From Nitrospirota bacterium (lineage in GTDB: Bacteria > JACPQY01): a stretch of DNA of 64,000 bases. A program made the translations under genes and the position numbers. The notes below the pieces were generated by a model. That model did no database searches. It was given only the letters and a program-made list of their open reading frames with translations, and was not told the DNA's origin. The stretch lies in contig JACPAV010000016.1 in assembly GCA_016180645.1 (NCBI GenBank), positions 62,001 through 126,000 on the forward strand, written 5' to 3'. This document shows, one piece after another, positions 1 to 64,000 of the stretch. Numbering within the stretch: position 1 is the stretch's first letter; every line of letters starts with the position of its first letter.

Positions 1-3000
1 CGGACGTCAGCGTGAAGTTCCCGTTGATATCCAGCCCGCCGCCGGCCGTGACCGAACCTCCACTCTTGGACACCGCAAGGTCGAAATACGTGTCCGCCGG
101 AACGGTTGCGCTGGAAGCGCCGTCGAATTCGACCGTTCCGCTCGCTTCGTTCAGCGTTCCCCACACGGGCGTCGCGCCGCTGCCGTACCGGAGGCGACCC
201 GTGTTGAGATTGAGAGTGCCGCCCGTCCCATCGAAAGCCCCGTTCTGGTCCACGGTGCCGGGCCCTACGTTCAGCGTGGCATTGTTGTCGAAGAGGCCGT
301 TCGCGGTGAGAAGAGTACCGGAGAGATCCATCGTGACCGTCGCGTTGTTCGTCAGAGTCCCGCCTACGGTCATGTTTCGCGCGGAGGCGTCGTCCAGATT
401 AAGCGTGCCCGACGTGACGGTCAGATTTCCATTCAGAGTCAGGTTGCCGGTGACGGTCTTCGTCGAGCCGGAAAGAGTCATCGAGTTGTACTGGTTCCAT
501 GTCGCATCCGTCAGCGCGGGGATGTTCTGGGCGGTGGACCCGTCGAACTGGATCGTGCCGGTGTTGAGCGGAGCGGCCGCGTCACGCAGTTGAAGCCCCG
601 CGGCGGAGAGCGTGTCGCCCACCTTGAGGAGACCCGTTCCGGACCATTCGATCCCCAGCGTGGAGCCGGAGCCCGGTGTCACGTGGCGATCCACATCCAG
701 CGCGCCCGTGCTGATCGTGGCCGCGCCGTTTTGAGACGCGTCGTTCACCACGTCCTTGGCCACGGCCACCGTGTAGCCGCCGATCGCAAACGTCCCCGCG
801 GCCAGTTTCAGGTTGTTCGAGATGCCGAGATTGGACCCCGCCGACTTGGCGCCCGACGCGTCCACGGTCAGATTGTAGAAATCGCCCGAGCCGGAGGACG
901 TCACGGTCGCGGCGCCACCTGCCAAGGCGACGGTGGTGTTGCCGATGACAAAATTGCCGGAATCGGACCAGTTGCCCGAGACGCTGAGGGTCGGGGCTCC
1001 GGTCGCGCCGGCGTCGAGCGTGCCGTTGGCGCCGATCGTCACCGTTCCGCTCACGGATACGTCCGGATCGGCCGGACCATTCGAGACGATGAGGAAGCTG
1101 GCCGCGGTCCCCCCGGTGCCCAAGCTCAGGGACCCGGCGGTGAGGGACGACGTTTTCAAATCGACCATGCCTCCATTCAGGGTCATGGAGCCGGACACGG
1201 AGTGCGAAAGCACCGACCCTCCGTCCAGGTTCAGCGTGCCGGCCTGGACGGTGAGTCCGCCCGAGACCGTCAGCGCGCCCAAGGCGGTAACGCTTCCTCC
1301 TACGCCGTTGTTGACGGTGAGATTGTAGAAATTGGATGGGGTGGCGACATTCTGAGGCGCCGTGCCGCCGAAGGTCACCGTGCCGGTCCGTTCGGTGAAA
1401 CTTCCGGTGCGCGTCCAATGCCCCTTGACTTCAAGATTGTACGAGGAGGCCGACGCATCGAGCGTGGCGCCGGAGGCGATCTCGACGTTGTTTCCGACCG
1501 CATTGGAGCCGGTCTGGTGGCATCCGAGGGAGTAGGTCGCCGCGGAGCTGAATTTCAGGTTGTAGTAAGGTTCGCAGGGAATCGTCTGACTGGTTCCATT
1601 GAAGTGGAAGGTTCCGGTGCCGGTGACGTTTGCGGCAGCAGGCTGATTGTCGGTCACGGCTCCAGACGTCTGGAAAGTTCCGGTTCCCAGATTCAGCACC
1701 GAGCCTGAACTGAGCACGACGCTTCCGGACCCCGCATAGGTTGTGGAGCCGAGGTTCAGCGTCCCGCCGATCGTGGTCGTTCCGGCCGCGGTCAGGTTCA
1801 CGGACGGCAGCGTAATGCTGTTGGACCCGATGGTGAGATGGTTGATCGTGAACGATCCGGACCCGCCGATGGTTTGCGAGGCCGCCGAGGATGGGCTCAT
1901 GGAGAGCGTGCCGGAACCTGCACTGAGCGCGCCGTCGTTGGTCAGATTTCCAAGCAGGGTCAAGGATGATGTCCCCACCGCGAGGGTCGCGGACGATTCA
2001 ATCGTTGCGCTTCCCGCCACGGTCAAAGCCGATCCGCCCTGGTCCAGCGTGGCGCCGGATTTGACGGTGAGGTTGCCGTTGACCGCCAGGTTCCCGCATT
2101 GTTTTACGTTGCCGCTCACAATCTCGAGATGGTTCACTGTCGTGACGGAGCCGGAGAGGGTGCACGCCCCGGTGGACGTGCCTCGGAGCCTCACCGTGCC
2201 CGTCTGCGGGTTCCACGCGCCGCCGGACGCCACAACCGGGCCGACGTCATCGAGGGTCAGCGTCGCGTTGCTGCCGTTCAGCGTTCCCGAAGCGCCTTCG
2301 CCGATGGTGAGCGCGCCGGCACCCGCTCCCGAGAGAAAAGTCACGCCCGCGCCGGCGGCGAAGGAGACCGTGGCGCCGTTGCGGATGGTGACGGCTCTGA
2401 AATTGGGTTCCGCCCCGATGGTCGCCGTCCCGGTAAAGTACACGCGGCCCGCGCCGGCGTTCTGGCAAAGTCCGTCGTCGTCGCCGCTGCCGTCGCACTC
2501 CGGCGTCGTCACGTTGTCCGTCCAGATCCCTCCGACAAGGAGATCGCTTCCCACGCCCGTCATGAGGATGGCGCCGCCCCCTCCCGCGCCATCGTAGAGT
2601 GTCACGTCCGCATTCACGGTGAGGTCGTTCCCGGCCGTCGAGAGGCTCAGTTGGCCGCCGTCGTTGATCTCCAGCATGCGGATTTGCTCGGCGACCACAT
2701 CGATGTTGGGTTGCAACGTTGCCGAGCCGACGATGCAGCGATCATCGGGGACGGGGGCGCCCTGCCCGGTCGGGCTCCAGTTGGCGGCGGCGCTGAAGAG
2801 CGCGCTGGAGGCTCCGGTCCAGTTCCGGGTGCGCACCCACGAGATTTTCCCGTTGGCGTCATTGATCTCGAATCCGGAGCCTCCGCGGTCACCGGAGAAG
2901 CTCACGAACGTCAGGCCGAACGCGCCGTTCAGACTGTTCGCGTTCACGTTGTTGGTCATGGAGGCGTCAAACGTACAGTTTGTGCAGGTCGGGCCGGTTC

Positions 3001-6000
3001 CGTTTTCCATGTGGAACCAGATCGCCTGCGTGGAGCAATTCGCGGCGCCCGTGCACAGCGGGCCGAACGCCACCTCCGTAAACTTCGTGGCCGTGATGCT
3101 TTCGCCCGCCGCCGCCGTGCCGAGAGCCATGCCGGTGGTGTTGGATCGCGTAAATTCGAGGCCCGTGACGTCCAGCGTCGCGCCGGAGTTGATGGTAAAG
3201 GAGGTGAAGTTGGCGCCGATTCCGGAGGTCGTGAGCCTGGCCTTGAGGGGCGCCGAGCCGCTCTGTGTGGTGCGGAAGGTCCCGCCGACCGTCATCGACC
3301 GCGCGGAGGCCGAGTTGTCAAAGGTCAGGATTCCGCGCGCCGCATCCGTTCCCGTCATTTGGTAGGACGAGCCGGCGGCCACCGTAACATTGCCGGCCAC
3401 CGTGAGAGACGCCGTCTGCGCGTCGAAAACGCCGCCGTTGACGCTCAGGTTACCCCCAAAGGAGTGGGTTCCCGTGGAGAGGCCGAATACGCCCGCCGTG
3501 AGCGTCACCGCCCCGATTGTCGTCACATTCCCATTGGCCGTGAGCGCCCCCCCGGACTTGTTGACGGTCAGAAGGTTGAATGCGGTCGCCGCCGCGATGG
3601 TTTGCGATCCGGATCCGTCGAAGGTGACGGTGGATCCCGTGTTGGTGAAGGTTCCGTTGCGCGTGAAATTGCCCGCGAGCAGGATCGTGTCATTCGCCGC
3701 ATCGAGGGTGCCTGCGGCGCCGATCGTCAGGTTGCCGTTCACGTCGAGCGTTTCGGAGCTTGCCGCCGGAGTCGTGCAGTTCTCTCCGATGGGCGCGGAG
3801 GACACGCTCGACACGTTCAGATGATTGAGCGGCATGTTGGCGTTGGCGTTGGCGATGAGCCACTGGGTGACTCCCGGTCCTCCATCCAGAACCACCGTGG
3901 AAAGTCCGGGGGTAAAGGTCGCCGTGTCGGCTGCCGCCTGGCCCAGGCAGAAGGTGCCCGCCAGGTTAAGGGTGACCGCGGTGTTGACGTTTCCATCGAG
4001 CTTCGCGCCCGCCGTGAGGACCAGATTGCCGTCCACGTTCCAATTCCCGTCGATGAGGACTCCCGAGGCCGACGTATTTGTGATCGTCACATGGAAATAA
4101 TCGCTCGCCGAGCCCGATTGGGCGCCCGTGCCGATGAACTCGACCGTCGACGATTGGGCGTTGAACGCCCCGCCGTTGATCCAATCGCCCTTCAGTTTGA
4201 TCGTGGAGGCGCCGCCGTTGAACGTGGCGCCCGACGCGATGATCAGATTCCCCGCGACGTCGAGGGTACCCGTGGCGCTCGCCGCGGCACCGGTGGGCTG
4301 GAGCGAGAGGTGCCAGAAATCGTCTCCCGGACCGGTCGGGATCACGGTATTCGGAGTGGAGTTGAAAACGACGGTGGAATCGGACAGCGGGACGAAATCG
4401 GCGGATCCCGCGCAACCTGTCTCGACCGTGAGCGTATTGTTCACGGTCAAGGTGAGGCCGGAGTTGAGGGTGAGCGTCGCGCCGCTTGCGCCACTGCATT
4501 TGAGCGTCAGGTTCTTGATCGACGCCCCGGCGGCATCCGAAATGACGGGACAGGTGGGAGAGCACGCGGCCGGCACCTCGGCGGAGTCCGTGCCGCCCGG
4601 CACTTGGTCCGGATTCCAATTCGCCGCCGTGTGCCAATTCGCCGTCCCCCCCCCCGCGTCCCACTGGGTGATGCTGTTCCACACGACGTTCGCATCCGGC
4701 AGCGCGGCGTCCTCGTCATCGAACGATCGAGTCTCGCCCGCATTCGAACCGGCGGGGGCGTCCATATCGATCCGGGACGCGCCGGAACCGGACGATTGGA
4801 AGCAGACGTTCATGTCGTTCACGGTCGAGGGAAACGAGTGGCCGTTGAGAGAGTCGGCGCCCGTGGCGGTGAGAGTTCCAGACGACACGTTCACCCACAG
4901 CGCGCAGGAAAAATTCACGGCCGGCGCGCCCGCGCAAGGATCGGAGCCGCAGAGATCCGGTGTGTCCGAAAAGGACACATTGTCAAGATTGACCACGTTG
5001 GAGTTGGACCCGTTCATGTTGATCTTCATGCCGGATGCATCGGCGAAGCCGACGTTCAGCCTGGAGATGTCGACCGTGCCGTTGACGGTGAACGTGTACG
5101 TTCCGGCGACCGAATGAGTGATCGTGGGGCCTGAGCCGCCGGTGCTGAGCGCGCCGCCGGACGCAATCGTCAACGTCTTCCCCCCGGCGAGGGCGAGCGT
5201 CGGCGTGCCCAGGAGTTTGAGCGTGCCCCCGTTCACCGTCACGCTGCCATTGGCCGTGAGCGTCGCGTTGCCCAAATCGAGCGTGCCCGCGTCCACCGTC
5301 ACCGTGCCGCTGCCGGCGGTGGAACTCGTGGTGACGGACTGATTCAGGAGGAGTGTTCCGCCGGACTTGTTGAGGCGGAGCTTGCTGACGTTGATGGTGG
5401 CCGCGCCCGTCACGGTTTGGGACCCGCCGCCGTTGAATTCGACGAGGGTCGCCTTGCTCCCCGAGGTATCGGACAGCGTTCCCTGAATGTCGAAATCCTG
5501 CCCAACCAGGAGATTGAAGCCGGCGGTATCCAGCGCCCCGCTGGAAAGGATCTGGAACTTGTTGGAAACCGTTGTCGCGGCTCCAATCGAGGCTGTGGCG
5601 GAGTTCACCGTGAGATTGTAGAAATTGGTCACGTTCGTCGTCACCGCTCCGCCGCGCCACTCCACGGTGGATTGCTGGGGGGTGAACGTCCCGGTGGATG
5701 ACAACGAGTTGGCGCGGAAGAACGTGCCGTTCCCCGCGCTGTAGGTCGCCCCGGCCGTGATGGTGAAGATGCCGGTATTGGTCAGACGGATGTCCTTCCC
5801 GGTGCTCACGGCGGTGGCATCTCCGGACGCGTCGCCAATCGTCAGGTTGTTGAAGCATTCATCGGTGGCCATCTGCGAGGCGGCGCCGGTCATGACGACG
5901 GTCGTATTGTCCTGCCGGAATCCGTCGTCCCCTGAGGCGCAATCAATGCCGGCCACACTGTTCGTCCACGTCCCACCCACGTTGATCGTTGCGGCCCCCA

Positions 6001-7312
6001 CCCCGTCGTTCAGATTGCCGGAGGCAATCAGGAGGTTGTTGGAAACCGTCAGCGGGGTCGTCGCCACGTCGGCCAGATCGGTCGCGTTGGGAAGCTGGAC
6101 ATTCAGATTGTAGTGGGTTTCATTCGCCCCCGCCCCGCCGCCCGCTCTCGGAAGCGCCGCCGCGTTTTTCCAGACGAAAGTCCCTGTGCCGGGGGCGAAC
6201 GTTCCGTTATCCGTCCACGTGGATCCTGAATTGAAGGTGAACGTGCCTCCCGATGTCAGGGTATGGTTGGCGGCAATCGATGCGGCGCCCATCACCGTAA
6301 TTGCCGCCCCGGAGGCAAACGTCGTGCTCCCAGCCGTCCCATCGCCGAAGGTGACGTCGGTGAACGTCGTGCTGCCGCCGACCGAATGCGCCCCGGCCAC
6401 GCCCGTTTCCACGAAGCGAACGGCCATGCCCGAGCTGGCGTTGAACGTGCCGTTGTTTGTCCAGCTCCCGCCGACGTCCAGGGCAAAGCCGTTGGCGCTG
6501 AGCGTGGCGCCGGAATTGATCGTGAGATTGTTGGCTACGTCGCGGCCGGTGGCGGTCGTCATCGCCGCCGTGATCGAGCTGGTCCCCGCGATGACGAGAT
6601 CGTAAAACCGGTCGATCGGCACGTCCGTGTTCCCCTTGATGGTGACGATTCCGTTGCCCTCGGAGAAGGTGCCGGTCCACGTGAGGGCGGCCGAGGCGTC
6701 CATGATCAATTCCGCCTGGGTGGCATTGTTCCCCATGTTCAAGGTGCCGGTGCTCAGCCGGAAGGTGCCGCCGACTTCCAGTTTGGCCGCGTTCTGCATC
6801 ACACATGAATTCGCCCCGGTCGCGGTGATTTCCACGTCCGTGAATTTATTCGCCCCTGTGGTGTTGCCCGATACCGCGCAGGGTCCGGATGCCCCGCTGA
6901 AAATCACATCCCCGCTCTGATGGGTGATCGTTGCGCCCTGGTTGTTGAACGCGCGTCGAATGGAGAAGTTCCTCGTCACCAGGTTGAAGGTGAGCTGCGA
7001 GCCGGATTGCAAGGTCAAGTCACGCATCGTGGCGTTGCCGGAGTTGTCTGCCGTGGGCCACGAACAGGTCCCGCATTTGGTGGAGGGAATCTCGACGTCG
7101 CTGCCGTTGGCCGGGATGCTGCCTTCATCCCAGTTGCCCGAATTCCTCCAGATACCGGACACGTCACCTTCCCAGCACCAGATGCCGTCGCCTGGGTTGG
7201 AGGTGCAGGCGTGGGCCGCGCGCGGCAAAGCCGCCGTGATGAGTAATGCGTGAAGTGTGATGAGACAAAGAAGCAGACGACCCGCGCTCCGGTGGTGTTT
7301 CACGTTACCCAT
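1..7312 (-). CDS. Giant secreted beta-helix/adhesin-like protein (>2437 aa, 3' end outside window)
   Basis: Manual translation from ATG 7312: MGNVKHHRSAGRLLLCLITLHALLITAALPRAAHA (signal peptide) then CTSNPGDGIWCWEGDVSGIWRNSGNW. The same frame reads ...VSKSGGSVTAGGGLDINGNFTLTS at the window start. No stop-terminated ORF in this frame appears in the track, consistent with an open frame to position 2. T/G/N/S/A-rich with repeated xLxVxGNLTIxxGxTL strands; 13 nt downstream of the previous stop. Confidence 0.9.
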   Translation of the reverse strand, partial: MGNVKHHRSAGRLLLCLITLHALLITAALPRAAHACTSNPGDGIWCWEGDVSGIWRNSGNWDEGSIPANGSDVEIPSTKCGTCSWPTADNSGNATMRDLTLQSGSQLTFNLVTRNFSIRRAFNNQGATITHQSGDVIFSGASGPCAVSGNTTGANKFTDVEITATGANSCVMQNAAKLEVGGTFRLSTGTLNMGNNATQAELIMDASAALTWTGTFSEGNGIVTIKGNTDVPIDRFYDLVIAGTSSITAAMTTATGRDVANNLTINSGATLSANGFALDVGGSWTNNGTFNASSGMAVRFVETGVAGAHSVGGSTTFTDVTFGDGTAGSTTFASGAAITVMGAASIAANHTLTSGGTFTFNSGSTWTDNGTFAPGTGTFVWKNAAALPRAGGGAGANETHYNLNVQLPNATDLADVATTPLTVSNNLLIASGNLNDGVGAATINVGGTWTNSVAGIDCASGDDGFRQDNTTVVMTGAASQMATDECFNNLTIGDASGDATAVSTGKDIRLTNTGIFTITAGATYSAGNGTFFRANSLSSTGTFTPQQSTVEWRGGAVTTNVTNFYNLTVNSATASIGAATTVSNKFQILSSGALDTAGFNLLVGQDFDIQGTLSDTSGSKATLVEFNGGGSQTVTGAATINVSKLRLNKSGGTLLLNQSVTTSSTAGSGTVTVDAGTLDLGNATLTANGSVTVNGGTLKLLGTPTLALAGGKTLTIASGGALSTGGSGPTITHSVAGTYTFTVNGTVDISRLNVGFADASGMKINMNGSNSNVVNLDNVSFSDTPDLCGSDPCAGAPAVNFSCALWVNVSSGTLTATGADSLNGHSFPSTVNDMNVCFQSSGSGASRIDMDAPAGSNAGETRSFDDEDAALPDANVVWNSITQWDAGGGTANWHTAANWNPDQVPGGTDSAEVPAACSPTCPVISDAAGASIKNLTLKCSGASGATLTLNSGLTLTVNNTLTVETGCAGSADFVPLSDSTVVFNSTPNTVIPTGPGDDFWHLSLQPTGAAASATGTLDVAGNLIIASGATFNGGASTIKLKGDWINGGAFNAQSSTVEFIGTGAQSGSASDYFHVTITNTSASGVLIDGNWNVDGNLVLTAGAKLDGNVNTAVTLNLAGTFCLGQAAADTATFTPGLSTVVLDGGPGVTQWLIANANANMPLNHLNVSSVSSAPIGENCTTPAASSETLDVNGNLTIGAAGTLDAANDTILLAGNFTRNGTFTNTGSTVTFDGSGSQTIAAATAFNLLTVNKSGGALTANGNVTTIGAVTLTAGVFGLSTGTHSFGGNLSVNGGVFDAQTASLTVAGNVTVAAGSSYQMTGTDAARGILTFDNSASARSMTVGGTFRTTQSGSAPLKARLTTSGIGANFTSFTINSGATLDVTGLEFTRSNTTGMALGTAAAGESITATKFTEVAFGPLCTGAANCSTQAIWFHMENGTGPTCTNCTFDASMTNNVNANSLNGAFGLTFVSFSGDRGGSGFEINDANGKISWVRTRNWTGASSALFSAAANWSPTGQGAPVPDDRCIVGSATLQPNIDVVAEQIRMLEINDGGQLSLSTAGNDLTVNADVTLYDGAGGGGAILMTGVGSDLLVGGIWTDNVTTPECDGSGDDDGLCQNAGAGRVYFTGTATIGAEPNFRAVTIRNGATVSFAAGAGVTFLSGAGAGALTIGEGASGTLNGSNATLTLDDVGPVVASGGAWNPQTGTVRLRGTSTGACTLSGSVTTVNHLEIVSGNVKQCGNLAVNGNLTVKSGATLDQGGSALTVAGSATIESSATLAVGTSSLTLLGNLTNDGALSAGSGTLSMSPSSAASQTIGGSGSFTINHLTIGSNSITLPSVNLTAAGTTTIGGTLNLGSTTYAGSGSVVLSSGSVLNLGTGTFQTSGAVTDNQPAAANVTGTGTFHFNGTSQTIPCEPYYNLKFSSAATYSLGCHQTGSNAVGNNVEIASGATLDASASSYNLEVKGHWTRTGSFTERTGTVTFGGTAPQNVATPSNFYNLTVNNGVGGSVTALGALTVSGGLTVQAGTLNLDGGSVLSHSVSGSMTLNGGMVDLKTSSLTAGSLSLGTGGTAASFLIVSNGPADPDVSVSGTVTIGANGTLDAGATGAPTLSVSGNWSDSGNFVIGNTTVALAGGAATVTSSGSGDFYNLTVDASGAKSAGSNLGISNNLKLAAGTFAIGGYTVAVAKDVVNDASQNGAATISTGALDVDRHVTPGSGSTLGIEWSGTGLLKVGDTLSAAGLQLRDAAAPLNTGTIQFDGSTAQNIPALTDATWNQYNSMTLSGSTKTVTGNLTLNGNLTVTSGTLNLDDASARNMTVGGTLTNNATVTMDLSGTLLTANGLFDNNATLNVGPGTVDQNGAFDGTGGTLNLNTGRLRYGSGATPVWGTLNEASGTVEFDGASSATVPADTYFDLAVSKSGGSVTAGGGLDINGNFTLTS

Positions 7313-7325
7313 CACTCATCACCCT

Positions 7326-10300
7326 TCACGATGTCTTCAATCGTATGACCGGGCCTTGGATCGGCTGCGCATCCACGGGCACGATTTGTTGCGAACTCTG
7401 CCCCACGGCCGTCAGGTCGGCCGGCCCATCCCAATGAACCACCACGGACACTTCCGGAGGAGGCGACCCGATGGTGGCTGAGGGTTCCGACACGCCGCCT
7501 CCACACCGGGCCATGACCACTCCCAGAACGACAGGACCGGCTGCGAGGAGGGACAGTCGCCGGCCGGCCCGCCCCCTGCGAACCGTGATCAGGAGGACGA
7601 TGAGGATTCCGCCTCCCGCGAGCAGTCCTGGAAGTAACCGATGGAAACCGCCGGCGATCGCGTCATCGACGCCGAACCGGAGCGAAGCGATCAACCGCCT
7701 GGATTGCCCCGCGGGCACGAGAACGCGCAGCGCTTCGAACCGCGCCTCGCCCTCATCAAGATTCAGGATGGCGGTGCCCACTTTCGAGTCGCTCCGGCTT
7801 AGCTTCAGATCCGCGTTCGTGTCCTCGTAGAGATCCACTCCCGAGAGGACACCGTCGGGAAGATCGGACAACCCGCGGACCGAAATCGTCGTGACGAGCA
7901 GGTCCTCGGCCTTTGACGCATCCAGTTTCCATCCCACGGCGGTCACGCTGTCCGGGAAATCAAGACGTATTTCATCCTGGGCCGGCATGAGGGCCGACGC
8001 CGTCAGCCGGCCCACGTTCTCCACCGTCACCTTCGGACCGGACAGAGGCAGCCCCATCACCTCAATCGCGGCGTTTGAAACGGCGCCCTCGGCCACGATC
8101 CCGCTTCCCGCGTCGATCCCCGCCGGGAAATCTTCGCCATGCCGGAGGGCGTCGGTAAAGTCATAAACAATCAGAAGCGGAAGGGCCGCGCCCACCGGCA
8201 CGACTAACGCGAGAGGCTCGAAACGGGCGACGGCGTTCTCCGTCTCCTCCGCGCGCGCGAAACGTTGCGGCGAGCCCAGAAGGGTTTCTCCCGGATCCGC
8301 CGATCCGTTGGCATTGGAGTCCTCGATGAGACGAATCTCCCGAACGCTCCGGACCTCGTCTCCCGATCCCCTGTCCGATACGGTCAGCGACCGCACGCGC
8401 ACGTCCTCCACGCTTCCAGCCGACAATCGCAGGGAAAGCACGGGGACGCCGACTGCATTCGGGCCGACCTTCAGCGGCGCAGCCTTCGCGGGATCGAGGG
8501 AAACGGTCAGCGAAGTCTTGTCGGAGATCCGCTTGGCGGGGCCGGCCAACGGCAACGCCGCCACCTTGAACGGTTTTCCCGAACCCATGCCTTTGCCCAA
8601 GATGCCGTCCACCGGGATCGTCAGGGCGAAGGTCTGTCCGAAGACCGGCTGATTCGTCAGGTCGCATGCCACGATCCAGGTCTGCGTCGAACCCGCGGGC
8701 AGCCGGAGGTCCAAACCCGTCCAGGAGATGGCGCCGTTGTCCGAACTCAAAGACCGGTCACTGAGAATTTCCGTTTCGCCTTCTTCGACCGAGCCGTTGC
8801 CGTTCCGGTCCACCACGCCGCGCACGGCGCGGATTCCTTTCGCGTCGTCCCCCGTACCCGAAGCTTGGACCGTGAGCGATGTGACTCGGATTTCTTCCGT
8901 CGGCCCCGCCGTCAGGGAGAATTGGAGAAGAGCCAGGTTGCGGAGTCCTTTTTTCTCGTTGGATTCGCCCGGGCTGGCGGCCGTCTTGGCCAGGATCAGG
9001 GAACCGGTATCCTTGACGATGACTTGCACATCCGCGGGCAGGCTGGTCAAGGCTCCATCCGACACCGTGAGGCGAAAGGCAAGCACCGGCTGTCCTTCAA
9101 TGTCCGGGGCGGTGAAAGTTGCGGACTTCGCCGTGGGGCTGGAGAGCACGGCCGCAGGGCCGGCCGTCTGGGACCAACTGTAGGTGATGGTCTTGCCGTC
9201 GGGATCGAAGCTCTTGGAGCCGTCGAGGGTGACCGACATTCCCTCGAAAACGGTGTACCCCTCCCCCACGCTCGCAACCGGCCTGTTATTGAGGAGATTG
9301 GCCGCACCCAAGGTTGGGGTCCACTGGTCAAACCAACCCGATGGACTGTTCGCGGGTCCCTGCGCCTCCATCGAATGGCCTTCCGCGAACGCAGGGATGA
9401 ATTGGCCCACCGTCCAGATGGCGGCGGAGTCGGCCACGTCCTCCCGGGCCTGGCCCCCATCGCCCCACTGCAAAAAATCCACCAGGTTGTCGTCGAGGGT
9501 AAAATCACTGTTGTCCAGGAACAGAGAGAGGGTATCTTTTGAATTCCCCAGGTCCGTCCACGGCCCGGTGAAAACGTCAGAAGTCGTTTTCGTCCCCGCT
9601 TCATTCACGTGCACCGTCAGCAGCCCCCCCGCGTCGACGAACGTTCCGGGGGGAAAGCACCACGCGGACGATCCGCAAGCGGAGGCCGTGCACAGGCACA
9701 TGCCGTCCAACGCCTGTCCGAAGGCCCCGGTGTTCTTGAGTTCTATTCTTTCGTGGGTCGCGTCGTTCCCCGTCGGGTCCGCCAAGATTTCGTTGAACAG
9801 AATTTCAAACTGATCGGCGCGTGCGCCGGAGGCGCGCGCAAGCAGTAAACCGTGAACCGCAAGCAGCAGGAAAACGAAAGAGAACCAACGCAAGCCTTCA
9901 CCCCCACCCGCACCCTCCCCCGTCGAGGGGGAGGGGAAGAGAGGGCTGCCCGTGCCCCTTTCCATCCCTTCCCCCCTTGAGGGGGAAGGGGAGGATGGGG
10001 GGTGCTGAACGGTTACGAGCCTTCGAGCACGGCGAAGGCGCAAGAAGAAAAAGCCGGCAAGGATCAGCACGGGAACTGTGCCGCCCACGTCCAGGGGCAG
10101 GTGGCCGCCGATGTGGGCGCAGCCGCAGCCGCCTCCCCCGTTGCTCGCTGCTCGTTGCTCGTTGCTCGTAGGCTCGGCCTCGGGGGTTCCCCCGAACGCC
10201 CCCTGATTGATGCGACCCCCGTTCGGCTCCGGCTCCATTAAGAACTCATCGTCCGGATCGCCCGCGTCGATCAAAGGCGACCCCGGCGCCAGTTTGAAAT

Positions 10301-12962
10301 TGAACGCATCGGGATCGGTGAAGATCGGATTCAGGCTCAGCAGTCCCAATTCACCCATGGCCCTCGCGGCCTGCTCTTCGGTGAGCGAAAGGCCGGGGAG
10401 CGAGCCGGTGGCGCCCGCCGACACCGAGCACCCCTGCGCCATGCCGCCCGCGTTCTCGAACACATTCGAGTACGAGATGCGGATCTGCCCCGCCACACAC
10501 CGGGCGCCGTGCCCCGCATTGTTCGAGAAAACCGAGTTCTTGATCAGCACCGCGGCGGAGGACGGCGTCGCCAGATTCAAGGCATCCGCGCGGTTTCGTG
10601 AGACGGTGACATTGATGAGGGCCAGGTCGACCCGGACCGGCGAGGCAGGCCGAACCAGAATTCCATTATCGCTGTCCGTCACGACCACATTCCGGAGCTG
10701 CGCGTTTCCCTCGACCAGGATGCCGGCGCGGCCGCCGCTGACGGTCAGGTTCGAGACGAAGCCTCGCGCGCCAACGATGACACCGGCTTCCGACGAACCC
10801 GAAACGTGCACGATCGTGGCGGCGGGACCCACGCCGGTAAGCGATCCGCCTTCCGGCACCCGGATGGGACCTTCCACAACACCCGGGCCGAGTTCCCGGG
10901 TGAGGGCAACGGACGTCGAGGCCGAAATCTCCGACTGAATCAAAGTTTCTCCCGACGGAGAAGGCGACGTGCCCGCCGCAGGTGGAGGCGGAAGGGCCAC
11001 GTTCCGCGCGAGCGGTGTGGCGCTGGCGCACGCCTTGGGGCCCTGCTCGTTGTCTTCGTTATACGGCGTCACGCAAATGGTGTACGTTACGCCCGCCGTA
11101 AGCAGCGGGAACGTGTACGCCGCGAGAGGCCCGATGTCCTGAGCCTTTTGATCCCCCACCTGAATCCAGTATCCGGTCGGCGCCGTTCCCGGTCCAGCCG
11201 ACCAGCTCACCGTAATCTTCTCCTCCCCCGGCACCGCCGCGAGGTCCTTGACCATCGAAGGCACTCCCAAGGTGAGAACGCTGAAACTCTGAACGGCGGA
11301 CCACTGCGACTGCGCTCCGTGAGCATCCTCCACCCGGAGCCTCCAGTACAGCGTCGTCCCGGCGTTCAGCGGCGAAGGAAGGGTGAACGATCCCGTGCCG
11401 GCTACCGTATGAAGGGCATACCCGGCGTCCTGCGACTCCAGATCGGCATCGTCGTCCACCTCGATGAGGTATTTCAGTTGGGACGCGGAGGTCAACGAAT
11501 CGGAACCGTCACCCCATGTCAGCGTGACAGAACGGCAACGTGTCGCCGCGCATTTCTGGGTCGGCGCCAGGCCGGAGAGATTGGCGGGTGAACGAGAAGA
11601 CGCCGGGGGAAGCGCAGGCGGCGTGTTGTCCGTCCGGTAGCCGTGCACGGTTCCATCGGATGCCGCGACAACGGCCACCCCGTTGGAAAAGGCCGGAGAG
11701 GCCGAGGCGGACTTGCCGAGATCGATTTGCTGGAGAAGGCTTCCATCGCTGGATTGCAGCCGGCGGATACCCCCTGCAGCCGTGACCGCCAGGACCTCCG
11801 TGCCGAACACCGCCGGCGTTGGGCTGTAGCCGCCCGATCCGGGGGCGCCGAAATCGACGGCCCACAAGACGGCCGACGTGGCCACGCCCACCCCGAAGAG
11901 GTGTTGGGTGCCGGAGCCGGCCACGGCGAACGCCCTAGCGCCATCGGTAGCCGGAGAGGACACGAAGTTGGAATCCGAGGCGGCGGCGGCCGGCGCGCGC
12001 CGCGGCGCACGCGAGGGTCCAGATTCGACCCACTGCCCCGTCCTCAGTTTCTCGGCATAGTCCATCTGGAACGGATTGTCACGCTCGTCCGGCGGGGATT
12101 CTTCCAGGGGTGCCGGCCTCCGCGAGGGGGCCGAATGTCCCGCAGGAGTATTGAGATCCACCGTTCCGAGGCCGAGTCCGCTGGAGGCGTCGATTCGATA
12201 CAGATTCCGATCGACGTTCCCCGGTACGGCGAAGAAATATCCCTGCGCGGCGGCCGGCGAGGATCGGTAGACTCCGCCCCCGGTTGAGAACGCGAACAGA
12301 AAAGTACCCGTTGCCGCATCAACGGCAGTGAACTTCCCGTTGTTGGCGCCGAAGTAAACCTTCCCCCCGGCGACCGCGGGCGAGGAAAAAGTGACCTGGC
12401 CCGCGGCGTAGCTCCAAAGCGTCGCGCCACTGGATGGGTTCAGCGCGTGGATTCGGCCCGAGGGAAACCCGGTCGTCACGAAGATTCTCTGTCCGTCCGT
12501 TCCGAGCGATGAAACGACGGTGCTTTGGAGGTCGGCGGTCCACAGAGAATCGCCCGATGAAGGATCGAGCGCGACCACGGTCCCTTCCTTCGTCGCCACG
12601 ACCAACCGCCCTTGAACCAGGACAGGGGTGGACTCGATTGCCACGCCGATCCTCTTTTTCCAAATGGTGGCCCCGGACGCCAAGTCCAAGCCGTGCAGTT
12701 GGCCGGCCAAGTCGGCCACAAAGAGACGGCCCGCGGCGGCGACCGGAGAGGCCGTTATGGCGGCGCCTGCGGCATAGGTCCAGGCCGGAGTGAGATTTCC
12801 AACAATGACTTCCTGTGAGGATCGGGAATTCGCCGCGTCGAATCCGAATTGCGGCCAATCCTTTGCTGAAGCGTTGAGGACCGAGAAAGGCAGAAGGGCG
12901 ATGGCCCATATGGGCAGCACGGCTTTGCGAATTGCCGCTGTGAGGACAAACCTACACTCCAT
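7326..12962 (-). CDS. Large multidomain surface protein: PQQ-like (BamB-type) beta-propeller, FN3, right-handed beta-helix, MYXO-CTERM-like motif, lamin-tail domain, PKD, three Ig-like repeats
   Basis: ORF 7326..13094; start moved to M45 (12962) because a sigma70 promoter lies at 13017-13044 and a signal peptide ends at ASA|KDWPQFG. Motifs: repeated SSPAVAGG / LW blades; LYWRLRVED and ITVSW..Y (FN3); SPLIDAGDP..EPEPNGGRINQGAFGGT; GGGCGC+TM+RR; ILFNEILADP..E.IELKN and TPTLGAAN (LTD); VTLDGSKSFDPDG..YSWSQTAGP (PKD). Confidence 0.85.
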   Translation of the reverse strand: MECRFVLTAAIRKAVLPIWAIALLPFSVLNASAKDWPQFGFDAANSRSSQEVIVGNLTPAWTYAAGAAITASPVAAAGRLFVADLAGQLHGLDLASGATIWKKRIGVAIESTPVLVQGRLVVATKEGTVVALDPSSGDSLWTADLQSTVVSSLGTDGQRIFVTTGFPSGRIHALNPSSGATLWSYAAGQVTFSSPAVAGGKVYFGANNGKFTAVDAATGTFLFAFSTGGGVYRSSPAAAQGYFFAVPGNVDRNLYRIDASSGLGLGTVDLNTPAGHSAPSRRPAPLEESPPDERDNPFQMDYAEKLRTGQWVESGPSRAPRRAPAAAASDSNFVSSPATDGARAFAVAGSGTQHLFGVGVATSAVLWAVDFGAPGSGGYSPTPAVFGTEVLAVTAAGGIRRLQSSDGSLLQQIDLGKSASASPAFSNGVAVVAASDGTVHGYRTDNTPPALPPASSRSPANLSGLAPTQKCAATRCRSVTLTWGDGSDSLTSASQLKYLIEVDDDADLESQDAGYALHTVAGTGSFTLPSPLNAGTTLYWRLRVEDAHGAQSQWSAVQSFSVLTLGVPSMVKDLAAVPGEEKITVSWSAGPGTAPTGYWIQVGDQKAQDIGPLAAYTFPLLTAGVTYTICVTPYNEDNEQGPKACASATPLARNVALPPPPAAGTSPSPSGETLIQSEISASTSVALTRELGPGVVEGPIRVPEGGSLTGVGPAATIVHVSGSSEAGVIVGARGFVSNLTVSGGRAGILVEGNAQLRNVVVTDSDNGILVRPASPVRVDLALINVTVSRNRADALNLATPSSAAVLIKNSVFSNNAGHGARCVAGQIRISYSNVFENAGGMAQGCSVSAGATGSLPGLSLTEEQAARAMGELGLLSLNPIFTDPDAFNFKLAPGSPLIDAGDPDDEFLMEPEPNGGRINQGAFGGTPEAEPTSNEQRAASNGGGGCGCAHIGGHLPLDVGGTVPVLILAGFFFLRLRRARRLVTVQHPPSSPSPSRGEGMERGTGSPLFPSPSTGEGAGGGEGLRWFSFVFLLLAVHGLLLARASGARADQFEILFNEILADPTGNDATHERIELKNTGAFGQALDGMCLCTASACGSSAWCFPPGTFVDAGGLLTVHVNEAGTKTTSDVFTGPWTDLGNSKDTLSLFLDNSDFTLDDNLVDFLQWGDGGQAREDVADSAAIWTVGQFIPAFAEGHSMEAQGPANSPSGWFDQWTPTLGAANLLNNRPVASVGEGYTVFEGMSVTLDGSKSFDPDGKTITYSWSQTAGPAAVLSSPTAKSATFTAPDIEGQPVLAFRLTVSDGALTSLPADVQVIVKDTGSLILAKTAASPGESNEKKGLRNLALLQFSLTAGPTEEIRVTSLTVQASGTGDDAKGIRAVRGVVDRNGNGSVEEGETEILSDRSLSSDNGAISWTGLDLRLPAGSTQTWIVACDLTNQPVFGQTFALTIPVDGILGKGMGSGKPFKVAALPLAGPAKRISDKTSLTVSLDPAKAAPLKVGPNAVGVPVLSLRLSAGSVEDVRVRSLTVSDRGSGDEVRSVREIRLIEDSNANGSADPGETLLGSPQRFARAEETENAVARFEPLALVVPVGAALPLLIVYDFTDALRHGEDFPAGIDAGSGIVAEGAVSNAAIEVMGLPLSGPKVTVENVGRLTASALMPAQDEIRLDFPDSVTAVGWKLDASKAEDLLVTTISVRGLSDLPDGVLSGVDLYEDTNADLKLSRSDSKVGTAILNLDEGEARFEALRVLVPAGQSRRLIASLRFGVDDAIAGGFHRLLPGLLAGGGILIVLLITVRRGRAGRRLSLLAAGPVVLGVVMARCGGGVSEPSATIGSPPPEVSVVVHWDGPADLTAVGQSSQQIVPVDAQPIQGPVIRLKTS
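9898..10004. repeat. Double-hairpin palindromic element (CCCCCTCAAGGGGG / CCCCCTCGACGGGGG family) inserted in frame
   Basis: TCACCCCCACCC...CCCTCCCCCGTCGAGGGGGAGGG...CCCTTCCCCCCTTGAGGGGGAAGGG...GGGGGGTG; encodes HPPSSPSPSRGEG...PSPSTGEGAGGGE; related copies at 17070-17224 and 51884-51993. Confidence 0.9.
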
Positions 12963-13016
12963 TATTAGGATGTCTGGCACGCAAGAGACGGTCCACCCTC
13001 CCATCGGATGTGCGGA

Positions 13017-13044
13017 ATTGTATATTATTTCAAAGGAATGTCCA
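13017..13044 (-). promoter_or_regulatory. Putative sigma70 promoter
   Basis: TGGACA-N16-TACAAT in an AT-rich patch upstream of the large surface protein gene. Confidence 0.65.
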
Positions 13045-13183
13045 CTTGGAAGGCCCGTTTTTCCGATGGCTTTGCACGACCCGGATACTTGCATCGAAAA
13101 AGCTCACCTGGAGTGAGAACTTCATGACGGACTGGTCGAGTGCAATTCAGATAGTCATCCCGTGGCCTTGCGGGGCGTCACCG

Positions 13184-13199
13184 TGTGACGCAGATCACA
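13184..13199. promoter_or_regulatory. CRP/FNR-family binding site (CRP-type core)
   Basis: TGTGA-CGCAGA-TCACA, a perfect TGTGA-N6-TCACA core, in intergenic DNA. Confidence 0.6.
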
Positions 13200-13233
13200 A
13201 ATTCAAGTGTGAGTAGTTTTCTTGCGCGGGGCG

Positions 13234-15345
13234 CTATCGCAAATCGCCGGTCAGCTGGTCCTGTGGAGAACCGGTGTTCTCCAGATTCCCCGAAGAGTCC
13301 TTCACCCCATCCCAGGCGATCTGAAAGCAATCTCCGGATTCATTGGCCGAACCCGCGACGGTGAGTTCGAAATGGCCTTCGCGGCCATTGACCCAAACGA
13401 ACGTACTCTGTCCCGGCACCGTGGTATTCGAAGCGGCCGTTCCGATATCGGAGCAGCCTGTTTGTCCTTCATCGGTCAGCGTGAGCGTGGGGGAAACCTT
13501 CGTATCCATGAACTCGCTGCAACGAACGCGAAGATAGATTTTCTTGTCGGTGGCGGTCGTGTTCTGGCCGCTGTCATTTTGCCCGGCGGCATTGATCGCC
13601 GGCTGATTCCCCGATGCGGAATCCAGGTCCGCGCTGCATGCGGCCGGCGATCCGGAGAGGGCGCACAGGCTGCACGTGGGCGGTTTCTTGTCGATGAACT
13701 TGCGTGCCGTGTCCGGATTGGGCGCCGAGGGGAGTCCGTCCCGATTCCGGCCCACCACCGACACGAAGATCTGGTTTCCCTCGGAGAAGGGCGTGGCGTC
13801 ATCCACGGCCTCGCCCACCGTTCCGTCGAGGTCGGCGTCATCATTGGGCGTCACATCGAAGGCCGCCAGGGAGAGGGTGGCCACCACGAATTCGCCGCGC
13901 GATCGCACGTTGTTCGCAGACGGCGTGATGTCCGTCCAGTCGGCGTTTCTCTTCGTATCCCGGGCGAACACGGCATAGCCGGAGACATCGGCGAGACTCT
14001 TCCACAGGATCTGCACGGTGGCCGAGTTCCAATCGACATCCGATTCCGTGCGGGTGGGACTGCCCACGTCCGAGTCCAGCGTCACGCCGGTCACGGCCGG
14101 GGCGTCCGGCTGATTGCTCTTGACCGGCCGGAGGTTGAGCGTGAAGCCCGTGCCTCCCAGCGTGGTCCCGAGGGTGCTCCGCGCATTCGCCGAAATCGCT
14201 AGCACGTAGCGCCCTCCGGGCGCCAGGTCCAGGGACGTGGTCACCAATAACTTTACGCCGTTTTCCAGCTTGAGGTTCACGGCCACCGGATCTCCCTGGC
14301 CGGCGTTTCCGCGCAGCGTGACCAGCGGCGAGGGTGGATCCGTTGCGGACCCCGCATCGATATTGGCTTCCAGAGAAGCGTCCATCGGGATGTTGAACAC
14401 GATCGCGATCGGATTCTGGCTCGTGGTGTATGGAATGGCGCGGAAGAGCGCGCCCGGCTCCACGGTGGACCACACCACGGACGGAACGGGTCGGCCGGGA
14501 TCGGAGCACAGGCTTTCAGGCGGCGGAGAGAGGTTCAGCGGATTACAGGCCGCCGAACTCCGAAGATTGATCAACACGTCTTCGCTCCCCTCGGCGTTGC
14601 GCCCGAACTGGGTCAGATTGATCGCGGTGGAACTGACCCACGTCCCGTATTCGGGCACTCCATTCCCGTCGATGTCGAGTGGAAGGACGTACAAGTTGCC
14701 GGCCGCGAGCACGGCGCGAGGGAGTTTGGCCTCCTCGGTCCCGATGGCAAAACGCCCCTCACCGTCCGTGTTCACTCCCCAAACGCGGGGGACATCCTGA
14801 AATCCCTGGGCCAGAAAATCCACGACGAAGTTGACGCCCCGATCTCGAAACTCCCCTCCGCCATCCGTCGAAAAGATGCGGCCCCGCAGGATGGCGTTAC
14901 GCTGTACGAGGGAGGCGTTCTGCGTGGCGATGGGATCCTCGGAGGAGACCGGTTGGGTCTGCGCGGCCGCGCCCGTAATCAATCCCACGATGGTCACCTG
15001 GGTCGACCATTCCGAGTACACCCGCTCCTCGCCCTGCACCATGGCGCTGCCCGCGAAGGAAACGGGAATCGCCGCCTCCACCGGAACATTTCCGATGGCA
15101 TACGACCCCGCCTCGCTGAAACGGGTCTGGGGGTCGTCGTCCAGCGTCAGCGTCGTATTCCACTTCTTGTCGAAGAAGGCCGAGACCTGGATCCGGGAGA
15201 GCCGTTCGCCGCCCTCCGCATCCCGCACGATTCCCTGGATCGTACCCCGATTCACACGGATGTTTTTTTCGGCGACCGGTTGCTCGATGCAACCCGCGGC
15301 CAGCAGGGTCGCGAGCGCTATGAACCGCTCAGGCTGGTGGAGCAC
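13234..15345 (-). CDS. Lipoprotein with carboxypeptidase-regulatory-like, Big_5 Ig-like and FN3-like domains
   Basis: Part of ORF 13234..15618; lipobox LAAGC after FIALATLL; GTIQGIVRDA..G..Y; IAIVFNIPMDAS and VRCSEFMDT (Ig-like); Cys pairs. Start at GTG 15345 is inferred and uncertain. Confidence 0.7.
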   Translation of the reverse strand: MLHQPERFIALATLLAAGCIEQPVAEKNIRVNRGTIQGIVRDAEGGERLSRIQVSAFFDKKWNTTLTLDDDPQTRFSEAGSYAIGNVPVEAAIPVSFAGSAMVQGEERVYSEWSTQVTIVGLITGAAAQTQPVSSEDPIATQNASLVQRNAILRGRIFSTDGGGEFRDRGVNFVVDFLAQGFQDVPRVWGVNTDGEGRFAIGTEEAKLPRAVLAAGNLYVLPLDIDGNGVPEYGTWVSSTAINLTQFGRNAEGSEDVLINLRSSAACNPLNLSPPPESLCSDPGRPVPSVVWSTVEPGALFRAIPYTTSQNPIAIVFNIPMDASLEANIDAGSATDPPSPLVTLRGNAGQGDPVAVNLKLENGVKLLVTTSLDLAPGGRYVLAISANARSTLGTTLGGTGFTLNLRPVKSNQPDAPAVTGVTLDSDVGSPTRTESDVDWNSATVQILWKSLADVSGYAVFARDTKRNADWTDITPSANNVRSRGEFVVATLSLAAFDVTPNDDADLDGTVGEAVDDATPFSEGNQIFVSVVGRNRDGLPSAPNPDTARKFIDKKPPTCSLCALSGSPAACSADLDSASGNQPAINAAGQNDSGQNTTATDKKIYLRVRCSEFMDTKVSPTLTLTDEGQTGCSDIGTAASNTTVPGQSTFVWVNGREGHFELTVAGSANESGDCFQIAWDGVKDSSGNLENTGSPQDQLTGDLR

Positions 15346-15515
15346 TGTTGACTGAGAGGATGGAATGGATTGTTGGCCTCCGCGGTGGTCTTGCCGCAGG
15401 ATACGAGCGCGCTCACTTCGAACACGGCCTGGGATTCGATCTTCGGTGTTTGATAAGGGAGCTTCCGGCTTTGATCTCCGGATTCCCTTCCGGTCCGCGC
15501 AGTTGTTTCCGCCAC
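15318..15515 (-). CDS. Putative RiPP precursor peptide (65 aa)
   Basis: GTG start with AAGAGG 5 nt upstream: MAETTARTGRESGDQSRKLPYQTPKIESQAVFEVSALVSCGKTTAEANNPFHPLSQQCSTSLSGS. YxxPxI leader motif and a Cys/Ser/Thr-rich C-terminal segment. Confidence 0.65.
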   Translation of the reverse strand: MAETTARTGRESGDQSRKLPYQTPKIESQAVFEVSALVSCGKTTAEANNPFHPLSQQCSTSLSGS

Positions 15516-15534
15516 CCTTGCCTCTTGGGCGAAG

Positions 15535-15563
15535 AGTAAACCATGACCCTCGCAGGGTGTCAA
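15535..15563 (-). promoter_or_regulatory. Putative sigma70 promoter for the peptide/lipoprotein unit
   Basis: TTGACA-N17-TTTACT; overlaps the imperfect palindrome TGACCCT-CGC-AGGGTGTCA. Confidence 0.5.
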
Positions 15564-15602
15564 GGCGAAAACGAACCGCAGTTTTTTCCTGACAAGTCCG
15601 GC

Positions 15603-15631
15603 TTGACAAATTAAGCACTTGTATTTACTCT
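15603..15631 (+). promoter_or_regulatory. Putative sigma70 promoter (near-leaderless) for the ExeA-like gene
   Basis: TTGACA-N17-TACTCT, 9 nt before ATG 15641; no Shine-Dalgarno. Confidence 0.55.
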
Positions 15632-15640
15632 ACTATTCTT

Positions 15641-16492
15641 ATGTACCTCGGCTATTGGGGCCTCGTGGCGGCACCGTTCCCGATGGCCCCCGACCCCCGT
15701 TTTTTTTTCCTGGGCTCTTCCCATCAGTCCGCCCTTTCGAAATTGTACTACGGGATGCAGACGTGCAGCCCCGGCATTCTCGTCACGGGGCCGCACGGAG
15801 CGGGCAAGACCTTTATGCTGCGTCTCCTCATCCACACGCTGCCGCCGGAGAAATACAATGTGGGCCTCCTGTTCAATCCTCCGCTCGGCACCGATCAGCT
15901 CCTTCCCGAGCTGATGTACCAACTCGACGTTCCGATCTCGAACGGGGGGCCGCAGGAACAGCTCCGCGAGCTCTCCGACCGGATCATCAGCGACCATCTT
16001 CGAGGCATCCACACCCTACTTCTCATCGATGAAGCCCAACTTCTGCCGCCGGAATCACTCGAGCAGCTTCGCGTCCTGGCCAACTACCAACTGGATGCAC
16101 AAAGTCCCGTCACGCTCATCCTTTCCGGACTTCCCAGCCTCCGCCCCACCCTCGCGCCGAATGTCGCCCTCCTTCAGCGATTTGCCATCAGCGTTTCGAT
16201 CACGCCCCTCACTCCACGCGAAACGGTTCGATATGTACTCCATCGTCTCCGATGCGCCGGCGCCGTTCGGGCCATCTTTACGGACGAGGCTCTCCAATCG
16301 GTGCAACGGCACTCGGGGGGCGTTCCCCGGCTGATCAATGCCTTGTGCGATGCATCCCTGCTTGAAGGATGGACCGAGCGCCGGACGTATGTGGAAGGGT
16401 ATTTGGTGGAAAAGGTCGCCCGTGCCTCCGCCTTTCGAGTGGCTTCCCCGGTAGCCGCAGGCTTCATGCCTGCGTCCGAGGAGGCACCCTAA
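15641..16492 (+). CDS. ExeA/GspA-family AAA ATPase (ATPase domain only)
   Basis: YLGYWGL..PF..PDPRFFF N-terminus, Walker A GPHGAGKT, Walker B LLLIDEAQ, SGGVPRLINALCD. Confidence 0.9.
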   Translation: MYLGYWGLVAAPFPMAPDPRFFFLGSSHQSALSKLYYGMQTCSPGILVTGPHGAGKTFMLRLLIHTLPPEKYNVGLLFNPPLGTDQLLPELMYQLDVPISNGGPQEQLRELSDRIISDHLRGIHTLLLIDEAQLLPPESLEQLRVLANYQLDAQSPVTLILSGLPSLRPTLAPNVALLQRFAISVSITPLTPRETVRYVLHRLRCAGAVRAIFTDEALQSVQRHSGGVPRLINALCDASLLEGWTERRTYVEGYLVEKVARASAFRVASPVAAGFMPASEEAP

Positions 16493-16581
16493 AGGATGCG
16501 CCTACCAAGAGCCAACGGCTTCCCCCGGCGGATAGGGTCGAAAGTTACCCGGTCCAGAGTCGAGGGTTTCAGAGATGGCAC

Positions 16582-17978
<1,397 letters not shown>

Positions 17979-18018
17979 CCCTCAAGGAGTGGACAAGGAA
18001 TCAAGTGGACCCTTCATG

Positions 18019-18147
18019 GTAGCCGCAACCTTCAGGTTGCGTCCGCTCTATCGTGCGCAGGCTAAAGCCCCTTGCCACGGAGGGCATGGGACCATGCAAT
18101 GTTGCCGCGCTCAGGATGGCGCGGCATGTAACATGGCCTGCGGCTAC
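18019..18147. repeat. GTAG-type REP doublet interrupted by a 67-bp MITE
   Basis: GTAGCCGCAACCTTCAGGTTGCG ... CGCAGGCTAAAGCC[insert]TGCGGCTAC. Confidence 0.85.
18070..18136. mobile_element. 67-bp MITE (CCWTG...CATGG ends, CC duplication), copy 1
   Basis: Same length and layout as 42316-42382 and 49608-49674; removing it restores a perfect REP hairpin. Confidence 0.8.
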
Positions 18148-18155
18148 CAAGCACT

Positions 18156-19316
18156 TTGCCACTTCCGGACGCTTGCTTGAAGAATACGGACCTGCTCAAA
18201 GGGAGTGTGGGCGGATCGCCCGCGGCGCAGTCTCCACAGGCGCCTCCTCCCGCTCCGGGACGCAAAATGCGGATGATCGATACGATTCGCCCCGAGGCTC
18301 CCCCCCCCCGGGAAACGACTCGCCCCGTCCCGATTCAAGTCCAGGCCGAACCGGAACCCACAGCCCGTCCCACACCCGGCTCAGAGCGCCCGCCGAATCT
18401 CCCCATTCCCGTTGAATCGCCGCATCCTGAGATCCATGGAGGCGTGCCCGCGCATCGGCGGGCCAGTTCGCTGGAGAAGTTCGAGCAGAGCCTGACCGAC
18501 CTGTTCCACAGGGCGCGGCAGAAAGAACCGGCGGTCCTCCCGGACGATTTTTGGCTCGATGTTCACGAATTGGTGGAGATGGTGCCTGAAGACCCCGATG
18601 GATTTCTGGCTCACGTGTTTGAAATGGGTCCTGATGATCCCGAGTGGCCGCTCGAACACCACGCGATCAATGTGGGTATCCTCTGCATCCTGGTCGGCCG
18701 GCATCTGAGACTGGATGAGCACGACTTGAGAGATTTGGCCGGTGGGGCGCTGGTGCACGACCTCGGACTCGCCCCGTTGAAGCGACTGACGGAGCAGAAC
18801 CGCCGGCTCACGGATCGGGAACGCCGTCTCATCAGCCTGCACGCCTACGAAGGTGAAAGACTGTTTGCCGATGCCAACAAGGGGTTCGATACCGTCCAAC
18901 TGATCGTGCGACAAAGCCAGGAGCGTGAGAACGGGACAGGCTCGCCGGAAAAAATCTCCACCGATGCCATCCATCCTCTCTCAAAGATTGTCGGAGCTTG
19001 CGACGCCCTGGAGAGCCTGACCCATCGACGGCCTTACCGGCCGATCTCCACTCCCCGCGCGGCCATTCAGAAACTCCTCGATGAAAAAGAGAAATACGCT
19101 TCTCCCGTGCTGAAGGCCATGTTGACCTGCATCACCCCCTATCCTCCGGGCAGCGTGGTCCACCTCAGCACCGGTGTGCGGGCGCGCGTCAAGCGCGTCA
19201 ATGCCGGGAGCTGTCTGCGTCCGGTAGTCACGCCTTTCGGGCCCGGCAAGCACGAGGGAATCGATCTGGACTTGATGCATCTGCCTCACGTCTGGATCCA
19301 AGAACTGAAAGGATAG
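18156..19316 (+). CDS. HD-GYP-like protein with degenerate catalytic motifs and Pro-rich N-terminus
   Basis: HHAINV, GALVHDLG, QSQERENGTGSP (vs QHHERxDGxGYP), CDALESLT.RPYR, YPPGSVVHLSTG; start uncertain. Confidence 0.8.
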   Translation: MPLPDACLKNTDLLKGSVGGSPAAQSPQAPPPAPGRKMRMIDTIRPEAPPPRETTRPVPIQVQAEPEPTARPTPGSERPPNLPIPVESPHPEIHGGVPAHRRASSLEKFEQSLTDLFHRARQKEPAVLPDDFWLDVHELVEMVPEDPDGFLAHVFEMGPDDPEWPLEHHAINVGILCILVGRHLRLDEHDLRDLAGGALVHDLGLAPLKRLTEQNRRLTDRERRLISLHAYEGERLFADANKGFDTVQLIVRQSQERENGTGSPEKISTDAIHPLSKIVGACDALESLTHRRPYRPISTPRAAIQKLLDEKEKYASPVLKAMLTCITPYPPGSVVHLSTGVRARVKRVNAGSCLRPVVTPFGPGKHEGIDLDLMHLPHVWIQELKG

Positions 19317-19323
19317 GCGCGGG

Positions 19324-21483
19324 GTGGAACGTCCGGCCACCGTTTCCTTCCCGCAGGTTGTCAAGATCATCGCCAGGCGGAAGGCCATCGTGGTCCTGTC
19401 CTGCGTCATCGGCGTGGCCATGGGAATGTTCCAAGTCCGTTCCAAAGCCCCGACCTATGAGGCCACCGTCGTCATCCAAGTCAAGTCTCCGCCGCCCAGC
19501 GGTCAGGGCGGGTACTTCGAGACCGTCCAGCATTCCGTCGTCCAGGCCTACACGGCTTCGCTCGTGATCACCTCCACTCCCTTTCTGCTGCGGGTCGCCA
19601 AGGAACTTGGGAAGATTCCCCGTGAGATGTCCTGGGACGATGTGAACAAGTCCGACATTCACCTCGGAGTCATCAAGGCGCTCAGGTCCAAGATTACGGC
19701 CAACCAGCGGCGGGGTGAAGGGCCGACGCCGTTCGTCGAGATCACCGCCCATTCCGGAGAACCCGAAGAAGCACGGGATGTCGCGAATACCGCAGGGCGG
19801 GTGTTCATCTCCTATCACCGCGACAACGTGGTCAAGGTGGAGTCCGAAGCTCGCGAGTACCTCGACCAGCAGAAGACGCTCCTCTCCGGCCAGCTCGCAG
19901 AAGCACAGGAAGACCTGCTCCGATTCAAGACCCAGCGGGGCATCGTGGACATCGCTCCCGAACGCCAGCGAGCCATCCAGGAGAGGGTGGACCTGACGTC
20001 CACTCTCGAATCGCTGCAAGGCAAAGAGGAAAAGCTGGATGAAATGGCCGTCCGCTTCTCGGACGACCGCAATACCCACCGAGATGACATCCTGTCCTTG
20101 GGACTGAAAACGGCCGGGGTGGACGTCGGCGCACTCTTCGAATCGCTCCTCCAAGATGTCACCGCGCGGGATGTCCTGATCCAGGATCTGACCCCCGAGC
20201 ACCCGGAGATCATCCAAATCGACCGCCGCGTCTTCAACGGTTTCAAGCGGCTGAAGGACAAGATCCACGAGGATCTGGATCAGGTGCACATTCAGCTGCG
20301 CGGGTGGGAAACTCGGCACGCCGCGCTCCTGAAGGAGGAAACGGAGCTCCTCCAGCTGGAGGCGCACGTGGACATGGTGCGGAAAAGCCTCGAAGGGCTC
20401 GACCAGGAACTCCAGGAGGTGGGCCTCAAGACCATCTACAGCGGCGAGCGCGCCCAGATCATTCAGCCTGCCGTCACGCCCGAGCGTGGATTCCGAAAGC
20501 AGTGGCCGACGTTTGTCACGGCGGGACTGCTCCTGGGATTCGTGATGGGGCTCTTCCTCGCCTTCGTTCGCGAGGCCTTCGACTTCTCCCTTCGGCAGAT
20601 CGAAGAGATCGAGGAACTGCTCAAACTGAGCGTCCTCGGTCTGATCCCCCGCCACACGCCGGGCCGAGGAACTCTCGCGGAAACCTCGCCGAAACCCTAC
20701 GCCCCCTCGATCGTCGAACGGGTCCCCCTGTTGAGCTTCCCCCGATCGCCGGTCTCGGAAAGTTTCCGAACGCTTCGCACCACCGTCCGCCGGATCGAGC
20801 CCGGCCATGAAGTGTACCTCGTGACCAGCGCCAGCCCCCAGGAGGGAAAATCTCTCCTCTCCCTCAACCTTTCCCTGGCCATGGCCCAGATCGGACTGAA
20901 AACGCTCCTCGTTGAGGCCAACATGCGCCGTCCCACCTTGGACAAAGTCATCGGTTTCAAGTCCTCCCCCGGCCTCATTCAAGTCCTCCAGGGAGCGATC
21001 GACTGGCACGAGGCGGTTCGCACACTCCCGGACCTCCTGCTCTCATCATGGACGCTTGATCTGGCGGAGGGGTCGGGGTTGGACCGGTTGGATTTCATTC
21101 CATCCGGAGGAAGCATCCATCATCCGTCCGAACTGATCGAAGACGGGTTCGACAATTTCAAACTGGCCGACGAGTGGCGCAAGGCCTACGACGCGGTCAT
21201 TTTCGACGCGCCTCCCGTGGTGCCGGTCACGGACTCCGCCACGCTGGCCCGCTTCGCCGATCGGATTCTACTCGTCTATCGCATGGGGCGCACGCCTAGA
21301 GACCTCGTCCAACGCGCCAAGAAGAATCTGGAAGCCGCCGGCGGGAAGATACTGGGCGTCATCGTCAATGACGTCGAGTTCCGGGAAATCTCCGTTGGCG
21401 TCGGGTATCGCTACGGCCGGTACTATCATGCCGCGGAGACCACCCCCACGCGATCTTCCCGCCGGCAGAAGAAAGCCGCCTGA
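19324..21483 (+). CDS. Wzc/GumC-type polysaccharide co-polymerase with BY-kinase domain
   Basis: N-terminal TM, long coiled coil, second TM, ESFRTLRT, Walker A TSASPQEGKS, LLVEAN, VIFDAPP, C-terminal Tyr cluster GYRYGRYYH. Confidence 0.9.
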   Translation: MERPATVSFPQVVKIIARRKAIVVLSCVIGVAMGMFQVRSKAPTYEATVVIQVKSPPPSGQGGYFETVQHSVVQAYTASLVITSTPFLLRVAKELGKIPREMSWDDVNKSDIHLGVIKALRSKITANQRRGEGPTPFVEITAHSGEPEEARDVANTAGRVFISYHRDNVVKVESEAREYLDQQKTLLSGQLAEAQEDLLRFKTQRGIVDIAPERQRAIQERVDLTSTLESLQGKEEKLDEMAVRFSDDRNTHRDDILSLGLKTAGVDVGALFESLLQDVTARDVLIQDLTPEHPEIIQIDRRVFNGFKRLKDKIHEDLDQVHIQLRGWETRHAALLKEETELLQLEAHVDMVRKSLEGLDQELQEVGLKTIYSGERAQIIQPAVTPERGFRKQWPTFVTAGLLLGFVMGLFLAFVREAFDFSLRQIEEIEELLKLSVLGLIPRHTPGRGTLAETSPKPYAPSIVERVPLLSFPRSPVSESFRTLRTTVRRIEPGHEVYLVTSASPQEGKSLLSLNLSLAMAQIGLKTLLVEANMRRPTLDKVIGFKSSPGLIQVLQGAIDWHEAVRTLPDLLLSSWTLDLAEGSGLDRLDFIPSGGSIHHPSELIEDGFDNFKLADEWRKAYDAVIFDAPPVVPVTDSATLARFADRILLVYRMGRTPRDLVQRAKKNLEAAGGKILGVIVNDVEFREISVGVGYRYGRYYHAAETTPTRSSRRQKKAA

Positions 21484-21489
21484 AAGAAT

Positions 21490-21693
21490 CGAATCATCGA
21501 GCCATGTGATGATGGAGTCATCGCCGGAGAGTCTCGCCGGCTGGATCCCAACCGCCCCCCACAGCCACTTGATTCCATGACTACATGATCCGATGATTCC
21601 ATTCTTCTAATGGGGTCATGTGGTGATGGGGCCATGGGGGGGGCGGGAAGTCCGCTCGATGGCTCCATGATTACATGATTCCATGACTCCATT
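21490..21693. repeat. Degenerate octamer tandem repeats (GATTCCAT/GACTACAT-like) in inverted blocks
   Basis: e.g. gattccat gactacat gatccgat gattccat; ggctccat gattacat gattccat gactccat. Confidence 0.75.
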
Positions 21694-21711
21694 CCTTCGA
21701 TGTGCTATGTT
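21683..21711 (+). promoter_or_regulatory. Putative promoter of purH (extended -10, near-leaderless)
   Basis: ATGACT-N17-TATGTT with TGn extension, 8 nt before ATG 21720. Confidence 0.45.
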
Positions 21712-21719
21712 CCCTTCCG

Positions 21720-23267
21720 ATGCGGAAGGCACTCCTCAGCGTCTCGGACAAGACGGGGCTGGTCGAATTCGCCCGGGGCCTGACGTCGCTCGGATTCCAT
21801 CTGCTCTCCACCGGCGGCACGGCACGCGTACTCAAGGAAACCGGCATCGAAGTGACGGACGTCGGCACCTACACCGGTTTTCCAGAAATGCTCGACGGCC
21901 GTGTAAAAACACTGCATCCCCGGATACACGCAGGAATTCTGGCCCGCCGCAATCATCCTGACGATCTGGCCGCTCTGAAGCGGAACGATATTCCCACCAT
22001 CGATCTCGTGGCCGTCAACCTCTATCCCTTTGAGGAGAAAGTGCATGGAGGCCACACACCGCTGGACGAGGCGATTGAAGAAATCGACATCGGGGGGCCC
22101 ACCCTGGTCCGGGCCGCCGCGAAGAACTTCGAACACGTCTGCGTGGTGATCGATCCCGCGGATTACCCCGCCGTGCTGGACCGGCTCAAGAAGAATACTC
22201 TGGACCGCGAATTCCGCCTGGCCCTGGCCGGCAGGGTGTTTTCGAGGACCGCCGCCTACGACGCGGCCATTTCCAATTACTTTGCCGAGCGACGCGCGGG
22301 AACCGATCTGCCGGAGACTCTGACGGTTCAACTGAAGAAAATCCAACATTTGCGGTACGGCGAGAACCCGCATCAACGCGGCGGTTCCTATCGATTGCTG
22401 GGCCATACATCCCTCGGCATCCTGGACAGCCGCCAACTCCAGGGCAAGGAACTTTCGTACAACAATCTCGTGGATGCGGAAGTGGCCGCACTTATCGTCA
22501 GGCAGTTTCCCGGCTGCGCCGCCGTCGTGATCAAGCACAACAATCCCTCCGGTGTGGGAACGCATCCCGCCTCCCTCAAGGAAGCCTATGTGAAAGCGCG
22601 CGACACCGATCCGGTGTCCGCCTTCGGAGGCGTCGCCGCCTTCAACACGGATCTCGACCCCGCTACAGCCCAGGAAATGACCAAGACCTTCACGGAGGTG
22701 GTCGTCGCGCCCGGATACGCTCCGGCCGCGTTGGAGGCCCTAAAAACAAAAAAGGATCTCAGAATTCTCGAGTGGAGATCTGAACACGCCCTCTCGCATG
22801 TCCCGCTTGACGTGCGGACGATCGGTGGTGGCGCGCTGGTTCAGGACCTGGACGTGGAGCCGGACGACCCCTCCCACTGGAAAACCGTCACGAAGAGGCC
22901 TCCCTCCGACAAAGAAGTTCAGGCCCTCGTTTTCGGCTGGCGTGTCTGCCGTTTTGTGAAATCCAACGCCATCGTCTTCACGACCACGGATCGCACGCTC
23001 GGCGTGGGCGCGGGGCAGATGTCGCGGGTGGACTCCGTCAAGATCGCAGGCACGAAGATGCGGGAATTCAAGCTGGAAGGCCGGCCTCTGGCCATGGGGT
23101 CGGATGCTTTCTTCCCCTTCAGGGACGGCATCGACGAGGCGGCCAAGATGGGCGTGACGGCCATTGTCCAACCTGGAGGGTCGATTCGCGACTCCGAAGT
23201 CATCGCCGCCGCCGACGAGCACGGCATGGCCATGATGTTCACCGGTCGCCGCCACTTCCGCCACTAG
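21720..23267 (+). CDS. purH: Bifunctional AICAR transformylase/IMP cyclohydrolase
   Basis: [59 protein letters not shown]. Confidence 0.98.
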
Positions 23268-24074
23268 TTGGCCACCCGTTCACTGTTTGAGGCAGCCGGG
23301 CGCCTCCAGGAATGCCACCGGATGCTCGTTTTCACGGGCGCCGGCATTTCCGCGGAGAGCGGCATCCCCACGTTTCGCGGTCAGGGCGGGATCTGGGAAA
23401 AATACGAACCTGAATCCTTCGGAACCCTGCCGGGACTCGGCATGGTCTGGCTCACCCAACCCCAGCGGTTGTTGGAATTCATCGTCGAAGCGATGCAAAC
23501 CTTCCTGCGAGCCGCCCCCAATCCCGCCCATCTCGCCATCGGGGAGGCCGAAAGGAAAGGGAGCGTCCGGGCGATTGTGACGCAGAACATCGACGATCTC
23601 CACGAAAGGGGCGGCTCGCGAACTCTGTACAAACTTCATGGCGACCTCTACACCCTCCGTTGCCTTCGATGCGACGGGCGGGCGAAGTTTGATCGCTCAT
23701 CCGTCCAGGCCATCCTCAACCAACTGGATCAGATGCGCGTCGGGCGGCTCGCCCTGCTCAGGAAACTGTGGGAGATCCTGCCCCGATGTCCATCGTGCGA
23801 GGGACATACCCGGCCGGACGTCGTCTTCTTCGGCGAATCGCTTCCCGAAACAGTGCTGGCCGCCGCTCAGGAGGAGGCCGCGAAGTGCGATGCGCTCCTC
23901 ATCGTCGGAACCTCAGGGGTGGTCTATCCTGCGGCCTTGATCCCGCAAATGGCCGCGCGAAGCGGAGCCTTGATCGTCGAAGTGAACAACGAGGAAACTC
24001 CCTACACCCAGATTTCAAATTATTCGTTCCTCCGCAAAGCCGGAGAGATCGTTCCGAAACTCCTCGGAATGTGA
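23268..24074 (+). CDS. cobB: NAD-dependent deacylase, sirtuin family
   Basis: TGAGISAESGIPTFRG, TQNIDDLH, LHG, CxxC..CxxC, RPDVVFFGE, VGTSGVVYPAA. Confidence 0.93.
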   Translation: MATRSLFEAAGRLQECHRMLVFTGAGISAESGIPTFRGQGGIWEKYEPESFGTLPGLGMVWLTQPQRLLEFIVEAMQTFLRAAPNPAHLAIGEAERKGSVRAIVTQNIDDLHERGGSRTLYKLHGDLYTLRCLRCDGRAKFDRSSVQAILNQLDQMRVGRLALLRKLWEILPRCPSCEGHTRPDVVFFGESLPETVLAAAQEEAAKCDALLIVGTSGVVYPAALIPQMAARSGALIVEVNNEETPYTQISNYSFLRKAGEIVPKLLGM

Positions 24075-24197
24075 TCATGGCATGATGTAGCCATGTAACC
24101 ATGTATTCATGTAATCAAGTGGAAGAGCCGCGTTCCCAAAGACCACGTGATCACATGACCACGTGATTACATGGCCACATGGATACATGATCACATT
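24072..24197. repeat. Octamer tandem repeats in two inverted blocks between convergent genes
   Basis: tagccatg taaccatg tattcatg ... gaccacgt gatcacat gaccacgt gattacat ggccacat ggatacat gatcacat. Confidence 0.8.
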
Positions 24198-24198
24198 C

Positions 24199-25164
24199 CT
24201 AGAAATGAACATCCACCATCACTGAGAAACGGATGTTCTTTTCTCCTTTCAGTTCCCGTTGCACCCCGGCGCCCAAGGTCGCCTTCGGAGCATTCCACGC
24301 GGCTCCGAAGGTGATGCTGTTCTGTGCCTCGGGCTGATCGGGCGGTTTCTCAACCAGATATCCTCCCCGGAAATCCACCTGCTCCTCCAGGGTCAATTGG
24401 AGGGCCGCTCCCCACTGCGTGACCGATTTCTCGAAAGGAACTTCCTTCACGTGGCCGGTGGCCAGAACGTACGGTGGATATTTCGCTGAAATCCCTCCGG
24501 AGATCTCGCGCCGCCCTTCCGGAAAAATGCTCTTCACCTCCACCACATTGTACGCCGCCAAGCCGAGCGCGCCGTATTCGAACGGCGCCCACAGAAAACC
24601 CGCGTCGCCGGTGAAGCCCTCGTGCTTCTCCACGATCTTGTCTCCGATGAAATCGTAGATGTCACGGGTCATCCGAAGGTACTTCACCCCTCCGCCGAGG
24701 TACACACCCTCAAGGAGATCGTAGGACAAGGCCAGGTGTCCGCGGTGAAGCCCCCGGCCTGAGCTGCCGCTTCCCTCGGGCTCGTAGTGCCGCACGTACG
24801 CCACTCCGGCGGCCACCGGCTGCGTTTCCGAGTCGACGATGCTGCCGACAAATTCCCTCTCCCGCCCGGGAACGGTGTTGAAAGCGAAAGCAAGCGCGTA
24901 ACGTTCCCACTGACTCATGCCGGCCGGGTTGGAGGTGATGGCGCTGTTGTCGTCCGCCGCCGCGACCATGGAATTCGCCAGGCCGGCCGGTTTGGAGGTG
25001 ATGAAGTCGCTGGCATCCGCGGCGCTCGTGAGTCGTGAGTGGTAAGTCGCCAGTAGAATGAATGCAGAGACCGCTGTATGCCGGAACCCGTGAAGCCGTG
25101 AAGCCGTGAAGCCGCCGGAGGGAGACGAGCCCGAGAGTGACTGGATCACGGGATCACGATTCAC
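24199..25164 (-). CDS. Putative outer-membrane beta-barrel protein (FadL/PorV-like N-terminus)
   Basis: AGLANSMVAAADDNSAITSNPAG motif, amphipathic strands, C-terminal Phe; start uncertain, 5' end contains 7/8-mer repeats. Confidence 0.6.
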   Translation of the reverse strand: MNRDPVIQSLSGSSPSGGFTASRLHGFRHTAVSAFILLATYHSRLTSAADASDFITSKPAGLANSMVAAADDNSAITSNPAGMSQWERYALAFAFNTVPGREREFVGSIVDSETQPVAAGVAYVRHYEPEGSGSSGRGLHRGHLALSYDLLEGVYLGGGVKYLRMTRDIYDFIGDKIVEKHEGFTGDAGFLWAPFEYGALGLAAYNVVEVKSIFPEGRREISGGISAKYPPYVLATGHVKEVPFEKSVTQWGAALQLTLEEQVDFRGGYLVEKPPDQPEAQNSITFGAAWNAPKATLGAGVQRELKGEKNIRFSVMVDVHF

Positions 25165-25181
25165 GGGGTCACGACCCGGCC

Positions 25182-26201
25182 TCAGCCGAATTCCCGCATC
25201 CCTTCGATGATCTTCGGGAGTAGATTTCCCCGGACGGTCTTGGCCGCAACCTTGATGGCATTCTTCACGGCCAACGCCCTCGACCGACCGTGCGCCTTGA
25301 TCATGAGTCGGTCGAATCCGATCAGCGGTGCTCCGCCGTACTGTTCCCAGTCGGTGACCTGCTTGAGCTGCCTAATGCCGCTGCGGAGGGCCAGAAGTCC
25401 GAATTTCCAGAGGAACTTTTCTTTGAAGGCGTAGTGGGCCAGCCGCATGGCCGTTTCGCTGACCCCCTCAAGCATTTTGACCACGACATTTCCGTAGAAA
25501 CCGGCGCAGACCACCACATCGGCAGTTCCTTTGGGGATGTCCACCCCTTCCACATTTCCGATGAACTGAATCTGCCTGCCGGTTTTCAGAAGCTGGTGCG
25601 CCTCCTTGATCTCCGGCAGTCCTTTCATCTCCTCCGTCCCGTTCGAGAGCAGCGCCACCTTCGGCCTCGCATTGCGGCTGATGATCGAGGCGTACACGCT
25701 TCCCATCACGGCAAACGACACCAGATCTCTCGGCGCAGCCGTCACGGTGGCTCCTACGTCAAGGATCAAGGAGAAGGGATCCTCCTTCTCGCCGCGACGA
25801 ATTTCGGTCGGATACACCGCCGCGAGCGCCGCGCGGGTCACGCCCGGGGCACGGTTGAAATGCTTGGCACAGGCCATGATGGCCGCGCCTGTGTTGCCGG
25901 CCGTCACCATCACCTCGGCGCGCCCTTCCTTCACCACCCTCGCCACCACGTTCATCGAGGCCAGGGGTTTCCGTTCCACCGCCTCCCTGGGTTCCTCATC
26001 CATCCCAATGACCTCGCGAGCGTGCTCCACCTCAATCTGTTTGGGATCGTAGGAAAGGCCGCTCAGGAGGGTCTCGATCCGAGCGCGATCACCGACGAGG
26101 AGGATCTTGTTGTCAGATTCCTGCGAGGCCAGCACGGCCCCGCGGACGATTTCGTCCGGGGCGTGATCCCCTCCCATGGCGTCGACGGCTATGGTCGCCA
26201 T
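25182..26201 (-). CDS. plsX: Phosphate acyltransferase
   Basis: IAVDAMGGDHAP, AGNTGA, LDVGA, FIGNVEG, GGAPLIG, KAHGRS. Confidence 0.95.
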   Translation of the reverse strand: MATIAVDAMGGDHAPDEIVRGAVLASQESDNKILLVGDRARIETLLSGLSYDPKQIEVEHAREVIGMDEEPREAVERKPLASMNVVARVVKEGRAEVMVTAGNTGAAIMACAKHFNRAPGVTRAALAAVYPTEIRRGEKEDPFSLILDVGATVTAAPRDLVSFAVMGSVYASIISRNARPKVALLSNGTEEMKGLPEIKEAHQLLKTGRQIQFIGNVEGVDIPKGTADVVVCAGFYGNVVVKMLEGVSETAMRLAHYAFKEKFLWKFGLLALRSGIRQLKQVTDWEQYGGAPLIGFDRLMIKAHGRSRALAVKNAIKVAAKTVRGNLLPKIIEGMREFG

Positions 26202-26207
26202 CGTCGA

Positions 26208-27632
26208 TCAGCCTTCACTGAACTTCCGCGCCACAATTCTCTGAAGTAAAGCCGGATTCGCTTTGCCCTTCGTCTCTTTCATCGCCTGCCCTACAAAAAA
26301 TTGGAGGAGCTTCGTTTCGCCGGATCGAACCCGCTCCGCCTCTTTCGGAAACTTCGCCACGACGGCCGCAACCACCGTCTCGATATCGCCTTCGTTCGTG
26401 ATCTGCTTGAGGCCCCTTTTCTCGATGATCGTGGGCGCTCTCTGGCCGGATACGACCATCTCCTCCAAAATCTCCTTGCCCATCTTGCCGCTGACTGTAC
26501 CCGATTCGATGGCTTTCAGCAGTTCCGAAAGAGAGGCCGGCGTCACAGGCCCACCCACGATCGGACGATTGTGTTTCCGAAGCATGCCGACCAATTCCAC
26601 GCTCAGCCAGTTGCTGACCGTTTTGGCCTGGGGATGGACGGCCACTGCTTTCTCAAAAAACTCCACGAGATCGAGATCATCAATGAGCGTCTCGGCATCG
26701 GCGGCCGGTAGCCCCAGCGTCTCGACATATCTTCGAAGTTTTTCCAGGGGCAATTCGGGAATCTGAGATCGTACCTCGCCCAACCATGCCTCCGGAATCC
26801 GGATGGGGAGCAAATCCGGATCGGGAAAGTACCGGTAGTCGTGAGCCTCCTCCTTGCTCCGCATCGGACGGGTCTCTGCCGCTTCCGCGTCCCAAAGGCG
26901 GGTTTCCTGAACAATCCGCTCCCCCTGTTCCAAGGCCTTCGCCTGTCTTTGCCGCTCGTACTCCAACGCCAGTTGGACATTGCGGAACGAATTCATATTC
27001 TTGATCTCCACCTTGGTCCCCAGCTTGGAGTCGCCCTCTCGGCGTATGGAGATGTTCGCATCGCAGCGCAGACTTCCCTCCTCCATGTTGCCGTCGCACA
27101 CACCGGTGTACCGCAGGATGTTTCTCAGATTCTTGAGGTACTCGGCGGCCTCTTCGGACGACCGCATCTCCGGTTCGCTGACGATTTCGACCAGCGGCAC
27201 TCCGCACCGGTTGAAGTCGACGAGACTGGCGTTTCGTTCGTGCACCAATTTGCCGGCATCTTCCTCCATGTGCATCCGCACCAAGCCGACTTTCTTCATG
27301 CCTGCTTTCTCACGCACATCCACGTGGCCGCCGGTGGCCAGCGGACTCTCATACTGCGAAATCTGGTAAGCCTTCGGCAGATCGGGGTAGAAATAGTTCT
27401 TCCGCGCCATGATGCTTTCCGGATGGACGCGGCAGCCTGCCGCCGTTGCCGCCTTCATCGCGAGACGCACCGCTTCCCGGTTGATCACCGGAAGCACCCC
27501 CGGCATGCCGAGGCACACGGGACAGACGTTTGAATTCGGAGAATCGCCGAACCGGGTGGAGCAGCCGCAAAAGAGTTTCGTGCGGGTTTTGAGTTGGGCA
27601 TGAACCTCCAGCCCGATGACGGTCTCGAACAT
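26208..27632 (-). CDS. gatB: Asp-tRNA(Asn)/Glu-tRNA(Gln) amidotransferase subunit B
   Basis: VIGLEVHAQL, RKNYFYPDLPK, EEDAGK, LRCDANIS, EIKNMNS, YRYFPDPDL. Confidence 0.98.
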   Translation of the reverse strand: MFETVIGLEVHAQLKTRTKLFCGCSTRFGDSPNSNVCPVCLGMPGVLPVINREAVRLAMKAATAAGCRVHPESIMARKNYFYPDLPKAYQISQYESPLATGGHVDVREKAGMKKVGLVRMHMEEDAGKLVHERNASLVDFNRCGVPLVEIVSEPEMRSSEEAAEYLKNLRNILRYTGVCDGNMEEGSLRCDANISIRREGDSKLGTKVEIKNMNSFRNVQLALEYERQRQAKALEQGERIVQETRLWDAEAAETRPMRSKEEAHDYRYFPDPDLLPIRIPEAWLGEVRSQIPELPLEKLRRYVETLGLPAADAETLIDDLDLVEFFEKAVAVHPQAKTVSNWLSVELVGMLRKHNRPIVGGPVTPASLSELLKAIESGTVSGKMGKEILEEMVVSGQRAPTIIEKRGLKQITNEGDIETVVAAVVAKFPKEAERVRSGETKLLQFFVGQAMKETKGKANPALLQRIVARKFSEG

Positions 27633-27638
27633 ATCCGA

Positions 27639-27667
27639 ACGATATCCGTCGCCTATCGGTGTGTCAA
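27639..27667 (-). promoter_or_regulatory. Sigma70 promoter giving a leaderless gatB mRNA
   Basis: TTGACA-N17-TATCGT-N6-ATG; no Shine-Dalgarno. Confidence 0.7.
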
Positions 27668-27734
27668 CGATGTAGATTCTTGTTTTTGCGGGGATCGGAG
27701 GGCCGAGAGATCAGCCGGGCGGACGGGGGCGGGG

Positions 27735-28004
27735 CTATGCAGCCTTTTTGGTCTCCAGCTTGGTGATTCTCTCCTCGTGATCCTTGAGCTTTGGGGCCAA
27801 GATCTCTATCAGGTGTTCGATCCGGGAGTTGGTCTGCTCGATGCGGGAGTTGGTCTGCTCGATGCGGGAGCTGAGATCCTCCCGCATGGCGGCCATCTCC
27901 CGCCTCACGGACGAGAGCTCGCTCACAATCTGTTCCAGCAAGACGTGAGTGCGGGCTTCTCCGTTCCCCCGCTGACCGTTGGACTTCCGCCGTTTCACAT
28001 CCAC
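27735..28004 (-). CDS. Small coiled-coil protein with heptad repeats (SRIEQTN)
   Basis: 89 aa, GGGAAGG before GTG; 21-bp tandem repeat at 27824-27870. Confidence 0.7.
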   Translation of the reverse strand: MDVKRRKSNGQRGNGEARTHVLLEQIVSELSSVRREMAAMREDLSSRIEQTNSRIEQTNSRIEHLIEILAPKLKDHEERITKLETKKAA

Positions 28005-28085
28005 AGTCTACCTTCCCTATTGAAGCCATTCAACCTTGCACACACCGAAGACCACTATGCCGGCCCCGCAATGCCGGTGATAAAG

Positions 28086-29075
28086 CTACTTGCGGGGAGC
28101 CTTCTTCTGCGATCCAGGAGGGGTGGGGAGCTTGCCGCCCGGAGACGGGGATGGCGGCGCGTTTCCGGGATCTTCGAGAATGCGGATCTTGTCGTCGCCC
28201 CAGTACATCTTGCCCTGCCCCGTTTCAGCGGGGTCGCCGGACTCGGACGAGACGAAGACTTTCATGAGGCCGTCCAGTTCCCAGCCGCGGATGTCTTTCA
28301 GGAGGTCAATCACGAGCGATCTTGGAAACTTCGCTTCCCACCTCCCGCCTCCCTCCTCCCAGTTCACACGGTCCGCCGCAACGGTCCCCTGGAATTTCGT
28401 CGTCGTCGCAAGCAGGCCGGCATTCTGCGGCGCGGAGAGATAGGCAGTAATCCATTTCCCTTCGCTCTTGAAGTTCAGCGTGTCCGGATCCACATCCAAC
28501 TCCACCTTCACCGGCTCCTTCTCCGTCGTCTGAATGATGAGCGTGTTCGACCACACCTCGCCGATCCAGATCCTCGACGGATCACCCAGAGGGGGAACAA
28601 TGTCGGGATTGATTGTCTTGTTTCGAAGGAGCCACCTGGCCCGGTAGGTCATGGCAGGAAAAGAGGGAATCGTGGGGCACTCTGCGAGAAACTCGCAGCT
28701 GGAATCATAGATGGGAGCGGTCCCAAAGAACCGATCCACGTTGGGATAGGTTCGGCTAAACGTCTCGCCCTGCTTGACAAGCGGGTACCAAAACGCAGCC
28801 TGCCGGGGCTCGGCAATTTCTCCGCTAAACCTGGAAACAAGTGGACGTCCCAATGAATCATGGAGTTCGAACTTCTTGGATCCTTGCATGTACAATGAAT
28901 TGTGCGGCGCATAGACGTTCAGCTCGCGATCCATCCCATTGAACACGGAGAAAGTGAGAGCCCACGGGGCACCCGTTCTGACCACCTGGCCGGGAATTGA
29001 AAGCGTTGGTGCAACTGCACTTATCTCTCCGACGAGCGCAGAAGCGGCAACGACAAGGACTGCCGATAGGTTCAT
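28086..29075 (-). CDS. Secreted hypothetical protein (possible immunity/inhibitor partner)
   Basis: ATG 29075 overlaps the upstream TGA (ATGA); signal peptide MNLSAVLVVAASALVGEISA; C-terminal domain VDPDTLNFKSEGKWITAYL. Confidence 0.7.
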   Translation of the reverse strand: MNLSAVLVVAASALVGEISAVAPTLSIPGQVVRTGAPWALTFSVFNGMDRELNVYAPHNSLYMQGSKKFELHDSLGRPLVSRFSGEIAEPRQAAFWYPLVKQGETFSRTYPNVDRFFGTAPIYDSSCEFLAECPTIPSFPAMTYRARWLLRNKTINPDIVPPLGDPSRIWIGEVWSNTLIIQTTEKEPVKVELDVDPDTLNFKSEGKWITAYLSAPQNAGLLATTTKFQGTVAADRVNWEEGGGRWEAKFPRSLVIDLLKDIRGWELDGLMKVFVSSESGDPAETGQGKMYWGDDKIRILEDPGNAPPSPSPGGKLPTPPGSQKKAPRK

Positions 29076-31114
29076 AGCTCGCACCTTGGAAACTTTGTCG
29101 GATCGCACTCGTCGGGAGGTACCTGGTCCTCCCTGCAAGTGTAGTATGTAGCGCAAGGCCCGGTGGCTTGGGAGGGATCGTTGTTCGGGCACGGATCGAA
29201 GCACGCGTTTTGGCATGTCTCAGCCATCGTCTCGGAACCAATCTCGGTGACTGGCACCTTCGACTTCTGTTCTTCAACGCAGAGATGGATCAGTTCATGC
29301 AGCAAGGTGGGTTCCCAACGGTTTTTGCCCGCCTGCTCCTTGCATACAACGGCCTGATTACCCCCCGACCAGCCGCTGAAACCCGGGCACTCCGGGTCGG
29401 AATTATCATGGCAGGCAATCTTGGCCCCGCCGCTCGACGGATCCCCCGACAATCTCTTGACGCATTCCGCCAGATTTCCGTGGAGGCAATCCTGCCCATT
29501 CTTCTGCGGCGGGTCTGTCTTCCACGTCTTCTGGAGGCACGCCACGCGGTTTTCGCATTGGGACTGATCGGCTTGGCACGGGTTGTCGGCTTCACAGGAG
29601 AATGCCCGCCTTGGGGCCAAGAGGTCGTGCTCCCATTCGGGCCGCTCCGGCGCGAGGGTCGGAGGTCCCAGCTTCAAGTACCCCTGAATACTGCTCAGCC
29701 TCGCCTCCGACGCCACCCTCGTCCATCTCAATCCCGCCATCTCCAAACTCTCCCTCCCCTCCGGCATCCGCTCCACCTCCAATTCAACGGCCACAGGAGG
29801 CAACTCCCATTCCATCGATCCCCCGGCGTGACAAACATAGGGACTGTCCTCCTTTTGAGGATCAACCACCTCCGCTCCCGGCACGCACACCAGCGCTCCC
29901 CCAGTGGTCGGGTACACCCCGTTGAGCCTCACCCCTTGCTCCTCCACCGCGGGCGTGAAGGACATCGCCGTCTCCACGTCGATCGGAGGATAGGCCACCA
30001 CCATCAACGCCGAAACCGCCTCCGCCGGATCTCTCCAAGGCCCCCTCCCGGAAACCAACCGGGACGGCGCCATCCCCGGACACCCCCCCGGAGGGGCAAA
30101 ATCGGATGAAGCGCGAGCCTTCAAAATCACGTCATTGTGATACCACCAGTCATAGCCGGTCCCAACGTCCGGGTGACAGAATCCCCCAAAGGCGTCCCAC
30201 TGAAGATGCACGGACGTCTCCTCAACCGCCCCGGCGTCACAGGCATATTTGATCGCATCCGCGCAGTCGGAAAACGTGTAGTCGGTCCCCGGCATGGCGT
30301 TGTCATGGAAGGACCACTCCAAGCAGCCCCGTTGCGTCCCATCCGATTCAAGGTCCGCCGTCACGTGAATCACTTCGTCCACCACCCGAGGCTCTCCCGG
30401 CACGCAGCCCCCACCAACCGGGTCCGGGTACGCGGGCGTGTCCCCGCGGGTATGCACCTCAAACCGATGGTCGCAGTGGAACGACGTCGGCATGAAGGGA
30501 CCCTCCGCACCTCCCGGAACCCGCACCGGCGCCTGAGCAGGCTGAGGCTCGGCCGGGACCACCCGAACCACAAGAGGAACCGATCGAACGGAGCAGCCCT
30601 CCTTCGTCAGCGCTCCCAGCGTCACCAGATAGTTCCCCGGTCCAACGGGGACCGCGTGGGCCGTCACCGACCCCTCCACCCCCACCGGCACCGTCTCCAC
30701 CGGCGGCTGACCGGCATCCGACTGCCAGAGGGTAAACACCTCCTCCAACTTCTCAATCGGCAGACCCATCACCCGAAGGAAATCCCCCGCACGAACCCTC
30801 AATCGAAGAGGAGAAAGGGAGTAATGCGTGGAAGTGGGACAAGCCGGAACGCCAGCCAACAGTGTGCCGGAGGGATCGATCCCCTTCGTCCCCATGGGAT
30901 CAAGGGCCGATTCACCCACGAGTTGATCCCCTCCGATCCGCTTCGAACCTTCGCCCGGAGGAGAGTCCTTCCCCCCACACCCGGAAGGAGACAGGTGAAA
31001 CACCGCGCTTAGGCTCATGGCCATAAGAAGAGTGACACGTGACGCAAGACTCGAAAGACATTTCTCTCTCCGGCGTTCACGTGCAACATTCGACGTTCCA
31101 TCAGCCCCCGCCAT
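29072..31114 (-). CDS. Exported protein with C-terminal Cys-rich HEXXH metallopeptidase-like domain
   Basis: Hydrophobic N-terminus ending SGC-GG; EPTLLHELIHLC followed by SETMAETCQNACF; ~17 Cys in the last ~175 aa. Confidence 0.7.
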   Translation of the reverse strand: MAGADGTSNVARERRREKCLSSLASRVTLLMAMSLSAVFHLSPSGCGGKDSPPGEGSKRIGGDQLVGESALDPMGTKGIDPSGTLLAGVPACPTSTHYSLSPLRLRVRAGDFLRVMGLPIEKLEEVFTLWQSDAGQPPVETVPVGVEGSVTAHAVPVGPGNYLVTLGALTKEGCSVRSVPLVVRVVPAEPQPAQAPVRVPGGAEGPFMPTSFHCDHRFEVHTRGDTPAYPDPVGGGCVPGEPRVVDEVIHVTADLESDGTQRGCLEWSFHDNAMPGTDYTFSDCADAIKYACDAGAVEETSVHLQWDAFGGFCHPDVGTGYDWWYHNDVILKARASSDFAPPGGCPGMAPSRLVSGRGPWRDPAEAVSALMVVAYPPIDVETAMSFTPAVEEQGVRLNGVYPTTGGALVCVPGAEVVDPQKEDSPYVCHAGGSMEWELPPVAVELEVERMPEGRESLEMAGLRWTRVASEARLSSIQGYLKLGPPTLAPERPEWEHDLLAPRRAFSCEADNPCQADQSQCENRVACLQKTWKTDPPQKNGQDCLHGNLAECVKRLSGDPSSGGAKIACHDNSDPECPGFSGWSGGNQAVVCKEQAGKNRWEPTLLHELIHLCVEEQKSKVPVTEIGSETMAETCQNACFDPCPNNDPSQATGPCATYYTCREDQVPPDECDPTKFPRCEL

Positions 31115-31139
31115 GCCATGCGATTAACACCCCTCAGGC

Positions 31140-31268
31140 GCCGGCCGTCCTGGCCAGCGTTTCATGGGCGAGTGCCGCACCCCATCGCCGAGGACGGCAG
31201 GTGCCACGATAGGAGACACCGCAGGATGCGGTGCATGTCGCGTGGCCATCCGTGGCCGGCACACTTTC
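31140..31268. repeat. Nested hairpin element containing a 64-bp relative of the 67-bp MITE (31182-31245)
   Basis: CC-CCATCGCCGAGGACGGC...CACCGCAGGATGCGGTG..CGTGG-CC inside GTGCCG..CCGGCAC. Confidence 0.6.
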
Positions 31269-31293
31269 GTGAATTGTAAGTGCGTCTACCAAA

Positions 31294-31367
31294 ATGCGTA
31301 GGGGAGGGTCTTCAGACCCTCCCGACAAGAGGGAGCATCTGAAGATGCTCCCCTACGAATCGGCATT
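31294..31367. repeat. GTAG-type REP doublet
   Basis: GTAGGGGAGGGTCTTCAGACCCTCCC..GGGAGCATCTGAAGATGCTCCCCTAC; inverted copy at 34143-34212. Confidence 0.9.
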
Positions 31368-31460
31368 CCGTTAGACGCACTAGGTCGTGAGTCGAAACCC
31401 CACACAGGAATGTAATCATGTGGACATGGGGTCATGTGGTCAAGCAGCCCACTAACGCGC

Positions 31461-31488
31461 TTGACTTGGAAGCGTTGCGGCCTAGAAT
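31461..31488 (+). promoter_or_regulatory. Putative sigma70 promoter
   Basis: TTGACT-N16-TAGAAT upstream of comM. Confidence 0.55.
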
Positions 31489-31561
31489 CCAGGCATCGAC
31501 ATGTCCATACGGGGGATCTCGCCGGGTTTGCCGCCTCACGGCCTTCAGGGGTAGGGACCGC

Positions 31562-33091
31562 ATGCTGGCCAAGGTTCTCTCTGCGTCCGTAGTGGGAATC
31601 GATGCCTTTGTCGTGGAAGTTGAAGTCGATCTCGCCCTGGGACTGCCCAACTTCGCGACGGTCGGTCTCGCCGAAGGGGCCGTTCGCGAAAGCAAGGACC
31701 GCGTGAAAGCGGCCATCAAGAACTCGGGGTACGAGTACCCCAATCGAAAGATCACCGTCAATCTCGCGCCCGCCGATGTGAAGAAGGAAGGCTCGCACTT
31801 CGATCTGCCGATCGCGCTAGGATTGCTCGTGGCGCAGGATGCCATCCAAGGCGATGGTCTTTCCCAATACATGCTCATCGGCGAGCTCTCGCTCGATGGC
31901 GCGCTGCGTCGTGTTCAGGGCTGTCTTCCGATGGCCATCACGGCGGGCGAGAAAGGTTTCAAAGGCGTCATCGTACCGGTGGAGAACGGCCCCGAGGCCG
32001 CCGTCGTGAAAGGCATCGATGTGATCCCCGCGCGGTCCCTCCCTGAAGTCGTCGAGTTTCTCGCCGGGCTGAAGCCGATCCAGCCCCTTCCCCATGGCGC
32101 GGCCTCCCTCGCCGAAGCCCCCACCGACTATTCGGTCGATTTCAACGAGGTCCGCGGACAGCACCACTCCAAGCGAGCCCTCGAAATCGCCGCTGCCGGA
32201 GGCCACAACGTCCTCATGATGGGTCCACCGGGAACGGGGAAGACGATGCTCGCGATGCGCCTGCCCACCATCCTTCCCCAGATGGGATTCGAGGAGGCCT
32301 TGGAAACGACGAAAGTGTACAGCGTGATGGGCCTCCTCCAAAACGGCGAAGCGATCGTCACGCGCCGTCCCTTCCGATCCCCCCACCACACGATTTCTGA
32401 TGCGGGGCTTGTGGGCGGCGGTCAAAATCCCAAGCCGGGCGAGGTCTCCCTTGCCCACAACGGCGTGCTCTTTCTGGATGAGCTTCCCGAATTCCGGCGG
32501 AATGTGCTTGAAGTCCTCCGACAGCCGATGGAAGATCATCGCGTGGTTATTTCGCGCGCCACCGCGTCCGTTGCGTATCCTTCGAGGTTCATGCTCGTGG
32601 CCGCCTCCAACCCCTGCCCTTGTGGCTTCCTCCTGGATCCGCACCGGGCGTGCACATGTTCGCCCACCCAGGTGCACAAGTACCGGTCGAAGCTGTCCGG
32701 CCCTCTGATGGATCGCATCGACCTGCACATCGAAGTCCCTGGGGTGGCCTTCAAGGATCTGAGCGGACTTTCTCCTGGCGAGCCATCGGCCGCCATTCGC
32801 GAGCGCGTGGAAAAGGCGCGTACCGTGCAGAAGGAACGCTTCAAAGGGAAAAGGATCTACTCGAACGCCCAAATGAACAGCCGGATGATCAAGAGGTTCT
32901 GCGAAACGGATGCCGATGCGCAAGGGGTCCTCGAAGCGGCCATGGAAAAGTTCAATCTCTCCGCCCGCGGTTACACCCGCATTCTGAAGGTGGCCCGGAC
33001 GATTGCGGACCTCGAGGGCGCCGAACACATCCGGGGAACGCATATCAGCGAAACGCTCCAGTACCGGATGCTGGATCGGTTTCTGAACTGA
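31562..33091 (+). CDS. comM: YifB/ComM-family Mg-chelatase-like AAA ATPase
   Basis: MLAKVLSA..VEVEVD, ITVNLAPAD, GPPGTGKTMLA, RPFRSPHHT, GEVSLAHNGVLFLDE, NPCPCG. Confidence 0.93.
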   Translation: MLAKVLSASVVGIDAFVVEVEVDLALGLPNFATVGLAEGAVRESKDRVKAAIKNSGYEYPNRKITVNLAPADVKKEGSHFDLPIALGLLVAQDAIQGDGLSQYMLIGELSLDGALRRVQGCLPMAITAGEKGFKGVIVPVENGPEAAVVKGIDVIPARSLPEVVEFLAGLKPIQPLPHGAASLAEAPTDYSVDFNEVRGQHHSKRALEIAAAGGHNVLMMGPPGTGKTMLAMRLPTILPQMGFEEALETTKVYSVMGLLQNGEAIVTRRPFRSPHHTISDAGLVGGGQNPKPGEVSLAHNGVLFLDELPEFRRNVLEVLRQPMEDHRVVISRATASVAYPSRFMLVAASNPCPCGFLLDPHRACTCSPTQVHKYRSKLSGPLMDRIDLHIEVPGVAFKDLSGLSPGEPSAAIRERVEKARTVQKERFKGKRIYSNAQMNSRMIKRFCETDADAQGVLEAAMEKFNLSARGYTRILKVARTIADLEGAEHIRGTHISETLQYRMLDRFLN

Positions 33092-33096
33092 TTCCC

Positions 33097-33789
33097 ATGG
33101 AAGCACCCCCCCCGCACCTGCGCCCCGCTGCAATCGTAAGCGGCTTACTCTGGCGACCATTCCAAACTCTGGGAAAACTCAAGGCTCAGGACTACGTGTC
33201 CACCCCCGTCGCCTGGCTCCTCCTGGTCGGTTGGAGCGCCGTGGAGGTCCTCACGTGGATGTGGGCCGGCCTGCGCCACGACGGCAATTCACTCAAGGTT
33301 CTTTGGATTGGAGAGTTCATCTCTCCGCATGAGCATCTACGACTTTCAGCCGGAGCGGAGTTCCTTCTGCTGCTTGTCTTCAAGGTCTGCTGCGATCTTG
33401 CGCTCATCCTGATCTCGCACCGGCTCGCCGTCCACCGGCTGAACGCGAAGGAGGGGGGCCTGGGGAGGTGGTTCAGGTGTTACTGCGTCCTGATGGGCGT
33501 ACTCGACATCTACTTCGTCTTCACCGCGCTCATCGCGCTGCTGCCCGGCGACGCGCAGACGGCGATGTCGGCTTCGCACGCCGCCCTCGCCATGTGTCTC
33601 GCCTGGAACATCGCGGTCTTCACGCGGGCGTATGGACAGGTGTATGGACTGTCGGACGATCGGGCCTTCAGAGGATTTTTCCTTGGGATCATCGTGATCC
33701 CGGCGAGCCTACTCCTGATTTTCGCCGCCTCGGGCGTGATCGCGTCGCTCGACCGCGCCTTCTGGCATCTGCTCACGCCGCCGGATTAG
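33097..33789 (+). CDS. Membrane protein (Yip1-like, ~5 TM)
   Basis: Hydrophobic 3' part of ORF 32620..33789 from ATG 33097, 5 nt after the comM stop; LLWRP..L N-terminal motif. Confidence 0.65.
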   Translation: MEAPPPHLRPAAIVSGLLWRPFQTLGKLKAQDYVSTPVAWLLLVGWSAVEVLTWMWAGLRHDGNSLKVLWIGEFISPHEHLRLSAGAEFLLLLVFKVCCDLALILISHRLAVHRLNAKEGGLGRWFRCYCVLMGVLDIYFVFTALIALLPGDAQTAMSASHAALAMCLAWNIAVFTRAYGQVYGLSDDRAFRGFFLGIIVIPASLLLIFAASGVIASLDRAFWHLLTPPD

Positions 33790-33969
33790 AGCCTATCCCA
33801 AAACCCGGCGGAAGCGGAGCGGGTTTCGCGGAGCCTAAAGGCTCCGCTACAGGCGAAAAACAGCTTCTCCGTAGCGGGCCCTCGCTGCCGCCCGGCTCCG
33901 AACTCGTTCGGGGCCGCGGCCGCACTCGAAGACGTGTCAGGGTCCGCGATACGTTTTGGGACAGGCTCT
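33788..33969. mobile_element. 182-bp MITE with 17-bp terminal inverted repeats
   Basis: AGAGCCTATCCCAAAAC ... GTTTTGGGACAGGCTCT (16/17 match), internal hairpins; the left end completes the TAG stop of the upstream gene. Confidence 0.8.
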
Positions 33970-33979
33970 GAGCTCGACT

Positions 33980-34144
33980 TTTGCCATTTCTCCATGCTGT
34001 GTGAACCTCACTTCACGAGGGAAGGCCATTTCTACGCCGTGAATTTTGAGACAGGAGCCGTTTTCCGGTCTCGTTTCAAAATTCATCGCTCAGAATCTCG
34101 CTCGGATGGGAAGGTATCTTCAGACACCGTTCAAGAATGGCAAA
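33980..34144. repeat. Nested inverted repeats
   Basis: TTTGCCATT...AATGGCAAA outer pair; TGAATTTTGAGAC...GTTTCAAAATTCA inner pair (34040-34085). Confidence 0.55.
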
Positions 34145-34339
34145 TGCCGATTCGTAGGGGAGCATCTTCAGATGCTCCCCCTTGTCGGGAGGGTCTGAAG
34201 ACCCTCCCCTACTTGCTCCCTCTTGTCGGGAGGGTCTGAAGACCCCCCCCTACTTGCTCCCCCTTGTCGGGAGGGTCTGAAGACCCCCCCCTACTTGCTC
34301 CCTCTTGTCGGGAGGGTCTGAAGACCCCCCCCTACGCAT
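34143..34339. repeat. REP doublet with one arm amplified as four 41-bp tandem copies
   Basis: TTGTCGGGAGGGTCTGAAGACCCYCCCCTAC at 34182, 34223, 34264, 34305. Confidence 0.92.
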
Positions 34340-34358
34340 CATGACCAACATAAACCTT

Positions 34359-34943
34359 TCAAAAAATGGCAAAAGTCGATCTTAGAACGAAACCGGCGTT
34401 AAGCAGGAGAAGCATCTCCACGCCCACGTAGCCGAAGGCGCGGGGCATCTGATACCAACTGAACGGCCACCAGAGCGGCAGGCGCGGCTCCGGAGCATCG
34501 GTGGCGTCCCAGAACACGTGGGTGGCGACGGCTGTGAAAAGGATCCATCCCCATGACGCCCGCCCCGTCACGACCCACCCGACCAGGCCCAACCCGGCCG
34601 CGAAGACCAGACTGTGCGTCACCGGCGTTTCCGTATTCATGACCTTCATGAAGTCGAAAGATCCCGCCACGATGATGTGATCGGCATCGATGGCCGTGGC
34701 CGCGAGGTAGCTCACCGCGATGGAGATCCCCGCGCCGAGTCCCAAGGCTCTCGCGACGCTCCGGTTGATCGCAACGGCCATGAGTCCCTCGAAGACCATG
34801 GTCTCGATCACATTCCGGCCATAGCCTGGGACGGCGACCAGGTTCAACCTCCACAGTTCGCAGGCCGCCGCAAGGGCCGCCAGGGCGCACTGATCGAGGA
34901 AGAAGCCTCTCCACCTGGGCGTAACGCTATTCTCCAATGTCAT
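34359..34943 (-). CDS. Membrane-bound metal-dependent hydrolase (YdjM-like)
   Basis: IDADH, THSL, ATHVFWD, LWWPF motifs in a hydrophobic protein. Confidence 0.8.
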   Translation of the reverse strand: MTLENSVTPRWRGFFLDQCALAALAAACELWRLNLVAVPGYGRNVIETMVFEGLMAVAINRSVARALGLGAGISIAVSYLAATAIDADHIIVAGSFDFMKVMNTETPVTHSLVFAAGLGLVGWVVTGRASWGWILFTAVATHVFWDATDAPEPRLPLWWPFSWYQMPRAFGYVGVEMLLLLNAGFVLRSTFAIF

Positions 34944-34981
34944 TGTGGTTTTCCGGAAACGCCGTGAAGCGATATCCCGAA

Positions 34982-35087
34982 GGGAGATTGCTTCGCTTCG
35001 CCCCGTTCAGCGGGGCTTCGCTCGCAATGACCTGGCGTGGGTGTCATTGCGAGGGTCGGGGGTCCTGGCCCGGCCCGAAGCAATCCC
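34982..35087. repeat. CGTC/TGTC-type palindromic repeat pair
   Basis: GGGAGATTGCTTCG...CTCGCAATGAC and TGTCATTGCGAG...CGAAGCAATCCC. Confidence 0.85.
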
Positions 35088-35111
35088 AGCCAAGACGGGT
35101 CCCAAAGACCC

Positions 35112-36884
35112 TCATCCGCGGAAACGGTTCGTCAGCGGCATTCGACGGTCCCGCCCGAACGCCTTCGGCGTGATTTTCACCCCGGGAGCGGCCTGGCGCC
35201 TCTTGTACTCGCTCCGCTCCACCAGCCCGGCCACCCGCTCAACCAGCTTTCGGTCCTGCCCCGAGCGGGCGATCTCATCCACGCTCCGATCCTCCTCCAC
35301 ATATTGCTTCAGAATGGGGTCGAGCACTTCGTAGGGTGGAAGGGAGTCCGTATCCTTTTGATTCGCCCGAAGCTCAGCCGTGGGCGCCTTTTCCAACACC
35401 CGATCGGGAATCACCCCACTACCCGAAACGCCGCCGGAGGCGGCGGTGAGTTTTCGGCCCGTCGGGCCTGTTTCGGGTGGTGGGGTCACCGGTCCGATCG
35501 TATTCCGGTAACGTGACAACCTGTACACGAGGGTCTTTGGGATGTCCTTGATCACGGCGAACCCCCCGGCGGTGTCCCCGTACAAGGTGCAGTATCCCGT
35601 GCTGATTTCACTCTTGTTGCCCGTGGTGAGGACGAGCCGGCCGAATTTGTTCGAGAGGGTCATCAAAAGCGTTCCCCGGATACGAGCCTGGAGGTTTTCC
35701 TCCGCCTCCGACGGCGGGAGCCCGGCGAAATCCCGGCTGAGCACTTCCAGCATGGCCTTGAAAGGCGGTTCGATGGGAACGATCCGGAAATCGATCCGGA
35801 GCCGATCGGCCAGTTCTTTCGCATCCACCACACTCTCCTCCGAAGTGAACCGCGAGGGAAGCGCAAATCCGACCACGTTTTCGGAACCGAGCGCATCGGC
35901 GGCGATCGCGGCCGTCAGAGCCGAATCAATCCCGCCGCTCAGGCCGATGAGGACCTTGGTGAAACCATTCTTGCGCACATAGTCTCCGGTCCCCATCACC
36001 AGCGCTTTGTAGATCTCCGCCTCCTCCTCGAGCGCGTCGAGCCGGGCCGGCGCCAAAGCCGGGCGGGATATCGGCGCACCCAGCCTGAAGTTGGCGCATC
36101 GGAGCCTTCCGGGCCTCCCGTACGGACGCTTTGACTCGAACTCCATATCCACCACCACGAAATCTTCCTCGAACTGGAGGCCCCGCGCCACAACGCGGCC
36201 AAAGGGATTCACCACCAGACTGTGCCCATCGAACACGAGCTCATCCTGGCCGCCCACGCAATTGCAGTACAGTACCCAGGCGCGCCCCGCCTTCGCCCAT
36301 CCCTTCAAAAGCTTGAGACGCTCGTGCACTTTCCCGGCATGGTACGGGGAGGAGGAGAGATTGAGCAGCAGCTCGACCTTTCCCTTCTCACAAAGAGCCC
36401 TGCACGGCCCTTCCGGGCTCCACAGGTCCTCACAAATGGTCACACCGGCTCGGATCCCGTTGAGCGAGAGGACGAGCGGCTGCGACCCCTCGGAAAAATA
36501 CCGCTTCTCGTCGAACACCCCATAGTTGGGAAGGAGGATCTTGTGGTAGACCGCGTGGACGCTTCCGGCACGACACACGGCCGCCGCGTTGTACCGCTTC
36601 TGCCCCTGAAGATGTACGCACCCGATGAGGACGATCGTGCGGCGGGTCTCCCGCGCTGCCTTCCAAACGGCGGCAAGGCTCGACTCGACGAACTTCTTCT
36701 TGAAGAGCAAGTCCTCCGGGGGATATCCGGTCATCACCAGCTCCGGGGTCAGGAGAACATCGGCCCCCATGGATTCGGCCCTTCGAATGGCGTCCCGCAC
36801 CTTGCGCGCATTCCCTTCAAGATCGCCCACGGTCGGGTTGATCTGCGCCAAGGCCACCCGAAGAGTCTGAGCCGATTTCTTCAT
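35112..36884 (-). CDS. nadE: Glutamine-dependent NAD+ synthetase (with in-frame MITE)
   Basis: Nitrilase domain (PEL, YHK, ICED), GLSGGIDS, ENLQARIRG, TGNKSE, PTAELR, YKRRQ. Confidence 0.97.
   Translation of the reverse strand: MKKSAQTLRVALAQINPTVGDLEGNARKVRDAIRRAESMGADVLLTPELVMTGYPPEDLLFKKKFVESSLAAVWKAARETRRTIVLIGCVHLQGQKRYNAAAVCRAGSVHAVYHKILLPNYGVFDEKRYFSEGSQPLVLSLNGIRAGVTICEDLWSPEGPCRALCEKGKVELLLNLSSSPYHAGKVHERLKLLKGWAKAGRAWVLYCNCVGGQDELVFDGHSLVVNPFGRVVARGLQFEEDFVVVDMEFESKRPYGRPGRLRCANFRLGAPISRPALAPARLDALEEEAEIYKALVMGTGDYVRKNGFTKVLIGLSGGIDSALTAAIAADALGSENVVGFALPSRFTSEESVVDAKELADRLRIDFRIVPIEPPFKAMLEVLSRDFAGLPPSEAEENLQARIRGTLLMTLSNKFGRLVLTTGNKSEISTGYCTLYGDTAGGFAVIKDIPKTLVYRLSRYRNTIGPVTPPPETGPTGRKLTAASGGVSGSGVIPDRVLEKAPTAELRANQKDTDSLPPYEVLDPILKQYVEEDRSVDEIARSGQDRKLVERVAGLVERSEYKRRQAAPGVKITPKAFGRDRRMPLTNRFRG
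35414..35485. mobile_element. 72-bp MITE with TCA target duplication inside nadE
   Basis: TCA-CCCCACTACCCGAAAC...GTTTCGGGTGGTGGGG-TCA; net 75 bp. Confidence 0.85.
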
Positions 36885-38275
36885 GTCCGTTTCCTTCTCA
36901 GCGTGTTTCGATGGATGCCCAGGATTTCCGCGGCCTTCATCTGGTTCCCCCGCGTATGCTCCAGCGTCTCTCGAATCAGCATGTCGTCCAGCTCAGCCCT
37001 GAATCGATCGGCCAAACCGCTCTCGCCGGCCTTCAGGCGCTCTTGGACCTCTCTCGACAGCCCCACCCTCCAATCCCCTCCCGGTCTTCCAACGCCCGAT
37101 TGCACCTGGTCCGGCAGCAAATCCGGCGTGATAGGCCGCTCCCGATGAATGGCCACGAGTTTCTTGATCAGGTTCTTCAGCTCGCGGACATTCCCCGGGA
37201 ACTCATAGCGGGCAAGGGCATCGATCGCCTCGGCGGTCGGACCGCCGCCTCGGAGACGGTTTTCCCGCAAGGCCTCCTCTGTAAACATTCGGACGAGGGG
37301 GGGAATATCGGGCCGTCTCTGACGCAACGGCGGGATGGAGATCTCGATCACGGCAAGCCGATAGTACAAATCCTCGCGGAAGCGGCCCTGCCGAACGCGC
37401 TCCTGCAGGTCCGTATTCGATGCGCAAAGAACCCGCGCATCGACCTTCATGCTTCTGGAGGTTCCCAGCGGAGTGACTTCCTTGTCTTGGAGCACCCTCA
37501 AGAGCTTGGCTTGCGCATCCAGCGGAAGTTCGCCCACCTCATCCAGGAACAACGTTCCCCGATGGGCCATCGCAAATTTTCCCGACTTGCTGCGGTCGGC
37601 CCCCGTAAACGCTCCGCGCTCGTAGCCGAACAATTCGGCTTCCACCAGCCCCGCGGGGATCGCGGCGCAATTCACGCTCAAGAATGGGCCGTCCTTTCGG
37701 TGACTGTGTGTGTGGATCAGGCGGGCCACCACCTCCTTGCCGACTCCGCTTTCACCCGAGAGGAGGACCGTTTCCTCGGAGGACGCCGCTCGACCGGCCA
37801 GTTTGAACACATCCTGCATGGCGGGACTGACACCAATGACCGATTCCTGCTCAAGCCCCGGTTTCGGCACGGCTTCTCTTCCACGTCCCGCGCTTGCCGT
37901 CGGCCTCTGGACGCTGGACGCCACGGCATCCTTGACCACGGAACGAAGACGATCGATGTCGAACGGCTTCACGACGTAGTCGTATGCTCCCCAACGCATC
38001 GCTTCCATGACGAACGTGTGCTCCGCGTGACCCGTAATCACAATCACGTAGGGCGGATCCGGAAGGACCGAGATCTCACGAAGCAGGTCTATCCCCTTCG
38101 GTTCCGGAAGAAAGAGGTCCAGGAGGACCACGCCCGGCTTGAGCCTACGGATCTCAGGAAGCGCCTCGTCCGCCCCGGTCGCTTCATGAACGTCCAGACC
38201 TTCGGAGGCGAGCGCCTTGCGAATGATCGATCGCGCCGAGGGATCGTCGTCCACCACCAGGAGCCGGGCGCTCAC
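36881..38275 (-). CDS. Sigma54-dependent response regulator, NtrC-like
   Basis: Receiver (VVDDD, LLD, KPFD), GESGVGKE, GAFTGA, LFLDEVGE, Fis HTH RGNQMKAAEILGIHRNTLRRK. Confidence 0.93.
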   Translation of the reverse strand: MSARLLVVDDDPSARSIIRKALASEGLDVHEATGADEALPEIRRLKPGVVLLDLFLPEPKGIDLLREISVLPDPPYVIVITGHAEHTFVMEAMRWGAYDYVVKPFDIDRLRSVVKDAVASSVQRPTASAGRGREAVPKPGLEQESVIGVSPAMQDVFKLAGRAASSEETVLLSGESGVGKEVVARLIHTHSHRKDGPFLSVNCAAIPAGLVEAELFGYERGAFTGADRSKSGKFAMAHRGTLFLDEVGELPLDAQAKLLRVLQDKEVTPLGTSRSMKVDARVLCASNTDLQERVRQGRFREDLYYRLAVIEISIPPLRQRRPDIPPLVRMFTEEALRENRLRGGGPTAEAIDALARYEFPGNVRELKNLIKKLVAIHRERPITPDLLPDQVQSGVGRPGGDWRVGLSREVQERLKAGESGLADRFRAELDDMLIRETLEHTRGNQMKAAEILGIHRNTLRRKRT

Positions 38276-38337
38276 TCCGCAGCCCCAATTTGAGATTTGA
38301 GATTTGAGATTTGAGATCCAAGAGGGGGTGAGGCCAT
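38272..38337 (-). other. 21-aa bridging mini-ORF containing four 7-bp repeats
   Basis: ATG overlaps the kinase TGA (TGATG); MASPPLGSQISNLKSQIGAAE; its TGA overlaps the regulator GTG (GTGA); (TTTGAGA)x4 at 38289-38316. Confidence 0.55.
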
Positions 38338-39329
38338 CAGGCCCTCCTCAGCGGAAGCAGAATCTCGAACATGCCTCGCTCCGGATAGTGGAGGAGGCCC
38401 CGATGTTCTTTGATGATCCGATAGGAAATCGCGAGTCCCAGTCCCAACCCCTTGTCCTTCGAGGACCGATAGGGGGCGAAGAGCCAGTTTTCGAAACCGT
38501 CGGGAAGACCCGGGCCCGTGTCCTGAATAAGAATCGAAACCATGTTCCGTCCCGGCGTGTACACCGAGTCCATGGAGAGGCGCGTGGACAGTGTGATCTT
38601 CCCCCGTTCGCGCATGGCCTCGATGGCATTCTTCACGAGGTTGGACACGGCGCGCTTGAGCTTTTCGGCATCGACCGGAATCGGGGGCAGGCTGGGATCG
38701 AATCGGCGTTCTACGTCGATCCCTTTTTCCTTCATCATGCCCCTGAACAGACCGAGGGCGTCATCGAGCATTTCATGAATGTTCGTTTCCCTGAATTCGA
38801 ACGACGTCGGTTTCGACAATTCCACCATCTCCAGCACCATGGCCTCGAGGCGCCTCGTTTCCGTTTCGAGAATCCGAACGAGCTCGGGGTCGAACCCTTC
38901 TTTCAGGAGCTGGGCCGCCCCTTTTACTCCCGTGAGGGGGCCTTTCATTTCGTGCAGGATCTCGCTCGCGACTTTGGCCAGAAGGACCAGCGTCTCCTCG
39001 CGGCGGGACTCATCTTCCATGGCTCGGAAGCGGGTGATGTTCCTCATGAGAATCACGAAAATGTCCCCCGGTCCCGCCACCGGAAAAAGGTCCAGGAGAA
39101 ACGTGTAGGGAGCGAAGTTCCACCACATTCCGCGAACGCTTCGGCCCGAACGCAGCGTGGAGATTTCCGCAGCCATCCCTTTCAGAGCATCCAGTGCTCG
39201 CTCGCGACCGATCATCGTTAGAAGCTCCTGTGCGGCGGGATTCGTGTAGTGGAGATGCCCTCCGGAATCCGCCACGAGCACGGCATCCTGGATGTTATCC
39301 AGAATCGCAGAAGGTTCACAGGTACCCAC
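38337..39329 (-). CDS. Cytoplasmic PAS sensor histidine kinase, NtrB-like
   Basis: ILDNIQDAVLVAD..NPAAQEL (PAS), HEMKGPL, NLVKNAIEA, DTGPG, GLGLGL; no TM. Confidence 0.9.
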   Translation of the reverse strand: MGTCEPSAILDNIQDAVLVADSGGHLHYTNPAAQELLTMIGRERALDALKGMAAEISTLRSGRSVRGMWWNFAPYTFLLDLFPVAGPGDIFVILMRNITRFRAMEDESRREETLVLLAKVASEILHEMKGPLTGVKGAAQLLKEGFDPELVRILETETRRLEAMVLEMVELSKPTSFEFRETNIHEMLDDALGLFRGMMKEKGIDVERRFDPSLPPIPVDAEKLKRAVSNLVKNAIEAMRERGKITLSTRLSMDSVYTPGRNMVSILIQDTGPGLPDGFENWLFAPYRSSKDKGLGLGLAISYRIIKEHRGLLHYPERGMFEILLPLRRA

Positions 39330-39337
39330 GTTGCTGC

Positions 39338-39366
39338 ATTATAGTGCATCCCGAACGGTCTGACAG
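39338..39366 (-). promoter_or_regulatory. Putative sigma70 promoter (near-leaderless)
   Basis: CTGTCA-N17-TATAAT-N8-GTG. Confidence 0.55.
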
Positions 39367-39464
39367 CGAGCAAATCAGAATCCCAAGAGCATTTGCCAAC
39401 CCTTCGGTACTCATGCAAGGTTGGGACACATGGTGTTTGCAGCATTCAAGATCGGAGGTCGAAA

Positions 39465-40550
39465 GTGAAGGCCGTACTTCTCAATCGCCACGGCGGGCTC
39501 GATGCGCTGGAGATGGGCACCTTGCCGGAACCGAGGGCGGAGGCCGGAGAGGCGGTGGTCCGCGTAAAAGCGTGCGGCCTGAATCATCTGGACGTGTGGG
39601 TGCGAAAGGGCCTGCCGAACCTGAAGCTCGATTACCCTCACGTGCTGGGGTCGGACATCGCGGGAATCGTGGATGACATCAAAGGCTCTCCGCCGCCCTT
39701 TCCGCAAGGCTCCAAGGACGGCGAATGGAAGGGTCAGGTCTCTCCGCCGCCGGGGATCGCCGCGGGGACACGCGTCGTTCTTTTTCCAGGGTTGACTTGT
39801 GGTTATTGCCCCCCGTGTATTTCCGGTCAGGACGACATGTGCCGGGAGTTCAAGCTTTTCGGAGAGCACGTATCGGGTGGATACACCGAAAAGATCAAGG
39901 TGCCCGTGCGCAATCTGGTGGCGATTCCGGACACGCTGAGTTTCGTCCAGGCCGCCTGTATTCCCGTTGCGTATCTCACAGCGTGGCACATGGTGGTGAA
40001 CCGGGCACGCGTGCAGCCGGACGAGTGGGTACTGGTGACGGCGGCCGCGAGCGGCGTCAGCACGGGCGCGATCCAGATCGCCAAAATCTTCGGAGCGCAG
40101 GTCATTGCCGCGGCCTCCTCCAAGGAGAAACTCGCGAAAGCCAGGGAACTCGGCGCCGATGTTCTCGTGGACTACTCCAAGCCGGAATGGTCTCGGGAGG
40201 TGAAGAAGATTACGAATCGCCGCGGGGTGGATGTCATCCTAGACCACGTCGGCCAGTCGAAATGGGAAGACTACATTCCCATCCTTGCCAAAGGCGGGCG
40301 GCTGGTCATTTGCGGCGCATCGAGCGGCCACGAAGGGAAGACCGATCTGCGCCACGTTTTTTTCCGGCGGCTCTCGATCCTCGGATCCACCATGGGGTCG
40401 TCGACCGAATTCCGGCAACTCGTGGATTACGTCGGGCGGGGGCGGATCAAGCCCGTGATTTACAAGACCCTTCCACTCGAACAGGCCCGCGAGGCGCACC
40501 GAATCCTCGAGGAACGCGAGGTCATCGGCAAGGTCGTCCTGGAAATATAG
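39465..40550 (+). CDS. Zinc-binding dehydrogenase (MDR/quinone oxidoreductase family)
   Basis: GGAGG then GTG; MKAVL, GLNHLD, CGYCPPC..C, AASGVS, GSTMG, GKVVL. Confidence 0.92.
   Translation: MKAVLLNRHGGLDALEMGTLPEPRAEAGEAVVRVKACGLNHLDVWVRKGLPNLKLDYPHVLGSDIAGIVDDIKGSPPPFPQGSKDGEWKGQVSPPPGIAAGTRVVLFPGLTCGYCPPCISGQDDMCREFKLFGEHVSGGYTEKIKVPVRNLVAIPDTLSFVQAACIPVAYLTAWHMVVNRARVQPDEWVLVTAAASGVSTGAIQIAKIFGAQVIAAASSKEKLAKARELGADVLVDYSKPEWSREVKKITNRRGVDVILDHVGQSKWEDYIPILAKGGRLVICGASSGHEGKTDLRHVFFRRLSILGSTMGSSTEFRQLVDYVGRGRIKPVIYKTLPLEQAREAHRILEEREVIGKVVLEI
39686..39751. mobile_element. 42-bp hairpin insert flanked by a 12-bp direct repeat, in frame
   Basis: CTCTCCGCCGCC at 39686 and 39740 (54 bp apart); internal CCCTTTCC..CCAAGGACGG..GGAAGGG. 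Confidence 0.65.
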
Positions 40551-40570
40551 AGGCTTCAAATGCGCGCTCG

Positions 40571-40625
40571 GTAGCCGCACCCTTCACGGGTGCGTCTTCG
40601 GACGCAGGCTGAAGCCTGCGCCTAC
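40571..40625. repeat. GTAG-type REP doublet
   Basis: GTAGCCGCACCCTTCACGGGTGCG..CGCAGGCTGAAGCCTGCGCCTAC. Confidence 0.88.
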
Positions 40626-40635
40626 CGTGTAGTGC

Positions 40636-41190
40636 TCAGCCCACCCCTTCGGATATCTTCTCGGATTCGAAAACGAAGAACTCCATTCCCGGCTTTTTCC
40701 ACGCATCCGACGGGAGGCCGGCCTTGCGGCACGTTTCCGATAGGAACGTGTCGCGGTCCCACCCATTTTCCACCGGCACTTGGGGGAGGAGCACTCCCCG
40801 CTTGTGCTGTTTCATCACGCAGAGACCGTGTCGGCCGATATCAATTTCGGACAGATCCTTGATCGATCTGAGCGGCGTCAAGATGGAAAGCTCGATTTCG
40901 ATCTCACCCAATTCCTTCGCCTCGACGGGCAGAAACCGGGGATCTTCGGAGGCCGCGGCCACCGTCAGATCCTGAAGCATCTCGACGAACGATTTTCGAG
41001 GCGCCAGCGATCCGATACATCCTCTCAACTCTCCCGAACGGCGCAGAGTGACAAAGAGACCCGATCCCGGCACATCCGGTGCGCCCGACTCAAGAGTGGG
41101 CTTCTCCCCCGTTCGGACAAAGCGATCCAGCGTGCTCCGTGAGAGGCGCAAGAGTTCTCTCGAAGCCTCCGGTGAAAGGCCCACAAACAA
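40636..41190 (-). CDS. amrA: AMMECR1-domain protein (AmmeMemoRadiSam system protein A)
   Basis: GLFVTL..ELRGCIG, DPRF, ELSIL, GRHGL, GVLLPQV, CRKAGL. Confidence 0.9.
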   Translation of the reverse strand: MFVGLSPEASRELLRLSRSTLDRFVRTGEKPTLESGAPDVPGSGLFVTLRRSGELRGCIGSLAPRKSFVEMLQDLTVAAASEDPRFLPVEAKELGEIEIELSILTPLRSIKDLSEIDIGRHGLCVMKQHKRGVLLPQVPVENGWDRDTFLSETCRKAGLPSDAWKKPGMEFFVFESEKISEGVG

Positions 41191-41224
41191 AGTGTAGACC
41201 TTTCCAGCCGGAGGGAAAAGGCGG

Positions 41225-42907
41225 CTATTCCCCCGGGGCGATTTCTTCCAGGTGGAGTTTCTCGATATGCACGGGGGGCGAGTAGACGACTTCGTCGGAG
41301 GCCCAAATGATCACCGGTTCGGAAGGACGCCCCACGGCCCGGATGCCGTTCAAAACACTCGAGACATTGTCGTTGATCCGGACGCAGTTCGCTCGGAGCG
41401 GTTTCTCCGCCCGGCCGTTTCGGATCAGAAACGAATCGCCCACGACGGTGGACGTGAAATCGCCCCGCTGCAATCCGTTGATCGGATACGTGTACCAGAT
41501 CCGCCCGATGTAGACGCCGGAATCGACATCCCGAATCAGTGACGGCAAGTCCTTTTCCCCCTCTTCGACGAGCACATTGGTGGCGGCCGTGTGCGGCGCC
41601 TGTGCGAAATGCCGTCCGGGGCTGTTGCCGTACCGGAACCCGTTTCTGAACAACTGCCGTGAAGCGAGCGTTTCAGCGGGAACGCCGAGCTTGGACTTCA
41701 CCTCCGGGTCCTTCAACAGCTTGGTGCCCTCGTGGTGCGACCCCAGAATTCCCCGGAGGACCCCGCGAACGATGAGTTCCGTCTTCCCCGTGGATATGCC
41801 CTCGCACGTGAGCGCCTTGGTTCCCATGTGTCCCATACGAGAGCCATCGTCCACCAACGTGAGAAGTTCCGAGGCGACCCTCTGGTCCATCCGCCCTTGG
41901 AAGGGGGAGCTTCCTGCAAAGAACGTCCCTGCGGTCACCGCCGGCACCACCAGATTGTTGAGCATGTCCGCCATCGCCTGCGGGCCCAAGATCACGCGGT
42001 ACTCCCCCGACGAAATCCGCTCCCCCCCCATGCACCGGATGGCGTTCTCCGCGGCTTGAAATCCAACACGGCCGGAGAATCCGCGCAGCTCCGGGCCGGC
42101 AAAGGTGCACGTGCCTTTCGCGTTGTCCGATTCGACCATGGCGGTCACGTAGGCCATGAGCAACGTGGTTTCATCGGAGAGAATCCCCGTCGCGTCGGTG
42201 CGGGCCAACGCCATCCGCTCGGTCACCGCCGAAACATCTCCACTGAGGATCAGCCCCAGATCCCGCACGTCCCGGATACTCCCGGCTCGCACTTTCCCCA
42301 CGATCGCGGACGTCCCCTTGCCGAGGACGGTATGGGGCCATGATATGTCGCCGTGCCATGGACGGCACGGCATGGACCATGGCCTGTCCTCCGAACCGGT
42401 CGAAAGTGCGGCCGGCATCACGCCGGACCGGGCTTTCAGCGCCTCGGAACGGGAGAACCCCTCGATCCCGCCTCGCACCACCTTCCAGCCGAGGTCGACG
42501 AGGGTCTTGTCCGATAGGCGCGACAGTGCCGGGTCGTGGTAGCGGGCCTTCGCAGACCTTTTCTTCGCCCACGCTGGAAATCCGTGGAAGGCCGGATCGG
42601 CTACGGCATTGCGCCGGGCTTTTTCCAAAGCCCTCTTCACCCCGCGCTGAGTGAAATCGGACGCCTCGGAGCCGAAGCCGATCTTGCGGACGCCCCCCTC
42701 TTCGAAAAGGATCCTTACCGCCAACCCGCGGAACTCGTACGTCTTGGGCTCCTCCACGCCATTGCACGGGAGGTGCGAGGCGTAGTGCAGCCGGGCCGTG
42801 TGGGCGAGATTTTCCGAGGCAAACACTTCTCCGGCAACCAGGCCCTTCTCCTTCTTCACGAGCCGGAGCCCGTCGGCCACCACCTTCCGCAAAATGGAAA
42901 TTCCCAT
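41225..42907 (-). CDS. TldD/PmbA-family protein with in-frame repeat insertions
   Basis: SSGEYRVILGP, RVASELLTLVDD, CEG, AATNVLV, GDF..SFLIRNG..I.DN; start set at ATG 42907 from the promoter position. Confidence 0.85.
   Translation of the reverse strand: MGISILRKVVADGLRLVKKEKGLVAGEVFASENLAHTARLHYASHLPCNGVEEPKTYEFRGLAVRILFEEGGVRKIGFGSEASDFTQRGVKRALEKARRNAVADPAFHGFPAWAKKRSAKARYHDPALSRLSDKTLVDLGWKVVRGGIEGFSRSEALKARSGVMPAALSTGSEDRPWSMPCRPWHGDISWPHTVLGKGTSAIVGKVRAGSIRDVRDLGLILSGDVSAVTERMALARTDATGILSDETTLLMAYVTAMVESDNAKGTCTFAGPELRGFSGRVGFQAAENAIRCMGGERISSGEYRVILGPQAMADMLNNLVVPAVTAGTFFAGSSPFQGRMDQRVASELLTLVDDGSRMGHMGTKALTCEGISTGKTELIVRGVLRGILGSHHEGTKLLKDPEVKSKLGVPAETLASRQLFRNGFRYGNSPGRHFAQAPHTAATNVLVEEGEKDLPSLIRDVDSGVYIGRIWYTYPINGLQRGDFTSTVVGDSFLIRNGRAEKPLRANCVRINDNVSSVLNGIRAVGRPSEPVIIWASDEVVYSPPVHIEKLHLEEIAPGE
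42316..42382. mobile_element. 67-bp MITE copy 2, nested in a larger inverted repeat (42282-42415) inside the TldD/PmbA CDS
   Basis: CC-CCTTGCCGAGGACGGTATGGGGCCATGATATGTCGCC...CATGG-CC; outer CCGGCTCGCACTTTC...GAAAGTGCGGCCGG. Confidence 0.8.
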
Positions 42908-42915
42908 GGGGGACG

Positions 42916-42944
42916 ATCTTAGCGGCACCCGTTGTGCAACTCAA
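42916..42944 (-). promoter_or_regulatory. Putative sigma70 promoter (near-leaderless)
   Basis: TTGAGT-N17-TAAGAT-N8-ATG. Confidence 0.55.
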
Positions 42945-42956
42945 CACGCAGGTCCC

Positions 42957-42995
42957 GAGGCTAAACCTCGATAGCCGCTATCGAGGTTTAGCCTC
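42957..42995. repeat. 39-bp palindrome (19-bp arms, 1-nt centre)
   Basis: GAGGCTAAACCTCGATAGC-C-GCTATCGAGGTTTAGCCTC. Confidence 0.9.
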
Positions 42996-43014
42996 CATAG
43001 GGCGTTTCGTGAAA

Positions 43015-43044
43015 TTGACGCGTTCATCGGCGCAAACGTATAAT
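43015..43044 (+). promoter_or_regulatory. Sigma70 promoter of the pilB-like operon
   Basis: TTGACG-N18-TATAAT, 12 nt before ATG 43057. Confidence 0.7.
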
Positions 43045-43056
43045 AGAAGCATCGCC

Positions 43057-44772
43057 ATGCCGCCCACCACGACGCGCCGTCCCTCCCGGCAACTCTTGAG
43101 CGACATCATCGTGGACATGGGCCTCGTGTCCAGAAGGGATCTCGATCATGCGCTCGAGGAGAGTCGGAAGCAGAACGTCCGCGTGGGAGAAATCCTCCTC
43201 CGAAAGGGGCTGGTCAGCGAGGAACAGATCGCGCAAGCCCTCGCCCGGCAATTCACCATGACGTACGTCCGGCTGGAAGGCAAAGACATCGCTTCGGAAA
43301 CGGTCAAACTCATTCCCGAAGCCGTGGCTCGCCGACACACGATCGTGCCCGTCGAGAGCGGCCCGCAGGACCTGATGCTCGGAATGGCCGATCCCCTGAA
43401 CATCTTTGCCCTGGACCAGGTCAAGATGATCACCCGCCACAAGGTGCAGCCGGTCGTCTGTTCCAAGGCGGAGATCCTGCGGGTGTTGGACCGGGTATAC
43501 GCCGCCGAGCAGTCGGTGAAGAGCGTCCTGGACGAGATCGACCTGGCCGGTCTGGAACTTCTCGCCCAGGAATCGGAGAGCCCGGCCACGTTGGAAAAGG
43601 TGGCTTCGGACACTTCCATTGTCAAACTGGTCAATACGATCCTATACGTCGCCGTCCAGCAGCGGGCGAGCGACATCCATCTGGAACCGCAATCCGAAGC
43701 CTTCCTCGTTCGGATGCGAATCGATGGAGTTCTCTACAAGCTGTACCAGCTTCCCCTCAAGGTCCATATGGGTGTGGTCTCGCGCATCAAGATCATGGGC
43801 GGGATGGACATCGCCGAAAAACGCGTTCCCCAGGACGGGCGGTTCGAGGCGAAGATCGGGGATCACCAGATCGACGTGCGTGTCTCTTCCATTCCCCTCC
43901 TGCACGGGGAGAAGGCCGAACTGAGGATTCTGGAGAAAAGCCGGCGGAGGATACAGCTCGAAGACCTTCCCATGGAAGGCGACACGCGCGCCCAGGTTGA
44001 GAAAGCCATTCAGAACCCCTACGGCCTGTTCGTCGTTTCGGGCCCGACGGGCTCCGGAAAAACCACCACCTTGTACGCCGTGCTCAACTGCATGAACGCC
44101 GCGGAAAAGAACATCGTGACGGTGGAAGATCCCGTGGAGTATCAGCTCCCGAACGTCAACCAAATCCCCATCAATCCTCGCGCGAATCTGACGTTCGCCA
44201 CTGCACTGCGCTCCATTCTCCGGCAGGATCCGGATGTCATCATGGTCGGCGAGATCCGCGACCGTGAAACGGCGGAGATTTCCATCCAGGCGGCTCTTAC
44301 GGGGCACTTGGTCCTCACCACGCTCCACACCAATTCCGCCCCCGGCGCGGTCAGCCGCCTCGTCGAAATGGGCGTCGAGCCGTACCTGATTTCATCCTCC
44401 CTCCTCGGCGTTCTAGGCCAAAGGCTTGTGCGCCAGGTCTGCCCGGACTGCAAGCAGCCGCATGCGCCGGAGCCGGCGGTTCTGGCGAATTTCGAATGGA
44501 TGCCCGAGAACGCATCGCACTTCTTCCGCGGCGCCGGTTGCTCCAATTGCCGTGGAACGGGCTATCGCGGCCGGTTGGCCGTATTTGAATTGATGCGTAT
44601 GGGGCCCGCCGTTCGGAAGAGCATTTTGCATCGAGAAGACCTTGAACAAATTGCCGCCGCCGCCCAGACGGAAGGCTTCCGATCCCTGCGCCAGAACGGT
44701 CTGGAGCTCGTGGTGGCGGGCAGGACCACGTTGGAAGAAATCGTCCGCGTGACCCGGGACGTGGAGATCTGA
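43057..44772 (+). CDS. PilB/GspE/MshE-family assembly ATPase with MshEN-like N-terminus
   Basis: RVGEILLRKGLVSEEQIAQALARQ, ASDIH, PQDGR, GPTGSGKTTTLY, TVEDPVEY, LRQDPD, TGHLVLTTLH, CxxC..CxxC. Confidence 0.93.
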   Translation: MPPTTTRRPSRQLLSDIIVDMGLVSRRDLDHALEESRKQNVRVGEILLRKGLVSEEQIAQALARQFTMTYVRLEGKDIASETVKLIPEAVARRHTIVPVESGPQDLMLGMADPLNIFALDQVKMITRHKVQPVVCSKAEILRVLDRVYAAEQSVKSVLDEIDLAGLELLAQESESPATLEKVASDTSIVKLVNTILYVAVQQRASDIHLEPQSEAFLVRMRIDGVLYKLYQLPLKVHMGVVSRIKIMGGMDIAEKRVPQDGRFEAKIGDHQIDVRVSSIPLLHGEKAELRILEKSRRRIQLEDLPMEGDTRAQVEKAIQNPYGLFVVSGPTGSGKTTTLYAVLNCMNAAEKNIVTVEDPVEYQLPNVNQIPINPRANLTFATALRSILRQDPDVIMVGEIRDRETAEISIQAALTGHLVLTTLHTNSAPGAVSRLVEMGVEPYLISSSLLGVLGQRLVRQVCPDCKQPHAPEPAVLANFEWMPENASHFFRGAGCSNCRGTGYRGRLAVFELMRMGPAVRKSILHREDLEQIAAAAQTEGFRSLRQNGLELVVAGRTTLEEIVRVTRDVEI

Positions 44773-44774
44773 GG

Positions 44775-46022
44775 GTGTCCACCTATGCGTATCGGGCACG
44801 CAGCCGCGTCGGCGAGCTCATTATCGGTACGCTCGAGGCCGACACCCAGGATCAAGTCGAGGCCCGACTGGCCAGAGACAACCTCATTCCCGTTCGCATC
44901 GAGGAGCGAAGGCCGAAGAAACTGGACGCGTTTCTGGATCGGGTCTTCAAGCGCATCAAACCCCGGGACCGGATCGTTCTCTACCGCCAGCTGGCCGCCA
45001 TGTATGGCGCCGGGGTCTCGTTCACACGCATGTTGGAGACCGCGAAGAAGCAAACAGAGAATCCCCGACTCCAGAAGGTCCTGGTCCAGGTCGGGAAAGA
45101 CATTCAGGAGGGCATGAGCTTCGCCAACGCTCTCGCCCGTCACCCCGGCGTCTTTAACGAGGTGGTCATCAACATGGTCTCGGCCGGTGAGGCCGGCGGT
45201 GTCCTGGAGGAAGTGCTCGACCGAATCGGCCAGATGGCCGAGCGGGAGCTCGATCTGGACAGCAAGGTTCGCTCGGCGACGCTCTACCCCAAGATGGTTC
45301 TGGTGGCGGCCATCCTCGGCGGCGGGGTGGTCGTGTACTTCCTGATACCCAAGTTGCAGGCCCTGTACCGCCAACTGGGAGGCGCGAACGCGGTCCTTCC
45401 CCTGCCCACTCGCATCTTGGTGGGAATCTCGGACGCCTTCATTGCTTACTGGTACCTCGCCGCCGTGGTGTTGGGTTCGGCCTACGCTTCCTGGCGGATC
45501 CTTCTCACGCTGCCGGCGGGGCGTTACCTCGTGGACCGACTCCGGTTGAAGGTTTGGATCTTCGGATCGATTTTCGAAAGGGTGGCCATGGCGCGATTCA
45601 GCCGGATCTTCGGCAGTCTTTACCGGAGCGGCATGCCGATCCTGCAGGCCCTGGAGATCTCATCACGGGCGTTGGGCAACGCTTTCATCGCTCGAGAAGT
45701 TCTCCATACGCGGCAGTCCCTCATCGAAGGGAAAACGCTGCTGGAATCCATCGAAAGAGCCAAGGGGTTCACACCGATGATCCAGCAGATGATCGGGGTG
45801 GGTGAGGAAGCCGGGACCCTGGACCGAATGCTTCAGAAGGCCGCGGACTACTACGACAGCGAGATCGACCATTCGATCCGAACGCTGACGACGCTTTTGG
45901 AGCCCGCTCTCCTGCTCGGACTCTTCGCCATCGTCGGATTCCTGGCCCTGGCCATGTTCCTTCCCATGTGGCAGATGATATCGTTTGTGAATACGGGCGG
46001 AGGAGCGCCGGGTGTTCCATGA
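44775..46022 (+). CDS. PilC/GspF/MshG-family inner-membrane platform protein
   Basis: YAYRAR, GEAGGVL, ATLYP, GEEAGTLD, LLEP..AMFLPMW; three TM segments. Confidence 0.93.
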   Translation: MSTYAYRARSRVGELIIGTLEADTQDQVEARLARDNLIPVRIEERRPKKLDAFLDRVFKRIKPRDRIVLYRQLAAMYGAGVSFTRMLETAKKQTENPRLQKVLVQVGKDIQEGMSFANALARHPGVFNEVVINMVSAGEAGGVLEEVLDRIGQMAERELDLDSKVRSATLYPKMVLVAAILGGGVVVYFLIPKLQALYRQLGGANAVLPLPTRILVGISDAFIAYWYLAAVVLGSAYASWRILLTLPAGRYLVDRLRLKVWIFGSIFERVAMARFSRIFGSLYRSGMPILQALEISSRALGNAFIAREVLHTRQSLIEGKTLLESIERAKGFTPMIQQMIGVGEEAGTLDRMLQKAADYYDSEIDHSIRTLTTLLEPALLLGLFAIVGFLALAMFLPMWQMISFVNTGGGAPGVP

Positions 46023-46235
46023 GCGTGATGCGAATGGCCCTTTCGACATTTTGCGGCGGTCACGAAGACCGCGATGGGCGGAAAGGGCCGTGAGCGTGAA
46101 GCGAACGGCCCTCACGACATTTGACGGCGGTCACGAAGACCGCGATGGGCGGAAAGGGCCGTGAGCGTGAAGCGAACGGCCCTCACGACATTTGACGGCG
46201 GTCACGAAGACCGCGATCCGAGAAGAGGGCCATGA
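46019..46235 (+). repeat. Three 71-bp tandem units, each a 24-aa mini-ORF linked by NTGA overlaps (MIRU-like)
   Basis: TGAGCGTGA at 46020, 46091, 46162, 46233; ORFs 46019-46093, 46090-46164, 46161-46235. Confidence 0.9.
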
Positions 46236-46678
46236 GCGTGACGTTGGGCTCCACGTCCGGTCGGACGATCTTCGAAAGCCTGCTGGTCGTCACCCTCATC
46301 AGCCTTCTGATGGGCGGCACGGGATTCGAGATCCAGCGGGTCGACCGGCGGGTTCGTGAAACGGCCTTGAAATGGGAACTGCGCAACCTGAGGGCCGCCA
46401 TCTCTCTTTTTTCTTTCATGAACAGCCGGGTTCCGTTGTCTCTCCGAGAGGTTCATGAAAGAGGATTTGTCGAGCCGTTCCGGCGGGATGTGCGGCTGGG
46501 CGCCGTCACGGCCGAGCCGGCCCGACTGAGGCTGAGAAGCCTCATTTCCCTCGACGTGATTCAGGAAATGGGAATTGACGAGGCGGGGAATATCCTCGAC
46601 CCCTTCGGAAACCCCTACGTTTTTGATCCGGAATCGGGCCGGCTTTATACCACTACCGAGGAGTACACAAGATGGTGA
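46232..46678 (+). CDS. Pilin/pseudopilin-like protein
   Basis: G|RTIFE + hydrophobic helix, RETALKWELRNLRAAI, GspG-like DPFGNPY; in the pilB/pilC operon. Confidence 0.7.
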   Translation: MSVTLGSTSGRTIFESLLVVTLISLLMGGTGFEIQRVDRRVRETALKWELRNLRAAISLFSFMNSRVPLSLREVHERGFVEPFRRDVRLGAVTAEPARLRLRSLISLDVIQEMGIDEAGNILDPFGNPYVFDPESGRLYTTTEEYTRW

Positions 46679-48144
46679 CCCGCGCCGCCGAAACGTTTCG
46701 GTTCATCCGGGAGTTCTCCACCCGTAAGGTGCAGCTCAGCCTTCTGGTCTTTGCGCCCATTTTCCTGGCTCTCGTGACCGTGGCTCCCACGATCATCGTC
46801 TATAACTGGTTGGTCAGTTTCATCCCCACCCGGGTGGACGAGATCTACTCCGCCCCGCGCGTGGATCAGATCGTGGAACTTCTCAAGATGCTCCGATTCC
46901 TCATGCTCTCCGGCGCCGTCGTGGCCCTGATTTCCATTCCCCTGCTGGCCTTCTATGTCGTGAAACCCATACGCCGGATGATGGAGAATCTGCGGAAGGT
47001 GGCGCTGGGCGATCTCACGGTCGAGGCCGGTATGGACCGGTCCGACGAGTTGGGCGGACTCGGGGCCAGTTTCGACCGGATGATCCTCTCCCTCAACCGC
47101 TACATTCTCGAAAGCAGCCGGGGCGGCGTGTTCGTGGTGAACAGCGAAGGCGTGGTCACCACCTCCAACCCGGCCATGGAAATCATCCTCGGCATGAAGG
47201 CGGAGGATCTCGTCGGCCATGCCATCGAGGAGGCCTTTCGGCCGCTCGGGAACTATCGCGAACTGGTCAAAGTCATCCGCGGGGCCATCCAGTCCAAAAC
47301 GCCCCATGGAGAGCAGGAGGTCATCGTCGCCAGGCCGGACGGGCGCCAGGTCACGCTGAACCTTTCCACCTCTCTTCTCCGCGACCAAAACGGCATCCAG
47401 ATCGGTGTGATGGCCGCGATCAAGAACCTCTCGGAGATCCGCGACTTCCATGAACACCTCCGGCGGACGGAGAAGCTCGCGTCGCTCGGTACCCTGGCCG
47501 CGGGCGTGGCGCATGAGATCCGGAATCCCTTGGGGTCCATTCGTGGGCTGGCCCAGCTTCTCCGCGAGAGTCTCGAGGGCTCCTCGCAAAAACGGTACGC
47601 GGAAGTCATCGCCCAGGAAACGGACCGCTTGAACCGCGTGGTGGAAAGCCTCCTGAGTTTTGCGCGGCCCTCGGATTCCCTCCGGACGGACGTGGATGTC
47701 AACACCCTGCTTCGACGCGCCCTTCAACTGTGCGAATTCGAGCGTCTCAAGAAAAATATCCGCATGGTCGAGGACCTGGCCGCCGACCTACCGCCGGTTT
47801 CCGTCGATTCCGACCGCCTGGTCCAGGCGTTCCTCAACATTCTTCTCAATGCATGCCAAGCCATCGAGGGAGAGGGTGAAATCCGCGTCACCACGCTGAC
47901 CCCCGAACCCGGCCGCGGCAATGGAGAATTCGTCCGGGTGAGCATCGTCAACACCAATTCCCATATCTCTCCCGATCAGCTCGAACACATTTTCGACCCG
48001 TTCTTCACCACCAAGGAGAACGGTACGGGACTCGGCCTGTCCGTCACCCACCACATCATTCAAGAGAACCGCGGGAGCCTCCGGGCCTATAGTGAGAACC
48101 GGGAGACCGGTTTTGTCGTTGAGCTTCCGGCCTCAAAGAGTTAG
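46672..48144 (+). CDS. Membrane HAMP-PAS sensor histidine kinase
   Basis: 2 TM, HAMP (PIRRM..DELGGL), PAS, AHEIRNPL, NILLNA, PFFTTK, GTGLGL. Confidence 0.93.
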   Translation: MVTRAAETFRFIREFSTRKVQLSLLVFAPIFLALVTVAPTIIVYNWLVSFIPTRVDEIYSAPRVDQIVELLKMLRFLMLSGAVVALISIPLLAFYVVKPIRRMMENLRKVALGDLTVEAGMDRSDELGGLGASFDRMILSLNRYILESSRGGVFVVNSEGVVTTSNPAMEIILGMKAEDLVGHAIEEAFRPLGNYRELVKVIRGAIQSKTPHGEQEVIVARPDGRQVTLNLSTSLLRDQNGIQIGVMAAIKNLSEIRDFHEHLRRTEKLASLGTLAAGVAHEIRNPLGSIRGLAQLLRESLEGSSQKRYAEVIAQETDRLNRVVESLLSFARPSDSLRTDVDVNTLLRRALQLCEFERLKKNIRMVEDLAADLPPVSVDSDRLVQAFLNILLNACQAIEGEGEIRVTTLTPEPGRGNGEFVRVSIVNTNSHISPDQLEHIFDPFFTTKENGTGLGLSVTHHIIQENRGSLRAYSENRETGFVVELPASKS

Positions 48145-48176
48145 ACAAGAAGGCGGACACACCAGGATGGACACTC

Positions 48177-49574
48177 ATGGTTGAGCGCTCGGAAACGGAC
48201 CGGCCCAGAATTCTGGTCATCGACGATGACGAGAGCATGCGGTTCTTTATCGCCGAGGCGCTGTCGAAGGATGGATATCCCTACGACGTGGCGGTGAACG
48301 GCGAGGAGGCTCTCCGCAAGCTGAGCGGGAACGGCGGATTCGGCATCGCGCTGTTGGACGTCCGAATGCCGCAGATCAGCGGGCTCGACGTACTCAAGAA
48401 GGCGAAGGAGATCGATCCTGAACTCGTCGTCATCCTGATGACCGCTTACGATTCGCGGGACATCGCCATGGAGTCCATCCGGCGCGGGGCCTACGACTAT
48501 TTCACCAAACCCTTCGACCTCAACGAGATGCGGATCGTGGTGGGACGGGCCGCGGAGCGGATCCGGCTTCGAAAGGACATGGAGCTGTACAAGAAGGAAG
48601 TGGAAGCCTTCAAGGGGCAGACGCGGCTGATTGGGACGAGCCCGAAGGTGCGGGACGTCATGGATCTCGTCAAGCGCGTGAGCGACAACGACGTGACCGT
48701 GCTCGTCACCGGGGAGTCCGGCACGGGGAAGGAGCTGGTCGCGCGGATCATCCACGAATCCGGACTCCGGCGGTCGCGCCCCTTCGCAGCCGTCAACTGC
48801 GCCGCCATCCCCGAGAATCTTCTGGAGGAAGAGCTCTTCGGTCATGAAAAAGGCTCGTTCACCGGCGCGTTACAACAGAAAAAAGGAAAGATTGAACATG
48901 CCTCTGGAGGCACGCTGTTCCTCGACGAAATCGGAGACATGGGCCCGGCCATGCAGGCCAAGCTCCTCCGTTTCCTGCAGGAACGGGAGTTCGAACGGAT
49001 CGGCGGCGTCGACCCCATCCGGGCGGACGTCCGTGTCGTCGCCGCCACCAATCAGGATCTTCGAAAACGGGTCCAAGAGGGCGAATTCCGCGATGACCTC
49101 TACTGGCGCCTGAACGTCATTGCCATTCATCTTCCGCCCCTCCGGGATCGCACGGAGGACATCCCGGACATCGTCAATCACTTCCTGTCCCTCTACAGGG
49201 TCCGGCTCGCGCGCGAGTCCATCGAGAGGATCACACCGTCGGCGATGGACCTGCTCCTCGCCCACCTATGGCCGGGGAATGTCCGCGAACTCGAGAATGT
49301 GATCCAGAAGCTCGTGGTGTTGACGGATCGAAACGAAATTCAGCCGAGAGACGTCCAGCCTTTCCTCGCCCCGCCCTCGGAGAAGAAACCGGAGGGGCGA
49401 ACGCTGTTCGAGAAATTGGACGGCATCACCGGGGACGCTGAGAAAGAGATGATCCTTCAGGCCCTGGAACGCAACCGCTGGAGCCGCACCCGCACAGCGG
49501 ACGAACTCGGCATCTCGCGCAAGAGCCTCCACAACAAGATGAAGAAGTACGCGATCGCGACGGACACGGAGTAG
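48177..49574 (+). CDS. Sigma54-dependent response regulator (PilR/AtoC-like)
   Basis: Receiver, GESGTGKE, GSFTGA, LFLDEIGD, WPGNVREL, Fis HTH. Confidence 0.93.
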   Translation: MVERSETDRPRILVIDDDESMRFFIAEALSKDGYPYDVAVNGEEALRKLSGNGGFGIALLDVRMPQISGLDVLKKAKEIDPELVVILMTAYDSRDIAMESIRRGAYDYFTKPFDLNEMRIVVGRAAERIRLRKDMELYKKEVEAFKGQTRLIGTSPKVRDVMDLVKRVSDNDVTVLVTGESGTGKELVARIIHESGLRRSRPFAAVNCAAIPENLLEEELFGHEKGSFTGALQQKKGKIEHASGGTLFLDEIGDMGPAMQAKLLRFLQEREFERIGGVDPIRADVRVVAATNQDLRKRVQEGEFRDDLYWRLNVIAIHLPPLRDRTEDIPDIVNHFLSLYRVRLARESIERITPSAMDLLLAHLWPGNVRELENVIQKLVVLTDRNEIQPRDVQPFLAPPSEKKPEGRTLFEKLDGITGDAEKEMILQALERNRWSRTRTADELGISRKSLHNKMKKYAIATDTE

Positions 49575-49593
49575 GGGAGATCGGATGTAGGGA

Positions 49594-49727
49594 CGCGGGC
49601 TGAAGCCCCATGCCACGGAGGGTATGGGACCATGATATGTCGCCGCACCACGGATGGTGCGGCATGTAACATGGCCCGCGGCTACCAAGAACGTGAATCC
49701 CCGGTAGGCGCAGGCTTTATGCCTGCG
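49594..49727. repeat. GTAG-type REPs, one interrupted by 67-bp MITE copy 3 (49608-49674)
   Basis: CGCGGGCTGAAGCC[insert]CGCGGCTAC and GTAGGCGCAGGCTTTATGCCTGCG. Confidence 0.85.
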
Positions 49728-51304
49728 TCCGCGTGATCGGGCCTCCGCGGCAGCGTGAAGTAGAACGTCGCCCCCTCACCCACCGTTCCCTCAGTCCACA
49801 CCCGCCCGCCATGCCGATGGATGATTCTTCGCACAAGCGCCAATCCGATCCCCAACCCGGGAAATTCCTCCACCTTGTGGAGTCTCTGAAACACCCCGAA
49901 AAGTCGGTCCGCGTACTTCATGTCGAAGCCGGCGCCGTTGTCGCGCACATGGAAGACAAGCTCAGCTTGCCCTGCCCGACATCCCAACTCTACGACGGCA
50001 CGCTCCTTCGCGGCGGTGAATTTCACGGCGTTCCCCAGCAAGTTCGTCAGGACCACCCGAATCATTTCAGCATCCGCCTCCACCATCGGCACGGCATCCA
50101 CCTTCCATTCGATCGAGCGATTCAGGGCGCCGGCGCTCAATTCACCGATGACCTCTCGTGCAAGCGCATCCAGCCGAACACCTGCCCTCCTCATCTCCGT
50201 TCGTCCCATCCGGGAGAACTCAAGCAGGTCGGCAATGAGCTGCTTCATGCGATCGGCCCCTTCGGCAATGACCCTCATATACCGCCGGGTGTCGGGCGTC
50301 GATTCTTCGGGCAATGCCTCCTGCAGGAGGCTTACGAATTCCCGCACGTGACGTAGCGGCGCTTGGAGGTCGTGGGAAACGGAGTAGCTGAAACTCTCCA
50401 GTTCGGCGTTCACCGCCTCCAACTCGCGCGATTTCCGGATCAGGTCCTCCGCGACTTTCTCGCGCTCCAATCGGAGACGCCTGACCGTACCGGCTGTCCA
50501 CCACACTAACGCCCCAAGCACAATGACACTCGCCACCACCACCAGACCGAGTCCGAAATGCCAGTCGTACCAGCCGGCCCTCGCGCCGGTCCGAACCGCC
50601 CGTCCCAGAAGGAGGGGAACGAGAAAGGACCCGATAAGGAGACGTCGGGCCATCACCCCCTCCTCGGAGGAGCTCGAAATTCTTCTCATGATCCCGCGAT
50701 TCGGCCTGGCGCATAGGATTCCCGCATCCAAGAGCAGAAAGGCCACCGCCGTGTTCAGGGCCATCGGAATGTAGGAAGTAATCCCGTACATCCCACGAAC
50801 GCCGTATGCGTATCCCACCACGGCCAGAGTGGAAACAAGCCCGGAGAGCAGAGGCAGCGCCTGGGCCGGCCTCCGGCCGCGCCGCGTTTCAATGTCGATG
50901 AAGAGCAAGGCCATCCCCTGGAGAAGGAAGTTCATGGCGGTGTTCGGAGCCATCCGGTTCGGCAGGGTGTAGGCCGCCAGTTTGTCCGTGAACAGAACCT
51001 GATCGATCCCAAAATCCATCCCCAGGAGATTCATGACCTTCATGACCGCGATTAGAATCGTTCCGCCGGCAAGGATGGCGACGAAGCTCCGCCGGCGGCC
51101 GGTGCAAGATTCCGCGCCGGCAAGGAGAAGCGCAGTCCCGACAAGTCCGAAGGCCACCGCCGTCATCGGATTCATGGCCACGAATCCGGGGACGACGCTC
51201 TTGAGAATTTCGGAATCGAGGATCCAGCCGAGGAGCGCGAGGGCCCCCGCCGTGATCCCGACCATCGCCGTGAGGCCGGAAAACCACAGAAACATCCGCT
51301 CCAC
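49682..51304 (-). CDS. Multi-TM sensor histidine kinase
   Basis: About 8 TM (MNPMTA, RMAPNTA, MALNTA), FSYSVSHDL, NLLGNAVKF, DNGAGF, FQRLH, GLGIGL; start (GTG 51304 or ATG 51295) placed after the MFS stop. Confidence 0.88.
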   Translation of the reverse strand: MERMFLWFSGLTAMVGITAGALALLGWILDSEILKSVVPGFVAMNPMTAVAFGLVGTALLLAGAESCTGRRRSFVAILAGGTILIAVMKVMNLLGMDFGIDQVLFTDKLAAYTLPNRMAPNTAMNFLLQGMALLFIDIETRRGRRPAQALPLLSGLVSTLAVVGYAYGVRGMYGITSYIPMALNTAVAFLLLDAGILCARPNRGIMRRISSSSEEGVMARRLLIGSFLVPLLLGRAVRTGARAGWYDWHFGLGLVVVASVIVLGALVWWTAGTVRRLRLEREKVAEDLIRKSRELEAVNAELESFSYSVSHDLQAPLRHVREFVSLLQEALPEESTPDTRRYMRVIAEGADRMKQLIADLLEFSRMGRTEMRRAGVRLDALAREVIGELSAGALNRSIEWKVDAVPMVEADAEMIRVVLTNLLGNAVKFTAAKERAVVELGCRAGQAELVFHVRDNGAGFDMKYADRLFGVFQRLHKVEEFPGLGIGLALVRRIIHRHGGRVWTEGTVGEGATFYFTLPRRPDHADAGIKPAPTGDSRSW

Positions 51305-51309
51305 GGGAA

Positions 51310-52620
51310 TCAGGTCGGCCTCCCCTTGATTCGCAGTGTGGCCACCCAGCCGAGCGCCGCCACCAGGCTGAAAAAGGAACCGACGGCAAAAGTCCAACGG
51401 GCAGTTTGAGTCGTGTCCCAAAGGTACCCCCCAAGAAGACTCGCCAGGATCAGACCCGCTCCCTCCACGGCGCCGATCCAGCCGAAGGCACGGCCCCGAT
51501 GGTTCGGCGGGACCCAATCCGCCACAACGGCACGGCTCGCTCCTTCCGTCAGTCCGAAGAAGAAACCGTACAGCACAAGAAGACCCAGTACAGCACCGGG
51601 ACCATCCGCCACGGCGAACCCCGCGTACACGGATCCGTAGAGGAACCACCCCACCACGAGAAGTCGGCGACGGCCCCATCGGTCGGACAGACGGCCGCCC
51701 CAAAGGTTCGTGGCGGCCTTGACAAGGTGCAGGCCCGCCCAGAGGAGCGGAAGGTGCGCATCCTTGAAACCCAGCTCTCGGGCGCGAAGCAGCAGGAAGG
51801 CATCGGTCGATCCCGCGAGCGCGAAGAAGAAAAGGCATGGAACGTACCACTTCAGAGGATCGGGGAATCGCCAAGCCGCTTTCTCACCCCCACCCGCGCC
51901 CCCTGGCCGAGGACGGCCTGGGGGGAATACAGGGAGACGGTGCGATTCTCCTTTCCCTTCCCCGCTTGAGGGGGAAGGTAGGGATGGGGGGTGCTCTACG
52001 GATGCGTCGCCCCTGCGCAGGCGGTCCGAATTTTCCCGGACAAATAGCAGGATGATAAACAGCGCGAGCACTCCGGGGATCGCGGACGCCTTGATCACAC
52101 CGGCCACGTCCATTTTCAGAATGCTCAACAGCAGAAAGGCCAGAAGACCGCCACCCACGGCGCCCAAGTGGTCCATGGCCCGCGTGTAGCCGAAGGCCCG
52201 CCCGCGGGAATCCGCGTCCGCCAGATCGGACACCAGTGCATCCCGAGGCGCCCCCCGAAATCCCTTTCCGATTTTGTCGATCAGTCGGAGTCCCAGCACC
52301 TGGGGCACGGTCGCAGCCAGACCGATCAGCGGCTTGGCAACCGAGGAAACGCCATAGCCACCGAGGATGATGGGGACGCGGCTGCGAACGCGATCCGAGA
52401 GGTGGCCGGCGAAATAGCGGACCATGAGCGGAATGCCCTCGGCCAGCCCTTCGATGATCCCCACCACGAGTTTTCCGGCGCCGAGATGGACCGTGATGAA
52501 CAGAGGAAGGATGGGGTAGATCATTTCGCTGCCCAGGTCCGTGAAAAGACTCACCCAGCCGGTGGCGAGAATGACACGGTGCAACCGGGGCCGGAGGGAG
52601 CGGCCGAAGGGGGTGCCCAT
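51310..52620 (-). CDS. MFS transporter with in-frame repeat in the central loop
   Basis: VSLFTDLGSEMIYP, GHLSDR, GKGFRGAPRDAL, GRAFGY, GRLSDRWGRR. Confidence 0.92.
   Translation of the reverse strand: MGTPFGRSLRPRLHRVILATGWVSLFTDLGSEMIYPILPLFITVHLGAGKLVVGIIEGLAEGIPLMVRYFAGHLSDRVRSRVPIILGGYGVSSVAKPLIGLAATVPQVLGLRLIDKIGKGFRGAPRDALVSDLADADSRGRAFGYTRAMDHLGAVGGGLLAFLLLSILKMDVAGVIKASAIPGVLALFIILLFVRENSDRLRRGDASVEHPPSLPSPSSGEGKGESHRLPVFPPGRPRPGGAGGGEKAAWRFPDPLKWYVPCLFFFALAGSTDAFLLLRARELGFKDAHLPLLWAGLHLVKAATNLWGGRLSDRWGRRRLLVVGWFLYGSVYAGFAVADGPGAVLGLLVLYGFFFGLTEGASRAVVADWVPPNHRGRAFGWIGAVEGAGLILASLLGGYLWDTTQTARWTFAVGSFFSLVAALGWVATLRIKGRPT
51884..51993. repeat. Double-hairpin palindromic element in frame in the MFS gene
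   Basis: Encodes HPPSLPSPSSGEG...GGAGGGE; the second hairpin is replaced by a GGCCGAGGACGGCC hairpin. Confidence 0.85.
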
Positions 52621-52702
52621 GACTGGGTGGCAGGATATCACAAATCCCTTGCAGCGCTTGGCCACTCGGCTAGAATCGGTCCGGCATGGGAGTCCCACAC
52701 CG

Positions 52703-54046
52703 ATGGCGCTGATACACCCCGACGGAAAATTCAGGCAGCGGTGGGACTTCGTCGTGATTGTCGCCACCGTCGTCTCCTCGGTTGAAATCCCCTTGCGGAT
52801 CACGCTGAACTATCCCCTCAAGGGCTGGTTGGTTCCCTACGACTACGTCGTCACGCTCATCTTCTTGGCAGACGTCGTTGTCAACTTTCTGACTCAGCAG
52901 TACGACAAGAAGAAACTCATTTCCGATCCCAAGGTGATCGCCGGGCGCTACCTGCGCGGGTGGTTTGTGGTTGATTTCCTTTCTGCCGTACCATTCGACC
53001 TTCTGTTTTCCGGTGTCGCGGCCGCGGGTTCCAATCGAATCCTGCGTCTCCTCCGCATCACCCGTCTGCTTCGGCTGACACGGCTGGCGGCCTTTCTAAG
53101 CAAATGGGGCCGGGGGAGTTCGATCAACCCCGCCATTCTTCGAATGTTTTATCTCGTGTTTTGGATCCTGATGACGTCCCACTTCGTGGCCTGCCTCTGG
53201 ATCTACTTCGGCTCGGGAAACGCCGTCAATACGAACACCGACTACGCTCCGACGGACAATCTCCGAAACTACGTCCGGGCTCTCTACTGGGTGACCACCA
53301 CGCTCACCACGATCGGCTATGGGGATATAACGCCCGTCAACAACCGCCAGACCGTCTTCACCATGATCATCCAGTTGATGGGCGCCGGCATGTACGGCTT
53401 CGTCATCGGTAACATTGCCAACCTGATCGCCAACATCGACATTGCCAAGTCCCAGTTCCGCGAGCGCATGGAGAAAATCGAGACCTTCATGCGGTACAAG
53501 GCCGTTCCCCCGGAAACGCAGGATCGGGTCCGTGAATACTACAACTACCTGTGGGAATCGCGCCGGGGGTATGACGAATTTTCCATCGTCAACGATTTCC
53601 CCACTCCGCTCCGCACGGAAATTCTGCTTTTCCTCAACCGGAGCATGATCGAGAAGGTCCCCATCTTCAAAGGCGCCACTCCGGATTTCGTTCGTGAAAT
53701 CGTGCTCAACCTGAAGCCGGTGGTGTTTTCCCCATCCGAGTTTGTCTTTCGCAAAGGAGATATCGGCTACAACATGTACTTCATCAGCCGTGGAGGGGTG
53801 GAAGTGACCTCAGAGGACGGGAAAACCATCTACGCAACCCTGCGGGAGGGAAATTTCTTCGGTGAGATCGCCCTCCTCCTCAGCATGCCGCGCACGGCCA
53901 GCATACGCGCAATCGAATTTACCGACCTCTACGAACTCGACAAGGACACCTTCGACCGCGTTCTCGGTCGATTTCCGGACTTTGAGAAGCACATGCGGGA
54001 ACTGGCGCGCCAGCGTCAGGAGGAGATGCAGAAGGACAAGAAGTAG
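52703..54046 (+). CDS. Cyclic-nucleotide-gated 6-TM potassium channel (SthK/LliK-like)
   Basis: S4 RILRLLRITRLLRLTR, filter TTIGYGD, C-linker, CNBD FFGEIALL..PRTA; GGGAG RBS and TAGAAT upstream. Confidence 0.93.
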   Translation: MALIHPDGKFRQRWDFVVIVATVVSSVEIPLRITLNYPLKGWLVPYDYVVTLIFLADVVVNFLTQQYDKKKLISDPKVIAGRYLRGWFVVDFLSAVPFDLLFSGVAAAGSNRILRLLRITRLLRLTRLAAFLSKWGRGSSINPAILRMFYLVFWILMTSHFVACLWIYFGSGNAVNTNTDYAPTDNLRNYVRALYWVTTTLTTIGYGDITPVNNRQTVFTMIIQLMGAGMYGFVIGNIANLIANIDIAKSQFRERMEKIETFMRYKAVPPETQDRVREYYNYLWESRRGYDEFSIVNDFPTPLRTEILLFLNRSMIEKVPIFKGATPDFVREIVLNLKPVVFSPSEFVFRKGDIGYNMYFISRGGVEVTSEDGKTIYATLREGNFFGEIALLLSMPRTASIRAIEFTDLYELDKDTFDRVLGRFPDFEKHMRELARQRQEEMQKDKK

Positions 54047-54066
54047 TGCGTTTCTCCTTGATCCTG

Positions 54067-54119
54067 GTAGCCGCGGACTTTAGTCCGCGAGTCGGACGCA
54101 GCCTGAAGGCTGCGGCTAC
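54067..54119. repeat. GTAG-type REP doublet
   Basis: GTAGCCGCGGACTTTAGTCCGCG..CGCAGCCTGAAGGCTGCGGCTAC. Confidence 0.88.
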
Positions 54120-54144
54120 CTGTCCGTCGATCAGGACATCCGGA

Positions 54145-54173
54145 TTGACATGGTCATAATATCCGGATAATCT
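54145..54173 (+). promoter_or_regulatory. Sigma70 promoter giving a leaderless mRNA
   Basis: TTGACA-N17-TAATCT-N6-ATG. Confidence 0.7.
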
Positions 54174-54179
54174 TCCCAT

Positions 54180-55322
54180 ATGGGTAAGATTGTAAAAAGG
54201 CTGTTCTCTCTGAATCTTCCCGGTGGGAAGTCTGCCTTCTTGTGGGGTCCCCGAAAGGTCGGCAAGACCTACTGGATCACCCATTCCCTTCCCGGGGTTC
54301 CCGTCGTGGACCTGCTCCAAACGGATGTTTTTGCCGAATACGCATCGCGCCCCTCTCTCCTCCGCGAGCGGTTTGGGAGTCACACGGGGCTCGTCGTGAT
54401 CGATGAAGTCCAGAAAATCCCCGCCCTCCTGGATGAAGTGCACGGACTTATGGCCCACCGCGGCATGTCCTTCTTGCTCTGCGGCTCCAGCGCCAGGAAA
54501 CTGAAGCGGGGACACGCGAACCTCCTGGGGGGCCGGGCATGGCGGAGGACGATGGCACCCCTGTCCTGTATGGAAGTCGAAGGATTCGATCTGGCGGCGG
54601 CGATGACGTCAGGACTTCTCCCGCCGCACTTTCTATCCCCTTCCCCCGAGGAAGATCTTCGCGCATACATCGCCGACTATCTGAAGGAAGAGATAGCCGC
54701 GGAGGCCCTCACCCAAAATATCCCGGCCTTCTCTGAATTTCTGCGCGTCGCGGCGCTGACCTCCAGCGAACTTCTGAATTACACCAACATTGGACGGGAG
54801 ACCGGAGTGTCCCAGAAGATCGTGCGAAACTATTTCGAGATTCTGGAGGATACCCACCTGGGCTTCAGGGTTCCTCCTTGGAGAAAATCCAGGACGCGAC
54901 GGATGATTCAGACGGAAAAGTTCTACCTCTTCGATGTTGGGGTCGCCAACTACCTCTCGCGCCGGACACCCCGCCTGGGCAGTCCGGATTTCGGAAAATC
55001 CTTCGAGCACTACATTCTCATGGAGATTCGTGCGTATCAGGCCTATCGCCAGCCGGATCTTCCCATCGCCTATTGGCGGACCAGCACGGGGCAGGAAGTC
55101 GACTTCATCCTCGGCGAGAAGGATCTTGCGATCGAAATCAAGGGATCGAGCCGCGTGCACGAAGGGGATCTCCGATCCTTGCGCGCGTTCTCGGAGGACG
55201 GTCCTGCTCGCCGCACCGTGGTGGTATGCATGGAAAGGGAATCGAGGCGCGTTACGCCACGCATCGAGATCCTTCCTTGGAGGATGTTCGTTCAGAGACT
55301 GTGGGCAGGGGACTTCCTGTAG
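54180..55322 (+). CDS. AAA_14 ATPase with DUF4143 / PD-(D/E)XK-like C-terminus
   Basis: GPRKVGKT, IDEVQK, GSSARKL, KFYLFDVG, FE, EVDF..AIEIK. Confidence 0.9.
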   Translation: MGKIVKRLFSLNLPGGKSAFLWGPRKVGKTYWITHSLPGVPVVDLLQTDVFAEYASRPSLLRERFGSHTGLVVIDEVQKIPALLDEVHGLMAHRGMSFLLCGSSARKLKRGHANLLGGRAWRRTMAPLSCMEVEGFDLAAAMTSGLLPPHFLSPSPEEDLRAYIADYLKEEIAAEALTQNIPAFSEFLRVAALTSSELLNYTNIGRETGVSQKIVRNYFEILEDTHLGFRVPPWRKSRTRRMIQTEKFYLFDVGVANYLSRRTPRLGSPDFGKSFEHYILMEIRAYQAYRQPDLPIAYWRTSTGQEVDFILGEKDLAIEIKGSSRVHEGDLRSLRAFSEDGPARRTVVVCMERESRRVTPRIEILPWRMFVQRLWAGDFL

Positions 55323-55352
55323 GGAACCCTGCCGGCCCAGGAAATCTGCCTC

Positions 55353-55979
55353 CTACGGCAAATTCAACGAACCCCGAATCGCGCTCAAGGTTTCTGCCGG
55401 AGGGGTATGCAGGCCCTCAGATTGGTGGACGATTTCGCCCTTGGCGTTCAACACCGAGATCTTGTTGCTATGCGCGAAGTCCTTCTCTCCCATCCTGCGG
55501 ATCTGGATGCCAAGGAGAGCTTCCAGCTCCAGCGTCTGGGCGGGCGGGCCTGTCAAGAACACCCAGGTTTTCACGGCGGAGCCGTTCTTCTTCTTGAATT
55601 CCGAAAGGCGGGCCGGCGTGTCGCGTTCCGGATCGACGGTCACGATCACGAAACGGACCCGGGATCGCTCCTTCTCGGTGAGGGAACGCGAAATGCGTTT
55701 GGCATCCTCGATCAGAATCGGGCAGGCCGACTCGCAATGCGTGTAGAGCATGAGGAGCACTACGGGTTTGCCCTCGAAGGATCGGAGCGTGACCGACTCC
55801 CCCTTTTCGTTGGTCCACTCCCCTTCCAGCCAAAAGACCGACTTGTCCGTCGGGGTCCCTCCGGCCGCCTCTCCGTGATGATGCGGGTGGGCCTCGTCAT
55901 CCGCCGAGGTCCCGGGGGCAGCCGCGCCGGTGCACACCACGGCGACGACGAGCGAGAGGGCTACTCGTCTTTCGCGCAT
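55353..55979 (-). CDS. SCO1/SenC copper chaperone
   Basis: Signal peptide, His-rich HPHHH, CESAC, VDPERDT, AHS. Confidence 0.9.
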   Translation of the reverse strand: MRERRVALSLVVAVVCTGAAAPGTSADDEAHPHHHGEAAGGTPTDKSVFWLEGEWTNEKGESVTLRSFEGKPVVLLMLYTHCESACPILIEDAKRISRSLTEKERSRVRFVIVTVDPERDTPARLSEFKKKNGSAVKTWVFLTGPPAQTLELEALLGIQIRRMGEKDFAHSNKISVLNAKGEIVHQSEGLHTPPAETLSAIRGSLNLP

Positions 55980-56698
55980 CGGAAGCCGAGATTGTGAGTC
56001 CCGTACGACGCCTTCAAGCTGGAACGGAATGCGTAGCGCATGAAGGCGGCGTAGTCCGCCTTGTCCACGGCCTCCGAGGATGCCCCGCCGCAGTACAGAT
56101 TTCGATCCTTGTCCGCATCCGATCGATTGTCGCCGCTGAGAAGGCTGGCGTTGAAATCCTCAACCCATTCCCAGAGACGATGGAAGTCGTGCAGGCCGAG
56201 GGCGTTCGAGGGGCCGGAGGCCACCTCCGCAAGCGGGCCCTCGTGCGGCATGGCGTACCAGCGAAGAACTTCATCGCGAGCGGCAGGATCTCCACCCGAG
56301 CCGGCCGATGCCGCATATTCCCATTCCATGGCCGTCGGCAACCTCTTCCCTTGGGCCGCACAGTAGGCCCTCGCCGCAAACCAGGACACCTGCGTAGCAG
56401 GCCGTCGTTCGGCCCCTGTGGGGATGGACACGTCGGTCACCCACTCGCGGAGGTAGTGCGTGTCACGAAACACGGACGGGGCGCGGTTCCGACTCCAGCG
56501 CGGATTCGCGAGCACGAACTTCAGGAAATCGCCGTGCGTCACGGGAACCCGATCCAATAGGAACGATGGGATGCGAACCGACTCGATCGTCGTTTCCGGT
56601 CGGTAGAGTGGTGTGAACGTGCCGCCCGGAACGGGGGCCATGTCGGGGGCCACGAGTTCTGCCGCAGCAAGAAGAATCGCAAGCCACAGCTTCGACAT
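55961..56698 (-). CDS. Formylglycine-generating-enzyme family protein (NirV-like)
   Basis: VSWFAARAYC, RLPT..EWEYAA, WEW, LGFRC; directly downstream of nirK. Confidence 0.88.
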   Translation of the reverse strand: MSKLWLAILLAAAELVAPDMAPVPGGTFTPLYRPETTIESVRIPSFLLDRVPVTHGDFLKFVLANPRWSRNRAPSVFRDTHYLREWVTDVSIPTGAERRPATQVSWFAARAYCAAQGKRLPTAMEWEYAASAGSGGDPAARDEVLRWYAMPHEGPLAEVASGPSNALGLHDFHRLWEWVEDFNASLLSGDNRSDADKDRNLYCGGASSEAVDKADYAAFMRYAFRSSLKASYGTHNLGFRCAKDE

Positions 56699-56707
56699 CG
56701 AAGAGTC

Positions 56708-58144
56708 CTACTGCTTCGCCCGCTCCTCGGCCACTTCTTCGGGTGTCACCATGTCGCCCTTGTTGCCCCAGGCATTTCGGACGTAAGTCAGAATAGAGGC
56801 GACATCTCCGTCCCCCAGATTGAGGCGGGGCATCTCGGCGTTGTAGTCCTGACCGTTTACCTGGATCGGGCCTTTCATGCCGTTGATGACGATGTGAATG
56901 CTCCGTGGTTTGTCCGCCAGGAGAAAGTCCGATTTCGCCAGCGGCGGGAACACGCCGGGTATCCCTTCGCCCGTGGGCTGATGGCACATGGAGCAGTTGT
57001 TGAGATAAAGCTGGTTTCCTTCCTGAATGCGCATGTCCCGGGTGAGCTGCTTGATCCGCGGGTTCGTGCGCTTTTCTTCCTCGATCTGGGCGCGGAGTTT
57101 TTCGACCTCCTCGCGGCTCTTGTCCCCTTCGGGCGCCTGAGATCCCAAGTACACCTCGTCCACCTCTTTGCCGGAGTAAATCGATTTATCCTCCGGCCCC
57201 GATACCTTCAGCATGCCCAGCGTCCCTTTGTTGAACGTACGAAAAATCGAGTGGTCCACAAGGATAAACGTACCCGGCACTTCCACTTTGAATTCCACCA
57301 TGGTGGAACCGCCCGCCGGTATGAGGGTGGTTTGGACCTGTTTCTGATTCGGAAGGATTCCGCCTTCGCCGTAGACGCTGTCGAAGATTTCGCCGATGAC
57401 GTGGAACGAGCTGATCATGTTCGGCCCGCCGTTCCCGAGATAGAGTCGCACCGTTTCACCCACATTGGCCTGGAGCGCTTTGTCGCCGACCAGAGAACCG
57501 ACGGCGCCGTTGAATACGATGTATGACGGATTCTCATCGATGCCCCGTTGCATGTCGAACGGTTGAAGTCCCTTCTCGCCGAAGTTTCCCCTGGTGTAGA
57601 AGTCTCCCTGCATTACGTAGTACTCGCGGTTCACCTTCGGCATCCCTTCCTTCGGCTGCACGAGGATGAGGCCGTACATGCCGTTCGCCACGTGCATGGG
57701 AACGGGCGCGGTGGCACAGTGGTAGACGAAGAGACCGGGGTTGATGGCCTTGAAGGTGAATCGGGAGGCGTGGCCCGGCGCCGTGAACGAGCTTGCGGCG
57801 CCTCCGCCGGGACCCGTCACCGCGTGCAGATCGATATTGTGCGGCATCTTGCTGCCCGGGTTGTTCTGGAGATGGAATTCCACGGTATCCCCTTCGCGGA
57901 CTCGGATGAACTTGCCGGGCACTTTCCCACCGAACGTCCAGAACAGATATTGAACCCCGTCTGCCAGTTGGCCGACTTTCTCCACGACTTCGAGTTCAAC
58001 CACGACCTTCGCGGGGTTCTTCCGTTCTATGGACGGCGGAACGAGAGGCGCGTCGGTCAGCACGGCCTTCTCAACGGGTAGCTCGGCGGCGGCAGCATTG
58101 TGCATCGCTGCGGTCACCAATACGAGTAGGAGCAGAAGTTTCAT
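56708..58144 (-). CDS. nirK: Copper-containing nitrite reductase with C-terminal cytochrome c
   Basis: HNIDLH, YHC..H..M, SSFHVIG, VDH; C-terminal CSMCH..MP; GGAGG before ATG 58144; signal peptide. Confidence 0.96.
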
Positions 58145-58207
58145 GTCACACCTCCGGGTCATGGTTTCAGTTGGCCATTAGTGTCCGACCAAGTCAAGGA
58201 TCGAAAT

Positions 58208-58221
58208 ATGACGACGGTCAG
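58208..58221. promoter_or_regulatory. Possible FNR/DNR/NnrR-type site
   Basis: ATGAC-GACG-GTCAG (TGA-N6-TCA) ~65 nt upstream of nirK. Confidence 0.4.
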
Positions 58222-58236
58222 TATCAGGTGTTGTGG

Positions 58237-58290
58237 GTAGCCGTAGGCTTCAGCCTACGCGCCGGACGCGGGCTGGAAGCCCGCGCCTAC
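58237..58290. repeat. GTAG-type REP doublet
   Basis: GTAGCCGTAGGCTTCAGCCTACG..CGCGGGCTGGAAGCCCGCGCCTAC. Confidence 0.88.
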
Positions 58291-58310
58291 CAAGGGAAGG
58301 CCCTGAGATA

Positions 58311-58354
58311 CAAAACAAAAGGGCCGCCCCCTTGCATGCCCAAGGGAGCGGCCC
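58311..58354 (-). terminator. Rho-independent terminator
   Basis: GGGCCGC..CCCTTG / CAAGGG..GCGGCCC stem followed by TTTTGTTTT on the minus strand. Confidence 0.8.
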
Positions 58355-58375
58355 GGACTGATTGGAAAAGAAGGC

Positions 58376-60991
58376 TTACTTCAGGGCAGCGATGGACGCC
58401 TCGATTACGTCGAACGTGAACGTCGGGTTGTGCACGCCTTCCCCGCTCCCGGCATGGAGCAGGAAGTAATTCCAGCCGGCCTTCACGAGGTTGTCCGTGG
58501 CGGCCACGACCGCCGTCTTGGCCGCGGAGTCCGAATAGAAATCGCCCAACTGGACCTCCAGTTTCGTCACGGGCATCGTATGGGCCGATTCACCCGTCGG
58601 TGTATAGCTCACGGTCACCGCAGTCTTGAGGTTGACGAAGAAGCCCTGCTGGCCGTGAGGCTCCGTCGCTTCCAGGGACGACACGTTGTCCTTGCTGATC
58701 GTCACCGCCGCACTCTTCACGTCGTAGTCCTTGCCGTTGTACTGATGCGGCATGTAGTCCTTGACGTAAAACGTCGCCGGCAGCTTGGCGCTGAGATACG
58801 AGGCCATTTTGTCAGCCAAGGCTTTGAGGTCCTCCTCGGCGGCGCTTTGCAGCGTTTTCATTTGGACAAACGCATTGGTGTCCTTGTTGCCATGGCAGTT
58901 CGAGCAGATCTTGCCGTCCGCCTCGAAGGTGTGGTTCGTGCCCCTGCCCTGGTTGCTGAACTCCTTCGGCGGATCGGTCTGAACCATGTGGCAACTGGTG
59001 CAGGTGTCCTGGATGTTCGCGTGTTTCGAAGGCACGCCCGTGCTCACCAGGTAGGCATTCTGCCCCATGAACACGTCGGCCTGGCAGGCCGCATGGGGCG
59101 CGGAGTAGGCCGTGACCGCGATCGAATCGTTACGCAGGCCGTTGCGTGAATTGTGGCACGTCATGCACAGCGCCCCGCTGCCCACACCTTTGGCCTGGAA
59201 TCCGGAAGGCAGCATGGCGGTGTCCCCTTCGATCCGGACGGTCGCCGTGTTCGGCTCGCCGGAGGTGGTACCCTGCGCGTGGGGATCGTGGCAGACCACG
59301 CAAGTCTGCGGGTGGACGCTGTCCTTGGTCATGCCCCACGATTTCATCTCATCCACGGTGGCATTGCCGTTGGCCCCCTGGATTTGCTTCGTCAGATCGC
59401 CCTGTTTGATCCATTTGAGAAAGCCTTGTCCCGCGTGGCAGCGACCGCAGTGGGCCGCCGTGGCCTGGCGCCCTTCCACCGTAGCCTGCGCTTCGGCCAA
59501 GGCGTAGTCCGCGTGATGGCTCTCTTCCCACTGCTGATAGCGGCCGTGGCTCGGCGGCTCGCCGTGGCACGCCCCGCACACGCCGGAAGCGAGGCTTACG
59601 CGCTCGGGGTCGCTGACCTTGTTGTTATGGAGCGCGGTCGTATTCGGCCCGTGGCAGTTCTCACACTGGATGTTCGTCATCCGCGCCGTGGCCGGATACG
59701 TCGCCAGCATGGTGTCCCAATTCGTCGGTCTGGCCGTCCCGTACAGCTTCGCATCGATGAAGGTCTGGAAATCGGACGCCTCATCGATCCCGCCGTTCGC
59801 CACCTCCTTGTCATAGCCGACGCCATGGCACTCCAGGCATGTTTCCTTATAGGTCGCCGAGGAGTTCAGATTGTTCGTAAAGATTTCGGCATGGCCCGAT
59901 TTTTTCCACGGAGTGAACTTGTCCGGCGCGATGCTTCCGTTGTGACAGGACGTGCAACCGTCCGAATTCGGCCTCCCATCGGCGCCTCTGCCCGTGATCA
60001 CACCCTGCCAGTTTCCGGCATAGATGTTTAGGGTCGTTCCCGTATTGTTTTCCTTGGCCACGTACTGGCCCGCTGTGTCCGGCGTGAAGGCTGGGTCCTG
60101 GCTGCCGGCATCGTCGAACGTTGCCGAGCCCCCCGGCGTGGTCAAGCTCCAGCTATACCCGCCTGCGTTCTTCTTGCCGTGGAGCAGCACGGGGATCCCA
60201 ACCGGGACGTCTCCGATGCCGAGCGTGTGTTCAAACGCCGGTTTCGCCACGGAGACCTTGACCGTGCCCGAACCGCTCGTGGTCGAAGTTGTCACCGTCA
60301 GCTTGAGCGAAACGGTGGTCGAGGAGCCCAAGGCATGCGGGTCGATCGCCTGGATCAACGTGCGATCCGGCACCTTCAGGCCGGATACCAGTTTGGCCTT
60401 TGCAGTCGCCGCGTCGGGCAGCGGAACCGTGACCGTGTCCGAATCCGCGCCCGAGAGGGCCACGTTCGGACCGTCGGTGATCGACCATTTGTAGGACAGG
60501 AGGCTGGAGCCGTCGAGAACTTCCACCCTGGCCGGGACTTGCACCGCCTCACCGAATTGGCCCGTCACCGCTTTGATTTCGATCCCCACTGGGTTCTCGG
60601 GCACGAGCTTTACGGTCTGTGTGACGTCGCGGTCGGCAATGGCCGACATGACGACATCCGGAGAAGGGGCCTTGTAGAATGTCCTCTTGAGCTTCAGGAC
60701 GTACGCACCGGCGGTCACTTCCTTTCTGAACTTCCCTTCGGCGTCCGTCTTCAGCGCGGCGGGGGCTGCCGCCTGGGCCTCGCCCGCCTTGGCCGCGGCG
60801 GGCGCCTCGAACGGCGGATCGGGAGTGATCTCCACGTCCGCCACGGGGTCCCCCGTGATGCTGTTGACAACCTTAAGCTCGATCGTCCCTTTCGTGAGTT
60901 CGGAGGCTGTGCAACCCGCGAAGACCCAGAGGCCCGCCAGCATCAGGGCCAGGAACGAGAGCGCGACGTTTCGATCCGTGATGTACTTCAT
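58376..60991 (-). CDS. Lipoprotein nonaheme c-type cytochrome with N-terminal Ig-like domains (OmcB/c552-like C-terminus)
   Basis: AAAGGGG RBS, lipobox FAGC, 9 CXXCH, C-terminal AGWNY..GVHNP. Confidence 0.88.
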   Translation of the reverse strand: MKYITDRNVALSFLALMLAGLWVFAGCTASELTKGTIELKVVNSITGDPVADVEITPDPPFEAPAAAKAGEAQAAAPAALKTDAEGKFRKEVTAGAYVLKLKRTFYKAPSPDVVMSAIADRDVTQTVKLVPENPVGIEIKAVTGQFGEAVQVPARVEVLDGSSLLSYKWSITDGPNVALSGADSDTVTVPLPDAATAKAKLVSGLKVPDRTLIQAIDPHALGSSTTVSLKLTVTTSTTSGSGTVKVSVAKPAFEHTLGIGDVPVGIPVLLHGKKNAGGYSWSLTTPGGSATFDDAGSQDPAFTPDTAGQYVAKENNTGTTLNIYAGNWQGVITGRGADGRPNSDGCTSCHNGSIAPDKFTPWKKSGHAEIFTNNLNSSATYKETCLECHGVGYDKEVANGGIDEASDFQTFIDAKLYGTARPTNWDTMLATYPATARMTNIQCENCHGPNTTALHNNKVSDPERVSLASGVCGACHGEPPSHGRYQQWEESHHADYALAEAQATVEGRQATAAHCGRCHAGQGFLKWIKQGDLTKQIQGANGNATVDEMKSWGMTKDSVHPQTCVVCHDPHAQGTTSGEPNTATVRIEGDTAMLPSGFQAKGVGSGALCMTCHNSRNGLRNDSIAVTAYSAPHAACQADVFMGQNAYLVSTGVPSKHANIQDTCTSCHMVQTDPPKEFSNQGRGTNHTFEADGKICSNCHGNKDTNAFVQMKTLQSAAEEDLKALADKMASYLSAKLPATFYVKDYMPHQYNGKDYDVKSAAVTISKDNVSSLEATEPHGQQGFFVNLKTAVTVSYTPTGESAHTMPVTKLEVQLGDFYSDSAAKTAVVAATDNLVKAGWNYFLLHAGSGEGVHNPTFTFDVIEASIAALK

Positions 60992-61135
60992 GGTGCCACC
61001 CCTTTCTGGGATACCGTGACCCAGAGTGCAGCCCGGAAAGGGACGCACTCCGCATCGACCCGCGGAACGGAAGCCTCGATGGAGGTCTTCATCATTCATC
61101 GTGCGAATAATTCGCATACTCATCCGGCTGCTTGA

Positions 61136-61225
61136 ATGACTGCGATCAGCGGATTGAACGCAGCCGAAATGCAGCGCATGACACACCGTCACGGTCCCTG
61201 CGTTTTGGTCGCTGATTCAGATCAG
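61136..61225. promoter_or_regulatory. Two possible FNR-like sites
   Basis: ATGAC-TGCG-ATCAG (61136-61149) and CTGAT-TCAG-ATCAG (61212-61225). Confidence 0.4.
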
Positions 61226-61385
61226 GATGCGTTGGCCGTGCGGCGGCTGAAAAGTTTGGAACCGCGATCAATCATCACGCTTGGGCAGAGTTGAAGGATG
61301 TCTTCGCTCAGCATTGGACCGAAACGTGAAGGGGCATGAAAAGGATGGGGAGGGCGGCCACCTCGACGGAATGTAAAAAGATCGC

Positions 61386-61422
61386 AACAAAGGAAATCCC
61401 CCTTCGCGGGAAGGGGGATTTC
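61386..61422 (-). terminator. Rho-independent terminator
   Basis: 13-bp stem GAAATCCCCCTTC / GAAGGGGGATTTC followed by CTTTGTT on the minus strand. Confidence 0.75.
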
Positions 61423-61464
61423 AGAGAGGCTGAGACTCTGGCGACGTGAGATCGCGGGTTCCGG

Positions 61465-63963
61465 CTATTCCTTCTCCCTCTTGTAAGGCGGTTTGTACGG
61501 GTCCCACACGTTGTGGACGGTGGAGACGGCGAACTCTTTGCCTACGCCGTGGCAAGTCCTACACGATTCCGCTTCGTCTCCGCTCCAGGCATCAGCCGGC
61601 GTGGGATCGACGGTCATCGCCGTGCCATGAGCGATGGCCGCATCGCCGTCGTGGCATGCCAGACATGCCAACCTTGATGGGTTCTCGTTCCACGAGTTGG
61701 TTTCGGCATGGCACTTGGTGCAGTTGCGGATATCCTGCGGGAAGATGACGCCTGAGTAGTCTTCCGTGGCGTGGACTTCCTTGGGTTTGTCCAGGTAATG
61801 CCCGCGGTGTACGCCGTGGACGCGGCGAGCGAGGGGCGCCGAGCCAAAGCCCATGTTGCTGCGTCCCGCCGCGGCGTTGACGCCCCAGCCGTCCGCCGGA
61901 TCCGTGGCCTGCCGCGCCGCCATCTGCCGCTTGTAGTCGTGGCAGCTCTTGCAGATGTCCGGATTGAACTCGACACCGAAATAGGTGGCGTGCATTCGAG
62001 TGTCCTCGTGGCAGGTCTTGCAGTTGGTGGCGATCTTCTTGTCCTCGGTGGCCGTGCCCACCTGGAAATTGAGGAGGCTCCATCCCATGAGGGGTTTGGC
62101 GCCGGCTTCGACCCAGACCGAGTACGTGCCCGCCCGGAGCCCCTTCGTGTTGTCCAGTTGATAGGTGATGGCCGTGGACGACCGCTTGACCTTGGGGTCC
62201 TCGTCCAGCGGGTCCGACATGACGCGGAAATCGTTGTTCGCGTAGGTGTGAGTATCCTTGTTGACGTTGACGCCCACCGTCCATTTCATGTTGGTCGTGA
62301 CCGTGCCGGCGAGGATTTCGACCTCCGAGCCGGTCCCGATGGTGTTGCTCTTGATCAACACTTTGGACGCGCCACTGGATGATACTTTCGAGGCCGTGGC
62401 ATAGGTTCCGATGCCGGTGCTCTTGTCGTTGAGCCAGGATACGACCTCGGCCTGCGTAGCCTTGGAGGCATCGGCAAACTTGGACGCCGATGCGGTGATC
62501 GTGAAGGGTCCTTTGTTGTCGATATCGATCATGAATGTGGGACTACCCGAGAGATCCCATGGCCCGTTGCTTCCGTTCGTGACGTTGGCGCGAACGTGCG
62601 CGGCCCCCCCCGCCGTCGTCGTCAACACCGGCTCCGTGCCCGAACGCGGTCCCGACACGAAAATGTTGGCCCGCGAGAACGACGTAGCCGTAATCGTGGC
62701 GGGGTCGATCACCGCGCCGGTCGCGGCGTCCTTTACCGTGACCGTGAGGACGGGCGCTTCATCGACGTAGTAGCTCCCGTTGGCCGGGGGCGTGAGGGCC
62801 AGCTCAACCTTGGTATTGAACGCCGGCGGTGGGACCTTGTGGGCTTCCGCAACGGACTTCACACCGCCCGTGTCCGGCGGGTGGCAGGTCGCGCAGTTCT
62901 TGTCGTCCGTCTGCACGCCGCCGCTCTGCCCGCCTTCGTGCCCACCGTGTTTCTCTCCCGTCGAGAAGTCGACGTGGTCATGGCAGGCGCCGCACGCCAG
63001 GCGCGAGGGTTTGGTTTTCCATGAGTCGTCCAAGTGGCATTTCGTGCAATTCCGGACGTCCGCGGGAAAGACGACTTCGGTGTAATCCTTGAAGTCGCCG
63101 TTCTTGGGATCGATGTTCAACGGGTTTTCCAGCTCTTCACCCATGTGGACGCCGTGAACGCGACGAACAATATTATCGGGCACTTTATTGGCGGCGCTGC
63201 ACGGGCTTTCCGTGCGGCTGGCGCAGTACGCCGCGTATCCTTCCTGGTTGTGGCAGTTCTTGCACGTGCGGACGGGGTCCGAGTCGATGGCCCAGCCTCC
63301 CGCCGGGTTCCTGCCGGTGGGGTCGGCATGGTGCAGATAGAATTTCCCGCTCAACGCGCCCTTGTGGCAATCGGCGCAATTCCCAACGATCTCCTTTTGC
63401 ACGTCGGCCGTGCCGATCTGGACGTCCGCCAACTCGAAAGACTGGCTGAGGGCCTTGGCGGTGGCCACGCTGCGGAACCCCACCGTGTACGTGCCGGCCT
63501 CTTCGCTCGTAATCGGCTGAAGCGTGTACGTGAGGACGTTCCCCTTCACGGTCAGGTCGGGGGCGGCCGCTTTCTTGAGATCCACATAGTGATGGAGGCT
63601 GCCTGCGGCGTCCCGATCCGTCGATGCGTTCAGAAGCGCCGAGGCCGTCTTGATCGTTTGGACGTTCTTGGGTCCGTACATATAAAGGCCCGCCGTGCTC
63701 AGATCGTCCAGCGTCAGCGGATTCTCCTTGTCGTCCATGACATTGAGCGTGACCACGATTCTCTCACCGGCGGCGAAGAAGGAGCCGTTCTTGGGTTGCG
63801 ACGTGGAGAGAGTGACCGTGAGTCCATCCGATTTCGCGGCCGCCGCTCCAGGCAGCCCCTGCACGATCGTCTTTTCTTCCGTTGTGCATCCCAGCGCGGA
63901 CATCGCCATCAGGAGGGCGAGACCGCCGAGAATGTTTGCAAGTTCATTCATAGTGTTTTTCAT
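61465..63963 (-). CDS. Lipoprotein decaheme c-type cytochrome, OmcA/MtrC-like
   Basis: Lipobox ALGC; 10 CXXCH in two groups of five separated by heme-free beta domains; VHGVH, FPxDxRNCTKCH, PSRLACxACH. Confidence 0.9.
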   Translation of the reverse strand: MKNTMNELANILGGLALLMAMSALGCTTEEKTIVQGLPGAAAAKSDGLTVTLSTSQPKNGSFFAAGERIVVTLNVMDDKENPLTLDDLSTAGLYMYGPKNVQTIKTASALLNASTDRDAAGSLHHYVDLKKAAAPDLTVKGNVLTYTLQPITSEEAGTYTVGFRSVATAKALSQSFELADVQIGTADVQKEIVGNCADCHKGALSGKFYLHHADPTGRNPAGGWAIDSDPVRTCKNCHNQEGYAAYCASRTESPCSAANKVPDNIVRRVHGVHMGEELENPLNIDPKNGDFKDYTEVVFPADVRNCTKCHLDDSWKTKPSRLACGACHDHVDFSTGEKHGGHEGGQSGGVQTDDKNCATCHPPDTGGVKSVAEAHKVPPPAFNTKVELALTPPANGSYYVDEAPVLTVTVKDAATGAVIDPATITATSFSRANIFVSGPRSGTEPVLTTTAGGAAHVRANVTNGSNGPWDLSGSPTFMIDIDNKGPFTITASASKFADASKATQAEVVSWLNDKSTGIGTYATASKVSSSGASKVLIKSNTIGTGSEVEILAGTVTTNMKWTVGVNVNKDTHTYANNDFRVMSDPLDEDPKVKRSSTAITYQLDNTKGLRAGTYSVWVEAGAKPLMGWSLLNFQVGTATEDKKIATNCKTCHEDTRMHATYFGVEFNPDICKSCHDYKRQMAARQATDPADGWGVNAAAGRSNMGFGSAPLARRVHGVHRGHYLDKPKEVHATEDYSGVIFPQDIRNCTKCHAETNSWNENPSRLACLACHDGDAAIAHGTAMTVDPTPADAWSGDEAESCRTCHGVGKEFAVSTVHNVWDPYKPPYKREKE

Positions 63964-64000
63964 GGGAAGACTCCTTTCTGAACGTGGGCCTCTGCCAGGG

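Follow-up and report, generated by a model that had tools for sequence, protein, structure and literature searches.

A hairpin tail within the last beta-sandwich repeat of an exported bacterial protein: a divergent, putative anchor of the lipo-invert kind

The protein encoded near the start of the window (the whole stretch of 64,000 nucleotides analysed here) ends in a third beta-sandwich repeat that is interrupted by two closely spaced hydrophobic segments and a Cys residue, and the tail that follows them is the missing C-terminal part of this same repeat. As judged from its sequence, the hairpin with its tail appears to be a divergent, sub-threshold representative of the lipo-invert module, a putative anchor already named by database curators, rather than a new kind of signal. 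The observation made in a preliminary description of this DNA is thereby confirmed, and the interpretation first attached to it is partly supported.

Large surface proteins are anchored at their C-termini by sortase, exosortase and related systems, each of which uses an enzyme of its own. If a tail could instead borrow the universal lipoprotein pathway by passing the chain back through the membrane, this would be a separate and widely distributed answer to the same problem, and to it the present protein adds an example from a rarely sampled phylum (2 genomes) and a groundwater metagenome. The host domain is a cohesin-like repeat, unlike the Ig-like domain on which the curated model seems to be built, and the degenerate lipobox would make the protein a natural case in which to learn whether the hairpin suffices without cleavage.

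The gene and its interrupted repeat

The tail is translated as part of a single open frame of 1922 codons (window 7326-13094, reverse strand), which most likely represents two genes read together, with the tail carried by the shorter gene listed in Table 1. This assignment is made because the closest relative, P0015 (918 aa, 43% identity across the repeats), opens with its own signal peptide at the point equivalent to residue ~1068 of the long frame, because the part upstream of that point terminates in a Cys motif, TM helix and Arg cluster (GGGGCGC...TM...RLRRARR, residues 986-1025), the kind of ending found in most relatives of the repeat family, and because two palindromic, REP-like units of ~40 nt each lie at the junction. 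The units occur in roughly 20-27 genome copies each and show a ~20-fold excess of depth in metagenome contigs, which also break there; the DNA itself holds no in-frame stop at the junction of the two parts. A domain scan places a beta-propeller, fn3-like domains and a beta-helix in the upstream part, and the 855-codon gene comprises, in order, a signal peptide, an LTD-like region, a PKD domain, three beta-sandwich repeats and the hairpin tail. The LTD-type entry PF00932 is present in a precomputed domain list and absent from the Pfam scan of the open frame made here. Either TTG at 9893 or ATG at 9965 may serve as the start codon, the choice being drawn from the DNA, and the signal peptide is likely to be cut before DQ. 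The neighbourhood contains another giant open frame and genes of the polysaccharide-export type, and a look-up listed no RNA holder for the stretch.

Table 1. Features of the tail-bearing gene in window coordinates, with residues numbered along the 1922-codon open frame
Feature	Window position	Strand	Residues	Remarks
Probable true gene	7326..9893	-		855 codons; TTG start at 9893, stop 7326-7328
N-terminal Sec-type signal peptide, (M/L)RWFSFVFLLLAVHGLLLARASGARA	9816..9893	-		Assigned by eye and by alignment with the P0015 N-terminus
PKD domain	9015..9257	-	1280-1360	Pfam PF22352, 54.9 bits
Intact repeat 1	8526..9005	-	1364-1523	Ends ...GILGKGMGSGKPFKVAALPLAGPAKRI
Intact repeat 2	8022..8525	-	1524-1691	Ends ...GIVAEGAVSNAAIEVMGLPLSGPKVTV
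N-part of split repeat 3	7638..8021	-	1692-1819	HMM positions 26-117, 43.9 bits
TM1, LLPGLLAGGGILIVLLITV	7581..7637	-	1820-1838	Covered by NF058595 from model position 26
Loop RRGRAGRR	7557..7580	-	1839-1846	Six Arg in 8 residues
Second hydrophobic segment, LSLLAAGPVVLGVVMAR	7506..7556	-	1847-1863	17 residues
Cys1864, lipobox-cysteine position	7503..7505	-	1864	Invariant column C173 in three aligned split proteins
Gly/Pro/Ser linker, GGGVSEPSATIGSPPPE	7452..7502	-	1865-1881	pLDDT about 50-69
Tail strands	7329..7451	-	1882-1922	Missing C-terminal quarter of repeat 3

The preliminary description had noted that repeats 1 and 2 end alike and that the equivalent end of repeat 3 is set apart by a TM helix, RRGRAGRR, a hydrophobic stretch and a Cys, and the strings that it quoted are all present in the translation, as is the interruption. 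TM1 would function as a stop-transfer helix, and by the positive-inside rule the RRGRAGRR loop is expected to be cytoplasmic. The second segment resembles the h-region of a lipoprotein signal, being short with Gly-Pro in its middle, and its last residues, M-A-R, form a non-canonical box in front of Cys1864, which is directly followed by GGG; from Cys1864 to S1922 the chain counts 59 residues. TM1 was also considered as an ordinary Cys-motif sorting signal and rejected, as a Cys motif ahead of the helix is absent, and the chain goes on beyond the basic cluster.

That a protein ending in TM1 and RRGRAGRR and a small lipoprotein were encoded by two genes, fused by a lost stop or an assembly error, is very improbable. 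The same open frame does contain such a read-through upstream, at the junction with its REP-like repeats, and the loop between the helices of P0015, 59 residues long, contains a Met. Between TM1 and GVVM of the present protein, on the other hand, there is no in-frame ATG, GTG or TTG, and no stop separates the helices; the Arg cluster is at once the flank of the stop-transfer helix and the n-region of the following signal; the frame is continuous in all seven proteins that share the design, from distant genomes; and the tail by itself would be a domain fragment. Sequencing data also argue against a fusion. Positions 7250-8039 are covered by Logan contigs of four groundwater runs with 0 differences and 0 indels, although three of these runs possibly yielded the DNA itself and hence are not independent. 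A low-depth variant contig from one run keeps the frame with no indel, with differences at 23 listed positions, falling in 22 codons, of which 10 are changed synonymously and 12 conservatively, as with hydrophobic-for-hydrophobic exchanges in TM1. It retains Cys1864, and the Arg preceding it is retained through a synonymous change. These differences follow the pattern of a translated frame apparently under purifying selection, and the silent or conservative, indel-free changes together with the lack of an internal start codon point to a single frame under selection. The division into two separate genes between the helices was rejected on the continuous frame and the missing internal start.

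The tail as the missing strands of repeat 3

The two intact repeats are clearly related, with an alignment score of 193 compared to 35 +/- 6 for shuffles. When the tail was aligned locally to repeats 1 and 2, the score was reached by 133 and 130 of 2000 shuffles, respectively, so that the alignment of the three repeats proposed in the preliminary description set the tail exactly on the repeat ends without being significant on its own. The relationship was resolved by a profile HMM of 164 positions, to which 127 proteins other than the present one each contributed a full-length intact unit. On positions 128-162 of this profile the isolated tail scores 17.3 bits (E 1.7e-7 for one sequence), compared to a best value of 3.4 bits among 300 shuffled tails. 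A MAFFT alignment with 16 intact units likewise places the tail under the last ~45 columns, and it retains the motif ..TAxG....P.xG with its near-invariant A, G, P and G. Repeat 3 has its missing C-terminal part in this tail.

Predicted structures are consistent with this homology and with the earlier proposal that the tail completes the repeat. The AlphaFold2 model of the single chain, calculated from the MAFFT alignment, has a mean pLDDT of 81.8 and a pTM of 0.70, with values of 82-98 for the N-part, 95-98 for the tail strands (model residues 190-197, 203-207, 216-218 and 221-229) and about 50 for the hairpin, in which TM1 is modelled as a helix of low confidence (model residues 129-149). 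With the hairpin left out, a two-chain model of the N-part (residues 1-120) and the 59-residue tail gives an ipSAE of 0.70 (0.66-0.72 in three runs) and 150-161 contacts, and the best of 3 controls reaches 0.02. The partner chain has a pLDDT of at least 71, at least 85% of the contacts are common to the runs, and the interface on the tail chain is formed by its residues 19-59. The mark applied to this score was attained by 58 of 80 solved complexes and by 2 of 110 mismatched pairs, counts that hold only roughly because own alignments were used. The score itself reports that the halves fit rather than that the chain is cut, and a pass is to be expected for two halves of one domain. The tail is thus predicted to pack into repeat 3 both in cis and as a separate chain. 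The repeat is tentatively assigned a cohesin-like beta-sandwich fold from a Foldseek search of the PDB, which returned weak matches to cohesins and other beta-sandwiches (target-side TM 0.42-0.48) and was used just for this fold call, given that the floppy hairpin inflates the rmsd.

Together, these results leave next to no room for a chance resemblance, in which a hydrophobic, low-complexity C-terminus would carry a tail unrelated to the repeat. Such a view would fit the pairwise alignments taken alone, and it is refuted by the profile match, by an insertion site shared among five proteins, by the AlphaFold2 confidence and by the controls of the two-chain model.

Relatives and the lipo-invert family

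Seven proteins with the design are known here, including the present one, and the six others come from distant lineages. P0015, P0152 (L021, genome G034), P0153 and L068 (genome G161) belong to the same repeat family, and in L022 (G019) and L062 (G094) the split domain is of the fn3 type. In the five split members of the repeat family the N-part ends at HMM positions 117-125 and the tail resumes at 123-130; the hairpin therefore occupies the same loop in 5/5, as the breaks all fall within HMM positions 117-130, and in each of the five the tail is homologous to the missing strands. The tail of L062 matches positions 43-82 of 84 of the Pfam fn3 model with 30.2 bits, Pur_ac_phosph_N aligns across the hairpin of this protein, and the counterpart match of L022 is weak. 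With two or more unrelated beta-sandwich families interrupted by the cassette, it can be argued that the mechanism includes completion of the domain by the tail. The internal Cys, whose conservation the preliminary description had made a point of, is kept in all seven proteins. Conservation of the lipobox as a whole holds for part of the set: the residue at -1 is canonical in five relatives (S, S, G, A and S), and is T in P0015 and R in the present protein.

The number of such proteins is a lower bound as regards G034, G019, G094 and G161, which derive from a 401-genome sample in which 33 of 45 rows were inspected (the remaining rows being G050, G011, G385:C3, G140, G159, G213:C10, G249, G386, G022, G059, G281 and G097). 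A hydropathy scan of the best 150 of 625 representative relatives identified the hairpin in P0015 only, and most of the others with a terminal hydrophobic segment among these 150 have an intact repeat, a Cys motif, a TM helix and a basic end. A word-indexed search with the last 233 residues returned no matches, not even P0015, a related-locus search recovered only the contig of L021, and a cluster look-up yielded no names. The query used found no homolog in the same-family genome G001, which is 84% complete, such that absence is not implied, and searches at the level of the phylum were uninformative because the phyla concerned are represented by only 2, 8 and 13 genomes. A pattern scan of 21,051 frames of the own genome revealed no second copy of the design.

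The preliminary description did not recognize the arrangement as a described sorting mechanism. This part of its claim falls away, as NCBIfam NF058595 ('invert_tail'), entitled 'lipo-invert putative C-terminal anchoring domain-containing protein', already names the design; a search of the full text of open-access PMC and bioRxiv found no publication on such a tail. Against the last 154 residues, NF058595 matches over model positions 26-95 of 113 with 23.1 bits (E 7e-5), and against the whole open frame with 17 bits, both below the curated cut-off of 37. The match stops 36 residues short of the stop of the open frame and is C-terminal in a long exported protein. Three other split proteins also score below the cut-off (L021 28.9, L022 28.9 and L062 26.7). 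The present tail and the family share a TM helix, a basic loop, a second helix of the lipoprotein type with its Cys (here CGGG) and a short tail, the order of features in NF058595 being taken from the family name and the matched model positions. The two differ in that the present score is sub-threshold, model positions 1-25 and 96-113 are unmatched and Arg occupies -1. The host domain of NF058595 seems to differ from the cohesin-like repeat, because model positions 82-112 fall on the terminal strands of Ig-like domains of the ordinary kind (L045 and L064).

It is mainly the lipoprotein-signal part that drives the model. N-terminal signals of lipoproteins reach 20-39 bits with it, the sole match above the cut-off in the 401 genomes is one of these, and the 22 matches in the own genome comprise the present tail and 21 N-terminal lipoprotein signals or unrelated hydrophobic stretches. 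The sub-threshold score, similar to or exceeded by those of N-terminal signals, is a point against the lipo-invert assignment.

Two further kinds of signal invite comparison. The tail shares with ordinary lipoprotein signal peptides, the substrates of Lgt, LspA and Lnt, a basic n-region, a short h-region, Cys, Gly and a flexible tether, whereas it is internal, some ~800 residues from the N-terminus, follows a stop-transfer helix and has Arg at -1. The Cys-motif, TM and Arg signals of its relatives are found in the same repeat family, also at the protein end, and likewise would present, at the outer face, a Cys that adjoins a TM helix and basic cluster. However, in these relatives (e.g. P0154) an intact repeat is succeeded by the Cys motif, TM helix, Arg cluster and end of the chain, whereas the order here is the N-part of the repeat, TM helix, Arg cluster, second helix, Cys and the rest of the repeat. 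The endings of the relatives presumably resemble signals of the MYXO-CTERM type. For the present protein, no match to an NCBIfam CTERM model is listed at E up to 1.

Lipobox, processing and anchoring

The host is diderm and its lipoprotein pathway is complete, the genome encoding Lgt, two LspA paralogs, Lnt, BamA and LolA. The lipobox consensus is [LV][ASTVI][GAS]C as given in PMC8689077, and the box of the present protein, M-A-R-C, places at -1 an Arg that falls outside it. Candidate lipoprotein N-termini of the own genome, collected by pattern with positions -1 to -3 left free and with spurious frames included, have G, S or A at -1 in 14/19 (CGG class) and 68/81 (wider class), and R in 0/19 and 2/81. 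Cleavage by signal peptidase II, which the preliminary description had expected to release a lipopeptide of ~59 residues, is doubtful for this copy, as its Arg at -1 is both off this consensus and atypical for the own genome.

For the present protein, a divergent lipo-invert anchor with an uncleaved hairpin and a tail that completes its domain in cis is judged about evenly probable, and is favoured over cleavage by LspA with completion in trans. The N-terminal Sec signal would export the protein until TM1 halts translocation, leaving the RRGRAGRR loop in the cytoplasm; the second, signal-peptide-like helix would then insert and re-export the last 59 residues, and these would fold onto the third repeat as its last strands. 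A two-helix hairpin in a loop of the last domain would in this way hold the protein at the inner membrane, from which its N-terminal domains would be directed away. In the family at large the second helix would be a true lipoprotein signal with a Cys that is probably lipidated, and in the present copy LspA most likely makes no cut, given the M-A-R-C box, the Thr at -1 in P0015 and the usage of the own genome, so that the tail would complete the domain in cis. How this tail is threaded, whether it anchors and how it is processed are all read from its sequence and its relatives. Several observations weigh against an uncleaved hairpin: the Cys, the CGGG and the short second helix with its Gly and Pro look like a working lipoprotein signal, five of the seven proteins have a canonical -1 residue and the encoded Lgt, LspA pair and Lnt make processing possible, and a simple hairpin anchor need not sit inside a domain rather than after it.

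The original proposal, that Lgt lipidates Cys1864 and LspA cuts there to yield a 59-residue lipopeptide which supplies in trans what repeat 3 lacks and serves as a tether for the protein, is less probable and still a substantial contender; the protein would in that event also retain a TM1-loop-TM2 remnant. The universal Cys and mostly canonical lipoboxes of the family, the complete set of processing enzymes and the signal-like second helix of 17 residues all speak for it, as does the two-chain model, in which the tail is predicted to bind the N-part with a score far above the best control. The occurrence of an in-domain hairpin in two unrelated domain families would also make most sense if the chain were cut. 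Against this stand the Arg at -1, whether set beside the consensus in PMC8689077 or beside the own genome, the retention of this Arg in the variant strain through a synonymous change, and the Thr at -1 in the closest homolog, P0015; moreover, the complex score reflects the fit of two halves and not a cut chain.

Sites of signal peptidase I obey a -3/-1 rule, with which the V (-3) and A (-1) ahead of R1863 agree. The second helix could on this basis be a type I signal that signal peptidase I cuts after V-M-A, leaving an unlipidated, strand-complementing tail, yet this is quite improbable, as P0015 (…FTLTTC) and other members are without a comparable A-x-A site at this position and the conserved Cys would be left unexplained.

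The interruption of a domain, in preference to a simple C-terminal extension, may have its rationale in the lipoprotein pathway itself, which would lipidate the N-terminus of whatever follows the Cys. With the lipid placed downstream of the cut, something downstream must therefore stay attached to the protein, and the last strands of a beta-sandwich could do so. For the whole family, a rather unlikely proposition is that Lgt and LspA lipid-anchor the C-termini of giant exported proteins, with LspA cutting a domain loop and the lipidated tail holding the rest of the protein solely by beta-strand complementation. Full-text searches of open-access PMC and bioRxiv found no published precedent for a sorting route by lipopeptide and strand complementation. 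If such a route were true, the Lol system might carry the lipopeptide and its cargo to the outer membrane following removal of the hairpin remnant.

GAIN and SEA domains are cut and yet held together by their own beta-strands, and pili are built by donor-strand complementation. The tail described here would be alike in that, if the chain were cut, the two-chain model predicts the strand-bearing fragment to stay in its beta-sandwich. In those systems the break arises from autoproteolysis or the strand is supplied by another subunit, whereas in the present protein a membrane signal peptidase would be responsible for the proposed cut and would leave a lipidated fragment.

Two genes within the 1922-codon reading frame

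The 1922-codon open reading frame is two genes joined, with the junction lying at residues 986-1093 of its product. The first gene ends in a sorting-type signal composed of GCGC, a transmembrane segment and RLRRARR, after which an in-frame stop is absent, and the read-through passes two REP-like palindromic units before reaching the second gene's signal peptide. These units are ~40 nt in length and each occurs in roughly 20-27 copies in the genome; metagenome depth over them is ~20-fold, and contigs end at them.

The hairpin and the endings of related proteins

The majority of relatives in the repeat family (P0007, P0016, P0119, P0154 and many more) end in an intact repeat followed by a Cys motif (GCGC, GGCGG or GSSG..C), a transmembrane segment and a basic terminus, whereas the tail with the hairpin, which splits the third repeat, presents its parts in the mirror order. 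In the groundwater metagenome run X3, a contig of low depth from a related strain, ~9% different, spans the hairpin; the listed changes are all synonymous or conservative and no indels occur. In the closest homolog, P0015, the inter-helix loop (residues ~778-836) is 59 residues long and contains a stretch with HRDHRGHRE and SLCSLWL that, judged from the protein sequence, resembles the translation of a palindromic repeat that has been inserted in frame.

Lipoprotein models, signal peptidase II and neighbouring genes

The sole match to NF058595 (NCBIfam, putative C-terminal lipo-invert anchoring domain) above the curated cut-off in 401 genomes is L041 (38.9 bits). This is a conventional lipoprotein signal at an N-terminus, with CGGGGGG and a linker rich in Pro and Thr behind it, and thus the model is not specific for the C-terminal design in six-frame searches. 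The genome encodes two full-length signal peptidase II (LspA, Peptidase_A8) paralogs (139 and 137 bits). Beyond the stop of the long frame, a further reading frame has a signal-like N-terminus ending in AHAC and no Pfam family above cut-off. The neighbouring genes on the opposite strand suggest a polysaccharide-export setting.

Coordinates of the features discussed
Feature	Location	Strand	Remark
Gene junction	window 9890-10140	-	
Hairpin, variant-strain coverage	window 7396-7685		
Further ORF, >2438 codons	window 2-7315	-	starts 10 nt past stop of long ORF; extends beyond window
AAA_22 ATPase, response-regulator receiver, HD-domain protein, Wzz/ParA-like chain-length-determinant protein	window 15641-21483	+	
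LspA paralog	G000:C17:205152-205580		
LspA paralog	G000:C13:36242-36667		
L041	G146:C1:1718555-1718698

Follow-up and report, generated by a model that had tools for sequence, protein, structure and literature searches.

A probable orphan precursor of an unnamed radical SAM/SPASM peptide family in a cell-surface gene locus of a Nitrospirota bacterium

Short precursors with a conserved leader, like the peptide described here, are found in the PQQ (PqqA/D/E), mycofactocin (MftA/B/C), and sactipeptide (SkfA/SkfB) systems, which also have a stand-alone PqqD protein, a radical SAM enzyme with a SPASM domain, and a peptidase in common with the gene cassette discussed below. The cassette differs from them in adding a kinase-like gene of the PEPCK/HprK fold and an S24/S26 peptidase, and the core of its peptides (CGK...C...Ser-COOH) is unlike that of PqqA, MftA, or SkfA. 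The solved chains nearest to one of its radical SAM enzymes, that of contig C25, were SkfB (57.1 bits) and PqqE (44.4 bits), and the top NCBIfam matches of the family's enzymes were AhbD, NirJ2, and MftC. Lasso peptides provide a second comparison, as some of their precursors receive a phosphate on the conserved C-terminal Ser from HPr-kinase-type enzymes, the known examples of which work on the linear precursor (PMC9266682). The strict C-terminal Ser of the precursors of PadeK, ThcoK, and PsmK recurs in the family studied here (83 of the 84 unique peptides from the loci listed in our survey), and the cassette includes a P-loop protein of the HprK/PEPCK fold in which a His, the P-loop Lys, and an Asp are invariant. 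However, its partner here is a radical SAM/SPASM enzyme, whereas in PadeK-type systems it is a lasso cyclase plus protease, and the kinase-like proteins scored 16.6 and 40.8 bits against HprK_rel_A, for which the cut-off is 200.

The SynChlorMet cassette (ScmC, ScmD, ScmE, and ScmF) has a similar gene set, with an ScmC-like P-loop protein, a PqqD relative, and radical SAM/SPASM enzymes, and the C25 copy of the cassette matched ScmC at E 1.4e-6 and ScmD at 5.9e-7. However, none of these matches reached the family cut-offs (ScmC 27.9 vs 125 bits, ScmD 29.6 vs 100, ScmE 92.2-104.5 vs 400), and SynChlorMet has two radical SAM genes where the present cassette has one. Searches of the literature, which covered sources other than subscription journals and bioRxiv supplements, found no paper on SynChlorMet and none on the peptide family described here. 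The XrtA/PEP-CTERM loci resemble the window in another respect, namely an ExeA-like ATPase (TIGR03015) and a Wzc-like autokinase, which also occur in its divergent operon. The ATPase of the window, however, scored 181.3 bits against TIGR03015, below the cut-off of 324.5, and no exosortase (PF09721) match was found at E<=0.01 in the genome, which is 97% complete. HD-GYP genes and a peptide-maturation cassette are not known to belong to XrtA/PEP-CTERM systems.

The window, i.e., the whole stretch of 64,000 nucleotides analysed here (part of contig C11 of the assembly), had been proposed to contain a 65-aa ORF with its own ribosome-binding site and promoter, buried in the apparent 5' extension of a lipoprotein ORF. 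The coordinates, minus strand, and quoted residues of this ORF were all reproduced exactly (Table 1), and it does lie inside the out-of-frame 5' extension of a 794-aa ORF (13234-15618). Short genes of this kind hide in false 5' extensions of adjoining ORFs in high-GC genomes. The peptide ORF starts with GTG (15515-15513) and stops with TAG (15320-15318). Its leader spans approximately residues 1-39 (15515-15399) and carries K18, Y21, P24, I26, E33, and L37, while the predicted core (residues 40-65; 15398-15321) opens with C40-G41-K42, has its second Cys at position 58, and ends in Ser65. The ribosome-binding site was recovered 5 nt from the start codon. The promoter is confirmed in part only, since the -35 hexamer (15563-15558) agrees with the consensus at 6/6 positions and the spacer is of 17 nt, whereas the -10 hexamer (15540-15535) agrees at 4/6, with no A at position 2, and the site was absent from the list of a consensus promoter scan. 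The third-position GC of the ORF was 0.65, compared with 0.71-0.79 in the genes beside it. Among the sequencing runs listed as containing the locus there was no RNA run; those listed were four DNA runs, all from one study and possibly the source of the assembly.

Table 1. Coordinates of the peptide gene, its start signals, and the surrounding genes in the window.
Feature	Position	Strand	Basis or description
Protein of >2438 aa, running past the window edge	2..7315	minus	ORF and domain search
Exported protein, 1922 aa	7326..13094	minus	PQQ_2/BamB-type beta-propeller, beta-helix, and PKD domains
Predicted lipoprotein, 703 aa	13234..15345	minus	GTG start; signal peptide ending in L-A-A-G-C lipobox
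Precursor-like peptide gene, 65 aa	15318..15515	minus	Sequence read, start codon, family profile
Shine-Dalgarno-like AAGAGG	15521..15526	minus	5 nt 5' of GTG; direct reading
Promoter-like TTGACA / 17-nt spacer / TTTACT	15535..15563	minus	Direct reading
ExeA-like AAA_22 ATPase, divergent from the peptide	15641..16492	plus	Best match TIGR03015
Receiver-domain protein	16369..17256	plus	Domain search
LytR_C-domain protein	17358..17978	plus	Domain search
HD_5 (HD-GYP-type) domain protein	18156..19316	plus	Domain search
Wzc-like chain-length determinant / tyrosine autokinase	19324..21483	plus	TIGR01007

The 703-aa lipoprotein matched no Pfam or NCBIfam family, and its paralogue on contig C17 was alignable from residue 34 onward only. 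The protein at the window edge matched no Pfam family at the curated cut-off. In the divergent operon, the Wzc-like protein scored 122.7 bits against TIGR01007, above the cut-off of 108.05, and the start of the receiver-domain gene is uncertain because its ORF begins within the 3' end of the ATPase gene. No maturase had been noticed in the window, and this observation holds: contig C11 has no match to SPASM or PqqD, and the radical SAM/SPASM, PqqD, kinase-like, and S24/S26 peptidase genes are all absent from it.

Judged by its sequence, the window ORF belongs to an unnamed, widespread family of small peptides whose genes usually adjoin those of peptide-modifying enzymes and which share the motif K-x-x-Y-x-x-P-x-I...FE..AL(x)CGK...C...Ser-COOH. 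A profile built from five members matched 285 proteins at E<=1e-3 among 1.84 billion; the family comprises no fewer than 285 sequence clusters, and the best 150 of the 285 matches were 43-141 aa long. The five members have eleven invariant columns, including the terminal Ser, all of which are kept in the window ORF, although its identity to the others is only 34-40%. Of the 84 unique peptides from the listed loci, 83 have Ala at position -3, 80 have A, S, or T at position -1, and the core has two Cys in 71 and three in 13. In the window copy, the Leu and CGK are one residue further apart, and the core is 26 aa long, compared with a family median of 18. With a profile made from 78 peptides of other phyla, a six-frame search of this genome under default filters (95,056 segments) returned the window ORF at E 7.1e-8 and only four matches overall, on contigs C23, C44, and C25 and in the window. 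The lower E-value against the alignment A5 (1.2e-13) is not independent, since the first row of A5 is the window ORF itself. A tblastn search with the window peptide located two genomic paralogues (E 9e-8 and 9e-6), both short ORFs with a terminal Ser. The precursor matched no model in Pfam or NCBIfam, and the nearest clusters in the Protein Atlas were unnamed hypothetical proteins; the family is thus one with neither a model in these collections nor a paper that we found.

These matches also bear on whether the ORF encodes a peptide of its own. A plausible lipoprotein start, GTG 15345, overlaps the last 28 nt of the ORF, an arrangement that would allow translational coupling, and the ORF is short, so that it might have arisen by chance, or might act in the lipoprotein operon leader purely as a regulatory upstream ORF. 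However, the significance of the match to the profile from other phyla and the scarcity of such segments in the whole genome make this very unlikely, and no Rfam family matched the region (0 matches at E<=1 across 14800-16000).

To define the usual surroundings of the family, genome loci were collected with a back-translated degenerate pattern, which matched at least 122 stretches, and 80 were examined with their flanks. These 80 listed loci come from phyla other than that of the host, and genes on the same strand within 5 kb were taken as neighbors; the pattern fixes L-x-CGK, and the L-x-x-CGK variant of the window as well as F-x-x-CGK variants are outside its reach. A PqqD-type recognition protein was found beside the peptide in 66 of the 80 loci, an S24/S26 peptidase in 64, a radical SAM/SPASM enzyme in 63, and a P-loop kinase-like protein of the PEPCK/HprK fold in 60. 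The usual operon of the family runs in the order peptide, S24/S26 peptidase, kinase-like protein, PqqD protein, and radical SAM/SPASM enzyme, a compact five-gene maturation cassette that occurs commonly in Acidobacteriota, Elusimicrobia, Armatimonadota, Planctomycetes, and Methylomirabilota. Pfam Peptidase_S24 was matched by 14 of the 15 peptidase members tested. The model of the kinase-like protein (pLDDT 87.1) matched the folds of ATP-PEPCK (E 3e-6) and HprK/P structures, and its invariant columns include H120, K137, and D150; where the published motif, H-K-D-D, has its second Asp, the consensus has Glu. In metagenomes, a strict pattern for the insertion variant had no match. A relaxed pattern matched 92 stretches, and 15 of the 80 examined contained true family members; most of the others encoded an unrelated transposase-like protein family that fits the pattern by chance and were dropped. 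The homologs sought by their Y..P..FE..A..CGK signature do exist, among the 285 profile matches, in all 80 listed genome loci, and in the 15 metagenome loci, and the neighborhood survey expected to reveal recognition, radical SAM, or kinase-like genes did so.

The original prediction had left two types of chemistry open, lasso formation and radical SAM crosslinking. The leader does carry a Y..P.I motif, Glu is at core position 7 counted from Cys40, and the genome has lasso cyclases and a B1/B2 pair on C25, all of which would suit a lasso precursor. However, the Thr usual at -2 is missing, as had been pointed out, the residue there being Val, and Thr(-2) occurs in none of the 84 unique peptides of the listed loci, only 11 of which have an acidic residue at core positions 7-9. 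Moreover, the lasso genes on C25 have classic precursors of their own (Y..P.L...GD....LT). When these genes of the host were used as queries (blastp, E<=1e-6), no cyclase or B2 homolog was detected within 10 kb in any of the 80 listed genome loci or the 15 metagenome loci. A lasso peptide is therefore hardly credible here, and it is the radical SAM reading that holds.

We consider it probable that the ORF is an orphan precursor of an unnamed ribosomal peptide family whose maturation depends on a radical SAM/SPASM enzyme. Orphan here means that the partner genes of the window copy are on other contigs. Radical SAM genes matching the family profile were found on C44 (6e-113) and C25 (4e-108), PqqD genes on C25 and C31, kinase-like genes on C46 and C25, and a peptidase gene on C31; recognition-domain proteins, for which the genome was to be checked, are present as three stand-alone PqqD genes and one fused match. 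On C44, a peptide paralogue lies 15 nt after a 376-aa radical SAM/SPASM gene; the 103-aa ORF that follows the peptide was treated as non-coding, as it is Arg-rich and has no family match. The sister genome G001 (84% complete) yielded no PqqD, and no family peptide was found in the 153 nt between its radical SAM orthologue and the contig end. The predicted complex of the C31 PqqD with the window peptide gave weak support for leader binding, scoring 0.50 against 0.01 for the best of three controls, with a contact agreement between runs of at least 93% and a partner pLDDT of at least 51, although this pass may reflect likeness only, since recognition domain/leader complexes have already been solved. 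Of 157 solved complexes, 116 reached the mark, as did 2 of 215 mismatched pairs; those that did so with a score of 0.60 or less were 18 of the 157 and both mismatched pairs.

That no maturase lies nearby also suits another reading, in which a duplicated precursor gene landed in a surface-protein locus and, its frame intact, is no longer made or processed. The inserted residue and long core are atypical of the family, the third-position GC is below that of the genes beside it, and 12 of the 80 listed foreign loci likewise have a peptide without these partners, some of them beside housekeeping genes. However, the retention of all eleven invariant positions, the terminal Ser among them, at such low identity speaks against a relic, as do the good ribosome-binding site and the finding that, at four distinct sites, orphan copies are tightly coupled to genes for large exported proteins. 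This reading appears improbable.

If the window peptide is matured, its processing is assumed to occur in trans because no maturase is present in the window. The PqqD protein of C31 or C25 would bind the leader through K..Y..P.I...FE, and the radical SAM/SPASM enzyme of C44 or C25 may then cross-link the short core through its two invariant Cys. By analogy with the HPr-kinase homologs that act on lasso peptides, the kinase-like protein of C46 or C25 might phosphorylate the invariant C-terminal Ser, and the S24/S26 peptidase of C31 would cut the leader off at A-L-(x)-small / C-G-K. The invariant features of the family thus predict the cleavage site, a two-Cys cross-link, and a modified terminal Ser. 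All partner proteins fell below the cut-offs of every named NCBIfam system, and therefore their chemistry cannot be read from a known family.

Cleavage and radical SAM chemistry would also suit the precursor of a small peptide-derived cofactor comparable to PqqA or MftA, serving partners such as the downstream beta-propeller proteins instead of acting as a secreted signal or antibiotic. PQQ and mycofactocin synthesis follow the same scheme of PqqD, radical SAM/SPASM enzyme, and peptidase, the family has only a few invariant core residues, and PQQ_2-type propeller proteins follow the peptide both in the window and at locus L099. The best NCBIfam matches of the C44 enzyme were AhbD (heme b synthase, 138.4 bits) and MftC (mycofactocin maturase, 137.5 bits), that of the G015 enzyme was MftC (123.4 bits), and a GMC oxidoreductase with weak MftG matches converges on the C44 peptide copy. 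However, these enzyme scores are all under the family cut-offs (265 bits for MftC, against which a further enzyme scored 115.5), PQQ_2 propellers can equally be a simple structural fold, BamB being an example, and most cassettes have no such partner. ABC exporter homologs near 17 of the 80 listed loci fit export of the product. A cofactor precursor seems unlikely.

The original prediction had further linked the peptide to a surface or exopolysaccharide system, a setting that would be unusual for such peptides. Gene order in this genome and in two other, unrelated lineages, in which the cassette is contiguous with ExeA-like and HD-GYP (and in part Wzc) genes, supports the association, while the functional side of the claim is a suggestion drawn from it. 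In this genome, HD-GYP genes were present in 4 of the 6 loci with a family component, together with Wzc-like genes in three and ExeA-like genes in two, and 5 of its 13 HD-GYP genes lie within 10 kb of such a component; these loci are paralogues of one another and hence not independent observations. On C31, the order is PqqD, AAA_22, HD_5, Wza-like exporter, and S24 peptidase. The link is not general in the family, however, as HD-GYP genes were within 10 kb in 10 of the 80 listed genome loci and AAA_22 in 2, and at L177 the 5 kb past the radical SAM gene have no AAA_22.

The repeated embedding of the family in ExeA-like/HD-GYP/Wzc modules beside giant exported proteins suggests a role in building or regulating the surface. 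The product probably acts with the HD-GYP/Wzc-controlled apparatus as signal, ligand, or primer, which is the least certain step of the proposed pathway. In its full form, the proposal is tentative: the mature peptide could be a signal, a ligand, or a phospho-Ser primer for the ExeA-like/HD-GYP/Wzc apparatus and the giant exported proteins, and the family a new cross-linked, C-terminally phosphorylated class serving surface-polymer assembly and not antibiosis. If true, three or more bacterial lineages would have ribosomal peptide maturation tied to the control that c-di-GMP and tyrosine kinases exert on the cell surface. The coupling of orphan copies to large exported protein genes was observed in the window, on C23, where the peptide start overlaps the stop of the gene before it, in G001, where the peptide ORF lies just 3' of a giant gene, and at L099, where it overlaps a large exported protein gene by 17 nt. 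In G015, the order is AAA_22, HD_5, kinase-like gene, PqqD, radical SAM gene, peptide, and peptidase, and at L216 it is giant protein, peptide, kinase-like gene, radical SAM gene, 450-aa protein, AAA_22, HD-GYP, and Wzc. Loci L189 and L232 are arranged like L216 up to their contig ends, and the ExeA-like ATPase of the window shares 41-42% identity with the AAA_22 genes located after the cassette at these three loci. The gene between the radical SAM and AAA_22 genes, of 450 aa at L216, is of 389 aa at L189.

The 65-aa ORF under study appears to be an orphan precursor, that is, a copy without adjacent partner genes, of an undescribed and widespread radical-SAM peptide family, lying in a surface-polymer locus. 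The family profile, the cassette and the gene order are observed and support the original prediction of a modified peptide linked to a surface system, in which the peptide would be expressed, cross-linked, phosphorylated and cleaved at a putative site, its role being likewise putative. The ORF was found with the residues originally quoted, buried, as had been claimed, in the apparent 5' extension of the lipoprotein ORF, where it is nested out of frame in a 794-aa ORF (13234-15618). The believable lipoprotein start is the GTG at 15345, behind which a signal peptide that terminates in L-A-A-G-C is encoded, and the two genes therefore share 28 nt. Of the signals first proposed, the ribosome-binding site is present; the promoter holds only in part, as its -35 element is intact but the -10 hexamer has no A at its second position, where one is usual, and the site is absent from the output of the consensus promoter scan. 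Rfam gave no matches in window 14800-16000. The predicted gene order, with the peptide preceding three large exported proteins and divergent from ExeA/Wzc genes, was found as described. We take the HD_5 Pfam family to be HD-GYP-type. The first 124 nt of the receiver-protein ORF (16369-16492) fall within the 3' end of the ExeA-like ATPase gene, and the receiver domain begins only at residue 112, so the real start is probably farther downstream.

Features of the window ORF and its flanking genes (window coordinates)
Feature	Position	Strand	Basis or remark
Precursor-like peptide ORF, 65 aa	15318-15515	-	GTG start, TAG stop
Shine-Dalgarno-like AAGAGG	5 nt upstream of peptide GTG	-	Sequence reading
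Promoter-like TTGACA, 17-nt spacer, TTTACT	15563-15535	-	Sequence reading
Lipoprotein, 703 aa	Start GTG 15345, downstream of peptide	-	No Pfam or NCBIfam match
Protein with PQQ_2/BamB propeller, beta-helix, PKD, 1922 aa	Downstream of peptide	-	Domain matches
Protein, >2438 aa	Downstream of peptide	-	Runs off the window
ExeA-like AAA_22 ATPase	Divergent operon	+	Domain match
Receiver protein	Divergent operon, ORF from 16369	+	Domain match
LytR_C protein	Divergent operon	+	Domain match
HD_5 protein	Divergent operon	+	Domain match
Wzc-like autokinase	Divergent operon	+	Domain match

Judged by sequence conservation, the window ORF is a member of a genuine peptide family. A tblastn search of 41 genomes identified two more copies in the window's own genome (E 9e-8 and 9e-6), one on contig C23 and one on C44, and weak matches in G001, from the only sister genus (E 0.18), and in the unrelated, low-GC genome G015 (E 0.07) also proved to be true members. 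The two further copies seemed at first to lie in open frames of 341 and 337 aa, which were rejected as Arg-rich artefacts. The true gene is in both cases an ORF of 54 aa; that on C44 has a GGGAGG site and is separated from the gene before it by 15 nt, and the start of that on C23 overlaps the stop of the preceding gene. Eleven columns are invariant in the five members (K18, Y21, P24, I26, E33, L37, C40, G41, K42, C58 and the C-terminal S65). The homologues on which the prediction depended do exist: against 1.84 billion representative proteins, the five-member profile gave 285 matches at E<=1e-3, six of them at E<=1e-10; the best 150 of the 285 measure 43-141 aa, and the same pattern was seen in the 50 inspected. 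A degenerate DNA pattern detected at least 122 stretches in species-representative genomes, and all 80 loci fetched from these contain a family peptide (86 peptides, 84 unique). A profile made solely of 78 peptides from other genomes, run on the full set of 95,056 six-frame segments from the window's genome, matched exactly four: the C23 copy (1e-8), the C44 copy (5.4e-8), the window ORF (7.1e-8) and, on C25, a divergent copy (9.9e-6). Fourteen family peptides gave no real match to Pfam or NCBIfam at E<=10, the four chance-level matches (best E 0.03) being well under cut-offs. Family proteins are recorded as 'hypothetical protein', their nearest Atlas clusters are unnamed, and literature searches, as far as the available text of the sources extends, found no publication on the family.

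Neighbour profiles seeded from the G015 locus and iterated over the 80 genome loci revealed the usual cassette, counted as same-strand genes within 5 kb of the peptide: a PqqD protein (66/80 loci), a small S24/S26 peptidase (64/80), a radical SAM/SPASM enzyme (63/80) and a P-loop protein of about 250-300 aa (60/80). The PqqD, radical SAM and kinase-like genes that the original prediction proposed to look for stand beside family peptides. In Acidobacteriota, the usual order is peptide, peptidase, P-loop protein, PqqD and radical SAM enzyme. Pfam Peptidase_S24 matched 14 of 15 tested peptidases (E 6.8e-8 to 0.022), and S26 also matched three. In the P-loop protein, His, GxxGxGKTT and Asp are invariant; it matches PEPCK_ATP weakly in 18/18 members, and its model (pLDDT 87.1, pTM 0.85) resembles structures of ATP-dependent PEPCK (E 3e-6, TM about 0.5) and of HPr kinase/phosphorylase. 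ABC exporter homologues lie within 10 kb in 17/80 loci, and a lasso cyclase or B2 protease in none of the 80.

Features of the peptides were counted over the 84 unique sequences. Two chemistries had been considered, lasso formation and radical-SAM crosslinking. None of the 84 has Thr at -2, and only 11/84 carry an acidic residue at any of core positions 7-9; the lasso option was therefore rejected and the radical-SAM option retained. Predicted cores are 17-67 residues long (median 18) and contain two Cys in 71/84 peptides and three in 13/84. Ala stands three residues before the CGK Cys in 83/84, and the residue directly before it is Ala (42), Ser (30) or Thr (8), both positions having been left free by the search pattern. 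Ala-x-small is the cleavage rule of signal-peptidase-type enzymes, which agrees with the S24/S26 peptidase gene of the cassette. Ser is the last residue in 83/84. In lasso clusters, according to a review (PMC9266682), HPr-kinase homologues act on the linear precursor and phosphorylate its C-terminal Ser, which is strictly conserved; hexoses can be attached to that phosphate by a second enzyme, and NTP_transf_5-kind enzymes accompany the kinases in phosphorylated, glycosylated clusters; by analogy, the invariant terminal Ser of the present family may be phosphorylated. An orphan family peptide adjoins an NTP_transf_5 nucleotidyltransferase at L066:6624-8006. One member (L036:9851-10192), with a full cassette downstream, extends to 113 aa without a terminal Ser and is likely a frameshift or decayed copy. 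A long form of 86-108 aa occurs in tandem arrays (three copies at L043:9806-10965, two at L089:9607-10255); it keeps the leader and CGK, and its Gly/Ser-rich core of ~60 residues, ending in Ser-Ser, has conserved PPPGSWH, FTGH and GPGGTS stretches. The L089 array adjoins a 1727-aa subtilase, with no maturase within 10 kb.

The system would work as the radical SAM/SPASM and PqqD peptide pathways do (PQQ, mycofactocin, sactipeptides), with the kind of kinase found in clusters for phosphorylated lasso peptides. Sequence models place it in no named system that could be tested: those for mycofactocin, SynChlorMet, GeoRSP, HprK_rel_A/B and XrtA/PEP-CTERM were all below cut-offs, and the window's genome has no exosortase.

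Partner genes of the orphan window copy lie on other contigs of its genome. C44 carries a radical SAM/SPASM gene followed by a peptide paralogue, and the kinase-like profile scores best on C46 (2.8e-35). C25 encodes kinase-like, PqqD and radical SAM/SPASM proteins, the divergent 57-aa peptide and an ABC exporter, in an island shared with lasso genes that have classic precursors of their own. On C31, PqqD is directly followed by an ExeA-like AAA_22 paralogue, HD_5, a Wza-like exporter (Poly_export/SLBB) and the genome's only S24/S26 peptidase of the family type. The RRE proteins that the prediction called for are therefore present (C25, C31); PqqD was not found in the sister genome G001 (84% complete). 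Complex prediction lent weak support to binding of the window peptide by the C31 PqqD, with a score of 0.50 (best of 3 controls 0.01), contacts agreeing between runs to at least 93% and a partner pLDDT of at least 51. The mark was passed by 116 of 157 solved complexes and 2 of 215 mismatched pairs, but with scores no higher than 0.60 by just 18 of the solved complexes and by both mismatches; as complexes between recognition domains and leaders have already been solved, the pass may reflect resemblance to these. For 63 foreign family radical SAM enzymes, the best match in this genome was the C25 enzyme in 56 and the C44 enzyme in five. Among solved structures, SkfB and PqqE come closest to the C25 enzyme, whose best NCBIfam matches (NirJ2, AhbD, MftC) are all far under cut-offs; the C44 enzyme has an orthologue in G001 (57% identical). 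The C25 island (L147, G000:C25:128000-147900, about 4700-16500) includes three Asn-synthase-like lasso cyclase genes, a B1 (PqqD) and B2 pair, two lasso precursors with leaders Y..P.L...GD....LT and, besides the canonical cassette, a second HprK-like gene; a Wzc/HD-GYP pair lies 3.5 kb past it. Convergent on the C44 peptide gene is a 749-aa GMC oxidoreductase (L009:10498-12747) with an N-terminal extension of roughly 250 residues, which matches, under cut-offs in every case, models for choline and cholesterol oxidases and three MftG models associated with mycofactocin.

Orphan copies are closely coupled to the genes of large exported proteins. The window peptide overlaps the lipoprotein start, the C23 peptide the stop of a 1611-aa PPC/fn3 protein, and an Armatimonadota peptide (L099) a 915-aa PQQ_2 propeller gene; the G001 peptide is just downstream of a 2252-aa protein whose last ~600 residues are common to the C23 protein (40.7% identity). 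Other orphans adjoin sedolisin, subtilase or trypsin-PDZ proteases, or housekeeping genes.

The proposed surface/exopolysaccharide link is supported, as an association, by gene order. The window's genome has 4 ExeA-like, 13 HD-GYP-type and 9 Wzc-like genes, and family components occur with such genes at the window, C23 (two HD-GYP/Wzc pairs), C25 and C31, 5/13 HD-GYP genes being within 10 kb of one, although these loci are paralogous and hence not independent observations. The same link is found in independent lineages. The G015 locus encodes a coiled-coil protein, AAA_22, HD_5, kinase-like protein, PqqD, radical SAM enzyme, peptide and peptidase. Only 15 of 80 metagenome loci (L153-L232) contain true members, and 14 of these form a subfamily; in one (L216), a 1338-aa protein, peptide, kinase-like protein, radical SAM enzyme, 450-aa protein, AAA_22 (41% identical to the window's), HD-GYP and Wzc follow each other. 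L189 and L232 keep this order as far as the contigs reach, L177 differs, and AAA_22 is present in 3/4 metagenomic loci with at least 2 kb past the radical SAM gene. The 80 genome loci, with HD-GYP in only 10 and AAA_22 in two, speak against a general link. Most relaxed-pattern matches in the metagenome loci belong to an unrelated, highly repeated transposase-like protein, often shortened or with stops, whose N-terminus fits Y..P.......FE...L..CGK by chance. HD-GYP-type and Wzc-like genes are adjacent as pairs many times in the 4.7-Mb genome, including window 18156-21483, which suggests that one regulatory module recurs and serves several giant proteins or surface polymers.
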